Notes under the pieces: model-generated | Told to the model about the DNA's origin: nothing | Databases searched by the model: none | What the model saw: only the letters and a program-made list of their open reading frames with translations | Assembly (NCBI GenBank): GCA_038062895.1 | Contig: JBBTWJ010000005.1 | Location: 131,715-195,714 of the forward strand | From: Patescibacteria group bacterium | GTDB lineage: Bacteria; Patescibacteriota; Microgenomatia; UBA10105; UBA927 | Direction of reading: 5' to 3' | Length of the DNA: 64,000 nucleotides | In this document: in pieces, positions 1 to 64,000 of the stretch | Layout: every line of letters starts with the position of its first letter | Numbering within the stretch: position 1 is the first letter of the stretch | Program-made: the position numbers and the translations under genes

Positions 1-1
1 C

Positions 2-1342
2 GGAGGATTTGATGGGAAAAAAACGTACCTCATTCTTCTCCAAAACAGTATGGAACTTCGTCCCACAGGAGGATTTATCGGGAGCATAGCGACAGTAAAC
101 GTAGAGGACGGTATCTCGGAAGTGCCGGCAATCCAGGATGTCTATGCCGTGGACGGACAACTGAAGGGCCACGTGGATCCGCCCAAACCGATAGCGGAAT
201 TACTCGAGCAGGAACACTGGTATTTGCGTGACAGCAATTGGGATCCGGACTTTGCCGTGAGCGGGGAGAAAGCTGCATGGTTTTATGAGAAAGAAACGGG
301 GGTGACGGTCGATGGGGTGATTGCCGTATCCACTCCGGTTTTGACAGACCTTCTCGGGGCGTTGGGTCCTGTAGAGCTTCCTGACTACAATGATCATATA
401 TCCAAAGATAATTTTTTTGGTAAATCGCTTTTTTATACGAAAGCGGACTTTTTTCCCGGATCGACGCAAAAAAAGGATTTTTTGGGAAGCCTGGGAACCG
501 CGCTCCTGGGGCGACTCATTTCGGTCCGTGCCGAAGAGGGACAGGCCGTATTTTTGGCGATGAGCCGTGCGCTTGAAGCCGGAGATGTCCAGTTTTGGTT
601 TCCGGGCAGAAAAACACAAGCCTTAGTAGAGCAAGCGGGTTGGGCTGGGACACTCTCGGACATGGCGGCCTGTGAACAAAACGAAGTCCCCTGTACCGTC
701 AATCGCATCGCACTGGTCGAATCGAATATGGGAGTCAACAAGGTAAACGCGTATATGACGCGAACGATGAAAGCCAGGGTGGATATCGATGAGCAGGGTC
801 TCATTGACGGATCTGTGACGGTGGCATACCAGAATACATCAACGGACGATGCGGCATTATCCGGCGGGGGGATTTATCTTGCCTATCTGCGGGCATTTGT
901 TCCCGCTGAAGTGATCGTCGTTTCTGCTCTCATAGACGGTAAGGAAGTGCCGATCCGCGTCATAAAAGCCAGCAACCGTACGCTTCCATATCGTGATACC
1001 GATGAGACTGGCCGTGGACAAACGGGAGTAGCGTTAGCATTTACCGTGCCACCATTGGCAAGCCGGACCATCACGATCCGGTACCAGATGGAAAGGCCGC
1101 TCACCTTTGTGGGTGAAGAAGGAACATATCTCTCCATTCTGCGCAAGCAGCCGGGCATACCGGACACGGGAGTGGATCTGGCAATCGGATACCCGTCCGG
1201 GTGGAAGGCGGAGACGGATGAGACGGTTGGATTAAGCGCGGACAACGGCTTCCTTGCAAACGCTAAGGAAGTCCGATACAATACAACTCTCGATCAGACA
1301 AAAAAGTTTGTGGTGAAGTTTAGAAAGCAAAAGGACAGATAA
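2..1342 (+). CDS. hypothetical protein, C-terminal part (reading frame open to the window start, so the gene is 5'-truncated by the window)
   Basis: Frame 2 has no stop between base 2 and the ATG at 50. The ORF is longer than 430 codons with protein-like composition and no antisense competitor. No catalytic motif recognised. Confidence 0.45.
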   Translation, partial: GGFDGKKTYLILLQNSMELRPTGGFIGSIATVNVEDGISEVPAIQDVYAVDGQLKGHVDPPKPIAELLEQEHWYLRDSNWDPDFAVSGEKAAWFYEKETGVTVDGVIAVSTPVLTDLLGALGPVELPDYNDHISKDNFFGKSLFYTKADFFPGSTQKKDFLGSLGTALLGRLISVRAEEGQAVFLAMSRALEAGDVQFWFPGRKTQALVEQAGWAGTLSDMAACEQNEVPCTVNRIALVESNMGVNKVNAYMTRTMKARVDIDEQGLIDGSVTVAYQNTSTDDAALSGGGIYLAYLRAFVPAEVIVVSALIDGKEVPIRVIKASNRTLPYRDTDETGRGQTGVALAFTVPPLASRTITIRYQMERPLTFVGEEGTYLSILRKQPGIPDTGVDLAIGYPSGWKAETDETVGLSADNGFLANAKEVRYNTTLDQTKKFVVKFRKQKDR

Positions 1343-1405
1343 CAAATAGCAGAAAACAAAGAACAGAGAGCAGAGAAAAAACAACGGAGAATAAAATTTG
1401 AGAAT

Positions 1406-2122
1406 ATGAAAAAGCATTCATTAGCAGCTATGAAACGTGACTCCCTCGGGCGCAAGGTAAAAAAGCTGCGTGTGGCAGGGCAGCTCCCCGCAACCGTCTA
1501 CGGCAAGAAAGTTGAGAGCGCATCCGTGACCGTCGAAGCTGATGCGTTTGCAAAAACCTACGGTGAAGCGGGGGAGACCGGATTAGTTGAACTTTCCGTG
1601 GGAGGAACGGTCCGACCCGTTCTTATCCATCATGTACAGAAGCACCCCGTGAGCGGAACCATCCTCCACGTAGAATTTCATCAGGTAGATCTCAAAGAAA
1701 AAGTACATGCAAATGTTCCGATCGTGCTGGTAGGGGAGTCGCCGGTTGTGAGTGAGAAGCGCGGCGTCGTGTTGAGCATATTAGACGAGGTGGAAGTGGA
1801 AGCATTGCCAACGGAACTTGTCGAAAACATCGAGGTTGACGTGACGTTATTAAGCGAAGTAGGGCAGGAGGTAAAAGTTAAAGACTTGAACGTCCCCGCT
1901 GGACTTACGGTCTTGTCTGATGCAGAATTGACCATCGTCAAGATCGGATCCCTCATAACAAAGGAAGCAGAAGCGGAAGTCGCGGCGGAAGCTGCAAAAG
2001 CCGCAGAAGCAACTGCGGCAGTTCCGGCGGAAGGTGCCGAGGGCGCAGCAGCAACAGCTCCCGAAGGAGCAGCCCCGGCGGAAAAGCCAAAGGACGAAAA
2101 TAAAGAAGCGAAGAAAGAATAA
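1406..2122 (+). CDS. rplY: 50S ribosomal protein L25 / general stress protein Ctc
   Basis: N-terminal 'RxxxGRKxxKKLRxxGxxPAxxYG' and 'VQxHPV...ILHVEF' L25/Ctc signatures. Ala/Glu/Lys-rich C-terminal tail typical of Ctc-form L25. Confidence 0.85.
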   Translation: MKKHSLAAMKRDSLGRKVKKLRVAGQLPATVYGKKVESASVTVEADAFAKTYGEAGETGLVELSVGGTVRPVLIHHVQKHPVSGTILHVEFHQVDLKEKVHANVPIVLVGESPVVSEKRGVVLSILDEVEVEALPTELVENIEVDVTLLSEVGQEVKVKDLNVPAGLTVLSDAELTIVKIGSLITKEAEAEVAAEAAKAAEATAAVPAEGAEGAAATAPEGAAPAEKPKDENKEAKKE

Positions 2123-2133
2123 CCCCGAAGTCG

Positions 2134-2721
2134 TCAGATTCCCTTCAGAAGATCAGAGAGTTTTTGTGCTGTGGGATGATTGGGATCCAGAGTCCGGGCT
2201 TGTGAGAGCCACCTTTTTGATTCATCCAGCTTCCCCAGTTGGTAGGCAAGTGAGGCAAGCGTTATGTATGCATCACGATAGTCGGGCTTGGTGATGGCAA
2301 CGGATTGCCAAAAGGCGTACTGCTTATCCCATTGGTCTCTCTCATGTTCCCATTGGGCGAGGGTGTCGGCGGGACTCGTGGTGAGACCTAAGACATTGAC
2401 CGTTCCACCTTCTCCTGCAGCGATGCGTCCGGTAGTGGAAAGCAATTGGGCGGCAACCATGAGATTGCGCGCCTGGTCCTTTTGGCCTTGCTGCCAGAGG
2501 AGAGAAGCCAAATCGATATGCCGGGATACTGATGAGGGAGTCTCAAAAAGCTTCACAAGCGGCTTCCAATGGAGCGGTGTGAGAGCTTGTTTGGCGAGCA
2601 GGTTGACGGCAAAAAGGGCAATAAGAGCTATCCATAAGAATGTCATTTCGAGGCCAAAAAAGAGTCGTGCGGGTTTTAATTGGGGAAAGTGCGGGAATAA
2701 TTTCGGTAGTGAGTAGGTCAT
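2134..2721 (-). CDS. membrane-anchored TPR-like repeat protein (hypothetical)
   Basis: N-terminal hydrophobic helix followed by TPR-like helical repeats. The antisense + ORF at 2288..2716 is Cys/Trp-rich junk. Confidence 0.45.
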   Translation of the reverse strand: MTYSLPKLFPHFPQLKPARLFFGLEMTFLWIALIALFAVNLLAKQALTPLHWKPLVKLFETPSSVSRHIDLASLLWQQGQKDQARNLMVAAQLLSTTGRIAAGEGGTVNVLGLTTSPADTLAQWEHERDQWDKQYAFWQSVAITKPDYRDAYITLASLAYQLGKLDESKRWLSQARTLDPNHPTAQKLSDLLKGI

Positions 2722-2772
2722 AGAGTGCGGTGCAGAACTTATAAAATAAGAATGGTATCATTGTAGATATCT

Positions 2773-3519
2773 ATGACCGTTATCACAAGGGGGGAGTCGG
2801 TACAAAAGAGGACAGAACGAGCATCACAAGTGGTTTCACTCCTAAAAATATTCTATCCGAAGGCACAGATCGTTCTTCGATACACAAATTTCTGGGAACT
2901 ATTGGTTTCTGTTATTTTATCCGCTCAATGCACGGATGTGATGGTCAATAAGGTGACAGAAAGACTGTTTAAAAAATATCCAGCCTTTGGGGATTATCTG
3001 AAGGCTGATACTAAGGAGTTTGAACAGGATATTAAATCGACCGGCTTTTATCATAATAAAGCGAAGAATATCTTAGCCGCGGCAAAGCTCATTCAAGAAA
3101 AATTTAAAGGCGAGATACCCAGGACAATGGATGAAATGCTGACGATCCCGGGGGTGGCACGGAAAACTGCCAACGTGGTGTTGGGCAATGCGTATGGAAT
3201 TGTGGAGGGGATAGCGGTCGATACCCACGTCCTTCGTTTGAGCCAACGGTTGCGGTTGGTGGACCTGGAAAAGATTGGTGGAAAAAAGAAATTGCATTTC
3301 ACAAGGCCAGGACTTGCAGACACCAATGAGTTTATTGATTATAAAAAAGACGCCGATCCGGTGAAGATTGAGACGCAACTGATGGAGGTATTGCCAAGAG
3401 AAGATTGGTTCAACACTACCTATCTCCTCATAGATCATGGCCGTGCTGTGTGCAAAGCACAGAGTCCAAACTGCAGCCACTGCGTGCTCCAAAAGTTTTG
3501 CCCCTCCTCGCGGATTTGA
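2773..3519 (+). CDS. nth: endonuclease III (DNA glycosylase/AP lyase), with an internal insertion
   Basis: HhH-GPD core with the catalytic Lys region 'LxxIPGVARKTANVVL'. C-terminal 4Fe-4S ligands 'CKAQSPNCSHCVLQKFC' (C-x6-C-x2-C-x5-C). Confidence 0.85.
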   Translation: MTVITRGESVQKRTERASQVVSLLKIFYPKAQIVLRYTNFWELLVSVILSAQCTDVMVNKVTERLFKKYPAFGDYLKADTKEFEQDIKSTGFYHNKAKNILAAAKLIQEKFKGEIPRTMDEMLTIPGVARKTANVVLGNAYGIVEGIAVDTHVLRLSQRLRLVDLEKIGGKKKLHFTRPGLADTNEFIDYKKDADPVKIETQLMEVLPREDWFNTTYLLIDHGRAVCKAQSPNCSHCVLQKFCPSSRI

Positions 3520-3724
3520 TCATCGGCACAGCGGATTGTGCTTTCCCATTGGGTGTGGTATGCTTTGGCGATTGACGAAAGCCAGGTAGTGAAACTTCGA
3601 TCTTGCTTTGAAAGCAAGGAAAACATACTTGGTAAAAACAGTATTGATTGATTAATAAAGGAGGATTAGGACAAAAGATTTTTTTGGAAGAAACAAAAAA
3701 ATTATCGAAGTTCTACTACCTGGT

Positions 3725-4411
3725 ATGGCTACACGAAAATCTGCACAGAAAAAAACTTCAGTTAAACGAAATGTAAAAAAGAATGCATTGATGGCAGTTC
3801 CCCCCGCAGACGAAGCCCCACTCTCCGTGCCGGTAAAGCAAAAATTTAATACAAAAATCCTTTATCTCATTGTCGGGCTCCTTGCGCTGTCCGCCCTGCT
3901 TCTTGCTAATAAGAGCATGTTGGTAGCAGCGGTTGTGGATGGGCGGCCGGTGTGGAGCTGGGAACTCAACAGTGTGATGGCTGACCGCTACGGGAAACAA
4001 ACACTCGAGGGCATGATCAGCGAAAAGTTGATTGCCAGCGAAGCGAGAAAGCAGGGCGTGGTTATGAACCCCGAAGAAGTAAAGGCGCGGGAAGAAGAGA
4101 TCGTCAAAGGATTAGGGGGAGGCATGAGCCTCGAGGAAATTCTTAAGATCCAGGGACTCACCAAATCTGAATTTGACCGGCAGATTACGCTCCAGCTTAC
4201 GGTGCAAAAATTGCTTGGGAAGGATCTTGCCATCACGGATGCGGATGTGGATAATTTCATCGCGACCAACCGGGCGACGCTGGTGGCTACCGAAGAGGCG
4301 ACTCTTAAAACAGAAGCCAGACAGGCAATTCTGGATGCCTACATCGGAGAAAAGCTCCAGCCGTGGTTTAATGAGCTGAAAGAGAAAGCCAAGATACTTC
4401 GTTTTCTTTAA
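3725..4411 (+). CDS. SurA-N-terminal-domain-like periplasmic chaperone, membrane anchored (no PPIase domain)
   Basis: N-terminal TM helix then a SurA_N-like helical domain. The start codon is embedded in the conserved GAAGTTCTACTACCTGGTATG motif. Confidence 0.5.
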   Translation: MATRKSAQKKTSVKRNVKKNALMAVPPADEAPLSVPVKQKFNTKILYLIVGLLALSALLLANKSMLVAAVVDGRPVWSWELNSVMADRYGKQTLEGMISEKLIASEARKQGVVMNPEEVKAREEEIVKGLGGGMSLEEILKIQGLTKSEFDRQITLQLTVQKLLGKDLAITDADVDNFIATNRATLVATEEATLKTEARQAILDAYIGEKLQPWFNELKEKAKILRFL

Positions 4412-4412
4412 T

Positions 4413-4676
4413 ATGATGCCATGGTTTCTTGGGAATAGTAGTGGGATGAATTGGGACTGGTCATTGGGGTGGCAGATTAGTTTAGTTCCCCTCATGATTT
4501 GGTCTATGGCGTGGTCGGGACTCGCGCTTTGGCATGCGGCAAAGCGAGGCGAGAAATGGTGGTTTGTTCTCTTTCTCCTGGTTCACACCGTTGGAGTTTT
4601 GGAGATCTTTTACTTGGTGTTTGTCGTCAAACTTTTTGCCAACGCAAAACCTCCTCATAAAAAGAAACGGTCATAG
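4413..4676 (+). CDS. small integral membrane protein (2 TM helices), hypothetical
   Basis: Trp-rich hydrophobic ORF abutting the upstream stop. Basic C-terminal tail. Confidence 0.35.
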   Translation: MMPWFLGNSSGMNWDWSLGWQISLVPLMIWSMAWSGLALWHAAKRGEKWWFVLFLLVHTVGVLEIFYLVFVVKLFANAKPPHKKKRS

Positions 4677-4717
4677 ACCTGGCCCTCCGGCTTGCTGGGG
4701 GCAAGCAGAAATTATCC

Positions 4718-5764
4718 ATGAAAACCTGGCAGAAGTTAAAAGCGAACCCGGAACTTTGGGAACGGTACTTCGTCCGCGAAAAGGTCATCAAGGCGATCCG
4801 GCTATTTTTTGAAACGCAGAAGTTTCATGAAGTAGAGACACCGACCCTCATGGCTCACCCGCCTGCGGAATCGTATTTGGACGTTTTCCAAATGACGCTT
4901 CTAGACCGCAATCGAAAGGGGATCTCCGCCTACCTTTCCACGTCTCCGGAAGTAGCATTAAAAAAACTCATGACGGCTGGTTTGGGAAATTGCTACGCGC
5001 TTACCAAAAGTTTCCGCAACATGGAAACACAAGGAAATCTTCATAATCCAGAATTTACTATCCTCGAATTTTACCGTGTGGGAGCCACGTACCTTGACAT
5101 TATGAGGGACATCGAATCGCTGATGGTGTTTATCGCGCAGTCGGTACACAAGGATTCACTGGTCGTCACGTATCAAGGAACATCAATTGATCTCACGCCT
5201 CCATGGGAACGGCTATCGGTCGCCCAGGCATTTGAGAAATACGCTCATGTGGATTTCGAGAAATTTTTGGATGAGAAACAAGCGCGTGAAATTGCTAAAG
5301 AAAAAGGATATGCCGTTGAAGCGAATACAACCTGGGAACAACTCTATAACCAAATTCTTCTTAATGAAATTGAACCTTACCTGGGGCAGGGGAGGCCTAC
5401 GATTCTGTATGACTTCCCGTCTTCCATGGCGGCGTTGTCCAAGAAAAAAACGAGCGATCCGCGGTTTGCCGAGCGGTTTGAATTCTACATCGCAGGGCTC
5501 GAGCTCGGCGACTGCTATAGCGAGCTTACCGATTGGAAAGAGCAAGAAGTGAGGTTTGAGCGAGAGCTTAGCGAGCTGAGACGATTAGGTAAGACAGTTT
5601 ACGACTATGATCACGATTTTATCGAAGCTCTGAAAGTTGGACTACCGGATTGCAGCGGGATCGCCGTCGGCGTTGATCGGCTCATTATGCTCCTTAGTGA
5701 CGTCACCGATATCGCCGATACGCTTTTTTTTCCGGCCGGGGAGATGTTTACGTTTTCAACGTAG
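4718..5764 (+). CDS. epmA: EF-P--(R)-beta-lysine ligase (class II lysyl-tRNA synthetase paralog, GenX/PoxA)
   Basis: Class II aaRS catalytic core without an anticodon-binding domain. Motif 2 'FRNMETQGNLHNPEFTILEFY' and motif 3 'IEALKVGLPDCSGIAVGVDRLIMLL' closely match EpmA. Confidence 0.7.
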   Translation: MKTWQKLKANPELWERYFVREKVIKAIRLFFETQKFHEVETPTLMAHPPAESYLDVFQMTLLDRNRKGISAYLSTSPEVALKKLMTAGLGNCYALTKSFRNMETQGNLHNPEFTILEFYRVGATYLDIMRDIESLMVFIAQSVHKDSLVVTYQGTSIDLTPPWERLSVAQAFEKYAHVDFEKFLDEKQAREIAKEKGYAVEANTTWEQLYNQILLNEIEPYLGQGRPTILYDFPSSMAALSKKKTSDPRFAERFEFYIAGLELGDCYSELTDWKEQEVRFERELSELRRLGKTVYDYDHDFIEALKVGLPDCSGIAVGVDRLIMLLSDVTDIADTLFFPAGEMFTFST

Positions 5765-6947
5765 AGAGAGCGATCGTTTTTCGAAGCAACAATGCGAGGG
5801 CAAGCGGCAGGACGGGGAGGATATACAGCCAGTTTTTTGCCAGTTGAATTTCATTCCCGAACTGCAGAAAGATAAATAGTCCGATGAAACTTACGGTCCG
5901 GAATATTCCCAACACAATATCGCGTTCAAGAAGTAGGTGATATTTTTGCTGCCAACTTCCTTGGGCTTGGTCCAGCACGCCAAAGTAGACGATCGACAGT
6001 TTATTGTTAAATATCGGAACGGTGAGTCCGGAAATAATAATATACGCCCAGATCCCTAGCGGCGATTGATAAAATGCAAACACAATGATCGAGAGGGCAG
6101 ATCCAGCGACACCGATCCAATAAGCAGATGGGAACTTTGTGAGAAGCGGGATAGCATAGAGATTGGACACGATTGCAATCGTCGAAAATATCGTGAGCAC
6201 GAATCCCAGATCCGCTTCATTTTTCACTATGACGAAAAATAACACGCCCGTCACGGTGCCGAGGGCAATATCAAATAAACCCAGTACTGCATTTTGTCCC
6301 AGGATGAGTTTCCAACTGCGTGTCCGTTGATGGTCCAAGATGTGATGGTATGAAAAATCCAGTGATTCATGCGCGGGGAGTTTGCCGATGACAAAGATCG
6401 TGATGATATTGATGATGGCGACCAGAAAAAATAACAGGAGATAGCCGTTTGTAACACCGAGCGATGTTTTACCGACGGTGGTGATAATCAGTCCTCCGAT
6501 TGCCGGACCCATGGCGTTGGCAAGATTAAACACTGCCCCAGCCCACCCAAAATATGAGACCCGTCTTCCGGAATGGGCGAGAATATATTGATTGAGATTA
6601 TACGAAGCCCAAAAAAACCCACCGGAAAAACCGGAGAGAATGCCCAACGGGAAGACAAAGGCGATGCTTTGGTCTTTGAGAAAAAATAAGAGAAGATAAA
6701 ATATTGATCCGGCGACGAGACTCATTTTCATCATGGTACCGGAAGAGATATGCCGGAGTGCCCAACCGGACGCCCCATAGAAAAACGTCATGGAGGCAAA
6801 TGCCGCGATATTATAAAGCGTCGTGACCTTGAGATCTCCATGGGAAAAGAAAAAAACCGTGACGAAAATATTGGCCAGAGATCCGGCCAGGATATCTAAG
6901 CCCTGGATGAGAAGGAGCTTCCGTTCGTCGGGGGATAAATTCTTCAT
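5748..6947 (-). CDS. MFS-type transporter (12 predicted TM helices)
   Basis: Regularly spaced hydrophobic helices with Gly-rich loops typical of the major facilitator superfamily. Overlaps the epmA end by 17 bp in convergent orientation. Confidence 0.6.
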   Translation of the reverse strand: MKNLSPDERKLLLIQGLDILAGSLANIFVTVFFFSHGDLKVTTLYNIAAFASMTFFYGASGWALRHISSGTMMKMSLVAGSIFYLLLFFLKDQSIAFVFPLGILSGFSGGFFWASYNLNQYILAHSGRRVSYFGWAGAVFNLANAMGPAIGGLIITTVGKTSLGVTNGYLLLFFLVAIINIITIFVIGKLPAHESLDFSYHHILDHQRTRSWKLILGQNAVLGLFDIALGTVTGVLFFVIVKNEADLGFVLTIFSTIAIVSNLYAIPLLTKFPSAYWIGVAGSALSIIVFAFYQSPLGIWAYIIISGLTVPIFNNKLSIVYFGVLDQAQGSWQQKYHLLLERDIVLGIFRTVSFIGLFIFLQFGNEIQLAKNWLYILPVLPLALALLLRKTIALSTLKT

Positions 6948-7010
6948 GTTTAGTACTAGTATAGCGTACTGAGGCGCGGATCACGTGGTTCTTGACATAA
7001 ATCATGTCAA

Positions 7011-7295
7011 TTGATAGAATTGATAGATATGAATATAACTGTAAGTGCCATGGATGCACGCAAACGATTTGGAGAAATTTTAAATAGCGCCTTCTATCGG
7101 GGGATATCGACGGTCATTGAGCGCAAAGGTAAGCCTATCGCAAAAATTGTTCCGGTTTTAGATGACCGAGTCACGCCGGGCAAATCATTGTTGGCATACG
7201 CAGGCATGTGGAAGGACGACGGGGATATCCGGGCGATGAAAAAAGCAATTGCTCATATCCGTCGTTCTCCTGCGCGCGTCGTGAAGCCATTATGA
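7011..7295 (+). CDS. type II antitoxin, Phd/YefM family
   Basis: 'TVSAMDARKRFGEIL...ISTVIERKGKPIAKIVPV' Phd/YefM fold signature. Overlaps the downstream PIN gene by 4 bp (ATGA). Confidence 0.6.
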   Translation: MIELIDMNITVSAMDARKRFGEILNSAFYRGISTVIERKGKPIAKIVPVLDDRVTPGKSLLAYAGMWKDDGDIRAMKKAIAHIRRSPARVVKPL

Positions 7296-7690
7296 CGGTG
7301 CTTCTGGACACAAATATCCTTATCGATTTTTTTCATGATAGGCCGCGTTCGGTTGCCCTCCTCAAGTCGCTTGCGGAAAGCCAGTTTCGGATAAGCGTGT
7401 TAACCCTTATGGAGATCATGCATGGGGCATACAAGACGAAGACACCAGATCGCTACATCAGCGAATTTAAGAACTTTCTTACAGATTTTGGGGTGGAAAT
7501 TTGGTTGGTGGATGAAGAGGTTTCTCTGCGTTGCGGCGAGCTGATGGCTGCTCTGGAGAGCCGCGGAATACGATTGGGCGTGGTCGATGCGCTTTTGGCG
7601 GCAACTGCCCTCGTTCATACCTGTCCAATTGCCTCGGGTGACCGGGCGTTTCAAAAAATACCGGGACTTGAGGTATATCCAGCGACATAA
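7292..7690 (+). CDS. vapC: PIN-domain ribonuclease toxin VapC
   Basis: 'LLDTNILIDF' with N-terminal Asp and downstream conserved acidic residues. Classic antitoxin-toxin coupling with the upstream gene. Confidence 0.75.
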   Translation: MTVLLDTNILIDFFHDRPRSVALLKSLAESQFRISVLTLMEIMHGAYKTKTPDRYISEFKNFLTDFGVEIWLVDEEVSLRCGELMAALESRGIRLGVVDALLAATALVHTCPIASGDRAFQKIPGLEVYPAT

Positions 7691-7886
7691 TGAGCCCTCT
7701 GCGTTGCGGTTTGATTGAGTTTTTGGGATAATAGAGGCACTCCCCAGGATCGGGAGTTTTTCATAGGGATCGTCCGTAAACAACTTCCTAGGTGTTTACG
7801 GTTACGGCCCTTTGTGCCGCATCTTCAAAGAAAATAACGATAAAGATATTTTTGGATGCGGCCATTGGAGTACACTTTAGATATAT

Positions 7887-8450
7887 ATGTCAACTATTTC
7901 CACAGCAGAATTTAGAAAAGGCGGGGTTATAGAATTCAAAAGCGAGCCGCACACGATCGTCGAGTTTACCCATGTCAACCCGGGGAAGGGGAGTGCATTT
8001 GTGCGCACGCGCCTCAAATCCCTCAAGACCGGAAAAGTGCAGGACTTCACCTTCAAATCCGGAGAGAACGTCACGGAAATATCCGTTGAAACCCACGAGG
8101 CCCAGTATTTATATAAAGAAGGAGTCAGTTACGTCTTCATGGAGAACTTCACCTATGAGCAGTATCAAGTGAGCGAAAGCGTGTTGTCTGATTACCTTTC
8201 ATATATTAAACCCAACGATACGTATCAACTTTTGGTCCATGAGGAAGAGGTGTTGGGACTCCGGTTTCCCAAAAAAGTCCGGCTTCTCGTGACGCAGGCC
8301 AGCGAAGGCGCGCGCGGGGATACCGTCGCCGGAGCCGGGAAAGTGGTGACCTTGGAGACGGGTGCCACTGTCACGGTGCCACTTTTTATCAAAGAAGGGG
8401 ATACGATTGCCCTCGACACGGAGACCGGACAGTATTTGGAGAGAGCATAG
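7887..8450 (+). CDS. efp: translation elongation factor P
   Basis: Full-length EF-P with the 'NPGKGSAF' loop carrying the conserved modifiable Lys. KOW and OB domains present. Confidence 0.9.
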   Translation: MSTISTAEFRKGGVIEFKSEPHTIVEFTHVNPGKGSAFVRTRLKSLKTGKVQDFTFKSGENVTEISVETHEAQYLYKEGVSYVFMENFTYEQYQVSESVLSDYLSYIKPNDTYQLLVHEEEVLGLRFPKKVRLLVTQASEGARGDTVAGAGKVVTLETGATVTVPLFIKEGDTIALDTETGQYLERA

Positions 8451-8703
8451 ATTGTACGGGTCGCGCCGTTCTTGCTTCAGGAATCAGTTTTTTTGGCCGC
8501 TCGATTGACTTCTCCTATATAATAATTATTCCCCTCTCGCTAAATGAATCCCGCCAATAAAAAGTTGATCCAGATTGTATTAGCTGTACACAGCGGGATT
8601 CAGGTTGCCAAAAAAACTGTTCCTTACGCATTCGCGTTTTTTGTCGTGACGGCACTTCGAAACGACTCGCTGCCCTGCGCGTAAGGGGTGATAGAATGAG
8701 CGT

Positions 8704-9246
8704 ATGAAACGGTGGGTGAAATATGGGGTGATTTTTATTCTCGGCGGGTTGAGTGCATTGGGATACAATTTTTCTTCGGCTCCGATAAAACAAACAGTGA
8801 TTTCAGAGGGAGTGGCGACGCATTCTGCGGTCGTTGTTTCCGGAGGAGAAATAGCGGTCGTGGGTCGGGTGATTGACGGGGATACGATTGAGCTAATCGA
8901 CAAACGGAAAGTCCGGTACATCGGAGTAGATACCCCGGAAAGCGTGGATCCGAGGAGAACCGTGCAATGTTTTGGAAATGAAGCGAAGGAGGAGAACCAA
9001 AGACTCGTAGAAGGGAAGACTGTACGACTTGAGAAAGACATTTCTGACACGGATAAATATGGGAGACTCCTTCGATATGTATATCTTAGTGATGTATTCA
9101 TCAATGACTATTTAGTGCGTCAGGGCTTTGCGCGCATTGACACCGTCCCGCCGGATGTGGCGCACCGTGAACAGTTTTTCGCTTCCCAACAAGAGGCGAG
9201 GAATGAATTGCGTGGATTCTGGCAAAGCTGTGGCGCCCGCGAGTGA
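8704..9246 (+). CDS. thermonuclease (staphylococcal nuclease/SNase-fold), secreted or membrane anchored
   Basis: N-terminal signal/anchor, then the SNase core 'VIDGDTIEL...RYIGVDTPE...RLLRYVY'. Confidence 0.8.
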   Translation: MKRWVKYGVIFILGGLSALGYNFSSAPIKQTVISEGVATHSAVVVSGGEIAVVGRVIDGDTIELIDKRKVRYIGVDTPESVDPRRTVQCFGNEAKEENQRLVEGKTVRLEKDISDTDKYGRLLRYVYLSDVFINDYLVRQGFARIDTVPPDVAHREQFFASQQEARNELRGFWQSCGARE

Positions 9247-9300
9247 ACCACCCTCTCTCTTGTGCTGTCGTCATTTCCTTCGTAGACTGGTGCTATACCC

Positions 9301-10461
9301 ATGAGAAAATTTCTTGCCCGCATTCCTTATTTATCCATACTGGTTATTTTTAGTGTGCTATCGGTCGGGGGATTGGTCTATGCATATCAGATGATAGGGA
9401 GTCTAAACAATAGCATTGCTTCAGAACAAAAACAACTTGATGAGACGAAGCAAACCTTAGTGACAGTCCAAAGCGAAGACCAGTACGTAAAAAATAAAAC
9501 ACTAGAGGCGACCATAAGTGCAATAGAAAAAACATATGGCACGACCGTGAAGATGTATGAGGAAGTCCTTTCGCTCAAAGAGTTTACAAAAGACGGAACG
9601 ATATTTGATGGATCCATTTCCGCGGTGTTGACGTTCCTCTCTAAACGTGAGTATGCGTCTGCCTCCGCGATGCTTGATACTATTGCGCGGGACACCAAAG
9701 CGCTCCGCGCAAAGCTCGCAAGCCAAGCTCAATCAATACCGGCAAATGTCGTAGCGGACAATACGCTTCCGGGGGGAGGATTTCGTAGGCAGTCGGTAAA
9801 AAATGAGTTTGGTACGTATCTCGTCGATGTGATTGCCGCGGACCTTTCTTCAACAAGGGCGATAGTCGATACCGCATCGGATAAGGATTGTGGAAATGAC
9901 TGTCCGACGCTGTCCCTGGGAGAATATGTATCCCGAAACGGAGGATACGCCGGGGTAAACGGCTCATACTTCTGTCCGAAAGAGTACCCGAGCTGCGCCG
10001 GGAAGACGAATACCTTTGATACGCTCCTCATGAATAAAAATAAAACGTACTTTAACTCCGATAATAATGTTTACAGCACCGTGCCGGCAGTGATATTTTT
10101 GGGGGGATCTGCCCGGTTTGTGGGAAAGTCGCTCGAATGGGGGAGAGACACGGGAGCTGATGGAGTGCTGGCCAATCAGCCATTGCTTCTCATGGGTGGT
10201 AACGTCCAGTTCGGCGGCGATGATGATCCGAAGAAAGGCTCGAGGGGGTCACGAAGTTTCGTGGGGAGCCGGGGGAGCACGGTGTATATTGGGGTTGTCC
10301 ATGGCGCGACGGTCGCGGAGGTCGCCCATGTGCTCAAAGCGATGGGAGTGGAAAATGCGATTAATCTGGACAGTGGAGGGTCGGTGGCACTCTGGTACAA
10401 TGGATATAAAGCAGGACCTGGGAGAAATATTCCCAATGCGATAGTACTAGTAAGAAGATAA
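9301..10461 (+). CDS. phosphodiester glycosidase-family protein (NAGPA-like), membrane anchored
   Basis: N-terminal TM helix and coiled-coil region. C-terminal domain ends with the family motif 'AINLDSGGSVALWYNG'. Confidence 0.5.
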   Translation: MRKFLARIPYLSILVIFSVLSVGGLVYAYQMIGSLNNSIASEQKQLDETKQTLVTVQSEDQYVKNKTLEATISAIEKTYGTTVKMYEEVLSLKEFTKDGTIFDGSISAVLTFLSKREYASASAMLDTIARDTKALRAKLASQAQSIPANVVADNTLPGGGFRRQSVKNEFGTYLVDVIAADLSSTRAIVDTASDKDCGNDCPTLSLGEYVSRNGGYAGVNGSYFCPKEYPSCAGKTNTFDTLLMNKNKTYFNSDNNVYSTVPAVIFLGGSARFVGKSLEWGRDTGADGVLANQPLLLMGGNVQFGGDDDPKKGSRGSRSFVGSRGSTVYIGVVHGATVAEVAHVLKAMGVENAINLDSGGSVALWYNGYKAGPGRNIPNAIVLVRR

Positions 10462-10619
10462 CAGGATTTATGCCAGGTAGTAGAAACTCGATACAAAATT
10501 TTATCCGATTTTAAAATCATGATTATAAATACAATGATTGTCGAGTCCAAAATAGTGCTATAAATCTTGAAAATTTTGTTTCCTCGCTAAGGCGAGGGAT
10601 CGAGTTTTCACTACCTGGT

Positions 10620-12104
10620 ATGCCGGAAGAATTTTTTGAAGTCTTAAGCAATCATGCGACGCCGCCGGTCTACCGTCATTTCAATGGAAAAGAATGGGTG
10701 GAGAGTGCGAGTGGAAAGACCGTCGAGGTTCGTTCTCCCATTGATGACAGCGTGGTGGGCGTCCTCCAAGTGGTGACCACGGGGGAAATTGACGCGGTAA
10801 TGATGGCTGCTAAAACAGGACAGGTGAAATGGGAAGCGACTCCCCTCAATCAGCGGGTGAAGATCATGCATCTCTCTGCCGACTGGATCCGGCATTTTGA
10901 AGAATATCTCACGACACTGCTTGCCCGCGAAATTGGCAAGACGACAGGAGAGGCTAAAAGTGAGATTGTCAGAACAGCTGACCTCATCGATTACTACGCC
11001 GATGAGGCTCAATCGATGCGTGGGGAGACTCTGGATAGCGATAATTTCCCGGGATACGACAAAGGACGGATCGGACTCATCGAGCGCGTGGCGTGGGGAA
11101 CGGTTCTGGCGATCGCTCCATTTAACTACCCCGTCAATTTATCGGCAAGCAAAATTGCCCCAGCACTTCTGATGGGAAACAGCGTTGTTTTTAAGCCACC
11201 GACACAAGGTGGCATCAGTGCTCTCCATCTCGTGCAAGCATTTCTCAAAGCCGGTGTCCCGGAAGGAGTGCTCACCTGCGTGACCGGGACGGGCGCGGAT
11301 ATTGGTGATTATCTCGTTTCTCATACGGGCATCGACTGTATTACTTTTACGGGAAGTTCTGATACCGGAGAGGCGATAGCCAAGCATGCCGGTATGAAGC
11401 CGTTAGTGTTTGAGTGCGGCGGCAATAATCCGGCTTTAGTCCTCCCTGACGCGGATATGAATCTCACGGCCCGCGAGATTATCAAAGGCGCATTTTCCTA
11501 TGCCGGGCAGCGGTGTACGGCGATAAAATACATCCTTGCCATGCCCTCGACGATGGAACAATTATTGCCGGTGTTACGCAAAGAGTTTGGGGAATCAGTG
11601 AAGATGGGTGACCCCCGCAGTCCGGAAACGAAAATGGTGGGGCCGGTCATTTCTGTGGGAGCTGCCGAACACATCCAATCGCTTATCGATGAGACGGTGA
11701 AGGCAGGAGCCAAGATTGTGTCCGGAGGGAAAAGAAATAATGCTTACATTGAACCCACGATTCTTTCCGGTGTCCGGCCGGAGATGCCGGCAGTCGCTCA
11801 GGAAGTGTTCGGGCCGGTGGTCTCACTCATTACCGTCAAGGATGTGAGCGAAGCCACGGGGATCATTAACGCGTCGCGATTTGGACTTCAGGCTTCTGTG
11901 TTCACAAAAGATGAGGGAGCGGGGATAGTCGTTGCTAAACAGTTGAGCGTCGGAACCGTGCAAATTAATGGGAGCCCACAACGCGGTCCCGATCACTTCC
12001 CATTCTTGGGCGTCAAACGATCAGGATTAGGCGTGCAAGGGGTACGGTATTCTCTGGAAGAAATGAGCCGCTTGCGGCCCATTGTCATCAATAAGCCGCA
12101 GTAA
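10620..12104 (+). CDS. gapN: NAD(P)+-dependent aldehyde dehydrogenase, non-phosphorylating GAPDH (GapN)-like
   Basis: ALDH superfamily with catalytic Glu in 'VFECGGNNP' and catalytic Cys in 'YAGQRCTAIKY'. Start codon is embedded in the conserved ...CACTACCTGGTATG motif. Confidence 0.75.
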   Translation: MPEEFFEVLSNHATPPVYRHFNGKEWVESASGKTVEVRSPIDDSVVGVLQVVTTGEIDAVMMAAKTGQVKWEATPLNQRVKIMHLSADWIRHFEEYLTTLLAREIGKTTGEAKSEIVRTADLIDYYADEAQSMRGETLDSDNFPGYDKGRIGLIERVAWGTVLAIAPFNYPVNLSASKIAPALLMGNSVVFKPPTQGGISALHLVQAFLKAGVPEGVLTCVTGTGADIGDYLVSHTGIDCITFTGSSDTGEAIAKHAGMKPLVFECGGNNPALVLPDADMNLTAREIIKGAFSYAGQRCTAIKYILAMPSTMEQLLPVLRKEFGESVKMGDPRSPETKMVGPVISVGAAEHIQSLIDETVKAGAKIVSGGKRNNAYIEPTILSGVRPEMPAVAQEVFGPVVSLITVKDVSEATGIINASRFGLQASVFTKDEGAGIVVAKQLSVGTVQINGSPQRGPDHFPFLGVKRSGLGVQGVRYSLEEMSRLRPIVINKPQ

Positions 12105-12162
12105 ATCGAGAAAATGCTTTCTCGGGATCAGCACACTAGCGTTATCGATTACTTTATTTAAT

Positions 12163-12194
12163 AGACAAAATAAACCACGTGGTGTATTTTGTCA
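12163..12194. repeat. 32-bp near-palindromic direct repeat, copy 1 (AGACAAAATAAACCACGTGGTGTATTTTGTCA)
   Basis: Exact 32/32 match to 12966..12997. Core CACGTG palindrome with flanking inverted arms AAAATA/TATTTT. Confidence 0.9.
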
Positions 12195-12262
12195 TCTTTC
12201 CTTGAGAGCTTTTTGATTTTATTCTATCTTTAATGGTAATGAGTGGGAGATTCCAGAAGTAT

Positions 12263-12962
12263 CTAGACATCAAAGAAATCGCGGAAGCTTTGGTCGTTTT
12301 CAATCGCAGCTACGCGGAATATTCGGACGTATTTCCCGATCCCTAGATATTCACGAAGAAATATGAGTTCTTTGACGCATGGATATGCGTGAAGGTACAT
12401 ACTCTCGTGTAGGGGATAGAACCGCCAGACGCGAAGATATTCACGGAAATATGTACGAAGGTGATCCAGGGCGCGTGGTATATCATAGCTGACGAGACAC
12501 CACGTTTCGTCCCAGCGTGCGGGTTTTTCTATAGTGATTTCATCAAGCGCATATTTGAGTACGCGCCGTTTTCCGTTTTGTGTGAGCGTGATAACGTCGG
12601 CGTCACCTTCTTTGGAAATTTGTACAAGCTTTGCTTGCTCAAGGCGCGCGAGGGTGCGTTTGAGGTAGCTTAAGTTAAAGCGCTTCCATGTTGGGTCATC
12701 GTCATTATGATGAGTATTCAGAAATGGCTTGAGGACCATGGGGAGAGTGGGGAAGGCAAGCGAGGCAGCGATGAACGCTCCGGCGCCGACGAGTTTGAGC
12801 ACCAGTGCGACTTTTGCATATTTTTCTGTCCGTTCTTGGCGATCTATCTTATGAAGAAGTGATTGGCAAAGCGTTGCGATTTCTGCTTCCGTTTTTTCGG
12901 TAAGCGGCAGGTTTTCAATTTTTTGTTTAGGCTTTCTTGGACGAACTCGAAGCGAATTCATG
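12263..12962 (-). CDS. membrane-anchored protein with a PaaX-C-terminal-like domain (hypothetical)
   Basis: 'WDETWCLVSYDIP...LRxxLxxxxFYPLHESMYL' resembles the PaaX_C domain. One TM helix. Start taken at the internal Met at 12962 because the upstream part of the long ORF overlaps the repeat and looks non-coding. Confidence 0.45.
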
Positions 12963-12965
12963 GTA

Positions 12966-12997
12966 GAGACAAAATAAACCACGTGGTGTATTTTGTC
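12966..12997. repeat. 32-bp near-palindromic direct repeat, copy 2
   Basis: Identical to 12163..12194. Lies immediately upstream of the PaaX-like gene start. Confidence 0.9.
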
Positions 12998-13092
12998 AAG
13001 ATTACTGAGATTACAGAAATGGGGAGATAAGATCCAGCACATTGGCGCCCGGCCATTGATTTTCAGAGAGAGTGAGAGTACTCTAGGTGTTG

Positions 13093-13755
13093 ATGGTTGG
13101 ACTTGACCAAAAAGCGGAAATTTCTCCAATACTTCCCGAGCCCACGGAATCGGTTCTTGGTGGAGTAGGGGACGGGAGACCTCGCGTGTCTTTCGGAATA
13201 ATATTAGGTCAGAGAGCAGCAGAGGACCCTACGCCCGTACAGCAAAAAATTTTCGATATTTCCCATCCCAAAGTACGCTACCGTTTAGCGCAGAGCGTGC
13301 ACTATTGGGATCATGCAACGGGTGGCCAAAAAGTTGCTCCGGGGTTTGAAACGATTACCTATGCAAATGATAGAGGTGTTATTGTTATAGATCCATTCTC
13401 TGAACGGACAAGCGATATCATGCAGCCCGAAGAGTTTGCGAGACAAACGGCGAACAGCGATGGCGTTTTTTCTTTGGATTTGGCAACCGCGCGGCATACA
13501 TTTAGAGTAAGGAATCCTTCTATTTTTCCTTTCGTTAAGGAGGCATTTAATGCGGTAGAAGAACTTCTTTTTCATGGACAGAGTATAGCAGCGTTGGAAA
13601 CATATGATGGAGATCTAAGCCGATCAGAGTTAGAGACCCTTAAGTCGCGAAGAATGAAGCTTTTATTCAAGAGAGATTGGGATTTTGACCCAAAGAGTAA
13701 GCAGCCAAAGCAAAAATGGGATTGGAAACCTCAATATCCACAGATTAAATTTTAA
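13093..13755 (+). CDS. hypothetical protein
   Basis: Long ORF with no recognised motif. The first ATG is at 13093, and the ORF tool used a GTG at 13087. Confidence 0.3.
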   Translation: MVGLDQKAEISPILPEPTESVLGGVGDGRPRVSFGIILGQRAAEDPTPVQQKIFDISHPKVRYRLAQSVHYWDHATGGQKVAPGFETITYANDRGVIVIDPFSERTSDIMQPEEFARQTANSDGVFSLDLATARHTFRVRNPSIFPFVKEAFNAVEELLFHGQSIAALETYDGDLSRSELETLKSRRMKLLFKRDWDFDPKSKQPKQKWDWKPQYPQIKF

Positions 13756-13774
13756 TTTGTAGTAAATTATCGTT

Positions 13775-13795
13775 TTATTCCCACTCCATAGTCGC
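13775..13795 (-). other. diverged duplicate of the guaA 3' end (encodes ATMEWE-stop)
   Basis: The reverse complement reads gcg act atg gag tgg gaa taa, matching the real guaA terminus gcc acc atg gaa tgg gag tag at 13844..13864. A 47-bp hairpin-containing spacer separates them. Confidence 0.6.
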
Positions 13796-13843
13796 CGGGG
13801 GCTTGCCCCGCACCAGGCGGTGCGGGACTGCGCAGGTTTATCA

Positions 13844-15367
13844 CTACTCCCATTCCATGGTGGCAGGCGGCTTGGTGGTGATGTCGTAGACAACTCTGGA
13901 GACATTGGGGACTTCGTTGACGATGCGGGAAGAAATCTTGGCGAGCACGTCATAGGGGATGCGCGTCCATTGGCTGGTCATAATATCTTTTGACTCGTAT
14001 GCGCGGATAGCGACGACTTCGGCAAAAACTCTTCCATCACCCTTTACGGCTGTAGAATACGCGCCAGTCATGACAGCGAAGCATTGAAAAACCTTGTTGT
14101 AGAGTTTGGCGGTCCTCATTTCTTCGACCACGATACTATCAGCAATCTTGACTTGATCGAGACGAATAGGGCTGACTTCTCCTCGGACGCGTACCGCGTA
14201 ACCGGGGCCGGGGAACGGCTGTTCGCCCACGATATCCTCCGGCAGCCCCGCGAGGCGACCTAACTCGCGCACCTCGTCTTTATAAAAATTCCGTAAAGGC
14301 TCGAGGAGTGTGAGCTTCATGTCTTTAGGCAGGCCACCAACGTTATGGTGGGATTTGATATGGGAGGCGTGGCGGCTTCCTTTACTTTCGATCACGTCGG
14401 AGTAAATCGTTCCCTGGCCCAGAAATTTTGCGTCCTGATGCTTTATTGCCTGTTCCTGAAAAATATCGATATAGAGTTTGCCAATAGTTTTTCTTTTGAT
14501 TTCCGGATCAGTGACTCCCTTGAGTGCATCCATAAATCGTTTTTTAGCGTCGATAATGACTAAATTAGCGTGAATAAGCTTAGTGAAGATGTGACGCACC
14601 CGTTTATCTGTATCAGGCCGCATCAGACCACTCTCAACATAAACGGGAATTAAGTTTTTCCCAATTGCTTTACCGATGAGAAATGCCACGACGGTCGAAT
14701 CCACGCCACCGGAAACTGCGCAGATGACTTTACTATTATCAACAGTTTTTTTAATCGAGCCAATTATGCTTTTGGGATTTAATACAAAAGGAGAGAGAGT
14801 CTCGCCGCAGACGTCGACGGCGAAGTTTTTCAATAGTTCGGCTCCGTGTTCGGTATGATCCGCTTCCGGGTGAAATTGGACCCCAAATAATTTTTCTTTT
14901 TCGTTAATAACTGCGGCATATCGCACTTGCTTGGTCGATCCCATTGCCGTAAATCCCTTTGGCAGCTTTGTGACGGTGTCGCCGTGAGACATGATGACGG
15001 TGCCGGAATGTAATTTCATAAGGTACTTCCTTGCAGGATTGCAAGGAAGTACCTTGAAAAACTCCGGACCGTATTCTTTTTTCGAGTGTTTGACCGCGCC
15101 TCCCAACAGATGCGCCATGAGTTGCCAGCCGTAGCAGATTCCTAACACCGGCAGACCGAGCTTGAATATCTGTCTATCAACGGAAAGAGAGGCGTCGTGG
15201 CTGATATCGTTGGGGCCGCCGGAGAGGATAATTCCTTTTGGATGTTTCGTCTTGACGGTAGCTAGTGCGTCTTCGGGATCGGAATATTCGACGGCGACAC
15301 CGAGAGCGCGGAGACGGCGGCCGATGAGGTGGGCAGTTTGGCTCCCAAAATCGATGATGAGGATCAT
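13844..15367 (-). CDS. guaA: GMP synthase (glutamine-hydrolysing)
   Basis: Class I glutamine amidotransferase with catalytic Cys in 'GICYGWQ', an ATP-PPase 'SGGVDS' P-loop, and a C-terminal dimerisation domain. Start at the internal Met (MILIIDFG). Confidence 0.9.
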   Translation of the reverse strand: MILIIDFGSQTAHLIGRRLRALGVAVEYSDPEDALATVKTKHPKGIILSGGPNDISHDASLSVDRQIFKLGLPVLGICYGWQLMAHLLGGAVKHSKKEYGPEFFKVLPCNPARKYLMKLHSGTVIMSHGDTVTKLPKGFTAMGSTKQVRYAAVINEKEKLFGVQFHPEADHTEHGAELLKNFAVDVCGETLSPFVLNPKSIIGSIKKTVDNSKVICAVSGGVDSTVVAFLIGKAIGKNLIPVYVESGLMRPDTDKRVRHIFTKLIHANLVIIDAKKRFMDALKGVTDPEIKRKTIGKLYIDIFQEQAIKHQDAKFLGQGTIYSDVIESKGSRHASHIKSHHNVGGLPKDMKLTLLEPLRNFYKDEVRELGRLAGLPEDIVGEQPFPGPGYAVRVRGEVSPIRLDQVKIADSIVVEEMRTAKLYNKVFQCFAVMTGAYSTAVKGDGRVFAEVVAIRAYESKDIMTSQWTRIPYDVLAKISSRIVNEVPNVSRVVYDITTKPPATMEWE

Positions 15368-15368
15368 A

Positions 15369-15563
15369 TTAGTTGAGCCTTTCTGGATGTTTGACGTTAT
15401 TATCGCGATCAGCCCGTTGGGCCGGTGAAGGATCCGCATCTCGTTTTAAGTATTCATCCGGGTCACTTTTGCCGACTATTTTGGCACGCTCTTCTTCGAG
15501 CACTTCGTCAAGTGTCGCTTTTCTTGGTGTTGTTTTGTTTACCAGTGGACTTTCGGTGCTCAT
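15369..15563 (-). CDS. small acidic hypothetical protein, stop-start coupled to guaA
   Basis: 64-codon ORF whose stop abuts the guaA ATG and whose start abuts the upstream PRTase stop. Highly charged, with no recognisable motif. Confidence 0.25.
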   Translation of the reverse strand: MSTESPLVNKTTPRKATLDEVLEEERAKIVGKSDPDEYLKRDADPSPAQRADRDNNVKHPERLN

Positions 15564-15565
15564 GG

Positions 15566-16213
15566 TTATGGCTTAATAACGACTGTATCATGTTTGCCGA
15601 TTTCGATAACGTGGATGCAGGAGTAGACCTTGATGCCGAGCTTGGCAACTTCCTCCAGTCCCCCTTGGAATACTTTATCAAACAGTACCGCAAACCCGGC
15701 GACTTTGACCCCGCGCTTGAGGAGTCCTTCGATGATTGAAGAGCCCGTCCCGCCGGTTGCGCAGACGTCGTCAACCAACAGCACGCGGTCATGGGGCAAC
15801 ACAAACGAAAGGTTGATGCCGGAGAACACCGTCATGCCACTATTACTTGTGGTAAATGACCGCGTTTCGGCGCGGAAAATATCTTTCCAGGTGGTTGGGA
15901 CATTTTGATCTTTGCGGGAACTATGGAGCCGGAGCGAGGGATTGTCCAGAGCAAGAGCAACGGCGGTGGCCAAGTAATTGCCGGAGTGGGGGATGCCATG
16001 GACGATATCAATTTTTTCATCTTTAAATTCGTGAGCGATCAGACGCGCAGCAGCAGCCAAAACAGAAGGCTTCATGCGAAGGTTAAAGGATGAGGCGGAA
16101 ACGTATCCACGCTCGAGATCAATGACTTTGGCATCGCGGAGGAATTCCTGGTGGAGAAAGTCGCGATCCTTTTTCAGATCTTCTGGAGCCATGTTACAGT
16201 ATACCACTTTCAC
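15566..16213 (-). CDS. type I phosphoribosyltransferase (orotate/adenine PRTase-like)
   Basis: PRPP-binding motif 'VLLVDDVCATGGT'. About 215 aa, the PyrE/Apt size class. Confidence 0.55.
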   Translation of the reverse strand: MKVVYCNMAPEDLKKDRDFLHQEFLRDAKVIDLERGYVSASSFNLRMKPSVLAAAARLIAHEFKDEKIDIVHGIPHSGNYLATAVALALDNPSLRLHSSRKDQNVPTTWKDIFRAETRSFTTSNSGMTVFSGINLSFVLPHDRVLLVDDVCATGGTGSSIIEGLLKRGVKVAGFAVLFDKVFQGGLEEVAKLGIKVYSCIHVIEIGKHDTVVIKP

Positions 16214-16532
16214 CTTTATTTTCTTGCAGCGCTGCTATGGTTTGTTGAGCTGCTACGATTCTTTCATAAACTGGACCACAAGCACGTGCGGTGTTTATTT
16301 TTCCTGAATTTACTAGCATGGTAAGTTCAGCGGTTGTGAGCGTGCAAGGACCAGGCCATGCACCTGAACAAAAAGGAACACACGAAGGGTCGCCGTTTGG
16401 AACGGGACATCCCTCGACAACGACAACAGGATCTGATGTGACATCGATAGATATCACGCTACCCAAATTATCAGAAAGGAGAATATAAGAGTCTGTTCTT
16501 ACAAGGGCGGGATCTGCATCAAGTTTTTTCAT
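16194..16532 (-). CDS. hypothetical Cys-rich small protein
   Basis: 112-codon ORF overlapping the PRTase start by 20 bp. 'CPVPNGDPSCVPFCSGAWPGPC' Cys cluster. No family recognised. Confidence 0.3.
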   Translation of the reverse strand: MKKLDADPALVRTDSYILLSDNLGSVISIDVTSDPVVVVEGCPVPNGDPSCVPFCSGAWPGPCTLTTAELTMLVNSGKINTARACGPVYERIVAAQQTIAALQENKGESGIL

Positions 16533-16957
16533 GAAATGCTAGTAACGACGTGCTATCGAGGTCCCAAGTTTTTAATATGTTTTATTTTGTTGTCTCTGCG
16601 AGCGTAGCAGCTTCGTCCTCTTGTGAAATTGTTGGTTGCCATAAAATCCTTGGTGGCCAAGTCCATTCAACGAGAACGCCAGCTGCGGGAATGGGGATTA
16701 GCGTTACTTTTTTTGCAGTGGGTAACGGTGTCCTATCGGGGAGACGGAGGTCGCCGGGGTTTTGCATTCCTAGTCGTGTATCTGCAGACATTATATCTCC
16801 TTTTCTGCGCCGGAAATTGTAGTTATATGAATATCACTATCCACCACATCTCGTGCACTCGCCTTACCTACTATTCGTAGCGCGGCTCGTGCTCTCGATT
16901 GTTGGTGGATTGATGGTTACTAAGCTCGTGAATAAGTATTCACTCGCAAAGTAACCA

Positions 16958-16990
16958 ACAAAAAAAGGGCGCGTGTCTAGCCCTATAAGG
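16958..16990 (-). terminator. rho-independent terminator (GGGCTAGACACGCGCCC + T7 on the minus strand)
   Basis: GC-rich hairpin followed by seven T on the minus strand, downstream of the minus-strand PRTase genes. Confidence 0.6.
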
Positions 16991-17034
16991 AGAGAATAGA
17001 GGATAACAAGAGGGAACGTCAAGGGGTTGATTTT

Positions 17035-17070
17035 AAAGCCGAGCTTTCAAATGGCAAAGCTCGGCTTTGG
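17035..17070. terminator. bidirectional terminator hairpin (AAAGCCGAGCTTT-loop-AAAGCTCGGCTTT)
   Basis: Perfect 13-bp inverted repeat with A/T flanks, 5 bp after the stop of the gene at 17075. Confidence 0.65.
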
Positions 17071-17074
17071 GGTT

Positions 17075-17794
17075 CTATTGCCGGACGAGGGAGAACCAGG
17101 CGTCAAAGCCGTTAAGCTTGAGTTTGCCGGGGCGCATAGAGTCGATGGAGAGAAGTGAGATGATTTGAGAATCGGAAAATCCTGCTTCTTTGAGTTTTTC
17201 GCGTCCACCAAACGGCTTTTCGATGACATAGCAAAACCCAACAGGTATAGCTTGGGCTTGCGCGACGATTTGGAGAAGATCAATAGCGGTTTTGCCGGTA
17301 TCCAAAAAGTCGTCGCAGATGAGGACGCGCGCCCCTGCGGGGAGGCAGTCTTTGGCGACGGTGAGATCGACGGACTTGCCGTGGGTGTACGATCGGCTCA
17401 TCGCATGATACGCATTATCGATGGTAATGGGCTGTCCTTTGGGCGCATAGACTACATCAGGAATTGGGGAAAGGTGGATGGCTGTAGCGATCGCGGGGAT
17501 ATTGCCCGATGAAGGGGCGGTAAGAATGATGTCCGGTTGGAGGATAGTTGCCAACGCCGCGAGTTCTTCTCCTATGGCCATAATAAGTTTCGTATTAATG
17601 CGGTGATTGAGGAAATGGGTGACATCTAAAACGAGAAAGCTTTGGTCGCTATCGCTTGGCGAGTAGGTGAACGACCGGGATTGGGCGACGAGCGAGGAGG
17701 CTAAAAGTTTTTGTGCACGGGAGAGAAGAGAAGAGGAGATGGTTTGTAATGCGTCTTTGGGTTCGAGGATGGGTAGGTCCGGGTAGTCATTCAT
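17075..17794 (-). CDS. phosphoribosyltransferase-domain protein with N-terminal extension (xanthine/adenine PRTase- or PurR-like)
   Basis: PRPP loop 'ARVLICDDFLDTGKTA' preceded by an ~80-aa N-terminal region. Confidence 0.5.
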   Translation of the reverse strand: MNDYPDLPILEPKDALQTISSSLLSRAQKLLASSLVAQSRSFTYSPSDSDQSFLVLDVTHFLNHRINTKLIMAIGEELAALATILQPDIILTAPSSGNIPAIATAIHLSPIPDVVYAPKGQPITIDNAYHAMSRSYTHGKSVDLTVAKDCLPAGARVLICDDFLDTGKTAIDLLQIVAQAQAIPVGFCYVIEKPFGGREKLKEAGFSDSQIISLLSIDSMRPGKLKLNGFDAWFSLVRQ

Positions 17795-17797
17795 ATA

Positions 17798-18376
17798 TTA
17801 TTTATGATAATGGTTGTTAACAAATTCGATTTGATTGGTAGTATACCCAAGATGAATAAGAAATGCGCGGATATCCGCTTTTGACTTCCCTTCCTTCATC
17901 ATTGTGGTGGTGAATGTCGTCACCCATTCGGTGACTTCGTGCGGCTGAAGAATCCAGGCGCTGGTTTGTTTGGCATAGAAATCCGGTTTGTATACGGAGT
18001 GGGGTTTGTAAAAAAGCGCGGCGGTGGTGATGGAGGCGGGGTGAAACGTTTTCAGATACCGGATAGCCCGTTTAAACGTCTTGCCGTAGTCGGCGATGTC
18101 ATCGACAAGCAAGATATGTTTGCCCCTGATCTGTTTGCCGAGCTTACTCGTGATCGTGAGCTCTCCTTGTTTTTGGATATCCGTATAGCTTTGGATGGTG
18201 ATGGTGGAGATGGGTTTTTGGAGAAAGTCGGTGAGGATAAGCCCCACGGAGAGCCCGCCGCGAGCGATGGCCACAATTTCATCGATGGGCGTTTTGTGTT
18301 CAAGGATTTGTTCGGCAAGAAGAAGACTCAAGGAGTGAAATTCGTTCCAGGTGACCGGGAGATACTGGCCTGCCAT
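17798..18376 (-). CDS. purine phosphoribosyltransferase (HGPRT/XGPRT-like)
   Basis: 'HILLVDDIADYGKTF' PRPP-binding loop. About 190 aa, the 6-oxopurine PRTase size. Confidence 0.55.
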   Translation of the reverse strand: MAGQYLPVTWNEFHSLSLLLAEQILEHKTPIDEIVAIARGGLSVGLILTDFLQKPISTITIQSYTDIQKQGELTITSKLGKQIRGKHILLVDDIADYGKTFKRAIRYLKTFHPASITTAALFYKPHSVYKPDFYAKQTSAWILQPHEVTEWVTTFTTTMMKEGKSKADIRAFLIHLGYTTNQIEFVNNHYHK

Positions 18377-18458
18377 GCGTTATTATCTCGTGGTCCTTGA
18401 CGGATGTCAATATGACCTTATAATAGGAACATGCCGCGTAGTGAAACTTCAGAAGATT

Positions 18459-18728
18459 ATGTTCTTTTACGTTTATGTATTGAAAAGCGTGGAGAATGAT
18501 CATCTGTATATTGGATCAACAAGTGACCTGGCTCGTCGGGTAAAAGAACATAATCTTGGACTCAGTCCATCAACGAAGCCATATAAACCGTGGAAGCTTA
18601 TATACTATGAAGCATGTCTCAACGAACAAGACGCAAAACGCAGAGAAAAATATATTAAAACCAGTCAAGGAGGGAGACTTCTCAAGCGCAGATTGAAGGA
18701 ATATTTCTTTTCTCTGCGTTTTGCCTGA
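18459..18728 (+). CDS. GIY-YIG nuclease-domain small protein (UPF0213/YhbQ-like), paralog 1
   Basis: 'FYVYVLKS...LYIGSTSDLARRVKEHN' GIY-YIG motif. Start at the internal Met of the ORF-track entry. Confidence 0.7.
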   Translation: MFFYVYVLKSVENDHLYIGSTSDLARRVKEHNLGLSPSTKPYKPWKLIYYEACLNEQDAKRREKYIKTSQGGRLLKRRLKEYFFSLRFA

Positions 18729-18744
18729 AGTTCTACTACCCGGT

Positions 18745-19362
18745 ATGGAGCCAGGGAAGAACGGAAAGAAGCCGCTCAAGTATTCTTCTATCGCCATGTC
18801 CGGGCGTCCCGGGGCAGGAAGATCCACACTTCTGAAAAATCTCCGTCCCTATTTAGAACCCCTCAAATGGGAATTTTTTTCCGGAGGAGACTGGTCACGG
18901 CAGTTTGCCATCAAAGCCGGTACCCATGATGCAGATGATGCAAAACATCATTTGGCAACGGCGTATGGAGATGACGTGGATCTCCAAATAGATGTGGCAA
19001 TGCGGGAGAAAATTGCGAACCCGTCGGTTCACATGGCTATTGAGAGCTGGATCGCCGGGTGGAACGCGCGGGGGATCAAGCACGTGCTGAAGGTGCTGTT
19101 GATGTGTGACAGTTCACTGCGCATTGATCGCATCGTCAACCGCGACAATATCACCGTCCAGGACGCCAAAGCGCATATCCGAATGCGGGAAGACTCCAAT
19201 CTAACTAAATGGAAACGGATGTATAAGACAAAAGATTTCTGGGATCCCAAGCACTATGATCTCATCATCAACACCTACTCCCATGGGCCTCTGGAAACTC
19301 TTGAGCTTGTTCTTCAGGCGTTGGGCTACTTCAGCGCCAACGGCCAAAAGCCAAACGCGTGA
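18745..19362 (+). CDS. P-loop NTPase, cytidylate kinase-like
   Basis: Walker A variant 'GRPGAGRST'. The ATG sits in the conserved GAAGTTCTACTACCCGGTATG motif, and the ORF-track start at 18721 is a TTG. Confidence 0.45.
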   Translation: MEPGKNGKKPLKYSSIAMSGRPGAGRSTLLKNLRPYLEPLKWEFFSGGDWSRQFAIKAGTHDADDAKHHLATAYGDDVDLQIDVAMREKIANPSVHMAIESWIAGWNARGIKHVLKVLLMCDSSLRIDRIVNRDNITVQDAKAHIRMREDSNLTKWKRMYKTKDFWDPKHYDLIINTYSHGPLETLELVLQALGYFSANGQKPNA

Positions 19363-19374
19363 TAAAATATCTTC

Positions 19375-19806
19375 ATGGAACGCTTCAAAATGATCGCCTC
19401 CTCGTATTTGATTCTCGTTGTTGACGGCCAAGTACTTCTCTCGCGGCGGTACCAGACGGGGTATGAGGATGGGAACTATAGTTTGCCGGCCGGACACGTG
19501 GAGGACGGGGAGTCGCTTACGGAATGTATGGCGCGGGAAGCGCGTGAGGAGATTGGCGTAATGGTTCCACCGAAACAATATACTCTCGTTCATGTGATGC
19601 ACAGGAAAAAAGCAGATATCCGGATGGACTTTTTCTTTACGGCTGATATTGGCAATCAGAAGCCTGTCATCCGGGAGCCGGAAAAGTGTGATGACCTGCG
19701 GTGGTTCCCGTTAAAGAAATTGCCGACCAACACCATTCCCTATATCCGCCATGCAATCGAGTGCCATCAGAAAAAGATTTTCTATTCTGAATTTGTGTGG
19801 GAGTAG
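19375..19806 (+). CDS. NUDIX hydrolase
   Basis: Nudix box 'GHVEDGESLTECMAREAREEIGV'. Confidence 0.8.
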   Translation: MERFKMIASSYLILVVDGQVLLSRRYQTGYEDGNYSLPAGHVEDGESLTECMAREAREEIGVMVPPKQYTLVHVMHRKKADIRMDFFFTADIGNQKPVIREPEKCDDLRWFPLKKLPTNTIPYIRHAIECHQKKIFYSEFVWE

Positions 19807-19819
19807 CAAATATGAACTT

Positions 19820-20377
19820 ATGATTCCGACTGAAGAACAGGCGCGGGCGCTCTGGGATAAGTACGAGCTGCCGGAGAAAAAACGTCAGCACGTGATGCTG
19901 GTGGCTCGGGTGGCGGAGTTCCTTGCACGACAAATTGACAAAGCAACAAACCAACAAATTAACCAATCACTTCTTCAAGCAAGCGCGCTGCTGCATGATA
20001 TTGATAAAAATGTGGAAAAGCTTCCCGGGGAACGGCATCCGGATGCGGGAGTGAGGATATTACGGGAAGAGGGGATGGGGGAGGTAGCCGAAATAGTAAA
20101 AACCCATTCGGTGCATGCAATTCTCGATCCCGCCATCATCCCGAAGACGTGGGAGGAGAAACTTCTGTTTCTTGCCGACAAAATGGTCAAGCAGGAGGTG
20201 ATCGGTGTGGATGCGCGGTTTGCCCAGTGGGACGCAGAAGATTTACCAGCATCGGAGATAGCGATGCTTCGTCGTGCATACCCCAACGTAAAGGAATTGG
20301 AGAAAGAAGTATTTGATTTGATCGGAATAGAAGCGGAAACATGTATGCGAATGATAAGAGAGGATAGGAGAGGTTAA
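19820..20377 (+). CDS. HD-domain phosphohydrolase
   Basis: 'LLHDIDK' HD motif with upstream His. Start at the internal Met 'MIPTEEQ'. Confidence 0.65.
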   Translation: MIPTEEQARALWDKYELPEKKRQHVMLVARVAEFLARQIDKATNQQINQSLLQASALLHDIDKNVEKLPGERHPDAGVRILREEGMGEVAEIVKTHSVHAILDPAIIPKTWEEKLLFLADKMVKQEVIGVDARFAQWDAEDLPASEIAMLRRAYPNVKELEKEVFDLIGIEAETCMRMIREDRRG

Positions 20378-20449
20378 GAGATTTTATGAGAAGGATTTGC
20401 AATCGTATTGTTATCGGGCGTATACTGGGGGCTAGTTTAAGGAGGAATC

Positions 20450-21049
20450 ATGAACATATCATTGGTCACCGTATTATTTGCTTTATTTTTTAGTTTTGCT
20501 TCGCTATCACCTTCCTTCGCTATAACGACACCCACAAAAACGACAGTATCAAACCCTGTGGTCGAAGCCATAAAAGTACCTGCGGAAAAAACCGATGGAG
20601 GTATGGAAAAAAAGCAGGAATACCTGCTCCCATTCCCGGGAATTCTTCCGGATCATCCGCTCTATTTCCTCAAACAAGTGCGCGATGGAATCATGGATCG
20701 GCTCATCGTAGACCCTTTGCGTAAGGCAGAGTTTCATGTGCTTCAGGCGGACAAGAGACTCAACATGGGCAAGGTATTGGTAGAGCAGAAAAAAGAGAAG
20801 CTCGCCGAAGAAGTGATCTCTAAAGGGGAAAAATATTTGGAGCGCGCGGTGAGCGGGCTTATGGCTTACAAATCTTTAGGCCGGCCGGTGCCGGCAAGTA
20901 TCATCGATAAACTAACGCGCTCTCTGGAAAAGCACGTGGAGGTGTTGACGGACCTCGTCGCCAAAACTTCCGGTACTGTCCAGTCGGGATTGACCGGGTC
21001 GCTGGACTTCGTCAAGAAATTACAAGGGGAAGTGGAGAAACTGAAATAA
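20450..21049 (+). CDS. secreted hypothetical protein (signal peptide plus helical domain)
   Basis: N-terminal signal peptide 'LVTVLFALFFSFASLSPSFA'. RBS GGAGGA 7 nt upstream. Confidence 0.5.
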   Translation: MNISLVTVLFALFFSFASLSPSFAITTPTKTTVSNPVVEAIKVPAEKTDGGMEKKQEYLLPFPGILPDHPLYFLKQVRDGIMDRLIVDPLRKAEFHVLQADKRLNMGKVLVEQKKEKLAEEVISKGEKYLERAVSGLMAYKSLGRPVPASIIDKLTRSLEKHVEVLTDLVAKTSGTVQSGLTGSLDFVKKLQGEVEKLK

Positions 21050-21286
21050 AAGTACGGGAGGTACGAAAAGTACGAGATGTACGGGAGGAACAGGGAAAGA
21101 GACAAGCGGATTATTATCCACAATATATGAATAGTTCTGAATCATTGAACACAATTAATACATATATCGCTGGTCACTCGTTTTTTGTCTCCTGTCGCTT
21201 GCATTAAACCCCGTACTTTTTCCTCAATTCTTGGCGGCCGAGGCTAGCAAAAATGATTGACTGTATTTGATCTAGAAATGACTAGT

Positions 21287-21315
21287 TGACGGGGCGCGGA
21301 AACCTTCATATAGTG
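21287..21315 (+). promoter_or_regulatory. sigma70-like promoter TTGACG-N17-TATAGT upstream of nrdR
   Basis: Near-consensus -35 and -10 hexamers with 17-bp spacing, about 150 bp upstream of nrdR. Confidence 0.45.
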
Positions 21316-21372
21316 GTCTAACATTGGTGTTCGCTCCACAGGTAGTGTTTTTTGTTTCACGGTGTGGCGCGC

Positions 21373-21449
21373 GATTAGCACTTGATAAAAGATACATGAT
21401 GAGCACATGATCACGAGCTGATCACGTTGGTTTCCATCACGTGCTCATC
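21373..21449. promoter_or_regulatory. array of GATKAGCACWTGAT motifs: two direct copies (21373, 21398) and one inverted copy (21436)
   Basis: GATTAGCACTTGAT, GATGAGCACATGAT and the inverted ATCACGTGCTCATC, lying between the promoter and the nrdR ATG. The same motif recurs at 51608, 51631 and 52044-52520. Confidence 0.6.
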
Positions 21450-21465
21450 GCGCGCTTTCGCGCGC

Positions 21466-21912
21466 ATGAAGTGTCCATACTGCAATCACGAAGAAACAGA
21501 GGTTTTGGAGACGCGCGACAGCGAGGATTTAGCCGTGACACGCCGCCGCCGAACGTGTACCAAGTGCGAGAAACGGTTTACGACGTACGAACGGCTTGAA
21601 TCCGTGCCCATTACGGTCATCAAGAAAGACGAACGGCGAGAAACATTTGACCGGGAGAAGCTCAAGCGCGGGATTGTGCATTCAAGCGGAAAGACAACGG
21701 TAAAAGCTGAAGACATTGATCGAATCGTTGATGAGGTGGAGCGCGAGCTTATCGGCGGGGAAAGCGTGGAGGTCACCAGCAAAAAGATAGGGGAGCTCGT
21801 CGCTAAGAGATTGAAAAAATTAGATAAGGTGGCGTATATACGCTTTGCAAGCGTGTTTCGAAGCTTTGTGGATGTGGAGGATTTTGAGCGGGAAGTGAAA
21901 AAATTGCTCTGA
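21466..21912 (+). CDS. nrdR: transcriptional repressor NrdR
   Basis: N-terminal zinc ribbon 'CPYCNHEETEVLETR...RRRTCTKCEKRF' and an ATP-cone domain. The ORF-track start is a TTG, and the ATG is at 21466. Confidence 0.9.
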   Translation: MKCPYCNHEETEVLETRDSEDLAVTRRRRTCTKCEKRFTTYERLESVPITVIKKDERRETFDREKLKRGIVHSSGKTTVKAEDIDRIVDEVERELIGGESVEVTSKKIGELVAKRLKKLDKVAYIRFASVFRSFVDVEDFEREVKKLL

Positions 21913-21951
21913 GCAATTTTTTCATCCTGAGCGAAGTCGAAGGATCTCATT

Positions 21952-24471
21952 ATGGATCTCACCGGCATCAGACAAAAAGTATTCTTAGACCGTTACGCGC
22001 TCAAGGACGAAGCGGGTAACCCTACCGAAAAAACGCCGGAGGAGATGTGGCGCCGGGTCGCCCATGCCATAGCCCAAGTGGAACCTAAAAAACAGCGTGA
22101 GCAGTGGGAGAACAAATTTTATCAGGCGATGGATAATTTCGTCCTGGTGCCCGGGGGACGGATCCTTTCGGGTGCCGGAACGGGGTATAAAGTCACCTAT
22201 TATAATTGTTTCGTAATCCCGAGCCCCCATGACTCGCGGCAGGGAATCCTCAACACTCTTTCACAAATGGTAGAAATCATGTCCCGCGGCGGCGGGGTTG
22301 GGATCAATCTCTCGAGTTTGCGTCCCAGAGGTGCGCGCGTACAGAAGGTCAACGGATTCTCGTCCGGCCCCTGCAACTGGGCGGAACTTTTCAGTGTCGC
22401 GACCCGCGACATCATTCAACAAGGGGGAAGCCGGAGGGGCGCTCTCATGCTCATGCTCTGGGATTGGCATCCGGATGTCGAGGAGTTTATCACCGTGAAA
22501 CAGGACCTCGCGCGCATTAATGGCGCAAACCTCTCTGTGTGTGTCTCGGACGCGTTCATGGAAGCGGTGAAAAAGGACGCGGATTGGGATCTCGTATTTC
22601 CCGACAAAAGTGATCCCGAGTATGACGAGAAATGGGATGGCTATCTTCCTAACTGGCTAAAGCTTGGCAAGAAAGTCATCGTTCAAAAAACAATAAAAGC
22701 CCGTGCATTATGGGACCTCGTTGCACAAGCCGCATGGAAGTCTGCAGAGCCCGGGGTTGTTTTTATGGAGCGTAATAATAAATGGTTTAATAATTATTAT
22801 TGGGAATATGTCAATTGTGTTAATCCCTGCGGTGAAGAACCGCTGCCGAATTATGGGGTCTGCAATCTCACATCCATTAATTTGTCTGCATTAGTCAATG
22901 AACAAGGCGATATGGATTATATGCGGCTCTCCGAGGTGGCCAAGACAGGCGTACGATTCCAGGATGATGTGATTGATGCTGATGTATACATATTCCCTGA
23001 GATAAAAAAACGACAAGTTGAAGGCGAACGTCGGATTGGCTTGGGGACTATGGGGCTAGGGGACGCGCTCATCAAAATGAAGCTCCGATACGGATCAAAA
23101 GAAAGTCTCGCGGTGATTGATAAGATTTATCAAACCATCCGGGACGCTGCCTACGAATCCTCTGTGGAAGTGGCGGCCGAAAAAGGCGCGTTTCCGGCAA
23201 TCGATATAAAGAAGCATCTGGAGGGATATTTCGTCAAACAACTTCCCGAAGAAATCAAAAAGAAAATAAAAAAGCATGGCGTGCGAAACTCGGTCATCCT
23301 GCAACAGGCGCCGACAGGGAGTACATCCCTCATGGTGGGAGTGAGCTCCGGCATAGAGCCGGTGTATGAGTTTGAGTTTCTGCGCCACGACCGTTTAGGT
23401 GAACACATCATCCGCCACCCATTATATGATGCGTGGGTTTCTCAATTTATCGCAACGAATAGACGAGAACCGAATAAAGCAGACCGGCCGGATTATTTTG
23501 TGTCCGCAAACGACTTGACCCCCGAGGACCACGTCTATGTCCAGGCTGCAATACAGAAACATGTCGACGCTTCGATCAGCAAGACAGTCAACGCCCCGAA
23601 GACCCATACGGTTGAGGACGTGAAGCGGCTGTATACACTCGCTTATGAATTAGGGTGCAAGGGAATCGCGTACATGCGGGAGGGGAGCAGGCAGGGAGTG
23701 CTCGAGCGGATAGAGGAAGCGAAACCCACGGTTGAGGGAAAACCAGATGAGGTGAAAGTAGCCGGTCAGTATGTGCCGGAGGTCAAGCCCCGGCCGATGG
23801 TCGTCCACGGATCGACCTACCAAGTGGAGACGCCGGTCGGACAAGCGTATGTGACCATCAATACCAATGGAGGCCGCCAGCCGCTTGAGCTTTTTATGAA
23901 CATCGGGAAGGCAGGGAGCGATGTCACCGCGATGGCGGAAGCTATGGGTCGGCTGATTTCTCTCATTTTCCGAATTGCCTCACCGGTTTCCCCAATCGAA
24001 CGCGCACACAAAGTAGCGGCAGAGCTTATCGGTATCGGGGGAGCGCGTTCTCTCGGGTTTGGGGAAAACCGGGTGCGGAGTTTGCCGGATGCCGTCGCGA
24101 AAGTCATTGACCGGCATTTTGGATTTTTTACCAAGCATAAGTTGACCGATGTCCCGCAACCTGCAGCAGGAGGCGACGTGATGGCGTCACACGAAACAAA
24201 CGGAAATGGTTCGACTCCGTTCACCACAGGTGGTGCTGCCATGACGACAACTTTAATGAATGGAGCCACCAATGGAAATGGTCATATGACGGAATTAAAA
24301 ACGGACAACAATGATGATAAAGAGCAGACAGTGGACGCGGCATCCTACCAGCGGGCGGTAGCCCAAGAGCGGGTGGTGACGGTCGATCTTTGCCCGAGCT
24401 GTGGCGAGGGGAGTCTGGTATTTGAGGAAAGTTGTAAGAAATGCTACTCGTGCGGATATTCGGAATGCTAA
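21952..24471 (+). CDS. nrdJ: adenosylcobalamin-dependent ribonucleotide reductase (class II, NrdJ)
   Basis: Class II RNR catalytic barrel with Cys-containing 'NPCGEEPL' and a C-terminal zinc-ribbon tail 'CPSCGEGSLVFEESCKKCYSCGYSEC'. Lies 39 bp after nrdR. Confidence 0.9.
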   Translation: MDLTGIRQKVFLDRYALKDEAGNPTEKTPEEMWRRVAHAIAQVEPKKQREQWENKFYQAMDNFVLVPGGRILSGAGTGYKVTYYNCFVIPSPHDSRQGILNTLSQMVEIMSRGGGVGINLSSLRPRGARVQKVNGFSSGPCNWAELFSVATRDIIQQGGSRRGALMLMLWDWHPDVEEFITVKQDLARINGANLSVCVSDAFMEAVKKDADWDLVFPDKSDPEYDEKWDGYLPNWLKLGKKVIVQKTIKARALWDLVAQAAWKSAEPGVVFMERNNKWFNNYYWEYVNCVNPCGEEPLPNYGVCNLTSINLSALVNEQGDMDYMRLSEVAKTGVRFQDDVIDADVYIFPEIKKRQVEGERRIGLGTMGLGDALIKMKLRYGSKESLAVIDKIYQTIRDAAYESSVEVAAEKGAFPAIDIKKHLEGYFVKQLPEEIKKKIKKHGVRNSVILQQAPTGSTSLMVGVSSGIEPVYEFEFLRHDRLGEHIIRHPLYDAWVSQFIATNRREPNKADRPDYFVSANDLTPEDHVYVQAAIQKHVDASISKTVNAPKTHTVEDVKRLYTLAYELGCKGIAYMREGSRQGVLERIEEAKPTVEGKPDEVKVAGQYVPEVKPRPMVVHGSTYQVETPVGQAYVTINTNGGRQPLELFMNIGKAGSDVTAMAEAMGRLISLIFRIASPVSPIERAHKVAAELIGIGGARSLGFGENRVRSLPDAVAKVIDRHFGFFTKHKLTDVPQPAAGGDVMASHETNGNGSTPFTTGGAAMTTTLMNGATNGNGHMTELKTDNNDDKEQTVDAASYQRAVAQERVVTVDLCPSCGEGSLVFEESCKKCYSCGYSEC

Positions 24472-24608
24472 GCCGCAAACTCTAAGCACTAAATCCTAAA
24501 TTCTAAACAAATTCAAATGTTCAAAATTTCAAATTCAAAACGGTTTGAATATTTGGATTTAGGATTTTGATATTGTTTGGGATTTAGAAATTAGGATTTG
24601 GGATTTAT

Positions 24609-25193
24609 ATGGCAATTTATACCCGTACCGGCGATACCGGATCAACGTCCCTCTTTGGCGGTAAGCGCGTCCTCAAGTGCGAGGAGCTTGTGGAGGTCTA
24701 TGGGTCGCTTGATGAGTTAAATTCGTGGATTGGGCATGTCGCATCACTCTTTCCTTCTCCGGATGTCAAACAATTTCTTCAGACCATACAATCCGATGTC
24801 TTTACGATCGGCAGCACGCTTGCAGGGTGGAAGAATGGAGATTTGACTGCACTGGAAAGCCGGGTAAAGGAAATGGAAGCGCGGATCGATGCCATGGAGG
24901 AGAGTTTACCTCCAATCCGGAATTTCATCCTGCCGGGTGGCGCGGAGTTGGCCGCTCACACACATATTACGCGCAGTATTTGCCGGAGAGTGGAGAGGCA
25001 ACTTGTTTCATTGAAGGTACGAGAAGTACAGGAAGTACAGGAAGTACAGGAGGTACGGGAGGGAGATGTTGACGTGATGATTAAGTACCTCAACCGGCTT
25101 TCGGACTTGTTTTTTATGCTCGCGCGGTTTATAAACAAGCAGGAGAATGTGGAAGAAGTGATTTGGAATGGAAACCATTCCAAATCATCCTGA
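24609..25193 (+). CDS. pduO: ATP:cob(I)alamin adenosyltransferase, PduO type
   Basis: 'MAIYTRTGDTGSTSLFGG' N-terminal signature of PduO-type adenosyltransferases. Contains an in-frame 9-bp tandem repeat encoding VREVQEVQEVQEVRE. Confidence 0.8.
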   Translation: MAIYTRTGDTGSTSLFGGKRVLKCEELVEVYGSLDELNSWIGHVASLFPSPDVKQFLQTIQSDVFTIGSTLAGWKNGDLTALESRVKEMEARIDAMEESLPPIRNFILPGGAELAAHTHITRSICRRVERQLVSLKVREVQEVQEVQEVREGDVDVMIKYLNRLSDLFFMLARFINKQENVEEVIWNGNHSKSS

Positions 25194-25227
25194 GCGAGTA
25201 AAGCGAGTCGAAGGATCTTAAAAATAC

Positions 25228-25363
25228 AGATATCAGGGGAATCGTGGTGTGAATCCACGGCTGTGCCGCAACTGTAAAGCCAGAAAACCTGAATCGTAGA
25301 CCGTCTCTCGAGCAAGGGGAATTTTTTTGGTGTAGCCCTCTTGATTATGAGAGGGCTTTTATT
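25228..25363 (+). ncRNA. cobalamin (B12) riboswitch-like leader with an intrinsic terminator expression platform
   Basis: AGGGGAA...GGUGUGAAUCC...GCUG...CCGCAACUGUAA (B12-box variant GCAACUG)...AAGCCAGAAAACCUG matches the cobalamin riboswitch core. Terminator GCCCUCU-loop-AGAGGGC followed by UUUUAUU directly abuts the GNAT ATG. Confidence 0.5.
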
Positions 25364-25837
25364 ATGGAATTTACCATACGACAGGGGACAGAAGAAAAAG
25401 ATTTTTCGCTTATCCAAGCGCTTAACGCCGCTCTTTTTGCGGAAGATCAGAATCATGACGGCGCGCTGGATACCCATTGGCCGGTGAGTGTCGCGGGCGT
25501 GGAGTATTATATGAAATCCCTCATGGACACGCAAAAAATTGTGTTCATTGCCGAGGATGATCAAACCAATCCTGTAGGGTACATCATTGCCTCGATGGTC
25601 AATAAATGGCGGTACCGTATAGTAAAAACCGGAGAACTCGAGAACATGTATGTCACTCCGGCTGCCCGAAAGCAAGGAGTGGGGCGTGCTCTCATCGAAA
25701 AAATAAAAATATGGCTGAAGGCAAAGGGAGTGGAGCGGCTCTATGTTTCCGCGTATACCACTAACACCAACGCGATAGCTTTTTACGAAACAAACGGCTT
25801 TGCGCCATGGGAGACAGGGATGGAGGCAACCCTCTAA
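25364..25837 (+). CDS. GNAT family N-acetyltransferase
   Basis: Motif A 'RKQGVGRALIEK' and the C-terminal 'NAIAFYETNGF'. Confidence 0.75.
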   Translation: MEFTIRQGTEEKDFSLIQALNAALFAEDQNHDGALDTHWPVSVAGVEYYMKSLMDTQKIVFIAEDDQTNPVGYIIASMVNKWRYRIVKTGELENMYVTPAARKQGVGRALIEKIKIWLKAKGVERLYVSAYTTNTNAIAFYETNGFAPWETGMEATL

Positions 25838-25838
25838 T

Positions 25839-27734
25839 ATGGCAGAATTTGCCCTTGGTGGAGACAACGGCGGACACAGTTGGAATAATGCCATCGCCCA
25901 CGCGACGTACGAGGAGAACGTGGAAAAGTTTGGCGCAGATACAGCAAGGAATTATTTACGGAAGGACATCCGTAGCTTCATACAGGAACAAAAAGGACAG
26001 GAAAGCCAATGGTCGCTTACTGTGCAGGGCGGCCGGATGGTAACGGAGACGGGGGTAAGCCTGGACGAAATGACCGCGAATATTACCCAGGGGCGATATA
26101 GCAATCTCGTGCCGGAGAACATAAAAGCTACCGCACCTCTAGAGGCAGCGACACTCCGGGAAGCGACAAGGCTTGCAGTTGATGGTGCGGAAAAAATTAT
26201 TTTGCCGGAACAGCATTTGGACGCGGACGGCAATATCGTTTCCCGCTATCTTTCTGTTTGGACGAAGAATGCTTCTGACTCCACACGGTATGACGGATCA
26301 AGAATTGATTTGGGAAAAAATATACGGATCGAAGACGTGCGAACCGGCACGTCTTTTACTGCATTTGAACAACATGAAAGTATCTCTTTTCATCAACATA
26401 AAGATGAAAAACGAGCGTTCGTACTGGCGATTCATTCCAATTCAGAAGACTCGTTTCGAGTGGTGAAAGATTCCTTAGTGACAAAGGTGCACAGATCTCA
26501 TCAGGAAACCTATTCGATTCCCGTCGTGCGGGAAGGACGACAGAAACAAACAGATATCAAAGAGAACCGTCATGCTGATATGTTGACGGAGGTCCCCCGT
26601 GCTGTTTTTCGTGATGTTCGTGAAACGGCAGGGAGCGTATCGATCTTTTTACGGAATAAAAAGGAACAGATTAACTATGATAACGAGAGAAAGAGCGAAC
26701 GATTAACCCTCAAAAAAATCCGTGAGAAGCCAGTGCGGCTTGGTCACGTTATCGAAAAGCGACACATCGAAATGCGCCGCGCCGTAGTATCAATCGCCGT
26801 GATCGCCGAGACCGGAGTCGCCCTCCACGCGGTGCCGGTGTTGCTTGCGAGACTCTCTGAAACGTCGCCTGCGCCGATCCGGGCGGTCGAGAAGAGTATA
26901 CGAAGACACGAGAAAAAAGTACCCCACTTCGCTAAAGCTTCGCGGGGCAGGCGGGAGGTGCAAAAAACACGAGCGGTAAGAAGGAGTTTTGAAAAGGTTC
27001 AACCCTTGAAACCCTTGATGTCAGAAAGGATTGAACCTTTCAGAAGCGTTAAAGAACGTAGGAAGAGGGTGAAGCGCGGAGGGGAGAAGTGGATCAAAAC
27101 AGTTGCGGCCGCAGAGATATTGGCACCGATCGCCACAGAAAAGCGGGAGAGGCGAGTGTGGAAACGACTGCGACGGATCATGAGGAGAGCGGAGCGAGTT
27201 CTCGAGAGTAAGCGAATGCCAAAACGAGAGAAGAAGCTGTGGCGAGCGTTGGCCGTGACTGCCGCGAAATTAGCTTCGCAAGGCCAGGCCTTGCGAAGCT
27301 GGGAAGTAAAAAAGCGAAACGATATCACCCACAAGAGTCGAGACGTTCTGACATCGAAGCCAGCCCTCGAGGCCGGGAGTTTAGCAGGGCGCAAAGAACA
27401 GGCGGCAATGGCGGGAGTCCGTTTTGCGTTCGTGGTATGGGCGTTGCTGAACCGTGCTAATTTCCCTCCGGTCGAGAGTAAATTAGCAATATTTACTTCA
27501 AAAGAAGGAAGAAGAAGAATACGTGCCAAGCTAGTTCACCCGAAGGGTGAGAAGAAGGGTGAGGAAAAAGAGTTGACGCCGTGGGTATTGCTATCCATCA
27601 TTTGGTATATGACCGCGATACGCGAGCAGGGGAGAGGATCAAATCCGACCAATCCGGCCAATATACCAATCCGACCAATTAAAAAGGTTCTAACATTTCC
27701 GCAATATGCAGTCATTTTTGCGTATGCTTCGTGA
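25839..27734 (+). CDS. large hypothetical protein: acidic N-terminal half, extremely Arg/Lys-rich C-terminal half
   Basis: ATG 1 nt after the GNAT stop. No antisense competitor of note. Contains the 29-bp palindrome in-frame (KLASQGQALRS). Possible nucleic-acid-binding protein. Confidence 0.4.
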   Translation: MAEFALGGDNGGHSWNNAIAHATYEENVEKFGADTARNYLRKDIRSFIQEQKGQESQWSLTVQGGRMVTETGVSLDEMTANITQGRYSNLVPENIKATAPLEAATLREATRLAVDGAEKIILPEQHLDADGNIVSRYLSVWTKNASDSTRYDGSRIDLGKNIRIEDVRTGTSFTAFEQHESISFHQHKDEKRAFVLAIHSNSEDSFRVVKDSLVTKVHRSHQETYSIPVVREGRQKQTDIKENRHADMLTEVPRAVFRDVRETAGSVSIFLRNKKEQINYDNERKSERLTLKKIREKPVRLGHVIEKRHIEMRRAVVSIAVIAETGVALHAVPVLLARLSETSPAPIRAVEKSIRRHEKKVPHFAKASRGRREVQKTRAVRRSFEKVQPLKPLMSERIEPFRSVKERRKRVKRGGEKWIKTVAAAEILAPIATEKRERRVWKRLRRIMRRAERVLESKRMPKREKKLWRALAVTAAKLASQGQALRSWEVKKRNDITHKSRDVLTSKPALEAGSLAGRKEQAAMAGVRFAFVVWALLNRANFPPVESKLAIFTSKEGRRRIRAKLVHPKGEKKGEEKELTPWVLLSIIWYMTAIREQGRGSNPTNPANIPIRPIKKVLTFPQYAVIFAYAS

Positions 27735-27746
27735 TATGATAAATAT

Positions 27747-28172
27747 ATGGATGGCCTACCAACCCCGCCGATGGCGGGGAATAACCCAATAAATACCAAT
27801 AATCCAATAATCCAATCAGGAAATATTTCTGTTGGGAAGGAGTTGGAGTCAGGTGTGGTGGTGAAAGAAGAGCCGGGGCTCAAGGATGTATCGGGACAGG
27901 AAATAGAGCTACCCCGCGAAGTGGCGGCAGCCGGAGTGTCTAACCAACCGACGACGGTGCAACTCCCGCAGCCGGTCTCACAAATGGGGGTAAAAGTAGT
28001 CGGGGATGCAGTGGTGCCGGCAGCGCCGCCGGTGGCGCTTCCTTTGACTGATGATCAGATTGCATTGGGACTCAAACAAAGTGTAACCACCTCTTGGCGG
28101 TGGCTCGCAGAATTCTGCGTACGGAAATTGAAACAACTACACAAAACATTAGTCAAAAGTCCAAAAGTCTAA
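27747..28172 (+). CDS. hypothetical protein (Pro/Val-rich)
   Basis: 141-codon ORF between the basic protein and the ATPase. The N-terminus is encoded by the CCAATAATCCAAT repeat. Confidence 0.3.
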   Translation: MDGLPTPPMAGNNPINTNNPIIQSGNISVGKELESGVVVKEEPGLKDVSGQEIELPREVAAAGVSNQPTTVQLPQPVSQMGVKVVGDAVVPAAPPVALPLTDDQIALGLKQSVTTSWRWLAEFCVRKLKQLHKTLVKSPKV

Positions 28173-28200
28173 AGTCGATAAAGTCTAGAAAGTAAACACT

Positions 28201-30591
28201 TTGAGACTTTCAAACTTTACGGACTTTAAGACTCATTTTATGCCATTACAATTTGCCGATCTTACCTATCAGTTGGAAATATTTGCCGTAAGCCTCTTAT
28301 TATTGGTGGTGTTTTTGACGGGCCTCGTGATCCTGGGCTATATAGCATTTCTTTTTTGGAAGTACCGAAACCGTGAAGAGCGAAGCCTCGAGTATGTGCT
28401 CATGCAGATAGCGGTCCCGAGGGAAAACGAGACGAAGATTGATGCGGCAGAGCAGTTGTTTGCAAGTTTACATTCCATTTCTCATGGTGGATTTTGGTCC
28501 TTCCTCAAGCCCCAGGACCATATTTCTTTTGAAATAGTCGCCAAGCGTGAAGATATCCGATTCTACGTATGTGTGCCCCGGCGGCTCATGGATTATGTGG
28601 AGAAGCAAATACACGGAAGCTATAGCGGGGCAGACATCAAGGAGGTAGACGAATATTCTATATTCTCCCAGACCGGCAAGGTCGCATTTGCAGCGCTCAA
28701 ACTGAAAAGTTCTAACTACTTTCCAATGCGGATATATCGGGATTTGCCGGTGGATCCACTCTCTTCCATCACCTCGGTGTTGGCTAAAATGCAGGAAGGG
28801 GAGGGGGCTGCCGTACAAATCCTCATCCAACCGGCGGACAGTAAGTGGCGAAAACTCGGCCGGGGATACATATCGAAAGTAAAAAAAGATGAGGCCAATC
28901 CCGAAAAAGCGAACTTCAAAGTGGACCCCAAAAGTCTCGAGGCAATTGAAGGCAAAGTGAGTAAACCCGGATTTAACACAGTTGTCCGATTGGTCGTATC
29001 ATCGCCGAGCGAGGAATCGGCAAAACAGCATTTGGAAAATTTGATCGGATCCTTCGAGCAGTTTGCCAGTGATCATAATAATTTTACGAAAGTGAAGCTT
29101 CCCATGAAACAGCTCTTTATGGTGGACTTCATTTACCGGTATTTTCCGGTGATCAACCTGCCACTTCTCCCGCAGCACAGCGTGCTTTCTACAGACGAGC
29201 TGGCGACTATTTTTCATTTACCGAATAAATCTATCGAGACCGCACACATCTTTTGGCTCAACGCCAAGCGCGCACCGGCTCCGTCCCAGATACCATCCTC
29301 GGGATTATTTATGGGCATCTCGCGCTACCGAGGGCAGGACCGAAGAATATATATTGGCGAAGATGACCGAAGACGGCACATGTACATCATCGGCAAAACA
29401 GGAACGGGTAAATCACAACTCCTGGAGGAGATGGTCATGCAGGATATCCATGCCGGTCATGGACTGGCCGTCGTGGATCCCCACGGAGATCTGGTCGAGA
29501 ACATTCTCGCCCGTATGCCCCCCGGTAGGGCGGAGGACGTCATCTACTTTGATCCGGGAGACAGCGAGCGGCCGATTGGCTTGAATCTCTTGGAAGCCAA
29601 GACCGAACTGCAAAAACACTTTGTGGCAACGTCTATCGTCGGGCTCATGTATAAGCTCTTTGACCCTATGAAAACCGGTATCATCGGGCCCCGGTTTGAA
29701 CATGCGATCCGAAACGCCATGCTTACCGTCATGGAAGCCATCCCCAACGGCACCTTCATCGAGGTTGTCCAGACGCTGCAACGCCCGGACTTCGTGCAGT
29801 CACTTCTGCCACTCGTCAAAGATCCGATTGTACGGCGGTATTGGACGGATCAGATTGCCCAAACCGCGGACTTTCATAAATCGGAGGTCCTGGACTACAT
29901 CGTCTCGAAATTCGGGCGGTTCATCACCAACAAGCTCATCCGCAATATCATCGGACAATCCTATTCCAGTTTTGAATTCCGCAAAGTCATGGATGAGGGG
30001 AAGATACTCCTCGTCAATCTCGCAAAGGGGAAGCTGGGGGAGGAGAACAGCAATTTTCTGGGACTCATCCTTGTTCCCCGGATTTTGATTTCTGCTATGA
30101 GTCGGCAGGAAATACCGGAGGAGAAACGGCGGGACTTTTATCTGTACGTGGATGAGTTTCAAAATTTCGCGACCCCCGACTTTGCCCAGATCCTGTCCGA
30201 AGCCCGGAAATACCGTCTCAACCTCATCGTTGCCAACCAGTTCATCGGGCAGATGGAGGAGGAAGTGAAAAATGCGGTATTTGGAAACGTAGGTACCGTG
30301 GCTTCGTTCCGTATCGGTGTCACCGATGCCAACTACCTGCAGCATGAATTTCAGCCGACTTTCAATGAAAGTGATCTCATCAACATTGATCGCTTCAACG
30401 CGTACGTCAAAACGACCGTTCACAACGAGCCGGTCAAGCCGTTTAGCATGGATTTGACCAAAGACATGAGTAAGGTCACGGCGTCCAAAAATCCGGCTGT
30501 GGCCGCGGCCATTGTCCAGCTCTCGCGCCTCAAGTATGGCAGGAGCAAAGAGCTCGTGGAAGCCGAGATAGCCCAGAGAGCAAGACTATAA
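28201..30591 (+). CDS. membrane-anchored coupling-protein-like ATPase (VirD4/TraG/TraD/TrwB family, FtsK-HerA superfamily)
   Basis: N-terminal TM helices. Walker A 'IIGKTGTGKSQ' and Walker B 'FYLYVDEFQNFA'. About 800 aa, as for type IV coupling proteins. Confidence 0.6.
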   Translation: MRLSNFTDFKTHFMPLQFADLTYQLEIFAVSLLLLVVFLTGLVILGYIAFLFWKYRNREERSLEYVLMQIAVPRENETKIDAAEQLFASLHSISHGGFWSFLKPQDHISFEIVAKREDIRFYVCVPRRLMDYVEKQIHGSYSGADIKEVDEYSIFSQTGKVAFAALKLKSSNYFPMRIYRDLPVDPLSSITSVLAKMQEGEGAAVQILIQPADSKWRKLGRGYISKVKKDEANPEKANFKVDPKSLEAIEGKVSKPGFNTVVRLVVSSPSEESAKQHLENLIGSFEQFASDHNNFTKVKLPMKQLFMVDFIYRYFPVINLPLLPQHSVLSTDELATIFHLPNKSIETAHIFWLNAKRAPAPSQIPSSGLFMGISRYRGQDRRIYIGEDDRRRHMYIIGKTGTGKSQLLEEMVMQDIHAGHGLAVVDPHGDLVENILARMPPGRAEDVIYFDPGDSERPIGLNLLEAKTELQKHFVATSIVGLMYKLFDPMKTGIIGPRFEHAIRNAMLTVMEAIPNGTFIEVVQTLQRPDFVQSLLPLVKDPIVRRYWTDQIAQTADFHKSEVLDYIVSKFGRFITNKLIRNIIGQSYSSFEFRKVMDEGKILLVNLAKGKLGEENSNFLGLILVPRILISAMSRQEIPEEKRRDFYLYVDEFQNFATPDFAQILSEARKYRLNLIVANQFIGQMEEEVKNAVFGNVGTVASFRIGVTDANYLQHEFQPTFNESDLINIDRFNAYVKTTVHNEPVKPFSMDLTKDMSKVTASKNPAVAAAIVQLSRLKYGRSKELVEAEIAQRARL

Positions 30592-30889
30592 AAAAGTACG
30601 GGAAGTATGAAAGGTACGGGAAGTACGGGAGGGTAGAGCAGAAAATCCTATAGGCTTGACTTCTTCTTCTTCTTCTTCTTCTAAACTCCATTGATACGTA
30701 GGCCAATAAAGAGCGTCACAAAGCGATGTTTATTTTGTTGGTTTGCTATTTTTGTTGCTCATTGACAGGTTGCGGAAAACATTCAGTTGTCTTCTATTCA
30801 ATACAATGGATAGCATCTTTAGCATGATTATTCGTGCTTGAAATGCTATCCATAGGTATGGATAAATATAAAATAAAAGGAGAAAGAAA

Positions 30890-31396
30890 ATGTTAGAAGA
30901 TACGTGGTACCAATTATATGTAAAGTCTCCATTGGGAAACGGTTATACAACGCCCCAAGCAATGAAACGCATAGATGACTATCTCATCTCAAAAACCCCT
31001 GCGTCATTTGTTGCGCCAACAGGTCTGCCGGAACAAGGTGAGGACGGAACATGGGAAATTCGAGTGCATCAGCAATCAGCCCTTGTACTTGTTAAACGCA
31101 TTCTCACTGAGCATTATGGTTTAGAAATCGTCCGAGAAGTGGAGAATGCACCAAAGGTTGAGGGAGAGGCGCCGATGGACGATGACATTACAAAACGAGC
31201 CCTGACAATCGCCGAAATGGAAGATCACACGATTAACCCAGGTGCGATCAAGGTTCTTGGAAAGCTGTTTGCTAAGTATGGTGTGGGTGACATATCGAAG
31301 ATCGAACAATTGAAACTCACCTATATACAGGTGTGGGCACGTTACAAAACAGCTGGCTATGACATTTCGATTATGCATCAACAGCTATATAGTTGA
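30890..31396 (+). CDS. hypothetical protein
   Basis: ORF in an AT-rich segment with an AGGAGA RBS. No motif recognised. Confidence 0.35.
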   Translation: MLEDTWYQLYVKSPLGNGYTTPQAMKRIDDYLISKTPASFVAPTGLPEQGEDGTWEIRVHQQSALVLVKRILTEHYGLEIVREVENAPKVEGEAPMDDDITKRALTIAEMEDHTINPGAIKVLGKLFAKYGVGDISKIEQLKLTYIQVWARYKTAGYDISIMHQQLYS

Positions 31397-31506
31397 CCGC
31401 AACATTGAGACGCAAGACCCCCTCCGGAGTCAAATTTGTTCTGATGAATATCGGAATGATTTTGATGTTGATGGAGGGGTTTGTTTTGTAAGCACTGGTG
31501 TACGCG

Positions 31507-31629
31507 CTATGATCGTGATGATTTTTTCGAAGACGATTTCCGAAAAAATGCAACGTACATCAAGAGAAAGACGATGAGAAGCAGCGCATACATAACAGAG
31601 ATGTTGTTGGCGATTGTAGTAAAGTTCAT
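31507..31629 (-). CDS. small hydrophobic peptide (40 aa, one TM helix)
   Basis: GGAGGTG RBS upstream on the minus strand. Start overlaps the stop of the preceding small membrane ORF (ATGA). Confidence 0.25.
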   Translation of the reverse strand: MNFTTIANNISVMYALLLIVFLLMYVAFFRKSSSKKSSRS

Positions 31630-31829
31630 GATTGACCTTGCACCTCCTCTCGTAGACTTTTGGCAATAAACAGAGAAATAATGCCAAGAAAAAAACGAAA
31701 AAGCAGTTCCCACGGGGTTTTGAGTGTTCCTAGTTGCGGTTCGATAAATACGACGGCAAACCACCCTGCAGAGAGATTAACAAAAAGTTCTGAAACTATT
31801 TCAAACCATACGGTCGAGATAGTCATCAT
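31626..31829 (-). CDS. small membrane protein (67 aa, two TM helices)
   Basis: Hydrophobic ORF in the AT-rich intergenic segment, coupled to the 40-aa peptide ORF. Confidence 0.25.
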   Translation of the reverse strand: MMTISTVWFEIVSELFVNLSAGWFAVVFIEPQLGTLKTPWELLFRFFLGIISLFIAKSLREEVQGQS

Positions 31830-31915
31830 GATGCTACTGTATCAAGAAATTAGTGGAACTGCAACGTTAAACTGCAACGTAAAAATTATTTCACCCCTTT
31901 ACCCAGCACCACGCG

Positions 31916-33325
31916 ATGGCGCGGGGTTTACTTTTTATTGCAACTGCTATAGTGTTGTTTATCATGGGTGATGAAATTACCGTTTATATCGCCAACATGT
32001 CTGAGGACGTGTGGCCCTTCATATCCAGTATCTCCGACAAGAAGATGTTTGAGTTTGAGATAGAGGATAACGCACACCTGGGAGACCGCGACATATTTGC
32101 CGTCGCCCCCAATGGCGGGATCCTTTGTGTGTTGCCCCGGACAGTGAGCGAGGCGTATCTTGCCTACTACAGTCAGATCATGAATGTGACGAACGCCCGC
32201 GTGGTCGTGCCCCCGAAGCATACGGGGGAAATCTGTGAGGATATATTGCGTAGTGAAAAGACGTTAGACGCGTTGATCGAGGCCTCGGGCGAACATAAAT
32301 CATTGACACTTCTCTCTTACACGACATCCTTGCAGTTTTTGCAGCTGGTAAAAGTTTTGCGGGAGCGGGGAATAAAAGTAAATACTCCGGAAGCCCCGGA
32401 AGAGGAAGATGCATGGATTGTCAATTTTTTTGGCAGCAAATCGGGTATCCGGCAGTTTGTCCAGAAAAGCGGTGCGGTCGAACCGGATCTGCGGATGCCA
32501 GAGGGCCTGTTTTGCGTGGGGATCGATGACGCGGCGCGGATCGCTGCCAATAAATACGTTGCCCGCGATGGGGTCGTCATCAAAACCAATAAGGGACACT
32601 CGGGAAGCGGGGTGCTTATTTTCCGTCCCGGGGAACTGCCCAAGCAGTACAGTGTGTGCCGCGAAAAAATCCGGGAGACGTTATCAAAAGATGTGTATTG
32701 GGACCGGTTTCCGATCGTCATTGAGGACTATATTGCCGCTAACCCTGGTGTCGGGGGCGGGTTCCCCAATGTGGAGTTTAAAGTGCAGAAAAGCGGGAAA
32801 GTGGAATTCTTATACTACTGTGGGATGCGGGTGACCAAAGAAGGGTCATTCCGTGGCGTGGAGATACACCACAGCGTGGTTTCGGACAAGATAGAGGCGC
32901 AGATGGTGGATACGGGATTTTTTGTCGGTGAGCAGTATGCTAAGGCCGGGTACCACGGGTACTATGATGTGGACTTTGTGGCCGGCCGGGGAGGGGAGCT
33001 TTTTGTGACGGAATCCAACGTACGGCGTACGGGCGGGACGCACGTCTACGCTGTAGCCAACCGTCTGTTCGGAAAAGAGTTCATGTACGAGACGTATACG
33101 CTTTCGTGTAATACCTATCCGCTGCCGAAGGGGAAGAAGTTTACGTTTACTTCGTTGCTCGAAATATTGAAACCAGTTCTTTTTGATAAAAAGACGCGCG
33201 AAGGGGTCATATTAGTATCTGAAAATATGTTGGAGATGGGGCAGATGCAGTACATCATCTTCGGGGCTAATAAAAAGAGAGCGCTCGAGATTGAGGCGGA
33301 AATGGAGAGATTGTTAGTTGGTTAG
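31916..33325 (+). CDS. ATP-grasp family ligase with N-terminal extension
   Basis: 'VVIKTNKGHSGSGVLIF' and 'FVTESNVRRTGGTH' ATP-grasp motifs. Confidence 0.55.
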   Translation: MARGLLFIATAIVLFIMGDEITVYIANMSEDVWPFISSISDKKMFEFEIEDNAHLGDRDIFAVAPNGGILCVLPRTVSEAYLAYYSQIMNVTNARVVVPPKHTGEICEDILRSEKTLDALIEASGEHKSLTLLSYTTSLQFLQLVKVLRERGIKVNTPEAPEEEDAWIVNFFGSKSGIRQFVQKSGAVEPDLRMPEGLFCVGIDDAARIAANKYVARDGVVIKTNKGHSGSGVLIFRPGELPKQYSVCREKIRETLSKDVYWDRFPIVIEDYIAANPGVGGGFPNVEFKVQKSGKVEFLYYCGMRVTKEGSFRGVEIHHSVVSDKIEAQMVDTGFFVGEQYAKAGYHGYYDVDFVAGRGGELFVTESNVRRTGGTHVYAVANRLFGKEFMYETYTLSCNTYPLPKGKKFTFTSLLEILKPVLFDKKTREGVILVSENMLEMGQMQYIIFGANKKRALEIEAEMERLLVG

Positions 33326-33399
33326 TTCGTTACTTAGTTACTTCGTAAAAACAGTTTTTTGATATAATGCCTACGTTACGTATAGAAACGCCAAATAAC

Positions 33400-33471
33400 G
33401 GGGCTGTAGCTCAGCGGTAGAGCGCTACTCTTATAAAGTAGATGTCCTTGGTCCGATCCCAAGCAGCCCCA
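33400..33471 (+). tRNA. tRNA-Ile (anticodon UAU)
   Basis: Hand-folded cloverleaf with acceptor GGGGCTG/CAGCCCC, D stem GCTC/GAGC, anticodon stem CTACT/AGTAG, loop CTTATAA, T arm CTTGG-TCCGATC-CCAAG. CCA not encoded. Confidence 0.75.
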
Positions 33472-33480
33472 CCTGTTGGC

Positions 33481-33523
33481 AATTATCCAATTATCCAATT
33501 TCAAATAATCCAATAATCCAATG
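33481..33523. repeat. (TTATCCAA)n / (TAATCCAA)n 8-bp tandem repeat
   Basis: aattatccaattatccaatttcaaataatccaataatccaat. Same family as 27781, 54487, 63915 and the related 63283. Confidence 0.8.
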
Positions 33524-34078
33524 GGAGAAGAGGTCGTAGTATTAGTTGACGATGATGATCGTGAGATCGGATTAGCGCCGAAAGAAAGCGTTCATACCAC
33601 CAACACGCCGCTCCACCGTGGGTTCTCCTGCTTCCTGTTTAATTCCAAAAAAGAGCTGCTTCTGACAAAACGTGCCTCAACGAAAAAAACATTTCCGGGC
33701 GTGTGGACAAACACCGTCTGCGGGCACCCTGCACCGGGGGAGAGCGTGGAGGAGGCGGCCTTGAGGAGGCTCAATGATGAGTTGGGACTGACAAGGTTGA
33801 ACCTTGTCAAGAAACAAGGTTCAACCTTTTTACGAGAGATTACCCCCTATCGATATAGATTCACCGATGCTAATGGCATTGTCGAAAACGAGATTTGTCC
33901 GGTGCTCGTTGGGTACTGCGATACGGACCCTAAGCCGGATAAGACGGAAATAGAAGATTGGAGATGGGTACGATGGGAGGAGTTTTTGGAAGATATTAAG
34001 AAAAATCCAGAAATTTATTCCCCATGGAGTAGGGAAGAAAGTTACATTCTGGCCCATTCTTCAAGTATGTTTCTGTGA
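33521..34078 (+). CDS. idi: isopentenyl-diphosphate delta-isomerase, type 1
   Basis: 'HRGFSCFLFN...LLLTKRASTKKTFPGVWTNTVCGHP' matches the IDI-1 (Nudix-fold) signature with catalytic Cys and Glu. Confidence 0.85.
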   Translation: MGEEVVVLVDDDDREIGLAPKESVHTTNTPLHRGFSCFLFNSKKELLLTKRASTKKTFPGVWTNTVCGHPAPGESVEEAALRRLNDELGLTRLNLVKKQGSTFLREITPYRYRFTDANGIVENEICPVLVGYCDTDPKPDKTEIEDWRWVRWEEFLEDIKKNPEIYSPWSREESYILAHSSSMFL

Positions 34079-34353
34079 TTGCGAATAGTCTGTAGGGTAG
34101 AATTAAAAACTTCTACCATTTTTCCACTTGGTATTCCGAGAGCGAACTCCGAGAGCTCCAATCTATTTAGGACTTGAGTTCGGTCCCCAGCCGGAGTTGA
34201 GTTTAGAGTTTCATCGAGCAAGGTGATTAAATCATATTCACATCGGGGGAGGGTGGTTACTTCCGGTTTTCCTGGTTGTTTACCTGGGCGACAATCTTCA
34301 TTTGTACAGGGTTTGCCTGTAAATCGACAAAAAATCGGAGCATCTGGTGGCAT
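34042..34353 (-). CDS. hypothetical small protein
   Basis: 103-codon ORF between idi and the recombinase. Overlaps the idi end. Weak. Confidence 0.2.
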   Translation of the reverse strand: MPPDAPIFCRFTGKPCTNEDCRPGKQPGKPEVTTLPRCEYDLITLLDETLNSTPAGDRTQVLNRLELSEFALGIPSGKMVEVFNSTLQTIRNHRNILEEWARM

Positions 34354-34363
34354 ATAATGATTT

Positions 34364-35245
34364 TTATAACTCCTCTAGTTTGACGTTCTCTGTTTGTTTG
34401 TCTTTGACCAGTTCGAGGTACTTTTCGGTCGTGGAGAGGCGTTTGTGGCCGACGAGTTTGGAAAGTGTCGTGATGGATGTTCCCGCCATGAGATGGTGGG
34501 CGATGAAGGTGTGACGCAAGTCGTTCACTTTTGCTCCATCAATGCCAGCGATGCGGAAATAGCGGTCGATGGATGTCCGGATATTGCGGATAAGGAGCGC
34601 TTTGCCGGTCTTGGTGATAAAGAGGGCGGTATTGGTAGCTCCACCCGCCGGAGGAGAACCGCGCTGTGTCAAGTAACTGGTGAGGGCTTCTTTGGCTGCT
34701 TTGTTTAGGGGCACGTTGCGGGCTGCATGGCCTTCTTGGGCTGCAACATGGAGTTCATTTTCTTTGACATCTTCAAGCGTGAGCGCGGCGAGTTCTCCGA
34801 TCCGTACGCCCGTTTGAAGGAAAAGTTCGACAATGGCGTAGGTGCGTGCATCGCCACGGCATGCATCCCGAAGCGCCCGATATTCGAGTTTAGTGAGGAT
34901 CCGGGGTGGCTTGACGTCATACTTGGGGTGCTCGATCTCGACGGCTGGATCCGCAAGAATTAAGGCGGTAGCCTTTAGAAACCGGAAAAAGGTCTTAATA
35001 GAGTTAATTTTTCTTGAGATGGATTTAGGGGTGTAGTTGTCCGACCCCAACTTTTTTAAGTATGCATCGAGTTCGTCACGGGAAACCTCTGCGATGGTTT
35101 TTTTGCCCATATTGAGCAAAAACCCAGTGAGTTGTTCTATGTCTTTGCCGTATGCTACGATGGTGGCGCGGGCGCGTCGGCGGGAGCCCAAGTACTCTAT
35201 AAATTGTTCCCGGGCGGCTTTAAGATCAGTTGGTGTAGGAGCCAT
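34364..35245 (-). CDS. tyrosine site-specific recombinase (XerC/XerD/integrase family)
   Basis: N-terminal SAM-like core-binding domain. Catalytic domain has R in 'ELFLQTGVRIGEL', the 'HTFIAHHL' HxxR region and C-terminal 'TTEKYLEL' with the catalytic Tyr. Confidence 0.85.
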   Translation of the reverse strand: MAPTPTDLKAAREQFIEYLGSRRRARATIVAYGKDIEQLTGFLLNMGKKTIAEVSRDELDAYLKKLGSDNYTPKSISRKINSIKTFFRFLKATALILADPAVEIEHPKYDVKPPRILTKLEYRALRDACRGDARTYAIVELFLQTGVRIGELAALTLEDVKENELHVAAQEGHAARNVPLNKAAKEALTSYLTQRGSPPAGGATNTALFITKTGKALLIRNIRTSIDRYFRIAGIDGAKVNDLRHTFIAHHLMAGTSITTLSKLVGHKRLSTTEKYLELVKDKQTENVKLEEL

Positions 35246-35418
35246 GTATATGTTTTTGGCAGATGGTGGCAGGAAGCCTATTTGGAGCGTATCGACGCTG
35301 TGAGGCTCAATCTAATGACCTATAATATCATAGAAGAAGTTACTTTACAAGCAACAAATTGACGATTGCAACAAAATGACAAAGGAACTAGGGAACTAGG
35401 GAACATAAGGAGACTAAA

Positions 35419-35775
35419 ATGGGGAAATGGAGAATTATTCGGTTGATCATTATCGCGGTGAGTGCCGTGCTCATCGTGAACCTGTCGCGGTCGATTTGGG
35501 ATCTGTGGTGGAGGCGGGATATCCTGGGGGAGCGTCAGGCGGTTTTACAGCGGCTAGAGGCACAAAACAGAAGTCTCCAACGTGAACTTGAATACGCGCA
35601 AAGTCCGGAGTTTATCGAACAGGAAGCGAGAAACCGGTTAGGACTCGGGAAGGAAGGGGAGGCGATAGTACTTATGCCCAATGGGCAACAAGAGGGAAGA
35701 GACAATAAACAAGAAACAGAAAACATAAAAGAGAACGTGCCAAATTGGAAGCGGTGGTGGAGGCTGTTCTTTTGA
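35419..35775 (+). CDS. septum-formation initiator family protein (FtsB/DivIC-like)
   Basis: Single N-terminal TM helix followed by a coiled coil 'LQRLEAQNRSLQRELEYAQSPEFIEQEAR'. Confidence 0.5.
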   Translation: MGKWRIIRLIIIAVSAVLIVNLSRSIWDLWWRRDILGERQAVLQRLEAQNRSLQRELEYAQSPEFIEQEARNRLGLGKEGEAIVLMPNGQQEGRDNKQETENIKENVPNWKRWWRLFF

Positions 35776-35820
35776 GGCTATTATCCCGCTTGGCGGGACC
35801 AGCCTCATCGGGTTGGAAGA

Positions 35821-35850
35821 AAAAAGCTCCGTTAGTGAGGAGCTTTTTTC
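35821..35850. terminator. bidirectional intrinsic terminator (AAAAAGCTCC-loop-GGAGCTTTTTT)
   Basis: Perfect 9-bp stem with A-run and T-run flanks, between the FtsB-like gene and the tRNA-Met 3' end. Confidence 0.7.
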
Positions 35851-35864
35851 TTTGATAACCCGAG

Positions 35865-35936
35865 TGCCAGCGGCAGGGATCGGACCTGCTACCAATGCCT
35901 TATGAAGGCACTGCTCTACCATTGAGCTACGCTGGC
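35865..35936 (-). tRNA. tRNA-Met (anticodon CAU, elongator type; tRNA-Ile2 not excluded)
   Basis: Cloverleaf on the minus strand with acceptor GCCAGCG/CGCTGGC, anticodon loop TTCATAA, T arm GCAGG-TCCGATC-CCTGC. G1-C72 pair, so not an initiator. Confidence 0.75.
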
Positions 35937-36019
35937 TTCCGTGACGGTCTTTATTGTACGAAAAGAAGCGCGGGAAGGCAACTTGACAGTTGTGCGGGGA
36001 TAGTATAAACTATCACGTG

Positions 36020-37057
36020 ATGGTTGATATATTTGACCGGCTGATCATAAAGAAAAAAAAACTTGATGCACTCAAGCCCCGCCCGGACAGGGAGCGAGAG
36101 AGCCTGCAGGAGTGGTTGGACGTGGAGTATACCTACACCTCCAACTGGATTGAGGGCAATACCCTCACGCGTCAACAAACGGCACTCGTCCTCGAAAAGG
36201 GGATAACGATCGAAGGAAAAACGATCCGCGAACATCTGGAGGCGACCAATCATCGGAGAGCCATTGATTTTATCCGTTCGATGACCCAAAAAGGCCACCA
36301 ATATATCACGGAAAACGATATTAAAAGCATCCACAAGATCATTTTGACGGGTATTGAGGACCGGTGGGCGGGAATTTACCGACAATCACAAGTTTTTATC
36401 CGCGGCGCGGCCACCGAGCCGCCACCCCCGCAAGAAGTGCCGTGGCGCATGAGGAAACTCGTTGAATGGTTGGGGAGTATACAGGGAGAACACCCGGCAA
36501 AAGTCGCTGCGGATTTTCATCTCCGGTTTGTCGATATTCACCCATTCATTGATGGCAACGGGAGGACGGCGAGATTACTCATGAATCTTGTCCTTTTGGG
36601 GCACGGGTATCCGATGGCCATCATCAAAACAGAAGAACGGCAGGTGTATATGAAAGCGATAGAAGAGGGAATACTGACTGGATCGCTTGATTATTTTTAT
36701 CGTGTCATCGCCGGAGCGGCAGAACGTTCATTAGATGCATGGACTGCCGCGGCCAGAGGAAAATCCGTGACCCCGTATTTCGTTGACCAGGATAGCGCAA
36801 AGCAGCCATTTATTTTTATCGGCACAGTGGCCAAGGAGGCGATGGTCTCTATTCCCACAGTACGCTACTATGTGTCCCAAGGGCTCATCCGGCCGGTGCA
36901 GAAGAGCAAAGGGGGATTTATGGAGTTTGATCCGTCGGTTGTGAAACAGATAAAAGACATTAAAAAATGGCAGCGTGAAGAGCGGCTCACCATCGAAGAA
37001 ATTAAAAAATGCTTAGTCCAAGATTTTTCATCTTCATTCGACGGCTCCAGCGTTTGA
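36020..37057 (+). CDS. Fic-family protein (AMPylase-type) with C-terminal HTH
   Basis: Fic motif 'HPFIDGNGRTARL'. TTGACA / TATAAA promoter-like hexamers 35983-36009. Start at the ATG at 36020, and the ORF-track start is a TTG. Confidence 0.7.
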   Translation: MVDIFDRLIIKKKKLDALKPRPDRERESLQEWLDVEYTYTSNWIEGNTLTRQQTALVLEKGITIEGKTIREHLEATNHRRAIDFIRSMTQKGHQYITENDIKSIHKIILTGIEDRWAGIYRQSQVFIRGAATEPPPPQEVPWRMRKLVEWLGSIQGEHPAKVAADFHLRFVDIHPFIDGNGRTARLLMNLVLLGHGYPMAIIKTEERQVYMKAIEEGILTGSLDYFYRVIAGAAERSLDAWTAAARGKSVTPYFVDQDSAKQPFIFIGTVAKEAMVSIPTVRYYVSQGLIRPVQKSKGGFMEFDPSVVKQIKDIKKWQREERLTIEEIKKCLVQDFSSSFDGSSV

Positions 37058-37271
37058 TCTGGGCTTCGCGTTTGAGCGCGACGGATCTGTTTGGTTGTGT
37101 TTCTTGATATATGATGCGTACCGGAGGGTGGCTCCTCGTGTACGCGCCGCCTTTCCCGCTTATATGCTCAAGAAGCCGTTTGTGGGGGTCTATGGCGATG
37201 CCGGTATAGAGGCTGCCGTTTCGGCACAAGAGAATATAGACAAACCAGGGTGTCGCGGGATTAGTGTTCAT
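37002..37271 (-). CDS. GIY-YIG nuclease-domain small protein, paralog 3
   Basis: 'WFVYILLCRNGSLYTGIAIDPHKRLLEH' GIY-YIG motif. Convergent 56-bp overlap with the fic end. Confidence 0.6.
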   Translation of the reverse strand: MNTNPATPWFVYILLCRNGSLYTGIAIDPHKRLLEHISGKGGAYTRSHPPVRIIYQETQPNRSVALKREAQIKRWSRRMKMKNLGLSIF

Positions 37272-37418
37272 TGTCTTGAAGTATACCTAATTAAAAAGAG
37301 GATATCTTGGTTTACTTCAAGCTAAAAAAATCCCCCTCCTTGTTATCAACGCTATCGCCAATATTTGGCAAATAACTCCGACTCGGAGGGGGTCTTGCTT
37401 ATGGATCTGCGGGGTGGG

Positions 37419-37763
37419 TCATCGAAGGAATGCTGCCAGGAGCATAGCCATTGGGTCAACTTCACGTGCTGGCGTTCTAACAACGATTCCAGTTGCAATA
37501 TCGTCGCCAACACGTTCGCCATCTGTTTGACCGTAGTCCCGTTTCGTTTCTTGCGTGACGACGCCATATAAGGCGGTCAATACATCTTGACTTTGGTCAT
37601 ACAAGGCGTTGCAATAGGCTTCGTGTGCTTCGATTGGGAAACCCATGTCGCGCAGAGCAGATGAGATTCGGAAGCGAAACGCTTTATCGCTTTCATCTTT
37701 ACCCTGTGGTGGCAAATTATGTTCTTTTGCCCTTTCTGCAGTCCAATTCACTTGATCGGCCAT
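37419..37763 (-). CDS. hypothetical protein
   Basis: Start at the internal Met 'MADQVNW'. No motif recognised. Confidence 0.3.
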   Translation of the reverse strand: MADQVNWTAERAKEHNLPPQGKDESDKAFRFRISSALRDMGFPIEAHEAYCNALYDQSQDVLTALYGVVTQETKRDYGQTDGERVGDDIATGIVVRTPAREVDPMAMLLAAFLR

Positions 37764-37795
37764 TTTAAATACCTCCTTTCTTTTTTTGATTCGGG

Positions 37796-37847
37796 TAACC
37801 ACGAGATTAGCCTCAATATATATTGAAACCTATCTCGTGGTTACCAT
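37796..37847. promoter_or_regulatory. 14-bp perfect inverted repeat GGTAACCACGAGAT-N24-ATCTCGTGGTTACC in a divergent promoter region
   Basis: Seen directly. Lies between the divergent starts at 37763 (-) and 38066 (+). AT-rich loop TATATATT. Confidence 0.5.
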
Positions 37848-38065
37848 GATAAGAAAGGATTTTCCGCAGATTGTAAATGTGCAAGATGATCAAAATGTAA
37901 ACCACCAAAAAAGCGCTAGCTACCAAGCGCTTGTTGATGCGTTTACCTAACGAGGGATTTTACAGAGAGAGAGAGTTAAAGTCAAGCCTATAGTGGGTAA
38001 AGTGTTTATTTAAGGCCTATTTATGGTATTGACAGGGTCTATAAATATGCTAGTATGGTACCTAT

Positions 38066-38335
38066 ATGCAATCAACATCGTCCACCATCAAGCTCAACGT
38101 GTCATCTGGGATACTGGCTAACGCTGATGCAGAGGCACGCCGGATTGGTATATCCCTTCAGGATTTTATCCGCATGCTCATGGCTACCTACTTTGCCAAC
38201 ACTCAATCTGTCCGGGCAGTTTCTCGGGATCAGTCCTTGTACGAGCAGGCACGCAATGAAATACAAAGCGGATCATTTGTCCGTGTAAAGAATAAAAGGG
38301 AACTCAACGAATATTTAAACAAACTCAACTCCTAA
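38066..38335 (+). CDS. type II antitoxin, DinJ/RelB-like (ribbon-helix-helix)
   Basis: Small protein immediately upstream of a RelE/ParE toxin. N-terminal 'TIKLNVSSGILANADAEARRIGIS' RHH-like. Confidence 0.5.
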   Translation: MQSTSSTIKLNVSSGILANADAEARRIGISLQDFIRMLMATYFANTQSVRAVSRDQSLYEQARNEIQSGSFVRVKNKRELNEYLNKLNS

Positions 38336-38339
38336 CGGC

Positions 38340-38597
38340 ATGGAACTGCGATTCACTCCGTCATTTGAACGGGAATACAAAAAAATTGTCAGGGGAAATG
38401 AGACGCTTCAGAAGAAGGTCAGAAAGCAGCTTACCATTCTTGAGAAAAATGCAAATTATCCGTCACTTCGTCTGCATAAGCTTGGTTCGAGTAAGTACTG
38501 GTCAATTTCTATAGACACAAGTATCCGGGTACTTATCATTCTTGAAAAACAGTGGATTTACGTCTACCACATTGGGAAACATGAGGATGTGTATTAG
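38340..38597 (+). CDS. RelE/ParE-family toxin
   Basis: 'FEREYKKI...KLGSSKYWSISIDTSIRVLIIL...IYVYHIGKHEDVY' matches the RelE/ParE fold pattern. 4 nt after the antitoxin. Confidence 0.65.
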   Translation: MELRFTPSFEREYKKIVRGNETLQKKVRKQLTILEKNANYPSLRLHKLGSSKYWSISIDTSIRVLIILEKQWIYVYHIGKHEDVY

Positions 38598-39139
38598 AGT
38601 TGATTTGAGAACTTCATATAGAAAAAACAATCTATGGTTTCCGTTGGACTGGCAATCCATTTAATAGTTCCTGCATTACGGTACCCGTTTTTCTCCCAGA
38701 ATCCGAAGACGCCGTTTTTAGCGTAGGGGTGGTCAATGCTTAACGGGACGCAAAATTGGGTGCATCCCAATCGTTTGGCTTGGTCTTCCGCAGCGAGTAA
38801 AAGTTTTGAATCTGCTTGAATGTCTTTGAAATTAGAGACGGTCGTAAACGCGATAATGTGCATCCATTTCCCAGTCATTGGCTCGGAAATTTTTAGATCC
38901 GAGAAGTCTTTAAGCTCTTGATCCTGCTCCATCACCTCAAAGACGACAAAGCCAGATATTCGTCTATTTGTTTCCGCAACGAGCACTTTTGCGTTGGGGG
39001 AAGAAATTTTTTGTTGAAAGTATTGTTCATTAGCGCCGTAGTCTCCATACGATGTCCGGTCTAGGGCGACGAGGTGGGGGATATCCTGGGACAAAGCTTC
39101 ATGAATCATGTAAATCGAAGTATAGCAAAAGCAAGTCAT
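38594..39139 (-). CDS. GNAT-like acetyltransferase (weak)
   Basis: C-terminal 'HPYAKNGVFGFWEKNGY' and a central acetyl-CoA-binding-like segment. Confidence 0.4.
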   Translation of the reverse strand: MTCFCYTSIYMIHEALSQDIPHLVALDRTSYGDYGANEQYFQQKISSPNAKVLVAETNRRISGFVVFEVMEQDQELKDFSDLKISEPMTGKWMHIIAFTTVSNFKDIQADSKLLLAAEDQAKRLGCTQFCVPLSIDHPYAKNGVFGFWEKNGYRNAGTIKWIASPTETIDCFFYMKFSNQL

Positions 39140-39521
39140 TCTGTTCTTCGGGAGTAATATCTAATTGGTCGATAGTATGTTGATTTGGATCAGCTGACTG
39201 GAGATTGCTGAGAAGTGCAATCATTTCGGTTCGGCGAGATAAATCTGCCTTGAGTGGGACGGGCGTGTTCGATGGCATATCAATGTATCGGATTTTTAGA
39301 TTTTCTTTTCCTGTATCAGCTTGAAATATTAGTCCTTGTTGAGGCTGATCAGGAAAAGCATCGTGAGCAGCAAATATCACAGCTCTTGTGCCATCTGCTT
39401 CTACAAAAACAAAGCCACCATCTGGAACTAATGGTGCGTCGCAAAATTTATCCTGGCGAACGGCAGCAAAAAAAGCAAGCGAAGATTCTCTTGTAGGGAT
39501 AAATACGTCTGGATTAGCCAT
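39099..39521 (-). CDS. hypothetical protein
   Basis: 140-codon ORF overlapping the downstream gene by 41 bp. No motif. Confidence 0.3.
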   Translation of the reverse strand: MANPDVFIPTRESSLAFFAAVRQDKFCDAPLVPDGGFVFVEADGTRAVIFAAHDAFPDQPQQGLIFQADTGKENLKIRYIDMPSNTPVPLKADLSRRTEMIALLSNLQSADPNQHTIDQLDITPEEQNDLLLLYFDLHDS

Positions 39522-39739
39522 AGATTTATTAACCAGCGCTGTGCAGAATAAATGGAATTATACGGTTTACGGTGCAAGATGTCTACTATAGGACTATTTG
39601 AGGGTAGGATAGCAAGAATTTATTTTTTTGCACAGGTAAAAATAGATCGACCAAACAATGGTAATTTGAGATCGCGACCCGCGATTCTTCTGAAGGTAGT
39701 TGATCCGGGAAAGCCTTAGTGAATGAGCCTGTTTTTAGC

Positions 39740-40987
39740 TTATCGCACTGAATGTGTATCAAGCTCGATAGGAACCTGCTCACTACCGTTCAACGTTTCT
39801 TCTGTAATACGCGAAAACATAAAGATGAATAATGGCAGTAAACCGACCAGTATCAAGGCGGTGGGTAATGATACACTAGCCACAAAACCAACGACTGGAT
39901 TGAGAAGCATAAGTGTAAACCGTCGCAACATGGATATTGACGAGAGCACCGTTGCACGCTGCTCTGACGGTATGTGTTTATTCATATATGCAGACATGAG
40001 TTCAATTCTCGTCATTCCAAACCCACCACTTAGTGCAATAAATAACCCGATTGTGGCTAAATTTGGAAAGAGCGCTACGAAGAAAAATGGCAACGCAGTA
40101 AGGAGCGCTGTGTAGCGAAAATACGCTCTGCCTGATTTCAGAAATTTTTCTATTCTTATAAAATTGCTGGCAATCAATATCTCTGTGCCTGTCAGGAGAA
40201 CATGACCAAAACCAAAATAGAATAGCGGTATATTCATGCTCTGCAACAATGGTTGATATAGCCAAATGACGAAATATCCCCCTGCCGCTACTATGACGGC
40301 GTCCAAAGCCATTATTCGTAGGGGTTTATGGTGATAGAAGAACGAAAAACCTTTTTTGAGAATCTCAATATACCTCTTGCTTTCTGATACGTTCTGATGA
40401 ACTTTAGGCTCTTGGAAGGTCAATGCAATAAGAGACGCAAGAAAAAAAGGAATAGCAGAGAATAGCATGGGCGCGTTGAGTCCGAACTTCATGGCTATAA
40501 AGCTACCGATCACTGCAGAAAACATCACCCCTAATAATGTAAACGTATGAGCCTTTGCAAATACAGACTTACTTTCTCCTTCCTTATTTGCTTCGACCAG
40601 AGAATCGTAGAGTAATGCTTGATCTGCGCCAGAGGTAAGTGCCATGCCTGCCGCAAAAAGAAATTCACCAAGCAGAAAAAATTCAAATCTTGGTACGCTG
40701 CCGTAAACAAGCGCTCCTACAACGGTAATAAGTGCCCCCAGGGCCAATGAATACTTTCGTCCAACAAAGTCCGCAACGGCACCTGTTGGAACTTCTAATA
40801 GGAAAAGCCATAAAGTGAACCAAGATTGCAATAACTGAACTTGAAATAACGTTATTCCACCCCATTCAGTGAAGAAGGGGACAAGAACAGCAGAAAAGAA
40901 CGCTAATTGACGCAAAAAATTATGGGCATAGTAGCGCCATATAGTGCTTCGTATATTGATCGCAATGGTATTCATCAATTCCTTCAT
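39740..40987 (-). CDS. MFS-type transporter
   Basis: 12 hydrophobic helices with an MFS-like 'GRKYS' loop after TM2. Confidence 0.6.
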   Translation of the reverse strand: MKELMNTIAINIRSTIWRYYAHNFLRQLAFFSAVLVPFFTEWGGITLFQVQLLQSWFTLWLFLLEVPTGAVADFVGRKYSLALGALITVVGALVYGSVPRFEFFLLGEFLFAAGMALTSGADQALLYDSLVEANKEGESKSVFAKAHTFTLLGVMFSAVIGSFIAMKFGLNAPMLFSAIPFFLASLIALTFQEPKVHQNVSESKRYIEILKKGFSFFYHHKPLRIMALDAVIVAAGGYFVIWLYQPLLQSMNIPLFYFGFGHVLLTGTEILIASNFIRIEKFLKSGRAYFRYTALLTALPFFFVALFPNLATIGLFIALSGGFGMTRIELMSAYMNKHIPSEQRATVLSSISMLRRFTLMLLNPVVGFVASVSLPTALILVGLLPLFIFMFSRITEETLNGSEQVPIELDTHSVR

Positions 40988-41159
40988 ACAGTATGAACTC
41001 TTGTATCGTTTTGACCTGTTTATAGAGGATGGTCATGGAATGATTTTAACATAAAAAAATGGAGCGTATAAACGCTCCATTTAGAATTTGTGGGAGAGGG
41101 GTAAAAAATATTACCTCCATTTTTTGGTATGCCAAAAGATAGCTACTAAATAATTTTTT

Positions 41160-41561
41160 TTATCGACATTCTGGTCTTGGAGTCGCTTGTATTTCTTCAA
41201 GAATAGCCTGTGTTTCCCTAAGTCTGTCAATGTCTGGCACGATGAGGTCGCCTTGGTACAGTTCTAAAATAAAACCCAATGCTTGTAATTTATTTAACGC
41301 TTCTTTGCCCATTCCTCGAGATTGGTGGCCTTCATTTCGAAAAAAATTTAGATGTCTCTTTGCCTCAGTAATATCGTCATCTTGCAACGCATGAACAACT
41401 CGATTGGCGTATTCAACCGATGCTGTCGTGTGTAGCCATGCGGCATCTTCAGCCGAAACAGGAAGAGCGCAAGTGAATCCAAGCTCGATTTCAGTGTTGG
41501 GGGAATACCCCATAGTAGCAAGGAAGCAATTAGACTGATAAGCAGTTGGGATTTTTGACAT
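41160..41561 (-). CDS. hypothetical protein
   Basis: 133-codon ORF with no motif. Confidence 0.3.
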   Translation of the reverse strand: MSKIPTAYQSNCFLATMGYSPNTEIELGFTCALPVSAEDAAWLHTTASVEYANRVVHALQDDDITEAKRHLNFFRNEGHQSRGMGKEALNKLQALGFILELYQGDLIVPDIDRLRETQAILEEIQATPRPECR

Positions 41562-41711
41562 AGTTATATTATAGGTTTTGGTTAGCCATCTGTCAAAATA
41601 GCCCGTTGATACGAGTTACATTTGATTTGGTAGACAGTCGAATAACCAATGTGTACTTATTTTAACCTCAGGATTGCCGATGGATGGAAAAAGCGGTATA
41701 CTAGGCATGTT

Positions 41712-42127
41712 CAGTCATGAACCGCGGGGTAGTGTCACGTAATACTCTATGAAGAGTAAACGTGACTATTATTACCCCAGACGTGTCAGTTAGCCGTAGC
41801 TGGCACGTTATTTCGAAGAAATTTACGTGCCGCGGGGTAGTGTACAGTTGCACAGAAGGCTCGATTATGGGCTGCCATGCACTTAGGTACGTGGTAGAAT
41901 TTGGCTATATCGGTGAAACCCATTCGACAAGCTCAGGGTAATACCGAGGAAAGATCCCGATGTTACGTCGGGAAATCCGTAGAGACTATACGCCGAACCC
42001 GGATGGTCCCGCTTAGCGGGATGATATCCGGGAAGATATAGTCCGACACTCTCAGTAATGGGAGACAACAGGTGCATAATCTTCTAGGCTGGGTGCGACT
42101 CCCAGCCCCGCAACTGAGGGCATTAAG
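41712..42127 (+). ncRNA. candidate structured non-coding RNA (unclassified; RNase P RNA or tmRNA not excluded)
   Basis: No ORF over about 560 bp, with a TTGCCG-N17-TATACT promoter at 41676-41704. Dense nested hairpins with a duplicated CCGCGGGGUAGUGU segment. A tRNA-like T-arm CUGGG-UGCGACU-CCCAG-CCCCGCA is near the 3' end. GAUGGUCCCGCUUAGCGGGAUGA resembles an RNase P helix. Ends at a perfect terminator. Confidence 0.4.
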
Positions 42128-42168
42128 TACAAAAAAAGATCCTAAATTAGGATCTTTTTTTGTACTCC
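42128..42168. terminator. perfect bidirectional intrinsic terminator GTACAAAAAAAGATCCTAA-ATT-TTAGGATCTTTTTTTGTAC
   Basis: 19-bp perfect inverted repeat with A7 and T7 tracts. Confidence 0.8.
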
Positions 42169-42249
42169 GCCCTCATGAGGCTGGTGGACAGCACGAAGTG
42201 CTGGACATGATAGCCTCAACATAATGACCCGAACGTATACAATGAAAAT

Positions 42250-42528
42250 ATGCACTACGTCTATATTCTCCAATCGTTAATAAAATCCAATTGGCTTTAT
42301 AAAGGGTCTACTTCTGATCTCAAGCGCAGGGTGGCAGAGCACAATGCAGGTAAAAACTTCTCTACCGCTCCATACACTCCATTGAAACTAATTTATTACG
42401 AAGCCTATCTTCTTAAAGAAGATGCCGAAGCGAGAGAAAAATATCTCAAAACCAGCATGGGAATGAGAGTGATTAAAAAACAACTTAGTAACTATCTTAA
42501 ATCTTACGCCATTAGTAGTAGGGGATGA
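42250..42528 (+). CDS. GIY-YIG nuclease-domain small protein, paralog 2
   Basis: 'HYVYILQS...LYKGSTSDLKRRVAEHN' motif. About 60% identical to paralog 1 (18459). Confidence 0.65.
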   Translation: MHYVYILQSLIKSNWLYKGSTSDLKRRVAEHNAGKNFSTAPYTPLKLIYYEAYLLKEDAEAREKYLKTSMGMRVIKKQLSNYLKSYAISSRG

Positions 42529-42904
42529 TGGGAGCGTGAGTTATACTGGTGGTATGGCAAGAAAGAATCCCTCGACTATGCTCGGGACTAAAGAGAAGCG
42601 GTGGACGAGGAGAAGGCTTATCGCGCTTGGGATTCCGGCGGTCTTGATCCCGGGACTCCTGATTGCCATGGCGCTCGGCTGGAATCCGGTGAAACTGGAA
42701 AACGTGAAGGGCTCAAGGAAAATCCCGAAGGATGTAAAAAAGGGAAGCTCATCAATGAGGAAATGGTGCGAAAGCGGCTGGCTTCCGCCGAAACGTATAA
42801 AGAGCGTGGGGAGCTCAAGTATGAAGGGAGAATAGGAAGATAGGGAGATGGGAAGAGAGGGAGATGGGGGTAATTGGAGAATGCAAGAAAAGAAGAAGGA
42901 AAGA

Positions 42905-43291
42905 CTACCGCCTCGTGCAGTGGGAGCGTAGCCAGGAGGCGATTTCCGGCAGGTCCGGTTTTTTGTTGTCTACGTGGATCATAAAGTCCGCTCCATCGCG
43001 CGGTGTCGCCTTGAGGCGATACCCATTTAACCAGAGAAATCGTTTGGTTGCGGCCCATGCCGTTCTTTTATTTCCATCAGTGAACGGGTGATTCATGCAA
43101 AGTGATTGTAAAAGAGCCGCAGCCATGGAAAAAAGCGTGGGGTAGAGAGATTGTCCGTTAAATGTCGCTTTACATCGCTCCACTGCGGAATGAAGGAGTG
43201 AGAAATCGCGGACACCAGCCTTGGTGCCTGCACGATGGATGATCGCTTCGTGGATCGCATACGCCTCTTCAATATCGAGAAACTGTGTCAT
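42905..43291 (-). CDS. doc: Doc (death-on-curing) Fic-fold toxin
   Basis: Doc motif 'HPFTDGNKRTA'. Confidence 0.75.
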   Translation of the reverse strand: MTQFLDIEEAYAIHEAIIHRAGTKAGVRDFSLLHSAVERCKATFNGQSLYPTLFSMAAALLQSLCMNHPFTDGNKRTAWAATKRFLWLNGYRLKATPRDGADFMIHVDNKKPDLPEIASWLRSHCTRR

Positions 43292-43300
43292 GGGTATGGA

Positions 43301-43549
43301 TTAAGCGAGTTGGTCCAGGAGCGCACCGTCTTCCTTGAGAAACCCGTCAAGCCACGCTTGAAATTCTTTCTGGGAGCGGGTGGATGAGGTAGATGATTTG
43401 GCAATCGGACGAACAAAAACACCCTCTGCCTGAGGCACATAATCGATTGTCATTTTTTGTCCGCGGCGCCACCGGGCCTCCTGCATGATGGGAGCGGGGA
43501 GAATGACCGCATTGCTGTTGCCGAGCTGGGAAATGGTTGTTGTCTGCAT
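43301..43549 (-). CDS. AbrB/MazE (SpoVT-AbrB) type antitoxin
   Basis: 'ISQLGNSNAVILPAPIMQEA' swapped-hairpin motif. 9 bp upstream of doc on the same strand. Confidence 0.6.
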   Translation of the reverse strand: MQTTTISQLGNSNAVILPAPIMQEARWRRGQKMTIDYVPQAEGVFVRPIAKSSTSSTRSQKEFQAWLDGFLKEDGALLDQLA

Positions 43550-43821
43550 GTGTACGAACTATGTTAGTACATGACGCTTGACATGTCAAGAGCACATGTG
43601 ATAGTCTTTATTTTCAGTTGAATAAAAGCATTGACTAGGTTGATTGGGACCTGGTTACCCCGAAAGGGATGCTGATGAGGCTATCTGTAAGGAATGTCTC
43701 ATCCGGAGCCGAAACCGTAACCCCACTTCGCATAAAGCTACGCGGGGTAAAAAAGATAGGAACGAGTGTCGTAGAAACGGAGCTCGTCATGAATGAGGTT
43801 TCCTCATTGGTCTGACGAATT

Positions 43822-43846
43822 CCCTAGCATACGCTAGGGTTTTTTG
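43822..43846 (+). terminator. intrinsic terminator CCCTAGC-ATAC-GCTAGGG + T6
   Basis: Seen directly. Ends a roughly 230-nt structured untranslated segment. Confidence 0.6.
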
Positions 43847-43951
43847 ATGGTCAATAAGGCGACAGCACAAGGTGGTACCACGAGATAAAAACTCGTCCTT
43901 GTTCATCACGTTTTTGTGGTGGATTAGGGCGAGTTTTTTTGTGGAAAGGAG

Positions 43952-44152
43952 GTGAACCATATGAGTGGAATGTCATGTCCTGAGTGCAGCCAGTATTTTG
44001 ATGATTATGATGACCATACTCAGTTTCATATTCAGCTGGAGGCGGAAGCAAAAGAGAACTACGAATCTGCGGTAGCTGAAAAACAGCGACATCTTTCCGA
44101 GACTCGTGAAAAACTTCTTAAAGAAGACGTTTTTTGTTCGGATTCAGAATAG
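43952..44152 (+). CDS. small acidic hypothetical protein with CxxC pair
   Basis: Strong RBS AAGGAGGTG 6 nt upstream. 'CPECSQYFDDYDDH'. Confidence 0.4.
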   Translation: MNHMSGMSCPECSQYFDDYDDHTQFHIQLEAEAKENYESAVAEKQRHLSETREKLLKEDVFCSDSE

Positions 44153-44227
44153 TCTGAACAGTAGGCTGGTGCGTTCCAGGTAATTTTTGGGGCGGCTTAA
44201 GACGCCCCAAGGTTGCCTAAAGATGAT

Positions 44228-44299
44228 GGGTGAGTAGTTTAGTTGGAAAAATTCCGATCTCCAAAATCGGAGTCGTAGGTTCGATGCCTACCTCGCCCG
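44228..44299 (+). tRNA. tRNA-Trp (anticodon CCA)
   Basis: Cloverleaf with acceptor GGGTGAG/CTCGCCC, D stem GTTT/AAAT, anticodon stem CCGAT/ATCGG with loop CTCCAAA, T arm GTAGG-TTCGATG-CCTAC. 52 bp upstream of trpS. Confidence 0.8.
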
Positions 44300-44351
44300 C
44301 CGCGTCATACGCGGCTGACACGTTTGACGTGTCGCCTTTGAAAGTAATTAT

Positions 44352-45155
44352 ATGAACAACAACATGATCGGCATTATCGGAGGCATGGGGCCGCAGGCAT
44401 CGAGTGAATTGTATCGTCTCATCGTTCACGAGGCGCGGCATCGCTATGGCGCGCGAGAAAATAATGAGTATCCGGAGGTGCTTATCGACTCAGTACCCGT
44501 GCCGGATTTTTTGGCCGATACGGCAAAGATGGAAGAGGCGGCGACGATTCTGGAGGACCGTGTTCGACGGCTGACGGCATTCGGCGCAACAATGATAACG
44601 ATGGCGTGCAATACCGCGTGCATCTTGGCTGACCGACTGCAACGGCAGACGGATGTTCCGTTTGTTTCTGTCGTGGAAGAGGTAGTGAAAGAAGTTTCTC
44701 GTGGCGCCCAACGGGTACTGCTTCTTGCCTCACCGACATCACTCCGGTTAGGACTCTACCAGATGGCGTTGGCGCGTCATAACTTTCCGTATATAGTACC
44801 AAAGAGTCGGGATTACCAGGAACTTGAATTTATTATTCGAGGGGTTTTGTCAGGGGAAGATCGCGGGCTGCTCATGAGAAAAATTACAAAGTTGGTAGCC
44901 GGGTACCGGGAGATAGAGAAGATAGATGGTGTCGTGTTGGGTTGTACGGAGCTTCCGTTGGTTTTTCCGGTGAATTATGATCTGCCGGTTTATAATTCAC
45001 TTTCCATTCTCGCAAACACTATATTAAAACAGTATTATACAAAGCCCTCCGGAGCTTACCGTTCGCCTTCACGTACTATTCGTACACGGCTCACGGAGCG
45101 CTCTCTGGAGGATTTAAGAAACACTAATCTGATACAATCAGAAAAGTGTTTCTAA
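44352..45155 (+). CDS. aspartate/glutamate/hydantoin racemase family protein
   Basis: 'IGIIGGMGPQAS', 'MACNTA' and 'LGCTELP' motifs carrying the two catalytic Cys. Confidence 0.75.
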   Translation: MNNNMIGIIGGMGPQASSELYRLIVHEARHRYGARENNEYPEVLIDSVPVPDFLADTAKMEEAATILEDRVRRLTAFGATMITMACNTACILADRLQRQTDVPFVSVVEEVVKEVSRGAQRVLLLASPTSLRLGLYQMALARHNFPYIVPKSRDYQELEFIIRGVLSGEDRGLLMRKITKLVAGYREIEKIDGVVLGCTELPLVFPVNYDLPVYNSLSILANTILKQYYTKPSGAYRSPSRTIRTRLTERSLEDLRNTNLIQSEKCF

Positions 45156-45165
45156 AAGAGGCCCT

Positions 45166-47160
45166 ATGAATCTGAAAGATACTATCGAAAAAATACTGAA
45201 AGAGAAAAAGGTTGACTATAAATTTATCCCATTGCCGGAGGATTTACCGTTTGATGTGCCATCACATGCAAAGTTTCACAACATTTCCCTTGCGCAGGCG
45301 ATGGTAACGATACTCTACAGAACGGAGAAGGGGATAGTCGCGGCGGTCAGGTGCGCGGATACACAAATTGATCAGGAGAAACTAAAAAAACTTGCAGGGG
45401 TCAAGACGCTTGCGTTTGCTTCAAAAGAAGAGTTGAAAACTCTCGGTACAGAAGCTGGACTTGTGCCATACTTGGGGCTCACTATTCCGTATTTTATCGA
45501 TGCAAAAGTTTTGACGATAGGAAAAGCCTATGGGATCGGAGGCGCACGAACACTTGGCATGGTGATGAATGCAGCTGATATGCCAAAGGTGAACGGAGGA
45601 GTGGTGGGCGAGTTTGCATACCACGAGACAAAACGAGATATAAAAGGGAAACGATTATTGTCCGGTATCACGCCCAGCGGTGATGGGAGTCTGCATATCG
45701 GCAATTATCTGGGGGCCGTGCGGCAATTTATCGAGCTTGCGCGGACCAATGAAACGTTTCTTATGGTTGCCGACCTCCATGCGCTCACGACGGTGCAGGA
45801 TAAGGCGCGGCTATCAGGAAATATCGAGGCGTTGGTCCTCAACGAGCTTGCACTCTTGCGCGGGTTCATGACGGTGCAAGAGTTTGCAAAGATTATCTTT
45901 TTCCGTCAGTCGGATGTTGCCTGCCACACCGAGCTTCAGTCAATTCTCAATAACGTGACTCCCTTGGGCCTCATCAAGCGCGCGCACGCATACAAAGATA
46001 AATTGCAAAAAGACGTGATGGAGGATGATATCAACATGGGGCTTTTTTCCTATCCGATGCTCATGGCGGCGGACATTCTTCTCTATAAACCAGACCTTGT
46101 GCCGGTAGGGAAAGACCAGAAGCAGCATGTGGAGATTACGAGAGATATTGCGGGCAGGTTTAACAAGACGTTTAAGACAGTAAGACAGAAAGACGGTAAG
46201 ACAGGAGTATTCAAACTTCCAGAACCATACATACCAGAGGAGGTGGCGGTGGTACTGGGGACTGACGGAAAACGGAAGATGAGTAAGAGCTTGGGAAACA
46301 TAATCAGCATCTTTGATGATGAGGAAAATATAAGGAAACAAGTGATGAGTACGTACACCGACCCGACCAGAATTCACGCCAATGACCCCGGACACACCGA
46401 GGGGAACATGGTCTTCACGTACCTCGACTTTTTTGGTGAATTGGAAAAAAACAACGAGTTGAAGGAAGCCTATAAGAAAGGTCAAGTGGCTGATATTGAG
46501 GTAAAAAATTATTTATACGAATCGCTGCTCAAATACTTTGCAAATGCGCGCCAAACGTATAAAGAATTGGCCGCACATCCCGAGACTGTCAAAAAAATAC
46601 TAGAGGATGGGGCAGAAAAAGCCAGGAGTGTTGCCAGGGATACGATGGGTGAGGTAAGGGAGGCGGTGGGACTTATAAATAAATACAGCATACAGATAGC
46701 AGATAACAGAAAACAGATAGCAGACAACAGAGAACAGAAAACAGAGAATAGAGATCAGATAAAACAAAATACAACTGGGGTGATTACCATAGAGGAATTT
46801 GGGAGGGTGGAGCTGCGGGTGGGGAAAGTGGTCGAGGCGACGAACAAAGAGGGGAGCGAGAAGTTGATACGGTTGGTGGTGGAATTCGGACCCTCCTTCG
46901 CCAAGGCTACGGCGGGCAAGCAAGCGGAAACACGTGTAATTTTTACTGGCGTGCGGGGGTATGGGTATTCACCTGCAGATTTTCTCAATAAACAATTTTT
47001 CTTTATCACCAATCTCGCGCCACGCAAAATGATGGATGAAGAATCTCAAGGAATGATTTTAGCGGTAGATGGAGACGAGTTACCGTTTGGTGAACATGGC
47101 CCCAAAAAGCCTGTATTTGTTTCCGCTGAAGGATTGCCCGTGGGGGCGAAGATACGGTGA
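45166..47160 (+). CDS. trpS: tryptophanyl-tRNA synthetase with an N-terminal YbaK/ProX-like editing-type domain and a C-terminal Trbp111/EMAP-like tRNA-binding domain
   Basis: HIGH region 'SGITPSGDGSLHIGNYLGA' and 'KMSKS'. N-terminal about 150 aa with YbaK-like 'KTLAF...GLVPYLGLTIP...GIGGART'. C-terminal OB fold 'VELRVGKVVEATNKEGSEKLIRLVVEFGP'. Low-complexity linker encoded by an (ACAGARAA)n repeat. Confidence 0.8.
   Translation: MNLKDTIEKILKEKKVDYKFIPLPEDLPFDVPSHAKFHNISLAQAMVTILYRTEKGIVAAVRCADTQIDQEKLKKLAGVKTLAFASKEELKTLGTEAGLVPYLGLTIPYFIDAKVLTIGKAYGIGGARTLGMVMNAADMPKVNGGVVGEFAYHETKRDIKGKRLLSGITPSGDGSLHIGNYLGAVRQFIELARTNETFLMVADLHALTTVQDKARLSGNIEALVLNELALLRGFMTVQEFAKIIFFRQSDVACHTELQSILNNVTPLGLIKRAHAYKDKLQKDVMEDDINMGLFSYPMLMAADILLYKPDLVPVGKDQKQHVEITRDIAGRFNKTFKTVRQKDGKTGVFKLPEPYIPEEVAVVLGTDGKRKMSKSLGNIISIFDDEENIRKQVMSTYTDPTRIHANDPGHTEGNMVFTYLDFFGELEKNNELKEAYKKGQVADIEVKNYLYESLLKYFANARQTYKELAAHPETVKKILEDGAEKARSVARDTMGEVREAVGLINKYSIQIADNRKQIADNREQKTENRDQIKQNTTGVITIEEFGRVELRVGKVVEATNKEGSEKLIRLVVEFGPSFAKATAGKQAETRVIFTGVRGYGYSPADFLNKQFFFITNLAPRKMMDEESQGMILAVDGDELPFGEHGPKKPVFVSAEGLPVGAKIR
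47125..47160. repeat. 36-bp direct repeat, copy 1 (the trpS 3' terminus itself)
   Basis: gctgaaggattgcccgtgggggcgaagatacggtga. A diverged copy at 47905..47940 also reads xEGxPVGAKIR-stop. Confidence 0.8.
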
Positions 47161-47198
47161 ATCTTGACATTTTTAAATACATCTAGTACTATATAGTC

Positions 47199-47450
47199 AT
47201 GTTTAGTACCAAAGTATATACCCCAGAACAAGTAGCCGAAATGCTGCAGCTTTCCAAAAATACCGTGTACGGGCTCATCAACCGCGGCGAGATCATTGCA
47301 AAGAAGATCGGCAATGTGTACCGGATCCCGGCACGCTCCATCGCGTTTGTGTTTAACGGTTTGGATGCGGATTTATCCGATGCGCAGGCAGCCGATGAAC
47401 AAAATTTTTCCCGTGTGCAACAAGCTATCAATGCGGTCCGCGCTCCCTAA
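47199..47450 (+). CDS. excisionase-family HTH DNA-binding protein (probable antitoxin of the downstream PIN toxin)
   Basis: 'TPEQVAEMLQLSKNTVYGLINRGEIIAKKIGNVYRI' excisionase/MerR-like HTH. Stop directly abuts the PIN ATG. Confidence 0.55.
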   Translation: MFSTKVYTPEQVAEMLQLSKNTVYGLINRGEIIAKKIGNVYRIPARSIAFVFNGLDADLSDAQAADEQNFSRVQQAINAVRAP

Positions 47451-47882
47451 ATGTATATCATGCCGATCCGTGTATTTGTTGATTCCGACGTCATTATTTC
47501 TTCCCTCATATCCAAAACAGGAGCTGCCTATCTGCTGATGCAGGACACACGTATCAATCGGTTCATCTCCGATGTGTCTCATGTCGAACTCAAGAGGGTG
47601 GCAGATGTATTACATCTCTCACAGAAAGATTTGCAGAAGCTTGTAGATGCTCAGTGTCGCGTTGTGAAGATCGGGGAGTACCCGGGTGAACGCAAACGTA
47701 TGGCGGAATATACACGCGACTTGCATGACACACATATCGTATTGGGAGCGAAACTCGCAAAAGCAAAATTTCTGGTTACGTATAATCTGAAGCATTATCT
47801 GGTTGAAAAAATACGGGAGGATTTGGGAATCATCGTCCTGACCCCGGCATTCCTTTTGCAATATTTAAGGAGTTTGAATTAA
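47451..47882 (+). CDS. PIN-domain protein (VapC-like toxin)
   Basis: 'VFVDSDVIISSL' PIN N-terminal Asp motif and later conserved acidic residues. Confidence 0.6.
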   Translation: MYIMPIRVFVDSDVIISSLISKTGAAYLLMQDTRINRFISDVSHVELKRVADVLHLSQKDLQKLVDAQCRVVKIGEYPGERKRMAEYTRDLHDTHIVLGAKLAKAKFLVTYNLKHYLVEKIREDLGIIVLTPAFLLQYLRSLN

Positions 47883-47904
47883 ATTAGACTGCTTTTTTGT
47901 TTTC

Positions 47905-47940
47905 ACTGAAGGGATGCCTGTTGGGGCGAAGATACGGTGA
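47905..47940. repeat. 36-bp direct repeat, copy 2 (diverged trpS 3'-end duplicate)
   Basis: cactgaagggatgcctgttggggcgaagatacggtga. About 30/36 identical to copy 1, with differences at codon third positions or conservative. Confidence 0.8.
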
Positions 47941-48037
47941 AGAAGAGGTTTAAAGCTAATCCACCCGTCGGGTTGACGCTGATCTACCACCGAAGGGATG
48001 TGTATCGACTCCTGAGGAGTTGTTGGGGTAAAGGGCC

Positions 48038-49462
48038 CTATTGATGAAAAAACTCGAGTTCTTCGCGTGTTGGCAACGCCTCAAAAGAACCAAGACGGGT
48101 CACCGCAAATGCGCCTGCGCGATTGCCAAGCTGCACGGCACGTTTGAGATCGTTCGTTGCGAGATATTCTGCGACGAATGCAGCACGATAGGCATCTCCC
48201 GCCGCCGTTTCGTCAATCGCAGGGACTTTCATCCCGGGGAAATAGACCGGATCAGTATCTCCCTTTTCAAGTAGTACAGAGCCAAGATGCCCCAGCGTGA
48301 CGATGACGGTATTTGCGCCTTTTGATTGAAGTTTTTTTGCCGCTTCACCCGCGCTTTTTTCATCTGTAACGGTAATTCCAGTCATGCCAGTCGCTTCGAA
48401 TTCGTTAGCCGAGAGTATGTCGATCATGGGAAACAGATGTTCGGATAATGGCCGAACCTGCGGAGCCGCGTCACAAAAAATTGGAATATTGCGCGTATGG
48501 ATTTCTTCAATGGCATAGGAAACAATGTCCGGCAGTGTTTCGAGGGTCGTGTAGAAGCAATCGATATGTATGCTTTTATTGTCAATAGCAGAGAGGAGGT
48601 CCGAGATTGTTTTTTTATTGATACGGATGTTGGCATCTTCATTGACGATAATCGTGTTTTTCCCTTGTGCATCGACATTGACCATGACGGTGCCGGTGGG
48701 GATAAAGCTATCTGTATCAACGTATTGTGTTTGAATTCCTTCATTTTTAAATAATGCGATAACCGATTCGCCGAACGTGTCATTGCCAGTTTTCCCCAGC
48801 ATGTAGACTTGTTGCCCGAGACGCGCCAGTCCGACCGCTGCGTTGGTCGCTTTGCCACCGGGGGCGAGTTTGAGTCCTGAACTGATGACGACGTCATCCT
48901 GTTTGGGTATGAAGGGGACCTTTGTGACAAGATCGATGTTGATAGAACCTAAGACGGCAATATTTTTTGAAGCAGTCGTCTGTCTGGAAGAAGTTTTTTT
49001 CTGCGTGGTGAGCGCACTATTTCGTTTTGAGCGGATAGTGTCGCTTACCCCTTTGAGAAATTTAAGAACCAAGGGTTCGAGATTTTTTTCCGTATACAAT
49101 TCCCCCTGGAATGCTTCATGACGGATGAGATCGCCATAATCTTTTTTCTGCGACAGGCAAAGAACAGGCTTTTTATAGATAATAGCAAGGGTGGCTTCGT
49201 GCCCGACCCGGAAATCCTCGAAAGACGCTTCGATGATCACGGCGTCTGCGTTGGCTATCCCTTGGCGGACAAATTCATAATGGACGCGGTGCGCATCGCC
49301 GAGCTTTTTGACGTTTTCATCACGAAACGTATCAAAATAGTCGCGGGATTTTTCGGGACTGACGACGGTCGCGCCGGTAGACTCGATGGTTTTGACGATG
49401 CGGTCGATATAGGGTTGATATATCTTTTTTCCGTCGTAGGGAGATGTGAAGAAGATTTTCAT
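48038..49462 (-). CDS. fusion protein: N-terminal nucleoside 2-deoxyribosyltransferase-like domain plus C-terminal ribokinase/PfkB-family sugar kinase
   Basis: C-terminal PfkB motifs 'GGKATNAA' and 'DETAAGDAY'. N-terminal about 150 aa Rossmann-like domain resembling NDT/YtoQ. Confidence 0.65.
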   Translation of the reverse strand: MKIFFTSPYDGKKIYQPYIDRIVKTIESTGATVVSPEKSRDYFDTFRDENVKKLGDAHRVHYEFVRQGIANADAVIIEASFEDFRVGHEATLAIIYKKPVLCLSQKKDYGDLIRHEAFQGELYTEKNLEPLVLKFLKGVSDTIRSKRNSALTTQKKTSSRQTTASKNIAVLGSINIDLVTKVPFIPKQDDVVISSGLKLAPGGKATNAAVGLARLGQQVYMLGKTGNDTFGESVIALFKNEGIQTQYVDTDSFIPTGTVMVNVDAQGKNTIIVNEDANIRINKKTISDLLSAIDNKSIHIDCFYTTLETLPDIVSYAIEEIHTRNIPIFCDAAPQVRPLSEHLFPMIDILSANEFEATGMTGITVTDEKSAGEAAKKLQSKGANTVIVTLGHLGSVLLEKGDTDPVYFPGMKVPAIDETAAGDAYRAAFVAEYLATNDLKRAVQLGNRAGAFAVTRLGSFEALPTREELEFFHQ

Positions 49463-49684
49463 AGCTTTATAGTGATGATTATAGCATTCGCGCGTGTTAC
49501 GGGAAATTACGGGAACATTACGGGAGATCAGGGGAAGATAGGAGCGATTAAGAGGAATTAGGAGGAAGTAGGAGAGGGGAGGAGAGGCCGAGAGCGATCA
49601 TGCAATCGATTTAGCTTCGTGGTATACTTTACCATCACAACGATACGACAACGTGACAAATTGACAAAGTGACTTCAAAACCTT

Positions 49685-51619
49685 ATGGCGGAGAAACATC
49701 CAATTGTCAAAAAAAACGGCTCGCCTCAATTCGGCGGAGCGAGGAAAAATGGGAATGGGAACGGCAAGCACGGGAAAAAGGTGTGGGAGTTTGGATTTCA
49801 GTTTAACGTCAAAAATATTTTCATTGGGCTTTTCATTGCCTTCATCGTATTTAGCCTCTTGGGAAGCCTCGGGGATAAAGTGAGCACCCTTGTCGAAAAG
49901 CCGCTCTCAACGGTCATCACCGACGTGAAAGAAGGGAAAATAGACAAGATTGAGATAGAAGAAAGCCGGCTCACCGTGAGCTATAAAGACGGTACAAAAT
50001 TTATCTCCCATAAAGAACCGCAAGAATCACTCCTAAAAGTCTTTGAAGGCGCCGGGGTTGACCCCAAAGCCGTCGAGATAAAAGTAAAAGACTTGTCTCC
50101 GGGCCAACTATGGATGGGGATTATCTCCAACGTGTTGCCACTCGTCCTCACCGTCGTATTTTTTCTTTTCCTTTTCCGTCAGGCACGGGGAGCGCAGGAC
50201 AATATTTTTTCCTTCGGACAAAGTAAGTCGCGGATATTCGCCAAAGATTTACCCAAAGTAACGTTTGCCGATGTGGCAGGGGTGGATGAAGCCAAGAAGG
50301 AACTCGAAGAGGTCGTCGACTTTCTCAAAAACCCCGCCAAATACAAAGCGTTGGGGGCGCGGACTCCCAAGGGGGTTATATTAGTTGGTCCATCCGGAAC
50401 GGGAAAGACGCTTCTTGCCAAAGCCATGGCTGGCGAGGCACATACCGCGTTTTACAGTGTGGCCGGAAGCGAGTTTATGGAAATGCTTGTGGGGATTGGA
50501 GCCGCGCGCGTCCGTGACCTTTTTGCCCAGGCCAAGAAAAATGCGCCGTCGATCATCTTCATCGATGAGATCGACGCAATCGGCAGGATGCGATCGGTCG
50601 GGCTTATGGGCGGGCATGATGAACGCGAGCAGACCCTCAACCAAATCCTGGTGGAAATGGATGGATTTGAGCCCAATACCGCGGTGCTCATTGTGGCGGC
50701 CACCAACCGCGGGGATTTACTCGACCCGGCACTTCTTCGGCCCGGACGGTTTGACCGGCGGGTGGTCCTGGATCTTCCGGACATGGCGGGACGCAAAGAC
50801 ATCCTCGCCATCCACGCCAAGGGCAAACCCTTCGCGGTAACGGTGGAGTGGGACAAAGTATCCAAGCGTACGGTAGGCTTCTCGGGCGCAGATATGGAGA
50901 ACATGCTCAATGAAGCGGCGATCCTGGCCGCCCGCGAGGATAAAAAAGAGATCGACATGAAAGACATCGAGGAGGCGGCAACAAAAGTAAAATTGGGGCC
51001 GGAGAAGAAACGGCTGCAGTCAGACTTGGATCGCAAAATGACGGCGTACCACGAGGCTGGTCACGCGGTCGTCAATTATTACTCTCCCAATCTCGATCCC
51101 GTGCACCGCGTGTCCATCGTCTCGCGTGGGATGGCTTTGGGATACACCATGGCGCCTCCGGAGAAGGACCGGCTGCATGAGACCAAGTCCCGGCTTATCG
51201 ACGAAATCGCCATGACGATGGGGGGACGGGCTGCCGAAAAGTTAATATTTAATGAAATGACCAGTGGGGCAGCCAACGACATCGACCAAGCGACCAGAAT
51301 CGCCCGGTACATGGTGATGGAGTTTGGGATGAGCGACCTGGGGCCTATCAATTTCGGCCCGCAGATGGACATAACCGAGTGGGGCAAGCAGTACATGGAG
51401 CAAAATACCGTGTCCCAGGACATGCAGGGCAAGATCGACGTGGAAGTGAAGAAGCTCCTGGATGAAGGGTATAGGAAAGCCGCCGAGCTTCTGAAAAAGT
51501 ATAAAAAGAAGCTTGATCTCGTTGCCGAAGAGTTAATCAAAAAAGAGACGCTGGAAGGAGAAGAATTCCAAGTAGTCATGGGTGGGCTTAAGCACCGAAG
51601 TAGCACGATGAGCACTTGA
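49685..51619 (+). CDS. ftsH: ATP-dependent zinc metalloprotease FtsH
   Basis: Two N-terminal TM helices. AAA+ Walker A 'GPSGTGKT', Walker B 'IIFIDEID', SRH. Zinc-binding 'HEAGHA'. Confidence 0.9.
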
Positions 51620-51644
51620 TGGATGAACTTGATTAGCACATGAT
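51608..51644. promoter_or_regulatory. pair of GATKAGCACWTGAT motifs (GATGAGCACTTGAT, GATTAGCACATGAT) overlapping the ftsH stop
   Basis: Same motif family as 21373-21449. The first copy encodes the last ftsH codons and contains its TGA. TAGAAT -10-like hexamer downstream. Confidence 0.55.
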
Positions 51645-51650
51645 AGAATT

Positions 51651-52040
51651 ATGCCTCGGCCGATAAAGAGCCCAACTGTTTATGAAGAGCTAACATATAA
51701 GATAATAGGTTTGGGGTTTGATGTTCAAAAAGAACTCGGGAATATTCATAAAGAGGTTGTATATCAAAAAGCTCTTGAAATAGCGTTAAAAAACAACCAG
51801 ATTCCGTACGAACGAGAGAAAAGATTGACGGTCGAGTTTCAAGAAAAAAATGTTGGGGTATATATACCTGACTTCGTCATTGACAATAAAGTCATTGTTG
51901 AAATAAAAGCAATGGAAATGCTTCCTTATAAAGCCTCTGTTCAGTTAAGTTATTATCTAAAAACAACCGGATACCGCGTGGGGATATTATTAAATTTCGG
52001 CTCTCGTAGACTTCAGGTGAGGAGACGGATTTATGGATAA
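51651..52040 (+). CDS. GxxExxY-family protein (PD-(D/E)xK nuclease-like)
   Basis: About 125 aa with 'GYRVGILLNFG' and the 'PDFVIDNKVIVEIKA' PD-ExK core. Confidence 0.5.
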   Translation: MPRPIKSPTVYEELTYKIIGLGFDVQKELGNIHKEVVYQKALEIALKNNQIPYEREKRLTVEFQEKNVGVYIPDFVIDNKVIVEIKAMEMLPYKASVQLSYYLKTTGYRVGILLNFGSRRLQVRRRIYG

Positions 52041-53166
52041 TTCAAGTGCTCATCATGTTTCTCCATCATGTGCCAATCGTTTGGTTTTAATCGACGGCAA
52101 TGCAATACTGCACCGCGCGTATCATGCGCTGCCACCCTTAACGACTCCAGATGGAACCGTCGTTAACGCGGTCTACGGATTTGTCTCCATCCTCATCAAA
52201 ATCTTCAATGATTTGAAACCCACCCATATGGCGGTTGCCTTTGACCGCGCAGCGCCGACGTTTCGCAAAAAACTTTATAAAGAATATCAGGCGAGTCGGC
52301 CGAAGATGGAGGATGCGCTTGTGGGGCAAATAAGCATTGTCCATGATGTGGTGGCGGCATTCGGGATACCTAATTTTGAGTTAGACGGGTATGAAGCGGA
52401 TGACGTGATCGGGACACTCGTCAAACGAGTGTATGATGAGCGCGTGATGCAGAAACCACATGATGAGCACATGATGGAGAAATCACGTGCCGATCATGTA
52501 TCCCGATCAAGTGCTCATCAATCACCGGAGGTGATCATCGTGACGGGGGATAAGGATATATTGCAGCTCGTGGATGACAAAAGGGGCGTGAAAGTGTTCA
52601 TGCCGACGAAGGGATTGTCTGAGGGGAAGCTCTATGGGGAGGCGGAAGTGGTTGAGCGGCTGGGGGTGACCCCTAGCCAGATACCGGAGCTCAAAGCGCT
52701 CATGGGAGACAGCTCCGACAATTACCCGGGAGTGGCGGGGATCGGGCCGAAGACGGCGGTTGATTTGATTACGAGATATGAAAATATTGACACTATATAT
52801 AGGACAATAAACAGTAAACAAAAAGCAGGAAAAGGGGGGAAAGGGGAGAGGGGGAGCGGGAGAGTGGGAGATGGGGAGAAAATATCCCTTGGGGTGAGAG
52901 AAAAATTGGTTAAGGGGGAGGAGATGGCGAGGATGTCTAAAGATTTGGCGACGATACGCGTAGATGTGCCGGTAGTGATGGAACCGCTTGAGCCGATTGA
53001 AACACTGGATACGGAAGAAGCTCGAAAAATACTGCAAGCACTTCATTTTCCGTCGCTCCTCAAGAGACTGACCGGGATTGATGATGGGAAGAGGGGGAGA
53101 CCCTCCTTCGTCCCGCCCGGCGGGACTACGGCGGGCGAGGCGGGGGAGCAGCAGGAGTTGTTTTGA
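52033..53166 (+). CDS. 5'-3' exonuclease (Pol I N-terminal/FEN-like domain only) with in-frame low-complexity insertions
   Basis: 'LVLIDGNAILHRAYHALP', 'GYEADDVIGTL', 'VTGDKDILQLV' and an HhH2 region. Insertions are encoded by the GATGAGCAC motif array (52432-52545) and a GGGGA-rich repeat (52820-52900). Confidence 0.75.
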   Translation: MDNSSAHHVSPSCANRLVLIDGNAILHRAYHALPPLTTPDGTVVNAVYGFVSILIKIFNDLKPTHMAVAFDRAAPTFRKKLYKEYQASRPKMEDALVGQISIVHDVVAAFGIPNFELDGYEADDVIGTLVKRVYDERVMQKPHDEHMMEKSRADHVSRSSAHQSPEVIIVTGDKDILQLVDDKRGVKVFMPTKGLSEGKLYGEAEVVERLGVTPSQIPELKALMGDSSDNYPGVAGIGPKTAVDLITRYENIDTIYRTINSKQKAGKGGKGERGSGRVGDGEKISLGVREKLVKGEEMARMSKDLATIRVDVPVVMEPLEPIETLDTEEARKILQALHFPSLLKRLTGIDDGKRGRPSFVPPGGTTAGEAGEQQELF

Positions 53167-53170
53167 ACCT

Positions 53171-53620
53171 ATGACAGTAGAGGTTGATCAGAGCGGTAGG
53201 ATAGAGGATTTATCTACCGGAACAGCGATAGCAATTGCCAATGGAAAAAGTAGCGCGGTGTTTGTGAGTGCCGGAACAAAAAGGAAGATTATCGTCCGTC
53301 TTCGCCGTAATAGTTTCATCCCCGCGAAGGATTTACCGGCAATTATTTTTAGTGTCGTATTGTTCATGTTGATTGAAGAACACAAGATTGACGTATTGAA
53401 GATTGATGAGGAATACACAGGAAAGAATGAAATAATAGAAGAGACACTTAAAAAGTTATATCTGAGAAGTCGAAAAAAAAGAATTCCAGATGTTCGGTTT
53501 GTGAGAATTGGAAAACAATCACCAGCTCATAAGGTAGCGTGGGAAGTCCATAGGTCTAAAGGGCGATCGCCTGATACAAAAAAGGTTTCGGAAAAAAATA
53601 TATTACAGTACGTACTGTAG
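53171..53620 (+). CDS. hypothetical protein
   Basis: Start at the internal Met 'MTVEVDQ', 5 nt after the exonuclease stop. No motif. Confidence 0.3.
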   Translation: MTVEVDQSGRIEDLSTGTAIAIANGKSSAVFVSAGTKRKIIVRLRRNSFIPAKDLPAIIFSVVLFMLIEEHKIDVLKIDEEYTGKNEIIEETLKKLYLRSRKKRIPDVRFVRIGKQSPAHKVAWEVHRSKGRSPDTKKVSEKNILQYVL

Positions 53621-53739
53621 CAAGCGAGCGGGCAATAAAAAAGCCGGTCTTATCGACATCACTCTCCGCTTTTACGGCGAGGGGTCGCTTCGAATCCGAC
53701 TATGAAAATAGTATACCATGATAGTAGTAATAGTCAATT

Positions 53740-53898
53740 ATGAAAATCGCATTGGTACATGATTTTTTACGGGAGTACGGGGGAGCGGAAAGGGTTGTGG
53801 AAACCTTGCCTCGACACAACGCTTACTTACTCGCAAGGGCTACGTCCTTGCCTCGCAAGAGCGCGTGTACGGGGCTGCGGTTTCATAACGTTATATGA
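53740..53898 (+). pseudogene. upstream ORF that duplicates the first 23 codons of the downstream glycosyltransferase, then diverges; its stop overlaps the GT start (ATGA)
   Basis: MKIALVHDFLREYGGAERVVETL is identical in both copies, but 13/23 codons differ synonymously. Lies 86 bp upstream of the GT gene. Confidence 0.45.
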
Positions 53899-55076
53899 AG
53901 ATAGCTTTAGTTCATGACTTTCTTAGAGAATACGGTGGTGCTGAAAGGGTTGTCGAAACCTTGCATGAAATGTGGCCGGAGGCGCCGCTTTATACGTCGT
54001 TTGTGGATTGGGGAAATTTGGGGGATCAGGGGTATAGGTTCAAAAATTGGGATATACGGACGAGCTGGGTGCAGCAGTTTTGGTTCATCAAAAAATTTAT
54101 TTCGCCCCTCCGGTTTCTCGCTCCTTGGATCTGGGGGAGCTTTGATCTCTCCGGGTATGACGTGGTCATTTCAAGTTCGGGTTGGTTTATTTGTCGTGGC
54201 GTTCGAATGGGAGATCCTTCGACTCGCTCCGCTCGCTCAGGACGTGCTCTGCACGTTTGCTACATCCATCATCCTCCGAGGAATCTGTATGGGTATGCGA
54301 CGGGCAGTGATCTGCAGAAGTACTGGATCGTGCGCGTGTATGCGGCAATCGTGAACTTCTTTCTCCGGCACTACGACTATGAAACGGCGCAGAAGGTGGA
54401 CTACTTCATTGCTAATTCTCAGGAGACGAAACGGAGGGTGTTGAAATTCTATAGACGTGATGCTGCCGTTATCTATCCTCCAATTGAATTATCCAATTAT
54501 CCAATTATCCAATTATCCAATAATCCAATAAAAATTCATAAGAAATACTATTTATCTGTTGGGCGGCTCACGTACAGTAAGCGGGTGGATATCGCAATTG
54601 CGGCGTGCAAAAAACTTGGATTGCCGCTCATGATCGTCGGAACGGGCAAAGAAGAGGAATCGTTGAAAAAACTAGCTTCGCAAGGCCTGGCCTTGCGAAG
54701 CTGTGGTATTGAGTTTTTGGGGAGTGTAAACGACGAGGAACTGTCTCGGCTCTACGCGGGGGCCAAGGCGCTTATCTTTTGTGCGCTGGATGAGGACTTC
54801 GGGATGGTACCGGTAGAGGCCATGGCCCATGGGACGCCCGTCATCGCTCTGGCTCAAGGTGGAGTGGTGGAGACGGTGGTGGACGGGAAAACTGGCATTC
54901 TTTTTCACGAGGTGACAGTGGAGAGCTTGATAAAAGCGTTGGGGAGATTTAGGGGATTAGGGGGATTTGGGGAAATGGGGGAAAATTGTATAAAACAAGC
55001 CGAGAAGTTTGGCAAAGAGCGGTTTAAGAAGGAATTGTTGGCGTTTATAAATACCCAGAGGTTTAAAGCTAATTAA
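53895..55076 (+). CDS. glycosyltransferase family 4 (GT-B fold)
   Basis: C-terminal 'EDFGMVPVEAMAHGTPVIA' EX7E-type motif. N-terminal GT4 domain. In-frame insertions encoded by the 8-bp repeat and by the 29-bp palindrome. Confidence 0.8.
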   Translation: MKIALVHDFLREYGGAERVVETLHEMWPEAPLYTSFVDWGNLGDQGYRFKNWDIRTSWVQQFWFIKKFISPLRFLAPWIWGSFDLSGYDVVISSSGWFICRGVRMGDPSTRSARSGRALHVCYIHHPPRNLYGYATGSDLQKYWIVRVYAAIVNFFLRHYDYETAQKVDYFIANSQETKRRVLKFYRRDAAVIYPPIELSNYPIIQLSNNPIKIHKKYYLSVGRLTYSKRVDIAIAACKKLGLPLMIVGTGKEEESLKKLASQGLALRSCGIEFLGSVNDEELSRLYAGAKALIFCALDEDFGMVPVEAMAHGTPVIALAQGGVVETVVDGKTGILFHEVTVESLIKALGRFRGLGGFGEMGENCIKQAEKFGKERFKKELLAFINTQRFKAN

Positions 55077-55179
55077 CCCGTCGGGTTGATTTGCTCCCGC
55101 TAGATTTGCATTTTTCCCCAGATAGGTGTAAAAAACGTTTCCAGGCCATTTTTTGTCAGATTGACCTGCGTAGCAGCAG

Positions 55180-55551
55180 ATGAGTCATCGTATAGATAGA
55201 GAACCAGCCAGTGATCAAGAGCTTGCTCGTCGAAAAGAAGCGATGCAATCTGCCGGGCAAAAATTTCTCAAGGAGCACCCCGAGGTAATTGTCTGTGTGT
55301 ATGTAGGATCAGCATTGAAGGTTGTTGATCCGGGTGATACGGATATTGTGATTATTGCGGAACCCAACTTTATAAAAACACGAGAAGAAGTCGATAGTGA
55401 TCTTTGGTTTGGATTTAGTGCTGTTGGATTGCCTCATCCTGATACGTTCGAGGTGGTTAAAGTTCGTCCGGAAAGTATGGTTACGATCGATAATTTAGAA
55501 CGTTTATTACCGGAAAATTGTCCGTATGGTCTGTTTCCGGTGGTTCGCTAA
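55180..55551 (+). CDS. minimal nucleotidyltransferase-like protein (weak)
   Basis: 'VYVGSALKVVDPGDTDIVI' resembles the GS...DxD nucleotidyltransferase motif. Confidence 0.35.
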   Translation: MSHRIDREPASDQELARRKEAMQSAGQKFLKEHPEVIVCVYVGSALKVVDPGDTDIVIIAEPNFIKTREEVDSDLWFGFSAVGLPHPDTFEVVKVRPESMVTIDNLERLLPENCPYGLFPVVR

Positions 55552-55561
55552 CGACAATTAT

Positions 55562-58087
55562 TTACACCTCCACATTATCGCTTTTGATTCCATAGATAGC
55601 GCACCAATCCTGGCTGCCGACGCGGGATTGTCCTTCTAGGACCGGGATGGCAAAGTGGGGAGGCTGGTAGAGGTGGCCGGCGGCTGCAAGCCGTTTGGGA
55701 AGTGCGAAACGAATCCACCAATCCATGAGCCGGGTGACGGAAAGGTTGGCGAGATTGTGCCCCACTTCGTCGTTGGTGAGATTGGCCCCAACCGTTTGAT
55801 TGGCAATACGTATTCCTTCAGGATCTGAAGGGTTTTTGACCAGCCGATAGGTAATAAGATCATCGGGGCTGGCTTCCTCGTGTCCGCGTAGATGCGGGGT
55901 ATGTGGACGGATTTGTAGAATAATTTCTCCAAGCTCTGTCGAGGTGACGGTCCAGCTGGCAAATTGATCACGGATTGCCGGGTCTTCACTCATTTTATTT
56001 TCCGGAACTTCGCACAGAAGGACTTCCGTGAGTGAGGGGTCGGTTTGCCATGCCGAATAGCCGCCGTATTTCCAGGGAAAATCCGGATTGGTAAAAAAAT
56101 CTTTCACCTGTGCTTCGGATGTGAGCATCACCCAAGGGGCTTTACCTCGCTGGTCCGGCGAGAAGCAGGAGCGGATCGTAACATGATTGCCGCGTGAGAA
56201 TATGTCTTTGGAAAGCCGGAGCATCCGATCAGTATCAGAAGAAAGAACGACGGTGTATGGGGAACGGATTTCATCAGGTATGAGGGTGTTGATCATGTGT
56301 TGGGCGCGGGCTTTGGTTGATTCATACAGGCTATTGCTTTGATGAATCGCTTCACGGGTTTGATCGACAAGGTGATTGATGCCCAGTTCGGACGTAACAT
56401 ATCGCCAGGGATTGCGGAGTTTGGCTTTAAACCATTCCAGTGCTCTATCGTATTCAGAACCGGTCAGGAGCTTATTTCTCCCATTTTGAAGACGGGGAAT
56501 AAGCCCTTTGAATATTTCCGCTGTACCTCCATCGATCGTGATTTCCTGCGCGCTCGATAACATTTTTGTATAGGCTCCGAAGATAATGGGTATATGTTCG
56601 CCCACTCTCGTCCCGACACGGGCGATATGAGAGCCGATGCCGCCGTTTCCTGCTACAAGCCCCACGATGTTGCTATGAGTTTTGTGATCCATGAGTTTCG
56701 TCATGATAGCCAAGGAAACGGACGGAATGACCAGGACGCAGGGTTCATCCATATATTGTTGGGATTGTTCAATAGATGTCACGATCCTGCCTCCTGCGTT
56801 GCCGATCGAAATCGAGATGCCTGACCCAAGCATTTCTCCCTCGTCGCGTTTGCGCTTGACGATATCCGGATCAAGGGGAGCAGCAAGAAGCGAACGAAGC
56901 TCAAGGGTGGTCATTTTGCGTATCGCCTCATGTTCGGAGAGTTTGTCTTTGGCGATGAGTTCCTGCAATACCCGGAAATGCGCCATTGGTTGGAGCGGTA
57001 CGTCGCGGGTTTGGAGAAGCCACACCGTTTTGCCGTCAAAGGTAAACTCTACATCCTGGGGATAGAGATAGTGCTCTTCGAGTAGATTGATAATGGTCGA
57101 AAGTTGGGCTTTGGCAATATCAGGAAGAGGAAGGTCGTCCACGGTGTATTGGCCATGGGTACCGCGTTCGCCGACCACTGCTGTGCCTTGTTTGCCGGAT
57201 ACAAAAGCCACGGAGGGAATCTTTTTTCCGGTTTGAATGTTGCGCGTGAGGAGTACCCCTGCTCCGGCGCGCGTGTCCTGACCGAGTCCCCACACGATTT
57301 GCTGGATGATTGCTGCTGTGCCGATCGTATCGGGAATGCCATTTTGCCGGCGGTAGCCTGCGGCCTCCTGTTTGTTCCAAGAATCAAAGACTCCGTGGAC
57401 CGCGGCATAGATCTGGTCCTGGGGATCCTGGGGGAATTGGAATCCATGATCCAAATAGATGGATTTCGTGCGATCGACCATGCTCTTGAGTTCCATGACA
57501 GGAAGATCAGAGACACGATTGGCCTCAAATCGAGCGAGACTCTCTGTCCTCACCCTATGAAGCTCGTCGCGGGGAATCCCATACGCCTCTTGACCGAGAT
57601 GGATCATCATCTCGAGATATGCTTTCCACGCATTTTGTTGTCCGATTTCGTTTCCGAGACCCCGGACCGTCTGGTCATTGAGTCCGACGTTTAAAAGGGT
57701 GATCATCGCACCAGGCATAGAAACGGGAGCTCCGGAACGGACCGAGACGATGAGTGGGTTATCCGGATTTCCTAGACGCTTGCCTGAAGATGCTTCAAGA
57801 CGGGTGATTTGTGCAGATATTTCATGACTGAGCTGGTCGGTTATTTGGTGCTCGGAGGCTTCCCACTCACACCACGCGCCGGTTGAGAGAATAAATCCGG
57901 AGGGGACGGGGAGACCGAGTCGGGCAAGCTCGACGAGTCCCAGACCCTTGCCGCCGAGCGCGTCTTTTGTCGCGGGTATGGTCGACCGATCATCATCTAT
58001 TGCCCGGGAAAATACGAATGGTCCTGTGGGGGATTCGGGATGGGCGACATTGTCAGAATCCTGCAAAGTTTCTTGAGTTAAGGCCAT
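55562..58087 (-). CDS. ppdK: pyruvate phosphate dikinase-like PEP-utilising enzyme
   Basis: N-terminal ATP-grasp 'LGGKGLGLVELARLGLPVPSGF' and 'LIVSVRSGAPVSMPGAMITLLNVGLND'. Central phospho-His region 'GNGGIGSHIA'. C-terminal PEP-binding barrel. Confidence 0.65.
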   Translation of the reverse strand: MALTQETLQDSDNVAHPESPTGPFVFSRAIDDDRSTIPATKDALGGKGLGLVELARLGLPVPSGFILSTGAWCEWEASEHQITDQLSHEISAQITRLEASSGKRLGNPDNPLIVSVRSGAPVSMPGAMITLLNVGLNDQTVRGLGNEIGQQNAWKAYLEMMIHLGQEAYGIPRDELHRVRTESLARFEANRVSDLPVMELKSMVDRTKSIYLDHGFQFPQDPQDQIYAAVHGVFDSWNKQEAAGYRRQNGIPDTIGTAAIIQQIVWGLGQDTRAGAGVLLTRNIQTGKKIPSVAFVSGKQGTAVVGERGTHGQYTVDDLPLPDIAKAQLSTIINLLEEHYLYPQDVEFTFDGKTVWLLQTRDVPLQPMAHFRVLQELIAKDKLSEHEAIRKMTTLELRSLLAAPLDPDIVKRKRDEGEMLGSGISISIGNAGGRIVTSIEQSQQYMDEPCVLVIPSVSLAIMTKLMDHKTHSNIVGLVAGNGGIGSHIARVGTRVGEHIPIIFGAYTKMLSSAQEITIDGGTAEIFKGLIPRLQNGRNKLLTGSEYDRALEWFKAKLRNPWRYVTSELGINHLVDQTREAIHQSNSLYESTKARAQHMINTLIPDEIRSPYTVVLSSDTDRMLRLSKDIFSRGNHVTIRSCFSPDQRGKAPWVMLTSEAQVKDFFTNPDFPWKYGGYSAWQTDPSLTEVLLCEVPENKMSEDPAIRDQFASWTVTSTELGEIILQIRPHTPHLRGHEEASPDDLITYRLVKNPSDPEGIRIANQTVGANLTNDEVGHNLANLSVTRLMDWWIRFALPKRLAAAGHLYQPPHFAIPVLEGQSRVGSQDWCAIYGIKSDNVEV

Positions 58088-58189
58088 AATACACGCACAT
58101 CGGCAGGAAACAACAGCGTGGGGCGCAGTATAGCAAAGGAAGGGGAGGAAGTAAAACTATAAGATAGGTAGAAAAAACTTGACTAGTTT

Positions 58190-59311
58190 TTGTACGGTGT
58201 TACCATCATCATGTTTTATTTCCACATTTGTTTTATGGGATTAACAACTGAGACACAGGCAATGCATCTGCGTATAACCGCGGAAGAAATTCTCAATAGC
58301 GATCAGGTATTATCACGTGATATAGACCCGTGGTCGCGGCCCATCGCTGGACTCAAATTGATTACCCCTGAAGGGAATCATACAAAGAGCTTTACTCCGA
58401 TGGAAATCCTTCCTGACGCTGTCCGCCCGATCATAATTTTTGATCTCGATGATACCGTGTGGGAGCACATCCGGCACGTCGTGAGCGCGGTTTCAGATGC
58501 AACAAATATCCCTATAACCTGGGAAGAATTTAAACAATTTGGGCACACACGAAAGATTCCCGTCTGGAATGACAGTCCGGGCGCCATGGCGATCCATGAT
58601 CAGATTCAGCGGGGGGAACACCCGGATTTCTTCCCATTTGTTAACCGAGCATGGCCCAAGGCTGTAGAGACCCTCGAAGCGGTACGTTTGATGGGGCATG
58701 ATTTTAGTTTTTTGACTGCGCGAAGTCCCAAATTATTTGATGCGACACTACGCGTCATGAAATGGAATGCGATTGTACATGATCATGAGCAGGATCCGGT
58801 CGACGCACGGTCTGACGAAATACCCCGAAAGGGGATACTGTATTGTGCATATTCGGAATTATCCGATGTGCACCGGTATAAATTTGACGTTGTCAAACAA
58901 TGGGTGAGCAACGTACAAGGCGCAGGAAGAAATGGACCGATTGTCATCATCGATGATTTGTTAAGACCATTTCAGACGCTTGTGGAATCCGGAGAGGTGG
59001 TGGGCATATCGCTTGCTGGCCCATTAAATCAGCACATGCCGCCGTACCCCAATGAGCGTCGCGTTGCTTCATGGCAGGAAATAGGCGAGATACTTATGGA
59101 CATCCATCGTAAGGCCCTTGCAGCAGACCCATCACCATTCCGTTTATTTGATTGCCGTCCGATGATGGAGGATACTGTGTTGGTCGTTTCTAAGGCCGAA
59201 GCCGGCAACGGAGAATTTACACTGGAGAACATACGTCATGGGGGATTTGTATCAGCAAAACGGTGGCACAACGAACAGTCTGTGGTATTGCGGGAGCTGG
59301 GTATTACGTAA
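58190..59311 (+). CDS. HAD-superfamily hydrolase-like protein (hypothetical)
   Basis: 'IIIFDLDDTVWEH' HAD motif I. The true start is probably an internal Met. Confidence 0.4.
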   Translation: MYGVTIIMFYFHICFMGLTTETQAMHLRITAEEILNSDQVLSRDIDPWSRPIAGLKLITPEGNHTKSFTPMEILPDAVRPIIIFDLDDTVWEHIRHVVSAVSDATNIPITWEEFKQFGHTRKIPVWNDSPGAMAIHDQIQRGEHPDFFPFVNRAWPKAVETLEAVRLMGHDFSFLTARSPKLFDATLRVMKWNAIVHDHEQDPVDARSDEIPRKGILYCAYSELSDVHRYKFDVVKQWVSNVQGAGRNGPIVIIDDLLRPFQTLVESGEVVGISLAGPLNQHMPPYPNERRVASWQEIGEILMDIHRKALAADPSPFRLFDCRPMMEDTVLVVSKAEAGNGEFTLENIRHGGFVSAKRWHNEQSVVLRELGIT

Positions 59312-59870
59312 GGAATTGAACAGGATTATAGCTAAAGGGGATAACGAGGTCTGCAAAACGTTTCAAGGGATCGATGTAGAGACGGTGATTTTTTTCGACG
59401 GTAATTGACCATGCCAGGGTGTCAATATCTGACCGTCCTTTTCGGACGTCCCGGATCATGCGGCGGGCGACACGCACCTCTGTGGGAATATCCAGAAAAA
59501 TCTTCATAGCAGCCATCTCCCGAAGCGGTGAACATAACGAAAAGATTCCCTCAACGACAAGAAATTTTTTGTCGTTTGGCACCTGGATGGTCTGTGTTCC
59601 GGTGCGTTCGCTTCGTTTCATGTCATACCGGGGGATGACCGCGGGTTTGCCTTGGGCGAGTAATTGTGCAGCCTGGGCGCAGGCGGCAATATCTATAGCA
59701 GGAGGAGCGTCAAAGTTGTATGTGCCATCCTTTTCGGGCTTAAGGTGAGACTTGCCAAAATAGAAGTGATCCATTTCTAAGACGAAAGCGGTCGTAAACA
59801 ACCGGGCAAAAATGGATTTTCCTGAACAGGACCCGCCGCAGATGAGGATGATAGGGATGTTTTTTTTCAT
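59304..59870 (-). CDS. udk: uridine kinase
   Basis: P-loop 'ICGGSCSGKS', 'FDAPPAIDIA' and 'VVEGIF' uridine/cytidine kinase motifs. Confidence 0.8.
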   Translation of the reverse strand: MKKNIPIILICGGSCSGKSIFARLFTTAFVLEMDHFYFGKSHLKPEKDGTYNFDAPPAIDIAACAQAAQLLAQGKPAVIPRYDMKRSERTGTQTIQVPNDKKFLVVEGIFSLCSPLREMAAMKIFLDIPTEVRVARRMIRDVRKGRSDIDTLAWSITVEKNHRLYIDPLKRFADLVIPFSYNPVQFLT

Positions 59871-60373
59871 TTAGTGGTGAGTATTGATTGGGCTATCGCA
59901 CTAATATTCAGTGTACCGAAATTATTTTTTACATCAAGCACCAGTTTTTTGGTATAGGCAGTGTAGATTTTTCGAAGTTTTGATGGCATCCATGAAGCGT
60001 CCAGAAGATTGGATACTTTATCATACAGTTTGAATAAGCGGATCTGTGGCGCTTTATTCCAAATCATTTGTATTTCCTCGTCGATGCCCCCGTAGAAGGT
60101 CATATCGTTGATGTATGCGCGGATGGTTTGAGGAATGCCGGGAGGCAACTTCATCGTCGTATCTTCCAGAACATCGTGATACAGAAGCGTGATTGCCCCG
60201 GCTCGACGGATATTTGGCGGAAGCGTCGTTTCTGTAAGGATGGTCATCGCGCACCACAGAGGATGGATGAAGTAGGGTGTTTTTTTATCCCAAAGGCGAT
60301 AGGAGTTTTGAATTGTTTTTGAATGAAATTTATGTGCCCGAATGCTATAGCGGATATGGTCGTCGAGATTCAT
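59867..60373 (-). CDS. HD-domain phosphohydrolase
   Basis: 'HPLWCAMTIL...LLYHDVLEDT' HD motif. Confidence 0.55.
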   Translation of the reverse strand: MNLDDHIRYSIRAHKFHSKTIQNSYRLWDKKTPYFIHPLWCAMTILTETTLPPNIRRAGAITLLYHDVLEDTTMKLPPGIPQTIRAYINDMTFYGGIDEEIQMIWNKAPQIRLFKLYDKVSNLLDASWMPSKLRKIYTAYTKKLVLDVKNNFGTLNISAIAQSILTTK

Positions 60374-61515
60374 GAGTGTGGCGCAAGTTTGGTAAGCCCA
60401 GCTTCAGTATATGCATTTAATGCAGCTAAATCAAACGGTTCTCCGTTCAGTCGGCTTTTGAGTGCGCCCCAGGCTGTCGCAAAAAGTTTGCGGCGCGCTT
60501 CGTCGGTCAAGTCTGGGGTAAAGAACGCTTCGGCAAACGCCTGAAAGCTGTAGGGGAGCGCCATGGAGTTGAATAGATCCGTGTCTCCAGTTTTTTCTAC
60601 ATAATGGAGAAGGGCATTGGCTGCGACGCCGGTAAATCCTAGACCAAACCGTCCAAAACGGACCAAGTCCTGCATGGCAAACTCTCCGACCATCCATCCG
60701 GCGTCTATCGCCGGTTCGCCCCATACGAGCCTGCCGTCGGTGACGATCGGGACCGCTCGTCCATGGGAGTCGGTATGGAAATAGATGTTGTTGGCCCAGA
60801 AGTCTCCGTGAATTCTCCGGAGTCGCTCGGGATGGACGCCCATTTCATAGCGAACCCGTTCCATGTCCGCAAGAAGCCCGACGACGTCTTCATGGGAAAC
60901 CCAGGTAGCTGAGTCGAAATCAATAAGATCAGCAACGCCCGCGGCAAGCTCATCATTGTGAACAACCGCCCGGAGCGAGCGTTTATAGAGGGATTGGGCT
61001 TCTTGCGTGGTGCCGGTAAATGGTTGGGAGGCATGGATGTCAACCATCGCCTGGGCCATAAGGAGTGCGCTTTCCTGTGTGGTTTGAGCGAGATGGTGCG
61101 CATCCTCGTCAGAATCAGTATGCGTTCTGAGGACCTCGCAGAAATTGATGGCACCAGGGGGCAGAAATTGTGCAATGGCAACGACTTCGTGGATATGGGT
61201 GAGATCAATAAGCGATCCGTCCTGCGCGATGCCCACGACTGCATGGGTGGGAAGAGCGTGCGGCATGGAGTGGGAAGCTTCCAGCATAGCCTCAATGCGT
61301 GCGGATGGGAGATCGTGACCAAATTCGAGCGGACTGATGAGACGGGCAAAGACACGATCGCTCCGCGTCGTCCCCTCCACCCGAACTTCAAATCCAGTGG
61401 CGTGGAATCCCTGACCGACGGATTCAATAGAGGAAACGGAAGCGTCCTGCCCAAGCAAGCTTTGAATCAACGGATTGAGTTGGTCCCTTTGTAAAAGCTC
61501 CGGAGTAAATCCCAT
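60370..61515 (-). CDS. phosphotransferase-family kinase (APH/choline-kinase fold)
   Basis: Catalytic 'HGDFWANN' and a downstream 'TDGRLVWGEPAIDAG' Brenner/DFG-like region. Confidence 0.5.
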   Translation of the reverse strand: MGFTPELLQRDQLNPLIQSLLGQDASVSSIESVGQGFHATGFEVRVEGTTRSDRVFARLISPLEFGHDLPSARIEAMLEASHSMPHALPTHAVVGIAQDGSLIDLTHIHEVVAIAQFLPPGAINFCEVLRTHTDSDEDAHHLAQTTQESALLMAQAMVDIHASQPFTGTTQEAQSLYKRSLRAVVHNDELAAGVADLIDFDSATWVSHEDVVGLLADMERVRYEMGVHPERLRRIHGDFWANNIYFHTDSHGRAVPIVTDGRLVWGEPAIDAGWMVGEFAMQDLVRFGRFGLGFTGVAANALLHYVEKTGDTDLFNSMALPYSFQAFAEAFFTPDLTDEARRKLFATAWGALKSRLNGEPFDLAALNAYTEAGLTKLAPHS

Positions 61516-61566
61516 TCGTCGTTACAATTGCGGCAGGGATTAATCGAATATATAGGTCAGTCGTAT

Positions 61567-61782
61567 TTAATCTCGACCTGATACATAAATATTTACATCG
61601 GAAAGTTTTGTTATCGACGAAGCGACAGTGTCAGGATCAATACCAAGATTAATTAGCATATCTCTTTCTTTTGGTGTCATAATAACTGGATCATACGGTT
61701 TTGCGCGGAGAGCGCGAACAAGAAGATTGCCAATAATAGGATTCGTTTCACCATCCTCTATGGAATCTGGTAGTAGCGGCAT
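61567..61782 (-). CDS. hypothetical small protein (weak)
   Basis: The C-terminal part of a longer ORF looks protein-like. Start set at the internal Met. Confidence 0.2.
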   Translation of the reverse strand: MPLLPDSIEDGETNPIIGNLLVRALRAKPYDPVIMTPKERDMLINLGIDPDTVASSITKLSDVNIYVSGRD

Positions 61783-61889
61783 ATTTTTATGATTGTCGCG
61801 TACTATAGCACGAATAACAGCGTTTGACAATTTGTCAACATCTGTTACTATACATGAGCACGCATGATTGGCGTGTTTTATAACGCAAA

Positions 61890-62594
61890 ATGAGTACTGA
61901 TAATCATACGTTCGTCTTATCCCTCGGAGGATCGCTCGTTGTTCCCAACGGCGGCATTGATACCCAATTTCTTTCCGCATTTAATACGTTCATCCGTAAC
62001 CAGATCTCCTCCAAAAAGAGGAGATTTTTTGTGGTGGTTGGGGGCGGGGCTACCATGCGGCAATACCGCGATGCGGCAAAGGTGGTTTTGGACGGAAAAA
62101 TAGCCAATGATGATCTGGATTGGCTGGGTATCCATACGACACGATTAAACGCGCATCTGATCCGTACGATTTTTATCGATATAGCCAACGCACACATCAT
62201 TGAACACTATGATCAGCCGTTTGAAGCAACGGAAACTGTAGTGGTTGCTTCCGGCTGGAAACCCGGATGGAGTACGGATTATTGCGCGGTGACGCTTTGC
62301 AAAAACTATGGAATAAAAGCGATGGTGAATATGACCAACGTCGACCAGGTCTATGACAAAGACCCGAAGAAATTTCCTGATGCCAAACCGCTCGTTGCAA
62401 CAACATGGAAATCCTACCGGGTTCTGGCTGGGGACAAATGGACACCGGGACTCAATTTGCCGTTTGACCCGATTGCAAGCAAACTCGCCGATGAACTCGG
62501 CGTGACCGTTAAGATCCTCAATGGGAATAACCTCGATAACCTTGCAAAAGCGCTGGATGGGAAAGAGTTTAAAGGGACGACGATTGCGAGTTGA
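61890..62594 (+). CDS. pyrH: UMP kinase (amino-acid-kinase fold, archaeal/short type)
   Basis: 'FVLSLGGSLV', 'VVGGG' and 'ASGWKPGWSTDYCA...TNVDQVYDKDP' motifs. Confidence 0.75.
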   Translation: MSTDNHTFVLSLGGSLVVPNGGIDTQFLSAFNTFIRNQISSKKRRFFVVVGGGATMRQYRDAAKVVLDGKIANDDLDWLGIHTTRLNAHLIRTIFIDIANAHIIEHYDQPFEATETVVVASGWKPGWSTDYCAVTLCKNYGIKAMVNMTNVDQVYDKDPKKFPDAKPLVATTWKSYRVLAGDKWTPGLNLPFDPIASKLADELGVTVKILNGNNLDNLAKALDGKEFKGTTIAS

Positions 62595-63067
62595 GTATGT
62601 CTGGTGTCTTTATAATTTTTCTTGTTCCCCTGATTTCTGTCGTATTAATCTTCCTCGCCAAACGCGTGACAACGGTAACTGTACTACTGATCGTTCTATT
62701 GTGTTTTACAGCCGCTTCAGTTGTTGGACCAACGCTCGTTTGTCAAACAAAAGAACTTATTCAACCCTCTCTCACACCAAGAGATTTCTGTGATATGGGC
62801 TTAGGAGCCTTGGTGTTTATTCCCTCAATTTTATTTGGGTGTATTGTGACGCTTTTATTATTTTTTCATGTACTTTTCTTAGTCTGGATATCATATAAGG
62901 ATGGAAATAATCACTGGGTAGCTGATGTACAGTGGAGACTGGTGGGGATGATGGGTATAATCGGAACGATCGTAATTATTTTTCTTAACCCATTATATCG
63001 AGAACTATCGATGATTTTATTTGCGGTACCATTGCAGCTTATTGGGAATGATACAATAGTCCGATGA
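62591..63067 (+). CDS. integral membrane protein (4-5 TM helices), hypothetical
   Basis: Hydrophobic ORF overlapping the pyrH stop and abutting the recF start. Confidence 0.4.
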   Translation: MSMSGVFIIFLVPLISVVLIFLAKRVTTVTVLLIVLLCFTAASVVGPTLVCQTKELIQPSLTPRDFCDMGLGALVFIPSILFGCIVTLLLFFHVLFLVWISYKDGNNHWVADVQWRLVGMMGIIGTIVIIFLNPLYRELSMILFAVPLQLIGNDTIVR

Positions 63068-64000
63068 TGCTTCAGAGTATCGTACTCCAAAACTTCCGAA
63101 GTTATAGTAAAAAAACGTTTGCGTTTTCTCCTACAACGACCGTCATTGTGGGTCCCAATACGGCCGGAAAAACAAATATTCTCGAGGCGATTGCGTTTCT
63201 TGCGACAGGGAAAAGTTTTCGGGCAGACCAGGATAGAGAGGCGATTAGGTGGGGGGAAGAGCTTGCGCGAGTACGCGCAAGAATTTCCAATTTCCAATTT
63301 CCAATTTCCAATGAAGAAAAAGATAAAGAAGAGCTAGAGATAGTTATTACGCAGGGGGAGGTGCAGGGGGCGAGGGCATCAGCCTTGACCGCCGTCAGGC
63401 GAGGCTGGCCGATGAAGAAATATCTGGTCAATGGAGTGGCGCGGCGGATGGTCGATTTTGTGGGAAATCTGCGGGCCGTTCTTTTTTGGCCGGAACATCT
63501 GGAGCTCGTCACCGATAGTCCGTCCATCCGACGGAAGTACCTCGACAGCGTCCTCGTCCAAGTAGACCGCGAATACCGGAGAAACCTCTCTTCCTACGAG
63601 CGGGGCCTGCGGCAGAGGAATCGGCTCCTTGACCTCATCAATGAAGGGAAGGCAGGGCGGGGGCAGCTTTTGTTTTGGAATCAGCTCCTGATTAAAGCAG
63701 GAGGGTATATCACCCAGAAGAGGGAAGAGTACATTCACTTCGTGAATCAATATCCAATGACCCTGCCTCGCCGGCAGGCAGGTAATGCCCAATATCAAAT
63801 TGAATATGATAAGAGTGTGATATCGGAGAGCCGGCTGGAGCAGTATAAGGATGAGGAGGTGGGGGCCAAAGCGACACTCGTTGGGCCGCACCGCGATGAT
63901 TTCATCATCGCGAAATATCCAATTATCCAATTATCTCCCGCGAAGCGGGATCTCGCTCCGCGAGACAATAATCCAAACGAAGCCAATAGGTCACGCGAGT
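63064..64000 (+). CDS. recF: DNA replication and repair protein RecF (3'-truncated by the window end), with in-frame repeat insertions
   Basis: Not in the ORF track because it has no stop in the window. Reads 'MMLQSIVLQNFRSYS...VIVGPNTAGKTNILEAIAFLATGKSFR' (Walker A) and 'GPHRDD'. Contains the TTTCCAAT and TTATCCAA repeats in-frame. Confidence 0.8.
   Translation, partial: MMLQSIVLQNFRSYSKKTFAFSPTTTVIVGPNTAGKTNILEAIAFLATGKSFRADQDREAIRWGEELARVRARISNFQFPISNEEKDKEELEIVITQGEVQGARASALTAVRRGWPMKKYLVNGVARRMVDFVGNLRAVLFWPEHLELVTDSPSIRRKYLDSVLVQVDREYRRNLSSYERGLRQRNRLLDLINEGKAGRGQLLFWNQLLIKAGGYITQKREEYIHFVNQYPMTLPRRQAGNAQYQIEYDKSVISESRLEQYKDEEVGAKATLVGPHRDDFIIAKYPIIQLSPAKRDLAPRDNNPNEANRSRE

Follow-up and report, generated by a model that had tools for sequence, protein, structure and literature searches.

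A chromosomal operon of an ultra-small groundwater bacterium belonging to the Gottesmanbacteria (Microgenomatia, CPR/Patescibacteria) appears to couple genes of the B12 regulon with a conserved translocation motor that is tied to the supply of deoxynucleotides, with a cobalamin riboswitch as the gate; we place the probability of this reading at roughly 45%. On the + strand of the 64-kb stretch of DNA analyzed (the window), the order is nrdR-nrdJ-adenosyltransferase, an AdoCbl-II riboswitch with a terminator-like hairpin, and then genes for a GNAT acetyltransferase, a 631-aa protein (referred to here as Big), a 141-aa protein (p141), and a membrane-anchored ATPase. The original prediction grouped the last three into a single module. 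All three reading frames are confirmed in strand and position, but the genes are separable: p141 and the ATPase constitute the conserved core, and Big is a lineage-specific addition tied to the riboswitch.

The co-directional string begins with nrdR (21466..21912), encoding the transcriptional repressor of ribonucleotide reductase (RNR) genes, which was identified by Pfam Zn_ribbon_NrdR and ATP-cone matches on an identical contig, and whose ATG at 21466 was checked. It is followed by nrdJ (21952..24471), coding for a class II (B12-dependent) RNR with Ribonuc_red_lgN, Ribonuc_red_lgC and TSCPD domains, and by a gene for a PduO-type ATP:cob(I)alamin adenosyltransferase (24609..25193; Pfam Cob_adeno_trans, E 6e-53), all on the + strand. 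The suggestion that a B12 riboswitch lies ahead of the module holds, as an AdoCbl-II aptamer (RF01689) at 25220..25298 on the + strand scores 44.2 bits, above its gathering score of 36.5. In 10 related loci the corresponding slot likewise carries cobalamin-riboswitch matches above gathering score, and the aptamer P-stem has compensatory changes (alignment A3). A putative expression platform (25334..25363, + strand) consists of a 10-bp hairpin and a U-tract extending up to the GNAT start codon. The hairpin is present in both MFE and centroid folds, is the strongest terminator-like site on the + strand from 24.4 to 33.6 kb, and – read directly from the sequence – includes the Shine-Dalgarno-like GAGAGGG in its 3′ arm. 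With B12 bound, the hairpin (25334-25357) would both terminate transcription and mask the ribosome-binding site; under B12 shortage, transcripts coming from nrdJ and the adenosyltransferase gene would extend into GNAT-Big-p141-ATPase.

An upstream same-strand B12-box, found on the + strand only, is present in 48 of 60 species, and missing in 12, eight of which were confirmed as riboswitch-free with Rfam. The first gene past the box is Big in 23 species, another large unassigned protein in five more, and DUF4430 or DUF6580 in 13; in sister species the riboswitch lies upstream of DUF4430 and DUF6580 together. The riboswitch is immediately 5′ of Big or a Big-slot protein in loci L040 and L049, the latter having two riboswitches, one of them immediately before the Big-slot protein. 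We propose that the operon is composed of two units of different age, the first of which – GNAT and Big, behind the AdoCbl-II riboswitch – would belong to the B12 regulon because it sits in the slot that in sister species holds the B12-uptake pair DUF4430 and DUF6580, a Big homologue, or both. GNAT (25364..25837, + strand; Pfam Acetyltransf_1, E 8e-19) is the first gene past the riboswitch and received no specific assignment in an NCBIfam search; a second locus, L057, also has a GNAT-Big pair, with the two genes overlapping.

Big (25839..27734, + strand) was delineated from its homologues, alignment A2, and profile matches in related loci, and the length of 632 aa given earlier appears to include the stop codon. 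Its N-domain (aa 20-226, nt 25896-26516) is of alpha/beta type and is the only part for which the AF2 model has a pLDDT of 80-92. The conserved motif ERLTLxKIREKP lies together with a hydrophobic helix at aa 287-339 (nt 26697-26855), and aa 341-520 form a helical region rich in K/R. The C-terminal module (aa 515-631, nt 27381-27731), also conserved, combines two hydrophobic helices with an ..AVIFAYAS tail. The bipartite charge ascribed to it is correct for the strongly basic C-terminal half (residues 251-631, 92 K+R versus 38 D+E), but the N-terminal half (residues 1-250) is only mildly acidic, with 31 K+R versus 37 D+E. A dN/dS of 0.20-0.23 against two relatives shows that Big is a genuine gene subject to purifying selection; it evolves about ten times faster than the ATPase. 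It is conserved, with protein-database homologues falling into 25 clusters and 44 ORF matches in the fetched loci, including a few duplicate copies of the same contig. It is confined to the Gottesmanbacteria and missing from other Microgenomatia that retain p141-ATPase, and in L010 a 4-kb insertion parts it from p141-ATPase, leaving Big with the riboswitch. Searches of Pfam, NCBIfam, PADLOC, PHROG and PDB gave no match to Big.

We infer for Big the role of a basic, membrane-associated accessory that serves the motor as adaptor or client and is made only at B12 shortage. By analogy with T4SS effectors that have C-terminal VirD4-binding domains, it could be secreted or translocated by the ATPase, with the C-terminal module as recognition signal and p141 as adaptor. 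The C-terminal ~120 aa are indeed the best-conserved part while the N-terminal region diverges fast, the C-terminal half is basic, Big is the immediate 5′ neighbor of p141-ATPase in almost all loci of the Gottesmanbacteria, and fast evolution is often seen in exposed proteins. However, such a role is unlikely: each fetched locus has one copy of Big in constant position, the C-module was found only in full-length homologues of Big, its conserved segments, hydrophobic helices, resemble membrane anchors, and other Microgenomatia have p141-ATPase without Big. Nor are T4SS channel genes nearby; as originally reported for relaxase, VirB4 and pilus genes, no relaxase, VirB4, VirB6 or pilin was found among 17 scanned window proteins (the products of every gene between 24.6 and 33.3 kb, plus those of the ten largest of the remaining window ORFs).

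The whole module might alternatively be a system for B12 or corrinoid acquisition, with the ATPase powering uptake and replacing or aiding DUF4430/DUF6580 in this clade, in keeping with its riboswitch control, uptake genes being the usual targets of B12 riboswitches, with the location of Big in the DUF4430/DUF6580 slot, and with there being no DUF4430 or DUF6580 gene within the 64-kb window. We consider this quite improbable, as we know of no B12 transporter with an FtsK/HerA-type ATPase, no known B12-binding domain was found in Big, and many species have both Big and DUF4430/DUF6580. Moreover, two loci in which p141-ATPase is linked to nrdD (L078 and L085) are riboswitch-free and gave no match to DUF4430 or DUF6580.

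The second unit of the proposed operon would be p141 and the ATPase, found at the 3′ end of RNR operons throughout the Microgenomatia. p141 (27747..28172, + strand) is a small low-complexity protein with 157 database homologues, all hypothetical and without a Pfam domain, and with no transmembrane segment by hydropathy. A conserved C-terminal motif, LPLTDDQIAxGLxQSxxxSWRWLAEFCVRKLKQLH (aa 98-132, nt 28038-28142), is present, and p141 would contact the ATPase by way of its conserved C-terminal amphipathic helix. Of the 74 related loci with a complete ATPase ORF, 71 have a p141 homologue immediately 5′ of the ATPase. In the window, GNAT and Big are separated by 1 nt, Big and p141 by 12 nt, and p141 and the ATPase by 67 nt, and stop/start overlaps occur in relatives between Big and p141 (at least eight loci), DUF6580 and p141 (L047 and L052), and p141 and the ATPase (several loci). 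These tight gaps and overlaps support co-transcription of GNAT-Big-p141-ATPase, and the overlaps with p141 leave no room for an intergenic promoter at that position.

The ATPase (28240..30591, + strand) is a 783-aa membrane-anchored protein of the VirD4/VirB4 clade, which starts at the ATG at 28240 and not at a TTG at 28201, because homologues are 782-786 aa in length. The N-terminal transmembrane helices noted previously reduce by hydropathy to a single hydrophobic stretch (aa 12-40, nt 28273-28359). Beyond this are a DUF8128 domain of ~300 aa (aa ~50-345, nt 28387-29274; precomputed on near-identical proteins), Walker A GKTGTGKS (aa 385-392, nt 29392-29415), a helical insertion (aa ~456-585), and Walker B YLYVDEFQNF (aa 634-643, nt 30139-30168). 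The assignment to the FtsK/HerA superfamily near VirD4/TraG is well founded, with Pfam TrwB_AAD_bind, TraG-D_C and T4SS-DNA_transf all above their cut-offs and TrwB and DotL as the best PDB sequence matches. The ATPase belongs to a large family (5,956 clusters at 50% identity, E <= 1e-30), matches PHROG 5156 (E 3.6e-96), and is under strong purifying selection (dN/dS 0.018-0.026). Downstream are an unconserved 168-aa ORF (30890-31396) and a gene for a PGM1-like ATP-grasp ligase (31916..33325, + strand; Pfam PreAtp-grasp and PGM1_C, synteny table), which comes after the ATPase in most Gottesmanbacteria loci and whose membership of the module is uncertain.

p141-ATPase is persistently linked to RNR genes. 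In 51 of 53 species-level loci a co-directional RNR gene lies upstream of the ATPase; 40 of these are nrdJ-type, five are of another class II type, and six are nrdD, so that classes II or III are represented. The order nrdD-nrdG(-MazG)-p141-ATPase is seen in L068, L078 and L085, with a cobalamin riboswitch upstream of nrdD-nrdG in L068, and in L063, L072 and L077 the adenosyltransferase, in unchanged position, is of CobA rather than PduO type. The locus itself is chromosomal and does not lie on a mobile element, with synteny kept across 80 species-level genomes.

Conceivably, this is an operon of convenience, in which the riboswitch governs only B12 cargo (GNAT and Big, or elsewhere DUF4430/DUF6580) and p141-ATPase, as a housekeeping motor of the T4SS coupling type, is expressed independently and functionally unconnected with B12 or RNR. 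Synteny is generally kept in these small genomes – an ATP-grasp gene and a tRNA are also 3′ of the ATPase in many loci – and the adjacency to RNR and riboswitch may therefore stem from slow rearrangement rather than shared function. Such an arrangement would accommodate the 12 species in which p141-ATPase lacks the riboswitch, the loci in which pyruvate kinase or other unrelated genes are directly upstream of p141-ATPase, and the distant family members L086 and L087, which have quite different neighborhoods devoid of RNR or B12 context. The very low dN/dS of the ATPase points the same way, since a protein so strongly selected would hardly be expected to be expressed at B12 scarcity only, and there may be an internal promoter. 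Nonetheless, we view it as a possible but doubtful explanation, because p141 overlaps Big in many loci and a B12 transporter gene in L047 and L052, and because RNR adjacency outlasts changes in both RNR class and adenosyltransferase type.

We favor the riboswitch-gated operon, with the ATPase – one N-terminal anchor helix, the VirB4-N-domain-like DUF8128, and a TrwB/VirD4-like P-loop domain with its helical insertion – probably acting as an oligomeric motor for translocation or docking, either alone or for a T4SS encoded elsewhere in these bacteria. Given how persistently this motor is attached to RNR genes, its substrate may have to do with DNA-precursor supply; candidates would be nucleic acid or nucleotides from a host or the surroundings. 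RNR linkage would also fit a possible role in DNA uptake.

Mobilisation, put forward in the original prediction, would make Big a relaxase-like DNA processor, p141 an accessory, and the ATPase a coupling protein. Relaxase-accessory-T4CP cassettes such as trwABC and pcfCFG have a similar gene order, the ATPase has T4CP-type Pfam matches, and Big has a basic region. But Big lacks a relaxase family match and a HUH-like fold match, and none of its His or Tyr residues is invariant across 24 homologues. The locus lies in the chromosome between nrdJ and housekeeping genes, with synteny in 80 species; GC content is uniform, and no close relative was found in viral contigs. Relaxases are also rare in Patescibacteria, with 109 reported in 103 genomes (PMC12102498). 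A minimal conjugative unit is thus highly improbable, and we reject it on the grounds of chromosomal synteny and the lack of relaxase features in Big.

Compared with type IV coupling proteins (TrwB of R388, VirD4, TraD/TraG, DotL), the ATPase shares the FtsK/HerA P-loop domain with Walker A and B, a helical insertion matching TrwB_AAD_bind, and an N-terminal membrane anchor. It differs in having one hydrophobic helix rather than two transmembrane helices, in the ~300-aa DUF8128 between anchor and ATPase domain, in having no relaxase or Mpf genes nearby, and in being chromosomal, p141-paired, and slowly evolving (dN/dS ~0.02). It also falls below every curated full-length TraD/VirD4 cut-off (58 versus 366 bits for TraD). 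Its top Foldseek matches are TrwK/VirB4 (E 1e-10, ~710-780 aligned columns), better than any T4CP, although model quality is moderate overall and the P-loop domain is modelled with low confidence (mean pLDDT 59), such that the resemblance derives mainly from the DUF8128 part. The model suggests a VirB4-like (TrwK of R388) layout of an N-terminal domain followed by an ATPase domain, but the VirB4 sequence signature is missing (TIGR00929 E 0.055; no CagE_TrbE_VirB match), and there is no VirB3-like membrane protein upstream, since p141 has no transmembrane segment. At the sequence level the kinship to coupling proteins holds, but the ATPase is not a canonical one.

Cobalamin-riboswitch regulons classically place the switch over B12-uptake genes and B12-independent isozymes such as nrdDG. 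The present locus resembles these in its above-threshold aptamer, in the DUF4430 and DUF6580 downstream in sister species, and in the nrdD-nrdG of L068, but the window genes under the switch – GNAT, the orphan protein Big, and then a T4SS-type ATPase – include no known regulon members. PHROG 5156 proteins of Bacillus and Geobacillus phages (phage G gp156, SP-10, TP-84, vB_BceS-M2) are homologous to the ATPase over 83-91% of the length, including DUF8128 (E down to 5e-38), at an identity of only 20-23%, and their genes likewise follow one for a small protein. Those phage genes differ in lying in the early region; in TP-84, the one phage protein examined full-length, no N-terminal anchor was seen, and the small upstream proteins of TP-84 and vB_BceS-M2 have two hydrophobic stretches (by eye) and no similarity to p141.

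A close parallel is offered by the 'orphan' T4CP homologues of Patescibacteria, proteins of the same kind and phylum that number about two in each genome and mostly lie at a distance from virB4: 5,713 VirD4-like homologues were reported in 2,918 genomes, with 148 near virB4, and were proposed to be 'possibly exapted' (Quinonero-Coronel et al. 2025, PMC12102498). The ATPase is a member of this very large family. The passages of that report consulted here mention neither a p141 partner, a DUF8128 or VirB4-like N-domain, linkage to RNR operons, nor a B12 riboswitch, and the attachment to RNR in almost every related species hints at a non-conjugative, and now testable, job for this motor pair.

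The segment is chromosomal and belongs to the Gottesmanbacteria (Microgenomatia, Patescibacteria/CPR); the nearest genome records carry the name Candidatus Gottesmanbacteria, and contigs identical to the window come from Hainich groundwater metagenomes. Between 21.4 and 33.3 kb every gene is on the + strand, beginning with nrdR (21466-21912), the class II ribonucleotide reductase (RNR) gene nrdJ (21952-24471), and a PduO-type adenosyltransferase gene (24609-25193). An AdoCbl-II riboswitch (25220-25298) and a 10-bp hairpin with a U-tract (25334-25363), which ends at the next start codon, lead into a GNAT gene (25364-25837) and the three genes of interest, coding for a 631-aa protein designated Big (25839-27734), the 141-aa p141 (27747-28172), and a 783-aa ATPase (28240-30591). 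The genes are closely spaced: 1 nt separates GNAT from Big, and the gaps before p141 and the ATPase measure 12 and 67 nt, respectively. Downstream lie an unconserved 168-aa ORF (30890-31396) and a gene for a PGM1-like ATP-grasp ligase with PreAtp-grasp and PGM1_C domains (31916-33325); in most Gottesmanbacteria loci the latter lies 3′ of the ATPase, as close as 3 nt in the related locus L059, and it may belong to the same operon. The remainder of the window is housekeeping, including a class I (Trp/Tyr-type) tRNA synthetase, FtsH, GMP synthase, an aldehyde dehydrogenase, MFS transporters, and glycosyltransferases. An unusual tRNA-Ile gene with anticodon TAT was located by ARAGORN at 33400-33473; in most bacteria AUA is decoded by a lysidine-modified CAT tRNA.

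Homologues of the ATPase are 782-786 aa long, and its start is corrected from the TTG at 28201 of the original prediction to the ATG at 28240. The several transmembrane helices previously proposed at its N-terminus reduce to one 29-aa hydrophobic stretch (aa 12-40), separated from Walker A by a domain of ~300 aa, DUF8128 (PF26449), which precomputed database annotations of identical or near-identical proteins and homologues assign to the identical L001 protein and to all 120 ATPase homologues among the matches listed. The Walker A and Walker B motifs are intact. The proposed VirD4-like character is well supported, as TrwB_AAD_bind scores 36 bits against a Pfam cut-off of 20.5 (aa 389-687), TraG-D_C, T4SS-DNA_transf, and DUF87 also exceed their Pfam cut-offs, and TrwB (E 2e-7) and DotL are the only significant matches in a PDB sequence search. 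The best NCBIfam matches are TraD models, at 58 bits against a cut-off of 366, and the protein fails the curated full-length models TIGR03743, TIGR03754, TIGR02759, and NF045973.

The predicted structure points to a second relationship. The AlphaFold2 model has a mean pLDDT of 59, with the DUF8128 part mostly at 70-85, helices at aa 456-585 mostly between 45 and 80, and a P-loop part that is poor because the alignment is shallow. With this moderate-quality model the best 14 Foldseek matches in the PDB are R388 entries containing TrwK/VirB4, the best having an E of 1e-10 over ~710-780 columns, with DotL at 2e-4. A VirB4 signature is not recovered by sequence profiles (TIGR00929, E 0.055, 11.7 bits against a cut-off of 643; no match to Pfam CagE_TrbE_VirB). 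The type IV coupling protein (T4CP)-like sequence and the VirB4-best model together suggest that the protein joins an ATPase domain of T4CP type to a two-domain layout resembling that of VirB4; we place it in the VirB4/VirD4 clade, as a canonical member of neither family.

The ATPase has a near-constant partner. It was fetched with its surroundings from 80 species-level loci, 74 of which have the ATPase ORF in full; in 71 of these it is immediately preceded by a p141 homologue, which often overlaps its start. What looks like a fusion of the two genes in L043 is an artefact, caused by a stretch of N in the scaffold. The N-terminal part of p141 is of low complexity, rich in P, V, and Q, and the protein has no transmembrane segment, but its C-terminus carries the conserved motif LPLTDDQIAxGLHQSxxSSWRWLAEWCxRRLKQ. 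All 157 database homologues are hypothetical proteins with no Pfam domain. Upstream of more distant ATPase family members (44-47% identity) there is likewise a small protein of low complexity, for which homology to p141 is not demonstrable.

The three genes had been read as a possible minimal module for DNA translocation, mobilization, or uptake. We now regard a role in conjugative mobilization as extremely improbable and reject that reading, since no relaxase, VirB4, VirB6, pilin, or other type IV secretion system (T4SS) channel gene is present among the 17 window proteins scanned and the locus shows chromosomal synteny. Origin from a mobile element or phage is likewise rejected: GC content is uniform, synteny extends over 80 species, no close relative turned up in viral contigs, and Big and p141 lack a PHROG match. 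The same holds for an anti-phage defense system; in PADLOC the ATPase domain alone is recognized, by the mad8 (E 4e-14) and HerA models, and Big, p141, GNAT, and the ATP-grasp protein gave no match.

The neighbors of the ATPase in related loci are instead RNR, adenosyltransferase, B12-uptake, and ATP-grasp genes. Where 6 kb or more of upstream sequence was at hand (53 loci), a co-directional RNR gene is found 5′ of p141-ATPase in 51 – 40 of nrdJ type, five of a different class II type that has an ATP-cone, and six class III nrdD. In L068 (4401-7553), L078 (4518-7494), and L085 (4108-7424), nrdD and its activase gene nrdG sit directly 5′ of p141-ATPase in place of nrdJ and the adenosyltransferase; in L068 MazG is also directly upstream and a cobalamin riboswitch precedes the string. 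In L063, L072, and L077 an unrelated adenosyltransferase, of CobA/BtuR type, is encoded together with a Maf nucleotide pyrophosphatase. RNR adjacency has therefore outlasted exchanges of reductase class and of cofactor enzyme alike, and this survival is the strongest argument for a functional tie of p141-ATPase to deoxynucleotide supply. Against such a tie, gene order is generally conserved around the locus in these small genomes, and distant ATPase family members have no RNR context. These two points favor an ‘operon of convenience’, in which the linkage is mere synteny; given the adjacency retained through both swaps, we consider this somewhat unlikely.

Several other features of the related loci were observed. 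A ~470-485-aa protein, recognized by eye as a pyruvate kinase, is encoded directly 5′ of p141 in L064 (5945-7357), L071 (1524-2981), and L072 (6052-7500), in the last case downstream of RNR, Maf, PIN-domain, and CobA-type adenosyltransferase genes. The nrdJ product of the window has 839 aa, and ORFs of 1,150-1,560 aa in L009 (1079-4651), L026 (11-4687), L061 (1530-5018), and L067 (1476-4934) have lengths that suggest intein insertions. A group I intron (RF00028, 63.6 bits) is present in the Chisholmbacteria locus L077 (13059-13279, - strand).

The B12 riboswitch postulated over the module is confirmed by Rfam, with RF01689 scoring 44.2 bits against a threshold of 36.5 upstream of the gene string. 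A strict sequence pattern for the cobalamin riboswitch, the B12-box, precedes the ATPase in 48 of the 60 species that could be evaluated; it is found at most once per locus, except in L049 (two), and never on the reverse strand. In the related loci the element is always on the coding strand and upstream of the string, and a cobalamin riboswitch exceeds the Rfam threshold in 10 of the 16 motif-bearing loci tested. The B12-box is absent in the other 12 species, eight of which were verified by Rfam as riboswitch-free, and p141-ATPase is present there. The hairpin at 25334-25363, recognized by sequence and position only, is terminator-like and contains a ribosome-binding site; the leader RNA fold is no more stable than that of shuffled sequences (z = -0.69).

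The first gene after the B12-box is most often Big (23 riboswitch sites), with further large proteins of no assigned family filling that slot at five sites, one of the B12-uptake pair DUF4430 and DUF6580 at 13, zinc-ribbon proteins at four, the adenosyltransferase at two, and GNAT and an unassigned 659-aa protein (L068) at one each. DUF4430 (transcobalamin-like) and DUF6580 (an ECF-S-like membrane protein) are encoded behind the riboswitch in 20 related loci, both of them in 18, for example in L016 (6603-7512), L049 (4902-5860), and L084 (5740-7024) as well as 17 others. They occupy the slot held by GNAT and Big in the window, and neither is found in its 64 kb. This company, together with the riboswitch, would suit a role of the module in B12 uptake itself; set beside the presence of p141-ATPase in the species with no B12-box and its position behind class III reductase genes, we think such a role very unlikely.

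Big has ties of its own to the riboswitch. In L049 two AdoCbl-II riboswitches are present, one (4806-4876) before DUF4430-DUF6580 and the other (5847-5926) directly before a Big-slot protein; in L040 the riboswitch is directly 5′ of the Big-slot protein, in L010 Big adjoins the riboswitch despite an insertion parting it from p141-ATPase, and in L038 Big is ahead of the DUF4430-DUF6580 pair. From these arrangements Big is a member of the B12 regulon. Its ORF is conserved, with 25 homologue clusters, all from Gottesmanbacteria or unnamed Patescibacteria, and 44 ORFs recovered by profile searches in the fetched loci. Compared with the closest genome, Big is 60% identical with a dN/dS of 0.23, and the ATPase 97% identical with a dN/dS of 0.018; the dN/dS of Big indicates a real gene under relaxed purifying selection.

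The bipartite composition attributed to Big holds for its basic C-terminal half (92 K+R against 38 D+E, residues 251-631), and the asymmetry is real, but the N-terminal half (residues 1-250), described as acidic, is only slightly so, at 31 against 37. Conservation peaks in the C-terminal ~120 aa, with the hydrophobic helices FAWxVWMMLNRANF and PWVLLSIIWYLTAIRE and a tail ending AVIFAYAS; a central ERLTLEKIREKP motif and a hydrophobic helix rank second, the K/R-rich region varies in length and the N-terminal ~230 aa diverge rapidly. In the AlphaFold2 model an alpha/beta N-domain is predicted with confidence (pLDDT 80-92, aa ~60-226), the rest of the chain showing long helices of low confidence, and no significant fold match was found in the PDB, the best being PAS/LOV/Cache-like (E 0.09). 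Profile searches with Big found no match in Pfam, NCBIfam, PADLOC, PHROG, or PDB sequences. Across 24 homologues the invariant positions are I156, R308, W582, I587, R595, E596, and I626, none of them a His or Tyr; the idea of a conjugative relaxase (HUH/MOB) is therefore rejected, there being also no family match and no HUH-like fold. We envisage Big as a membrane-associated basic accessory or client. That Big is itself translocated by the ATPase would be in keeping with its basic half and its place in the string; with its conserved hydrophobic helices, we judge this improbable.

Proteins of 387-457 aa with a C-terminal CxxC...CxxC zinc ribbon are encoded in L054 (6168-7517), L059 (5887-7203), L066 (6275-7438), L067 (6196-7518), and L081 (6059-7432). 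They follow the B12-box in other Microgenomatia, with an Rfam-confirmed riboswitch ahead of them in L066 and L067, and follow the adenosyltransferase in L081. Pairwise hhalign comparisons with the Big N-domain give weak signals (E 0.004-0.09), and these proteins may share that domain.

The ATPase family is large, with more than 7,800 homologues scored in a word-indexed search and 5,956 clusters at 50% identity (E <= 1e-30) in an exhaustive one. This fits the account in PMC12102498, where 5,713 VirD4-like T4CP homologues are reported from 2,918 Patescibacteria genomes, only 148 of them near virB4, and exaptation is proposed as possible; the ATPase is a new member of this family, noticed earlier and uncharacterized. 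Fused domains in very long family members are limited to TPR repeats or unassigned extensions: P0162, P0164, and P0174 (1,700-2,000 aa) have C-terminal extensions of ~900-1,200 aa with no known domains, and P0220 and P0222 (~1,450-1,500 aa) have ~1,000 aa including TPR repeats in place of the DUF8128 region. Unexpectedly, the DUF8128 ATPase architecture recurs in phages of Bacillus and Geobacillus (PHROG 5156, E 3.6e-96), including TP-84 (L088, 6492-9031), vB_BceS-M2 (L089, 6388-9040), Bacillus phage G (gp156), and SP-10, all of which are lytic; tblastn alignments cover 83-91% of the ATPase length at 20-23% identity. In TP-84 and vB_BceS-M2 the homologue lies in the early gene region, with a small upstream protein that has two hydrophobic stretches and was judged by eye to be pilin/VirB3-like.

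Patescibacteria lack nucleotide and cofactor synthesis of their own and require a T4SS for growth on their hosts. We propose, with a probability of roughly 0.45, that p141-ATPase is functionally tied to its RNR/B12 context. With cobalamin bound, the hairpin (25334-25357) would end transcription and hide the ribosome-binding site; under B12 scarcity the entire GNAT-Big-p141-ATPase string would be expressed. The ATPase would be anchored in the membrane and work as an oligomeric T4SS-type motor, to which p141 would bind by its C-terminal helix. In view of the RNR linkage, the most appealing guess for the substrate of this motor is nucleic acid or nucleotides. A more specific and rather unlikely version makes p141-ATPase a motor dedicated to the acquisition of nucleic acid or nucleotides in Microgenomatia and built into the RNR operon; in nrdJ-type genomes B12 limitation would switch it on through the riboswitch, along with lineage-specific basic accessories such as Big. 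DNA precursors (or B12-loaded cargo) would be drawn from the host or surroundings through T4SS-type machinery when the B12-dependent reductase cannot work. If so, it would be the first case of riboswitch control over a T4SS-family ATPase, and a substrate class could be named for the essential Patescibacterial T4SS; if the linkage is mere synteny, the findings still exclude a mobile element and correct the ATPase classification.

A VirD4-like ATPase, with a partner protein that is absent from the literature searched, is placed at the end of an RNR operon (51/53) and behind a B12 riboswitch (48/60). That literature contains no mention of p141, the VirB4-like N-domain, the phage relatives, the Big family, or the conserved placement of the ATPase behind the riboswitch and RNR genes, and it yielded nothing on DUF8128, or on DUF4430 in connection with riboswitches. 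Through B12 and deoxynucleotide supply the locus offers a regulatory and metabolic handle for experimental work with enrichments or cultivable relatives, adds the orphan Big family and possibly the zinc-ribbon proteins of other Microgenomatia to the B12 regulon, and reveals a DUF8128 ATPase architecture common to Bacillus phages.

Among known systems, the T4CPs (VirD4/TraG/TraD/TrwB) are nearest by sequence and share the FtsK/HerA-superfamily P-loop domain with the ATPase. However, in T4CPs two transmembrane helices lead directly into the ATPase domain, whereas the window protein has a single helix and DUF8128, and T4CPs are linked to relaxase/Dtr or T4SS channel genes, none of which turned up among the 17 window proteins scanned. 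T4CPs also have an all-alpha domain inserted in the nucleotide-binding domain, to which the helices modeled at aa 456-585, within the TrwB_AAD_bind alignment, may correspond. VirB4 proteins have an N-terminal domain and a C-terminal ATPase domain, an arrangement that the window ATPase appears to share according to its moderate-quality model; a VirB3-like small membrane protein precedes VirB4 or is fused to it, whereas p141, in the corresponding position, has no segment of transmembrane grade.

What the first reader, a model, noticed from the sequence alone, without database searches (positions are those of the whole stretch)
27272..27300. Identical 29-bp perfect palindrome embedded in-frame in two unrelated genes
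AGCTTCGCAAGGCC-W-GGCCTTGCGAAGCT occurs at 27272-27300 in the basic 632-aa protein and at 54674-54702 in the GT4 glycosyltransferase. In both genes it is translated as KLASQG(Q/L)ALRS. A perfect 14-bp-arm hairpin appearing twice in coding DNA is not expected by chance. It may be a miniature inverted-repeat element or a recombination or protein-recognition site that tolerates translation.
Basis: seen in the sequence. Interest (0 to 1): 0.55.

Follow-up and report, generated by a model that had tools for sequence, protein, structure and literature searches.

The report
Mobile REP hairpin inside two genes
The 29-base palindrome is a copy of a small hairpin repeat (a REP element) that a dedicated tyrosine transposase spreads through the genomes of these tiny groundwater bacteria. 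It survives inside genes because two of its three reading frames have no stop codon, so this is a new example of a known kind of selfish DNA.

Summary
The same 29-nt palindrome sits at 27272-27300 and 54674-54702, where 0 copies are expected by chance. Both copies are read in frame as LASQG(Q/L)ALRS.

It is a REP-type dispersed hairpin of Candidatus Gottesmanbacteria (Patescibacteria):
- An exact-match scan of one genome per species found 79 more copies in 19 assemblies, 1-13 per MAG. The consensus is yTAG-CTTCGCAAGGCC-W-GGCCTTGCGAAG-CTAr.
- In at least 9 loci the palindrome lies on both sides of, or beside and inside, a ~235-aa Y1/HUH transposase gene (Pfam Y1_Tnp). The best fold match of that protein is E. 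coli TnpA-REP, 4ER8.
- Diverged transposase paralogues carry correspondingly diverged palindromes.
- Two such transposases, with the same 12-13-nt stems beside them, very probably belong to the window's own genome. The window itself holds none.

About 40% of copies lie inside real genes (LepA, transketolase, RmlD, glycosyltransferases). They use almost only the two stop-free frames. The LASQ frame, used by both window copies, always has the 3' foot changed (here CTA to CTG), which removes a stop codon.

REPs inside genes and REP-associated transposases are already described. New here are the host phylum, the perfect stem, the yTAG foot, the high intragenic share, and a copy of each transposase's own REP inside its own gene. 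Mobilisation is inferred, not shown.

The parts
27271..27301 (.). REP copy 1: 5' foot TAG, 13-nt arms 27272-27284 and 27288-27300, loop CAG 27285-27287, 3' foot CTG. It is read in frame as L478-S487 (LASQGQALRS) of the host protein.
   Evidence: It matches the family consensus from 79 copies elsewhere.
54673..54703 (.). REP copy 2: 5' foot TAG, arms 54674-54686 and 54690-54702, loop CTG 54687-54689, 3' foot CTG. It is read in frame as L260-S269 (LASQGLALRS) of GT4.
   Evidence: In the AF2 model it forms a helix-to-strand loop, with pLDDT below 50 at residues 265-268.
25839..27734 (+). Host gene 1: a 631-aa basic protein of unknown function. It is conserved in CPR bacteria, and the REP sits in its hypervariable basic middle part.
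   Evidence: 68 cluster representatives with E<=1e-3, 21 with E<=1e-30. P0248 (40% identity) has KKLASQGQALRSWE at the same site, P0243 has a decayed copy (KKLASQGRTLQ), and the closest homologue P0241 (63%) has none. No Pfam or NCBIfam hit.
53895..55076 (+). Host gene 2: a GT4 glycosyltransferase. The REP sits between the GxGxEE helix and the VEFLG strand of the C-terminal Rossmann domain.
   Evidence: Most aligned orthologues lack the insert. The window, P0002, P0003, P0008, P0009 and P0032 have it. P0021 keeps only the left arm after a 15-nt internal deletion.

Best explanation
The two palindromes are copies of a REP-type element, a short dispersed hairpin repeat. It belongs to a REP/RAYT system of Candidatus Gottesmanbacteria and related Microgenomates.

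Shown:
- The same 31-33-nt unit, yTAG + 13-bp stem + 3-nt loop + CTAr, is scattered through related genomes.
- The unit brackets the gene of a Y1/HUH tyrosine transposase. Diverged paralogues of that gene are bracketed by correspondingly diverged hairpins.
- Two such transposases with the same stems beside them very probably belong to the window's own genome.

Inferred by analogy with E. coli TnpA-REP and IS200/IS605 TnpA:
- On single-stranded DNA the hairpin and its 5' TAG foot are bound by the transposase.
- The AG of the foot pairs with the CT of the opposite foot to define the cleavage site.
- Cleavage and strand transfer copy or move the unit to new sites without help from host recombination.

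Why copies sit inside genes: these ~1-Mb genomes are about 87% coding, so many insertions land in genes. Selection keeps only those in permissive surface loops and in a frame without a stop. The frame giving SFARPGLAKL is open in the consensus unit. The frame giving LASQGxALRS is open only if the 3' foot CTA-R is changed. The third frame starts with TAG. Both window copies use the LASQ frame and both have CTA changed to CTG. The encoded 10 residues are most likely passengers in flexible loops with no function of their own.
For: Dispersal:
- One search found 79 exact copies in 19 assemblies, 1-13 per MAG. The viral contig collection had none.
- One search gives the consensus: TAG in 68/79 copies and CTA in 68/79, with an A-rich left flank and a T-rich right flank.
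- Within the fetched loci, most copies are perfect or differ only in the feet; the few stem variants keep their pairing. These loci were chosen by an exact match, so the sample is biased.

Cognate enzyme:
- In L054, L062 and L032 three copies lie upstream of, inside and downstream of a 235-238-aa ORF.
- That ORF matches Pfam Y1_Tnp at 29-37 bits, above the cut-off of 23. Its only NCBIfam hit is REP_Tyr_transpos.
- The HxH motif and the RYIH tyrosine are invariant.
- The AF2 model has pLDDT 81.6. Its best PDB fold match is 4ER8, TnpA-REP bound to a REP hairpin (E 3.5e-5), ahead of the ISDra2, IS200 and IS608 transposases.
- JGI names one homologue 'REP element-mobilizing transposase RayT'.

Co-variation: six transposase lineages are flanked by the window-type palindrome or a related or different one:
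- ...GGCCWGGCC...
- ...GGC-ATT/AAT/CTC-GCC...
- ...GGTACTACC...
- CAGCTTCAAAAGGAAsTTCCTTTTGAAGCTG
- CTCAAGGGCGGGCCTTGAG
- AwTTCAAAGCTwAGCTTTGAAwT

Same genome:
- The window's GT4 is NCBI protein MEK7543759.1. Two of these transposases are MEK7543927.1 and MEK7544051.1.
- One transposase lies in the same assembly (ERZ1292633) at the same coverage (7x) as the window contig.
- Their REPs share 12-13 nt of each arm with the window copies.

Intragenic copies:
- 31-32 of 81 copies are internal to ORFs.
- The hosts are real genes: RmlD, LepA, transketolase, PMT_2/TMEM260 glycosyltransferases and YfhO.
- In LepA the unit adds a net 9 residues relative to Thermus EF4.
- The frames used are 20 SFARPGLAK, 10 ASQGxALR and 1 LRKAxPCEA. 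The single third-frame copy has TAG changed to CAG. No ASQ-frame copy keeps CTA-R.
- The REP-encoded peptides have pLDDT below 50 in both AF2 models.

Precedent: intragenic REPs, and REP feet that supply stop codons, are documented in PMC3733652.
Against: - No transposase gene lies in the 64-kb window. Assigning the two RAYT genes to the same genome rests on neighbouring accession numbers, a shared sample and equal coverage, not on a closed genome.
- No filled-versus-empty pair between near-identical strains was found. The inserted unit (27, 31 or 33 nt), the target site and any TA duplication are therefore undefined, and transposition is not demonstrated.
- In both host genes the insert is shared with distant orthologues and absent from closer ones. 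That pattern needs either repeated insertion at permissive sites or an old insertion with repeated loss.
- The foot is yTAG, with G at the first position in only 4 of 79 copies, and the stem is perfect. E. coli TnpA-REP needs GTAG and a bulged stem (PMC3479197).
- The NCBIfam REP_Tyr_transpos score (36-55 bits) is below its cut-off of 80.
- The copy number per genome is low compared with classical REPs.
Confidence: 0.82

Rival explanations
1. The solo hairpins are end remnants of an autonomous IS200/IS605-type insertion sequence. On this reading the transposase gene with its flanking hairpins is the mobile unit and the dispersed palindromes are footprints, not independently mobilised REPs.
For: The enzyme is a Y1_Tnp protein and its fold also matches IS200, IS608 and ISDra2 TnpA. 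The gene is bracketed by hairpins, as an insertion sequence would be. Its genomic neighbours differ between genomes.
Against: No genome showed identical extra copies of the transposase unit. Paralogues within one MAG are only 34-69% identical to the query, and each has its own hairpin type. Both ends carry the same palindrome, whereas IS200/IS605 ends differ. Solo hairpins outnumber transposase genes about 10 to 1. The protein is ~235 aa with a C-terminal extension, and its best fold match is TnpA-REP.
Confidence: 0.07
2. The palindrome is a host-selected DNA or RNA signal kept by selection at each site independently of any transposase. Candidates are a bidirectional terminator or mRNA-stabilising hairpin, a DNA-uptake sequence, or a binding site for a chromosome-organising protein.
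For: Intergenic DNA is only about 13% of the sequence but holds 44% of copies. Several copies overlap gene 3' ends and supply the stop codon. The flanks are A-rich on the left and T-rich on the right. Identical sequence is kept across species. CPR bacteria are thought to depend on DNA uptake (my own knowledge, not tested here).
Against: About 40% of copies sit in the middle of genes such as LepA and transketolase, where a terminator would be harmful. The density of 2 copies per 64 kb is far below that of uptake sequences. The tight bracketing of transposase genes and the co-variation with transposase lineage are not expected for a host signal. A secondary host use of some copies is not excluded.
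Confidence: 0.06
3. It is a miniature inverted-repeat element (MITE) of a DDE transposon of the IS630/Tc1-mariner type that inserts at TA and duplicates it. The 27-nt core would then be flanked by TA...TA.
For: TA is present at both feet in most copies (T-A at positions -3/-2 and +26/+27). This is compatible with a TA duplication within a YTAR target.
Against: A TA duplication cannot be told apart from the palindrome simply extending outward (yTAG...CTAr). At 27-33 nt the unit is far below MITE size and has no separate terminal repeats. No DDE transposase was noticed in the ORFs listed next to the three clusters examined, whereas a Y1 transposase is adjacent to copies in at least 9 loci.
Confidence: 0.03
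4. The shared peptide KLASQGxALRS is a selected protein motif, and the DNA palindrome is a by-product.
For: Both window copies use the same frame and the same flanking lysines. The same peptide recurs in orthologues.
Against: Elsewhere the same DNA is read twice as often in another frame, as SFARPGLAKL. It also occurs in 36 intergenic positions. Both AF2 models give the encoded segment low confidence.
Confidence: 0.01

Closest known systems
E. coli and Pseudomonas REP/BIME or REPIN elements with their REP-associated tyrosine transposase (RAYT, TnpA-REP; REPtron; PDB 4ER8)
   Same: Both are short GC-rich hairpin repeats with a conserved foot ending in TAG. Both are dispersed in the genome. In both, the gene of a Y1/HUH transposase is bracketed by its own repeat type, and diverged paralogues carry diverged repeats. 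The fold of the CPR enzyme is closest to 4ER8 (PMC3479197, PMC6006769).
   Different: The stem here is a perfect 13 bp without a bulge. The foot is yTAG rather than GTAG. Each MAG holds 1-13 perfect copies rather than hundreds. No REPIN or BIME doublets were seen. About 40% of copies are inside genes. The transposase is ~235 aa and carries a REP copy in its own coding sequence. The host is Patescibacteria. The NCBIfam equivalog score is below its cut-off.
Intragenic GTAG/CGTC REPs reported by Di Nocera et al. 2013 (PMC3733652) in Opitutus terrae, Thauera, Xanthomonas and other species
   Same: REPs lie wholly within ORFs of known proteins and are translated in frame. REP feet supply the stop codon of upstream genes. 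The elements are associated with RAYT genes.
   Different: In those species intragenic units are a minority of large, mostly intergenic families, and many of them are dimers encoding 20-30 aa. Here single units encode about 10 aa and make up about 40% of the family. The sequence family and the phylum are also different.
Rickettsia palindromic elements (RPE)
   Same: Palindromic selfish DNA inserted in frame into functional protein-coding genes of a small-genome bacterium and tolerated in surface loops (cited in PMC3733652).
   Different: Per PMC3733652, RPE-1 are longer palindromic insertions, and the REP-like intragenic repeats of R. conorii (RPE-4/RPE-6) belong to the CGTC class, which apparently lacks a dedicated transposase. 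The element here is 31-33 nt and has a cognate Y1 transposase.
IS200/IS605 insertion sequences (IS608, ISDra2) and their subterminal hairpins
   Same: They use the same enzyme superfamily, recognise a hairpin plus a 5' guide foot on single-stranded DNA, and are not expected to duplicate the target (PMC3479197).
   Different: Those are autonomous units with different left and right ends and multiple identical copies. Here the hairpin alone is the dispersed unit.

Membership tests
REP/RAYT (REPtron) systems, broad sense | A short (about 20-40 nt) hairpin-forming palindromic repeat | tested here: met
   The unit is 31-33 nt with a 13-bp stem and a 3-nt loop. It folds at -16.4 kcal/mol as single-stranded DNA, z about -7.5.
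REP/RAYT (REPtron) systems, broad sense | Many dispersed copies within a genome | tested here: met
   Related MAGs hold 1-13 exact copies each, 79 in 19 assemblies. The window holds 2 in 64 kb. The number is low compared with classical families, and the MAGs are incomplete.
REP/RAYT (REPtron) systems, broad sense | A Y1/HUH tyrosine transposase gene flanked by the same repeat | tested here: met
   Copies lie on both sides of the gene in L054, L006, L062, L015, L032, L033, L053 (two genes), L071 and L073, and beside and inside it in L025. The window itself holds no such gene.
REP/RAYT (REPtron) systems, broad sense | The transposase has the HUH motif, a catalytic tyrosine and the Y1 fold | tested here: met
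   Pfam PF01797 scores above its cut-off. NHFH and RYIH are invariant. Foldseek's top hit is 4ER8_A, E 3.5e-5. NCBIfam NF047646 is the only hit but scores below its cut-off.
REP/RAYT (REPtron) systems, broad sense | Each transposase type is associated with its own repeat type | tested here: met
   Six transposase lineages carry the window-type palindrome or a related or different one.
REP/RAYT (REPtron) systems, broad sense | The transposase is single-copy per type and is not multiplied as an insertion sequence | tested here: inconclusive
   Paralogues within one MAG are diverged and no identical duplicates were seen. However, the MAGs are fragmentary and only the loci around palindromes were sampled.
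REP/RAYT (REPtron) systems, broad sense | The transposase binds, cleaves and transfers the repeat | not testable with these tools
   This needs biochemistry or comparison of strains. It is known only for E. coli TnpA-REP (PMC3479197).
GTAG-tagged REP superfamily (Di Nocera 2013) | A conserved GTAG (GT[AG]G) tetranucleotide at one end | tested here: not met
   TAG is conserved in 68/79 copies, but the first position is T (45) or C (26) and G in only 4. I therefore do not file it in the GTAG superfamily in the strict sense. Atypical feet are known for other RAYT classes (PMC6006769).
GTAG-tagged REP superfamily (Di Nocera 2013) | Predominantly extragenic location | tested here: not met
   Of 81 copies, 36 are intergenic, 31-32 are internal to ORFs and the rest lie at gene ends. 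Intragenic units are a known minority in that superfamily.
MITE (DDE-transposon derived) | A 70-300-bp unit with terminal inverted repeats and a target-site duplication | tested here: not met
   The unit is 31-33 nt and is a single hairpin. A TA duplication cannot be distinguished from the palindrome extending outward.
Rickettsia palindromic elements | A longer palindromic unit inserted in frame | tested here: not met
   In-frame insertion is met. Size is not: the unit is 31-33 nt, whereas PMC3733652 describes RPE-1 as longer palindromic insertions.
DNA uptake sequences (DUS/USS) | Very high genomic density, around one per kb, of a short motif | tested here: not met
   There are 2 copies in 64 kb and at most 13 per MAG. 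The expected density is from my own knowledge.

The most novel reading that the evidence does not exclude
In this Patescibacteria clade each RAYT gene carries a copy of its own cognate REP hairpin in frame in its own coding sequence, directly after the catalytic-tyrosine motif YIHRNP. That internal copy co-varies with the REPs flanking the gene in five lineages. In one lineage it differs from the flanking copies by only two substitutions, TTTTGA to TTACGA, which remove a stop codon. The most novel reading not excluded is that this is functional: the transposase recognises a hairpin in its own gene or mRNA, giving feedback control or self-homogenisation. On that reading these REP populations have adapted to live largely inside genes in gene-dense CPR genomes. 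I found no report of either feature in the literature I could search.
Probability: 0.3. Interest if true: 0.6.

Novelty: new member of a known kind. Interest (0 to 1): 0.42.

Why it matters
REP/RAYT systems have been studied almost only in Proteobacteria, where the repeats are by definition extragenic. Here the same kind of system operates in ultra-small, gene-dense CPR genomes, and about 40% of copies are translated as roughly 10-residue loops in essential proteins such as LepA, transketolase and sugar-nucleotide enzymes.

This gives one concrete source for part of the unexplained short insertions that make CPR proteins longer and more variable than their homologues.

It also has practical uses:
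- The peptides SFARPGLAKL and LASQGxALRS, and the DNA motif, are markers that annotators can mask.
- They may help binning of Gottesmanbacteria contigs.
- The perfect short hairpin and its small transposase form a simple pair for biochemical study of how a Y1 enzyme recognises its repeat.

Tried and rejected
- **Chance or assembly artefact.** Rejected: shuffles gave 0 copies, and the same GT4 protein, which contains the palindrome-encoded peptide, is encoded on 7 contigs from independent assemblies (DNA checked in two).
- **Known RNA family.** The Rfam scan of the window gave only 3 tRNAs and an AdoCbl riboswitch, nothing at the palindromes.
- **Clean target site from GT4 orthologues.** Not obtainable. 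Filled and empty orthologues are only about 75% identical in DNA and differ by 7-10 codons around the site.
- **DNA-level conservation of the palindrome beyond the rest of GT4.** Not demonstrable. Identical runs of 20-30 nt occur elsewhere in the gene, so I make no such claim.
- **Orientation from the centre base relative to the transposase gene.** No consistent pattern. The centre base lies in the loop.
- **Sequence search of PDB with the transposase.** A single sequence gave nothing. A profile gave only weak ISDra2 hits. The fold search was needed.
- **Transposase in the window.** tblastn found none.
- **Phage origin.** The viral contig collection had no match.
- **Second in-frame repeat in GT4 (54212-54242).** It is not in the other loci and was not pursued.
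- **Metagenome-contig scan.** Not used, because the other collections were sufficient.
Full report
**Observation.**
The 29-mer AGCTTCGCAAGGCC-W-GGCCTTGCGAAGCT occurs exactly twice in the window, at 27272-27300 (centre A) and 54674-54702 (centre T). No further match exists within three mismatches, and dinucleotide shuffles gave none. The shared sequence extends to 35 nt (D17).

Both copies lie inside long ORFs and are read in the same frame as KLASQG(Q/L)ALRS. Copy 1 is in a 631-aa basic protein (25839-27734). Copy 2 is in a GT4 glycosyltransferase (53895-55076). As single-stranded DNA each folds into a 13-bp stem with a 3-nt loop, -16.4 kcal/mol, z about -7.5. The 'W' is therefore the middle loop base. 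Perfect palindromes of this size are rare in the window: 9 observed against 0.35 expected.

**Source organism.**
The window comes from a Patescibacteria (CPR) bacterium of the Gottesmanbacteria type. Its GT4 protein is 100% identical to a MAG protein, and the named hits are Gottesmanbacteria or Patescibacteria group. The contig is Hain_H41_02um_R1_25_length_224654 from Hainich groundwater.

**A dispersed family.**
I scanned one genome per species (GTDB representatives) for CTTCGCAAGGCCNGGCCTTGCGAAG. The scan gave 63 loci with 79 copies in 19 assemblies. Most are labelled Gottesmanbacteria or Patescibacteria. [quoted passage not shown] Each MAG holds 1-13 copies. The viral contig collection had none.

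Aligned on the centre base, the conserved unit is yTAG-CTTCGCAAGGCC-W-GGCCTTGCGAAG-CTAr, with A-rich left and T-rich right flanks. In the half megabase fetched, most copies are perfect or differ only in the feet. The few stem variants keep their pairing through changes on both arms. This sample is biased, because the loci were chosen by an exact match.

**The cognate enzyme.**
Some loci hold three copies within less than 1 kb. In L054, L062 and L032 these copies lie just upstream of, inside and just downstream of a 235-238-aa ORF. Evidence on that ORF:
- It matches Pfam Y1_Tnp (IS200-like transposase) above the gathering score.
- Its only NCBIfam hit is REP_Tyr_transpos, below the cut-off.
- The HUH histidines (NHFH) and the RYIH tyrosine are invariant.
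- JGI names one close homologue 'REP element-mobilizing transposase RayT'.
- An AlphaFold model (pLDDT 81.6) has as its best PDB match 4ER8, E. coli TnpA-REP bound to a REP hairpin (E 3.5e-5). The ISDra2, IS200 and IS608 transposases follow.

tblastn finds such genes in 12 of the loci and none in the window.

Each gene is bracketed by palindromes, and diverged paralogues are bracketed by diverged palindromes. Examples:
- CAGCTTCAAAAGGAAsTTCCTTTTGAAGCTG around one L053 gene.
- TAGCTTCACAAGGACAGGCCTTGTGAAGCTA around the other L053 gene.
- AwTTCAAAGCTwAGCTTTGAAwT around the L063 gene.
- CTCAAGGGCGGGCCTTGAG inside and downstream of the L052 gene.

This arrangement is the defining layout of a REPtron: a REP-associated tyrosine transposase with its own REP type (PMC6006769).

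**Is the enzyme in the window's genome?**
The window holds no such gene, but three lines of evidence place two of them in the same genome.
- The window's GT4 is NCBI protein MEK7543759.1. Two of these transposases are MEK7543927.1 and MEK7544051.1, within 300 accession numbers in the same 'Patescibacteria group bacterium' naming.
- One transposase lies in the same assembly (ERZ1292633) at the same 7x coverage as the window contig. The other lies in sister H41 samples.
- Their flanking and internal hairpins are AGCTTCGCAAGGC-(ATT/AAT/CTC)-GCCTTGCGAAGCT and AGCTTCGCAAGGTA-C-TACCTTGCGAAGCT. These have the same 12-13-nt outer stems as the window copies and differ only at the apex.

This is strong circumstantial evidence, not proof.

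**Why the copies are in frame.**
With a crude gene caller, 87% of the fetched DNA is coding. Of 81 copies, 36 are intergenic, 31-32 are well inside ORFs, and the rest overlap gene ends, where the foot often supplies the stop codon.

The host ORFs are real genes: two RmlD-type reductases, LepA/EF4, transketolase, PMT_2/TMEM260-type glycosyltransferases and YfhO. Against Thermus EF4, the LepA copy appears as a net 9-residue insertion in domain II.

The unit has three reading frames, and because it is a palindrome they are the same on both strands:
- One frame begins with the stop codon TAG.
- One frame is open and gives SFARPGLAKL.
- One frame gives LASQGxALRS followed by TA-R, which is a stop unless the foot is changed.

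Among 31 securely internal copies the counts are 1, 20 and 10 respectively. The single first-frame copy has CAG in place of TAG. None of the LASQ-frame copies keeps CTA-R: they have CTG, CTA-Y or CAA. Both window copies use the LASQ frame and both have CTG.

The pattern fits insertion in any frame followed by selection, or repair by point mutation. It does not fit a selected peptide. In AlphaFold models the encoded residues are low-confidence loops, both in GT4 (265-268, between helix 254-262 and strand 272-276) and in the transposase (161-177).

**The two host genes.**
Most aligned GT4 orthologues read ...EE-YLRSIAGPTVEFLG. The window, P0002, P0003, P0008, P0009 and P0032 carry KKLASQGQALRS at that point. 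P0021 keeps only the left arm, with a 15-nt internal deletion. P0002 has two substitutions.

Host gene 1 is a real but uncharacterised CPR protein family, with 68 cluster representatives. A 40%-identical homologue has KKLASQGQALRSWE at the same site and another has a decayed copy. The closest homologue, at 63% identity, has none.

So in both genes the insert is patchy among orthologues. Either the same permissive loop was hit more than once, or an old insert was lost repeatedly. I could not decide between these. Filled and empty orthologues are too diverged (about 75% DNA identity, 7-10 codons of difference) to define the inserted unit or the target.

**Mechanism.**
Shown:
- A hairpin family.
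- Its physical association and co-variation with a Y1/HUH transposase.
- Survival of the hairpin inside genes only in stop-free frames.

Inferred from E. coli TnpA-REP and the IS200/IS605 enzymes (PMC3479197):
- The enzyme binds the hairpin and its 5' foot on single-stranded DNA.
- The A and G of the foot pair with a CT dinucleotide to set the cleavage site. Here a CT sits in the opposite foot (CTA) of every unit.
- Cleavage and strand transfer copy the unit elsewhere.

Differences from the E. coli paradigm are the perfect stem (E. coli needs a bulge), yTAG instead of GTAG (G in 4 of 79 copies), low copy number, and no doublets.

**Comparison with what is known.**
REP/RAYT systems are well described (PMC2817692, PMC3116915, PMC3333891). 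REPs inside genes, and REP feet that provide stop codons, were reported by Di Nocera et al. 2013 (PMC3733652). In-frame palindromic insertions are classical in Rickettsia.

My literature searches found no paper that joins RAYT or REPIN with Patescibacteria. The finding is therefore a new member of a known kind, with three unusual traits: the CPR host, the high intragenic share, and the item described next.

**The transposase gene carries its own REP.**
In this clade the RAYT gene itself carries a copy of its own REP in frame, right after YIHRNP. The family consensus reads ...ASQGxALRSYxYSSY. At least 44 of the 120 best homologues have that peptide type.

In five lineages the internal copy matches the flanking type. 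In L053 it differs from the flanking copies only by TTTTGA to TTACGA, which removes a stop. I found no report of this. It may be hitch-hiking or a feedback device.

**Verdict.**
The element is a REP-type hairpin of a RAYT system, with confidence about 0.8. Interest is moderate.

Noticed in passing
L054:5649-6365, L062:4353-5060, L032:300-1007, L071:3582-4295, L073:3001-3696, L053:5899-6612, L052:859-1470: Each RAYT gene of this clade contains an in-frame copy of its own REP directly after the catalytic YIHRNP motif. The internal copy matches the flanking REP variant in five lineages. In L053 it differs only by TTTTGA to TTACGA, which removes a stop codon.
   Followed up: partly
window 54212-54242 and 25188-25218: A second repeat lies in frame in the GT4 gene and encodes DPSTRSARSGRA. 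An inverted copy matching 28 of 31 nt lies between the stop of the cobalamin adenosyltransferase gene and the AdoCbl riboswitch. The same peptide occurs in orthologues P0007 and P0011. The repeat is absent from the other fetched loci.
   Followed up: partly
window 54486-54533, 27791-27824, 33474-33522, 63912-63935: Tandem arrays of the 8-mer AATTATCC occur at four places. One lies inside the GT4 coding sequence (ELSNYPIIQLSNNPIK) and falls in a low-confidence loop of the AF2 model.
   Followed up: no
window 53739-53809: A 71-nt copy, 79% identical, of the 5' end of the GT4 gene (53894-53964) lies just upstream of the gene. It looks like a partial duplication and is called as a 52-aa ORF in the public annotation.
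   Followed up: no
window 21039-21097, 25004-25062, 30592-30641: Arrays of 9-nt repeats (GGAAGTACG-like) occur at three sites, two of them directly downstream of ORF ends (D1).
   Followed up: no
window 12163-12194 and 12967-12998: Two identical 32-nt imperfect palindromes, AGACAAAATAAACCACGTGGTGTATTTTGTCA, lie 804 bp apart, one downstream of and one within a PaaX-like regulator ORF (12263-13129, minus strand). They may be operator sites.
   Followed up: no
window 3707-3728, 10602-10623, 18727-18748 (inverted at 3582-3602, 10470-10493, 10598-10618); also L071:2120-2137: A conserved motif, GAAGTTCTACTACCTGGTATG, overlaps the start codons of at least two genes, and its inverse occurs nearby. It is also present on the probable sister contig L071.
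   Followed up: no
window 21896-21924 and 25159-25187: Two different perfect AT-rich palindromes share identical feet, gaagTGA...TCAtcct. One lies in front of the class II ribonucleotide reductase gene and the other at the end of the cobalamin adenosyltransferase gene.
   Followed up: no
window 25220-25298: An AdoCbl-II riboswitch (44 bits) lies between the cobalamin adenosyltransferase gene and a GNAT acetyltransferase gene, which is followed by host gene 1. It is downstream of the ribonucleotide reductase gene 21952-24471.
   Followed up: no
L057:2425-4464 (LepA): Besides the REP, this LepA carries two copies of another ~20-residue insert (HQRVSASTSDHDAMTHGRNDA-like) that Thermus EF4 lacks. 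Several repeat families therefore colonise CPR genes.
   Followed up: no
L001, L005, L006, L008, L009 and other CAY*/CAZ* records: Several 'binchicken' MAG records are titled 'uncultured Gammaproteobacteria bacterium' although at least one appears to be Gottesmanbacteria: NCBI names a transposase on a 47162-nt contig, the length of CAYVAR010000007.1, as Candidatus Gottesmanbacteria. The record titles are probably wrong.
   Followed up: partly

Follow-up and report, generated by a model that had tools for sequence, protein, structure and literature searches.

A three-domain tryptophanyl-tRNA synthetase with a lysine-less YbaK-fold domain in a Patescibacteria tryptophan locus

A groundwater Patescibacteria genome is the source of a locus in which trpS, a single open reading frame (ORF) of 664 aa, encodes a tryptophanyl-tRNA synthetase (TrpRS) of three domains (45166..47160, + strand; positions are those of the window, the whole stretch of 64,000 nucleotides that was analysed). 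The protein can be divided into an amino-terminal YbaK/ProX-fold domain (the N-domain; aa 1-160, 45166..45645), a bacterial-type TrpRS catalytic core (aa 161-505, 45646..46680) and a Trbp111/MetRS-C-type OB-fold tRNA-binding domain (46771..47157) that follows a flexible linker. Judged by its sequence, the N-domain is a member of a large and distinct clade of the INS superfamily that lacks the family's lysine. We favor the reading, at a probability of about 0.42, that it serves tRNA-Trp in cis as a non-canonical module for quality control, a post-transfer hydrolase with D-Trp as the leading substrate candidate.

Domain architecture of the synthetase

Over aa 35-137 the N-domain scores 42.2 bits with PF04073 (tRNA_edit; cut-off 25.5, E 1e-10), and a profile built from 37 homologues finds 1wdv (1e-15), the ProRS INS domain (6e-11), YbaK (2e-8) and also ProX among the structures in the PDB. 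Its AlphaFold model (pLDDT 93, pTM 0.86) is matched by Foldseek to 2cx5, 1dbu, 2dxa and 1wdv with TM scores of 0.81, 0.79, 0.80 and 0.82, respectively, and a probability of 1.00 in each case. The domain is confidently predicted to have a true YbaK/ProX fold, which resembles that of the INS/YbaK/ProXp deacylases (T. thermophilus ProX, 2CX5; H. influenzae YbaK, 1DBU; ProRS INS, 2J3L) at a TM of about 0.8. No structure of the D-aminoacyl-tRNA deacylase DTD is among the top 50 Foldseek matches listed for it. A sequence-only reading of the locus had assigned a YbaK fold to residues 1-150 within a tripartite synthetase; the model upholds the former, and the Pfam, TIGRFAM and AlphaFold results together bear out the latter.

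The catalytic core matches PF00579 in Pfam (aa 163-458, E 2e-57) and TIGR00233 (trpS; 276.5 bits, cut-off 176.75), and its closest relatives in the PDB are 3m5w (2e-68) and 2el7 (8e-66). The signatures of bacterial-type TrpRS are present and align with those of 3m5w: LHIGNY (the HIGH motif, as HIGN), KMSKS, LMAADIL (AAD) and VGKDQ (GKDQ). The core appears, from these motifs, to be a normal bacterial enzyme that is catalytically intact and looks in working order. Only about 10 residues tether the N-domain to the first Rossmann strand, beside the HIGH motif and the entry of the tRNA 3' end, and so short a tether would place the N-domain next to the entrance of the active site.

The low-complexity linker (ADNRKQIADNREQKTENRDQ) is encoded, as first read, by a repeat, which TRF resolves into 3.7 copies of a 21-bp tandem unit with 82% matches (46685..46761). 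It has a pLDDT below 50 in the full-length AlphaFold model (aa 507-537), and both its length and its sequence vary freely among homologues. The domain beyond it, which is beta-rich in the same model, matches PF01588 (tRNA_bind; aa 550-635, 46.4 bits, cut-off 27, E 4e-12), TIGR00399 (metG_C_term, 7e-21) and the structures of Trbp111 (1pyb) and MetRS beta (8vtz), both at 3.6e-14. In these matches it is like the Trbp111, MetRS carboxy-terminal and EMAPII-type domains, but here it is attached to TrpRS and not to MetRS, PheRS or TyrRS. Such an attachment is common in this clade, being found on 105 of the 120 closest TrpRS clusters. Carried on a floppy repeat linker, this domain would add general tRNA affinity.

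The N-domain has lost both hallmark motifs of the superfamily

The conserved catalytic or positioning lysine of the family is K279 in E. coli ProRS and K46 in H. influenzae YbaK. In the N-domain this position is V47: the five profile alignments printed all set it against the lysine, in IVKTL, IAKTM, IVKSL, IIKSV and LAKTV. The YbaK lysine is absent from every one of the 37 TrpRS-fused domains, where position 47 is V, A, T, S, P or N. The second hallmark, the GXXXP loop, is replaced by G98-L-V-P-Y102, which retains the glycine but has a tyrosine in fifth place. Several other elements are shared with the INS/YbaK/ProXp superfamily (T48, D69, K72, G98, D112 and G126), and T48, G98, G126 and D112, which form the backbone of the pocket, are invariant or nearly so.

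Among 174 HMM-aligned YbaK-type proteins with a residue at position 47, 82 have a lysine there and 92 do not; proline occupies position 102 in 73/82 of the former and 20/91 of the latter, and type-C copies keep the GXXXP motif (as GYVSP). A Lys or Arg at position 62 shows the opposite pattern, being found in one of 80 proteins with K47 and in 62 of 91 without it (171 proteins with both positions; Fisher p 1e-22, with kinship ignored). The residue is R62 here, and AlphaFold predicts positions 47 and 62 to be cross-strand partners in a hairpin (E45-53/E56-63). In the lysine-less clade, loss of the lysine goes with loss of the GXXXP proline, and a Lys or Arg is usual at position 62, for which a place across from position 47 is predicted.

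Every INS-superfamily deacylase that has been characterised is said to rely on the conserved lysine and the GXXXP loop (PMC11286415). The lysine-less branch breaks this rule, and it bears on whether the chemistry needs that lysine or whether a residue on a neighbouring strand can take its place. With both motifs missing, membership of the N-domain among canonical YbaK/ProXp deacylases is ruled out, and the term 'proofreading module' in the sequence-only reading went beyond the evidence. A chapter by Kuzmishin Nagy (2020) reportedly defines the groups ProXp-7, -8 and -9, and the lysine-less N-domain may correspond to ProXp-8 or ProXp-9, which are uncharacterised clusters.

Distribution and integrity of the fusion

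The fusion is common in Patescibacteria: at 90% identity, the N-domain is found in frame on 78 of the 120 closest TrpRS clusters and is missing from 41. In-frame fusions are also found in 19 GTDB species representatives, the genome scan for the N-domain having used type-A sequences only. The protein itself is present in NCBI as an identical entry (P0001, MAG tryptophan--tRNA ligase, Patescibacteria group bacterium). An artefactual origin of the fusion, whether by frameshift, chimeric assembly or wrong start call, has next to no probability. The DNA does come from a metagenome assembly, and one relative (P0106) resembles a read-through fusion of racemase and TrpRS, but an unbroken copy of the same ORF is carried by each of three independent assemblies (L001-L003) and a good ribosome binding site (AAGAGG) precedes its ATG; since it is intact there and in the 78 clusters, we take trpS to be one ORF with no frameshift in its relatives, as it was first read. 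P0106 is itself probably not a true racemase-TrpRS fusion, but a read-through over the structured element described below, with an internal Met before the core.

The lysine-less domain occurs with TrpRS in several arrangements: singly, in duplicate (in forms of 780-799 aa), at the carboxy terminus (P0178) or alongside an editing domain of the B3/4 PheRS type (P0220). In P0198 its partner is TyrRS. Besides these fusions to either end of TrpRS and to TyrRS, the clade in Patescibacteria includes standalone proteins, and free-standing members are found in Saccharibacteria and Acidobacteriota, away from trpS. The only synthetases that are partners of YbaK-type domains in the top 150 are TrpRS, TyrRS and AspRS. 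The N-domain is under constraint, its identity across species (53-93%) being similar to that of the carboxy-terminal domain. By parsimony on a neighbor-joining tree it has been gained or lost 28 times or more, a figure that such a tree probably inflates. Because it is often gained or lost and is missing from 41 of the 120 close relatives, the N-domain is dispensable.

This dispensability bears on a further explanation, namely that the N-domain is a degenerate, non-catalytic relic that holds the acceptor end of the tRNA or acts as a scaffold, and that, with the OB-fold domain, it would raise tRNA affinity in an organism with a small genome. The loss of both catalytic motifs, against the rule in the literature (PMC11286415), points in this direction, as do the presence of another accessory tRNA-binding domain on the same TrpRS and the frequent loss of the N-domain while TrpRS stays. 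We nevertheless find this explanation less probable than the favored one: the pocket glycines and T48 are kept, a basic residue is found again at the position predicted to pair across the strands, the domain is duplicated or paired with a B3/4 editing-type domain in some relatives, and a generic role in tRNA affinity does not predict the association with tryptophan genes described below. The amino-terminal INS-like domain of S. cerevisiae ProRS is reportedly a defunct editing domain (SternJohn et al. 2007). It is like the N-domain in being an INS-like domain at the amino terminus of a synthetase with degenerate catalytic features; it differs in that it is found on its historical partner, ProRS, whereas the N-domain is on TrpRS and belongs to a widely retained clade that shows a compensating basic residue. 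Were the N-domain inactive, it would clearly exemplify the reuse of an editing fold for tRNA handling.

The N-domain tracks a tryptophan cassette

The 5' edge of the cassette is a tRNA-Trp gene (44228..44301, + strand; ARAGORN, and Rfam RF00005 at 59.4 bits) with anticodon CCA and discriminator G73. It had been placed 52 bp before trpS, which is wrong; direct adjacency is ruled out by an intervening ORF of 267 aa (44352..45155, + strand) that starts 50 bp after the tRNA gene, and the start of trpS lies 864 bp after it. This ORF matches PF01177 (3e-30) and TIGR00035 (130.8 bits against a cut-off of 93.1), among solved structures it comes closest to the 'aspartate racemase' of P. horikoshii (2zsk, 9e-29), and two racemase cysteine motifs (ACNTA and GCTELP) can be read in it. 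Its product is, on these matches and motifs, assigned to the two-cysteine, PLP-independent Asp/Glu family of amino-acid racemases. The locus is best explained as a small tryptophan unit with one direction of transcription, comprising tRNA-Trp, the racemase, a structured element and TrpRS; promoters and terminators were counted in a scan at numbers not above those in shuffled sequence.

A racemase homologue is also found directly upstream of an N-domain-containing trpS in seven other loci (L011, L012, L014, L018, L021, L022 and L027). The set of genes between tRNA-Trp and trpS varies and includes the racemase, TrpB2, a trp operon and a second, archaeal-type TrpRS; tRNA-Trp stands directly ahead of the first cassette gene in 10 of 20 loci with the N-domain. 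A Trp-supply cassette is present in 19/20 loci with the N-domain and in 1/6 without it (p 5e-4, with kinship ignored). The presence of the N-domain tracks a Trp-related cassette.

The association with variable Trp-supply genes also fits another reading, in which the N-domain would be a ligand sensor or regulator that binds free Trp, D-Trp, indole derivatives or uncharged tRNA, thereby tuning the activity or expression of TrpRS. The loss of the catalytic motifs and the occurrence of YbaK-like domains in proteins outside translation (SadB and Maqu_0641, both Foldseek matches) are in keeping with such a role, but the conserved G98 and G126 loops suit the binding of an ester substrate. To our knowledge, moreover, the only known ligands of the YbaK fold are aminoacyl-adenosine ends, and we consider a sensor improbable.

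The same neighbourhood weighs on the suggestion that the N-domain is a trans-editing factor for other tRNAs (Ala- or Cys-tRNA-Pro, or tRNAs mischarged with Ser or Thr) that is merely tethered to TrpRS. Its nearest solved relatives (ProX, YbaK and INS) act on tRNA-Pro, the free-standing lysine-less members lie away from trpS, and the AlaX-like domain of Plasmodium TrpRS, for which a role of this kind has been proposed, offers a precedent (PMC3240968). The gene neighbourhood, however, concerns tryptophan and not proline, the motifs for editing Ala- and Cys-tRNA-Pro are missing from the N-domain, and the synthetase partners in the top 150 are not random. A tethered trans-editing factor is accordingly given little chance.

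A possible quality-control function

In the quality-control reading that we favor, the N-domain would still bind the aminoacylated CCA end and would hydrolyse, in cis and after transfer, a look-alike of tryptophan from tRNA-Trp. D-Trp is the leading guess for the substrate because of the neighbouring racemase; Trp analogues may be the substrate instead, since TrpB2 and trp-operon cassettes hold the same position in relatives. Counted in favor of this reading are the fold match, the pocket elements that are kept and the basic residue moved to position 62, together with the varied TrpRS fusions, the B3/4 pairing, the TyrRS fusion, the constraint, the cassette link, the short tether and the agreement of the fusion partners with the synthetases whose D-aminoacyl products DTD clears. 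Counted against it are the lost catalytic lysine and GXXXP proline and the dispensability of the domain. TrpRS and TyrRS are textbook cases of a synthetase without an editing domain, and we know of no established need for editing by TrpRS. Proofreading by this TrpRS is plausible.

DTD clears the D-aminoacyl products of TrpRS, TyrRS and AspRS (PMC1807948), and its set of substrates (D-Trp-, D-Tyr- and D-Asp-tRNA) corresponds to the TrpRS, TyrRS and AspRS partners of YbaK-type domains found here. The likeness would be one of function only, as the DTD fold is unrelated to the YbaK-like N-domain, which has no counterpart of the cross-subunit Gly-cisPro motif. A search with an approximate E. coli DTD query gave no match in the window or the loci, a negative that carries no information at this coverage. 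It is conceivable, although we would not expect it, that the lysine-less clade is a new class of D-aminoacyl-tRNA deacylase with a relocated basic residue, welded in cis to D-mischarging TrpRS and TyrRS and, here, acting jointly with a racemase that would salvage D-Trp. If chiral proofreading of this kind were true, it would be the first real editing step for TrpRS.

The sequence-only reading had called an editing-type domain on TrpRS novel, and this stands in part. We found no paper on a YbaK-type domain fused to TrpRS, and nothing relevant in the literature on DTD in Patescibacteria or on editing fusions of CPR aminoacyl-tRNA synthetases; the protein, however, is public, fusions of this kind are common among Patescibacteria, and there is a precedent in the TrpRS of Plasmodium. 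According to a 2024 review, the non-INS members of the superfamily are single-domain proteins, whereas the N-domain is fused to a class I TrpRS. P. falciparum TrpRS is similar in carrying an editing-type domain at the amino terminus of an enzyme without a known need for editing, but that domain is a different, AlaX-like one and the synthetase is eukaryotic-type, whereas here the fold is YbaK and the TrpRS bacterial-type (PMC3240968). As the two lineages are unrelated, the Plasmodium and Patescibacteria fusions are independent. The conserved YbaK fold on TrpRS and TyrRS, the pairing with B3/4 and the link to Trp salvage suggest an undescribed problem of aromatic quality control in ultra-small scavenging bacteria.

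A structured element upstream of trpS

Between the racemase domain, which ends near 45040, and the ribosome binding site of trpS lies a two-hairpin structured element (45045..45155, + strand), identified by conservation, RNAalifold and folding energy, and the last 42 codons of the racemase ORF run through it. It is 89-92% identical in nucleotide sequence to its counterparts in two loci (L005 and L035) whose TrpRS cores are only 70-75% identical. RNAalifold gives 36 pairs, of which three have compensatory changes and none is broken, and the minimum free energy is -44.1 kcal/mol (z -4.6). The element is also present in L035, which has no racemase. Because of the compensatory changes and this copy, the conserved 'tail' of the racemase is read as a structured nucleic-acid element, and its interpretation as a protein segment is ruled out. 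It is best explained as a putative leader-like structured element ahead of TrpRS. A leader or riboswitch specific to trpS is a weaker interpretation, as the element matches no family in Rfam and further covariance-model matches are found elsewhere, in L025 and L018 and within the window itself (16832-16975). The copy at 16832-16975 abuts an oppositely oriented gene, at that gene's 3' end, and one more match lies in L004.

The trpS locus and the modules of its product

The tRNA-Trp(CCA) gene, on which ARAGORN and Rfam agree, lies at 44228-44301 on the + strand and is followed, after 50 bp, by an ORF of 267 amino acids (44352-45155, + strand). This ORF encodes a PLP-independent amino-acid racemase of the Asp/Glu family (TIGR00035, 131 bits, cut-off 93; PF01177, E 3e-30), whose best solved relative is 2zsk, the Pyrococcus 'aspartate racemase'. 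The trpS ORF of 664 amino acids comes next (45166-47160), its start preceded by AAGAGG. The sequence-only reading placed the tRNA-Trp gene 52 bp before trpS, which is wrong since the racemase ORF intervenes; the interval 44228-47160 therefore covers three genes. The rest of that description, namely three domains and a repeat-encoded linker, is borne out by the Pfam domains and by a 21-bp tandem repeat that encodes the linker. The same trpS ORF is found, identical, in three separate Hainich groundwater assemblies and is thus no assembly accident. The protein is already public in databases, where it is labelled 'tryptophan--tRNA ligase'. Small toxin-antitoxin-like pairs flank trpS: a Fic/Doc-like gene with a small antitoxin-like ORF on the 5' side (42905-43549, - strand) and an HTH_17 gene with a PIN-domain gene on the 3' side (47199-47882, + strand). 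Similar pairs also flank trpS in three related loci (L004, L035 and L037).

Pfam assigns tRNA_edit (above threshold) to residues 35-137, tRNA-synt_1b to residues 163-458 and tRNA_bind to residues 550-635. The catalytic core, judged from its sequence, is of the ordinary bacterial type (TIGR00233, 276 bits; PDB 3m5w, 2e-68, with HIGH, KMSKS, AAD and GKDQ aligned), and the carboxy-terminal domain (C-domain) matches Trbp111 and MetRS-C, each at 3.6e-14. A structure model of the 160-residue amino-terminal domain (N-domain), built with 37 homologues, has a pLDDT of 93 and superposes on ProX (2cx5), YbaK (1dbu, 2dxa), APE2540 (1wdv) and ProRS INS domains with TM scores of 0.64-0.82; those among them that are free-standing proteins score about 0.8. 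The proposed YbaK fold is thus upheld. The full-length model (pLDDT 79, pTM 0.54) contains three folded bodies, with low confidence in the linker (residues 507-537) and a gap of only about 10 residues between the N-domain and the first Rossmann strand beside HIGH.

The N-domain belongs to a lysine-less clade

All characterised members of the INS superfamily use a lysine and a GXXXP loop (PMC11286415). All profile alignments with solved relatives pair the canonical lysine (IVKTL, IAKTM, IVKSL, IIKSV, LAKTV) with V47 of the N-domain, and across 37 TrpRS-fused domains position 47 holds V, A, T, S, P or N, never K; conservation of the YbaK catalytic lysine thus fails. The GXXXP loop reads G98-L-V-P-Y102. 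The N-domain is, therefore, a member of the superfamily by fold and HMM, not by catalytic signature.

A profile HMM of the N-domain, searched against 1.84 billion representatives, gave 3739 matches at E <=1e-3, including 632 at E <=1e-10. We aligned the best 150 of the 3739 together with 30 matches of another search (176 distinct proteins). Position 47 is occupied in 174 of these, by Lys in 82 and by another residue in 92, and the best-scoring proteins are without Lys. P102 is kept in 73/82 Lys-bearing proteins versus 20/91 lysine-less ones, whereas Lys or Arg at position 62 occurs in 1/80 and 62/91, respectively (p 1e-22, ignoring phylogeny). T48, G98, D112 and G126 are still conserved. In the structure model, positions 47 and 62 face each other across a hairpin (E45-53/E56-63), which suggests that the basic side chain may have been relocated from position 47 to the adjacent strand.

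Free-standing lysine-less proteins are present in Saccharibacteria and Acidobacteriota. In two distant phyla such a gene lies immediately 3' of a Glyoxalase_6/VOC-family gene (L008 4590-5474, Saccharibacteria CP025011; L038 3317-4525, an Acidobacteriota-like contig); in L038, a gene for a Peptidase_S58 protein (DmpA-type aminopeptidase) also lies close by.

Distribution and fusion architectures

The 120 closest 90%-identity clusters, from Gottesmanbacteria, Roizmanbacteria and other Microgenomates, comprise N-domain, core and C-domain (56 clusters); two tandem N-domains, core and C-domain (7); N-domain and core (15); core and C-domain without N-domain (41); and one racemase read-through. When the domains are mapped onto a neighbour-joining tree of core sequences, at least 28 changes are needed to account for the N-domain, compared with 7 for the C-domain; trees of this kind are likely to inflate the count of 28. 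The N-domain thus behaves as an accessory, with frequent gain or loss.

Remoter fusions occur in TrpRS of Dojkabacteria and other Patescibacteria (core identity 32-53%). The lysine-less domain is carboxy-terminal on one TrpRS (P0178), and in P0220 a B3/4 (PheRS editing-type) domain, a lysine-less domain and TrpRS share one protein. TyrRS fusions show three arrangements: a bacterial TyrRS with a lysine-less domain (P0198), and archaeal-type TyrRS with a lysine-bearing YbaK domain at either end (P0242, P0184). An AspRS carries a lysine-bearing YbaK domain at its carboxy terminus (P0231). Among the best 150 matches, the synthetase partners of YbaK-type domains are exactly TrpRS, TyrRS and AspRS. 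YbaK is also joined to a D-Ala-D-Ala carboxypeptidase (Peptidase_S11) in P0290.

Two known systems come closest. The INS/YbaK/ProXp deacylases share the fold of the N-domain but differ from it in catalytic signature and fusion partner; Plasmodium TrpRS has an AlaX-like N-domain, of a different fold (PMC3240968). A 2024 review treats the superfamily's non-INS members as proteins of a single domain, with ProXp-7, -8 and -9 uncharacterised (PMC11295145). No description of a YbaK-TrpRS fusion was found in the literature searched.

A variable cassette between tRNA-Trp and trpS

We compared loci from 19 GTDB species representatives with N-domain trpS, plus further loci without the N-domain. In N-domain loci, a variable tryptophan-themed cassette fills the space from the tRNA-Trp gene to trpS: a racemase (the window and 7 loci); TrpB2 (4 loci, one with a SerK/SbnI-like gene); an unknown gene and a second TrpRS, of archaeal type (6 loci); BtpA with a TrpD-like gene (2 loci); or a trpD-C-F-B-A operon upstream of trpS (L026). 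The cassette is present in 19/20 N-domain loci versus 1/6 without the N-domain (p 5e-4, kinship ignored); five of these six lack both tRNA-Trp and cassette.

The second TrpRS, 375 aa long, is an archaeal/eukaryotic-type paralogue (208 bits to TIGR00233; 5e-46 to 3a04, the A. pernix TrpRS). Together with a conserved unknown gene of 337 aa, it occupies the stretch from tRNA-Trp to the bacterial trpS with the N-domain (for instance, L013 3554-4681). Thus, in the close relatives L010, L013, L015, L023, L024 and L025, one operon holds two different TrpRS genes. TrpB2 lies upstream of N-domain trpS in L007/L019 (L007 2193-3999), L016, L017 and L018, in the order tRNA-Trp, 133-aa SerK/SbnI-like gene, TrpB2 (NF009057, 686 bits), trpS. 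Since TrpB2 enzymes use O-phosphoserine as a substrate, this arrangement looks like an indole-salvage-to-charging operon. L021 has a tandem pair of tRNA-Trp(CCA) genes (5088-5301) directly 5' of racemase and trpS. L035, whose trpS is without the N-domain, has a DIT1/PvcA-family (isonitrile-synthase-like) gene upstream (2743-3708) and retains what is left of the racemase gene at its 3' end, together with the structured element discussed below.

Proposed function of the N-domain

We propose that the N-domain is a cis-acting editing module and give this reading a probability of about 40%. It builds on the fold, on a tether close to where the active site opens, on pocket glycines that are conserved and on a basic residue that may have moved strands. 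It also builds on the various ways in which the domain is fused to TrpRS and TyrRS, on its co-occurrence with another editing-type domain and on its link to tryptophan supply. The N-domain would take in the aminoacylated 3' end and then remove a tryptophan look-alike. By analogy, the leading candidate substrate is D-Trp, given the DTD precedent, the TrpRS/TyrRS/AspRS fusions and the adjoining racemase: DTD hydrolyses D-Trp-tRNA-Trp, and mutation of dtd makes E. coli sensitive to D-Tyr, D-Asp and D-Trp (PMC1807948). Alternatively, the substrate could be Trp analogues from a promiscuous TrpB2. The missing catalytic motifs and the dispensability of the N-domain favour the main rival, that it is catalytically dead and merely binds tRNA, which we consider somewhat less likely than editing.

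A structured element at the 3' end of the racemase gene

A two-hairpin element of about 110-135 nt, roughly 110 nt long at window 45045-45155, underlies the final 42 codons of the racemase ORF there. It is 89-92% identical in nucleotide sequence in L005 (923-1057) and L035 (3871-4003), though the TrpRS cores are only 70-75% identical; the three sequences contain 3 compensatory pairs (z -4.6), and the element has no Rfam family. A covariance-model search located further, diverged copies at 16832-16975 of the window, L025 988-1129 (-), L018 2069-2246 (-) and L004 3913-4037, with the common core UCGCCUU..CUACUAUUCGUAG..GCGGCUC. These copies disfavour a trpS-specific leader; the element therefore resembles a dispersed structured element, possibly a repeat or a small RNA. 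It probably accounts for the apparent racemase-TrpRS 'fusion' P0106.

Elsewhere in the window, an AdoCbl-II (cobalamin) riboswitch aptamer lies at 25220-25298 (44.2 bits, above the Rfam gathering score of 36.5). AUA is normally read in bacteria by a lysidine-modified CAT tRNA; the window has a tRNA-Ile with anticodon TAT (33400-33473), which is unusual among bacteria, and L028 has one too.
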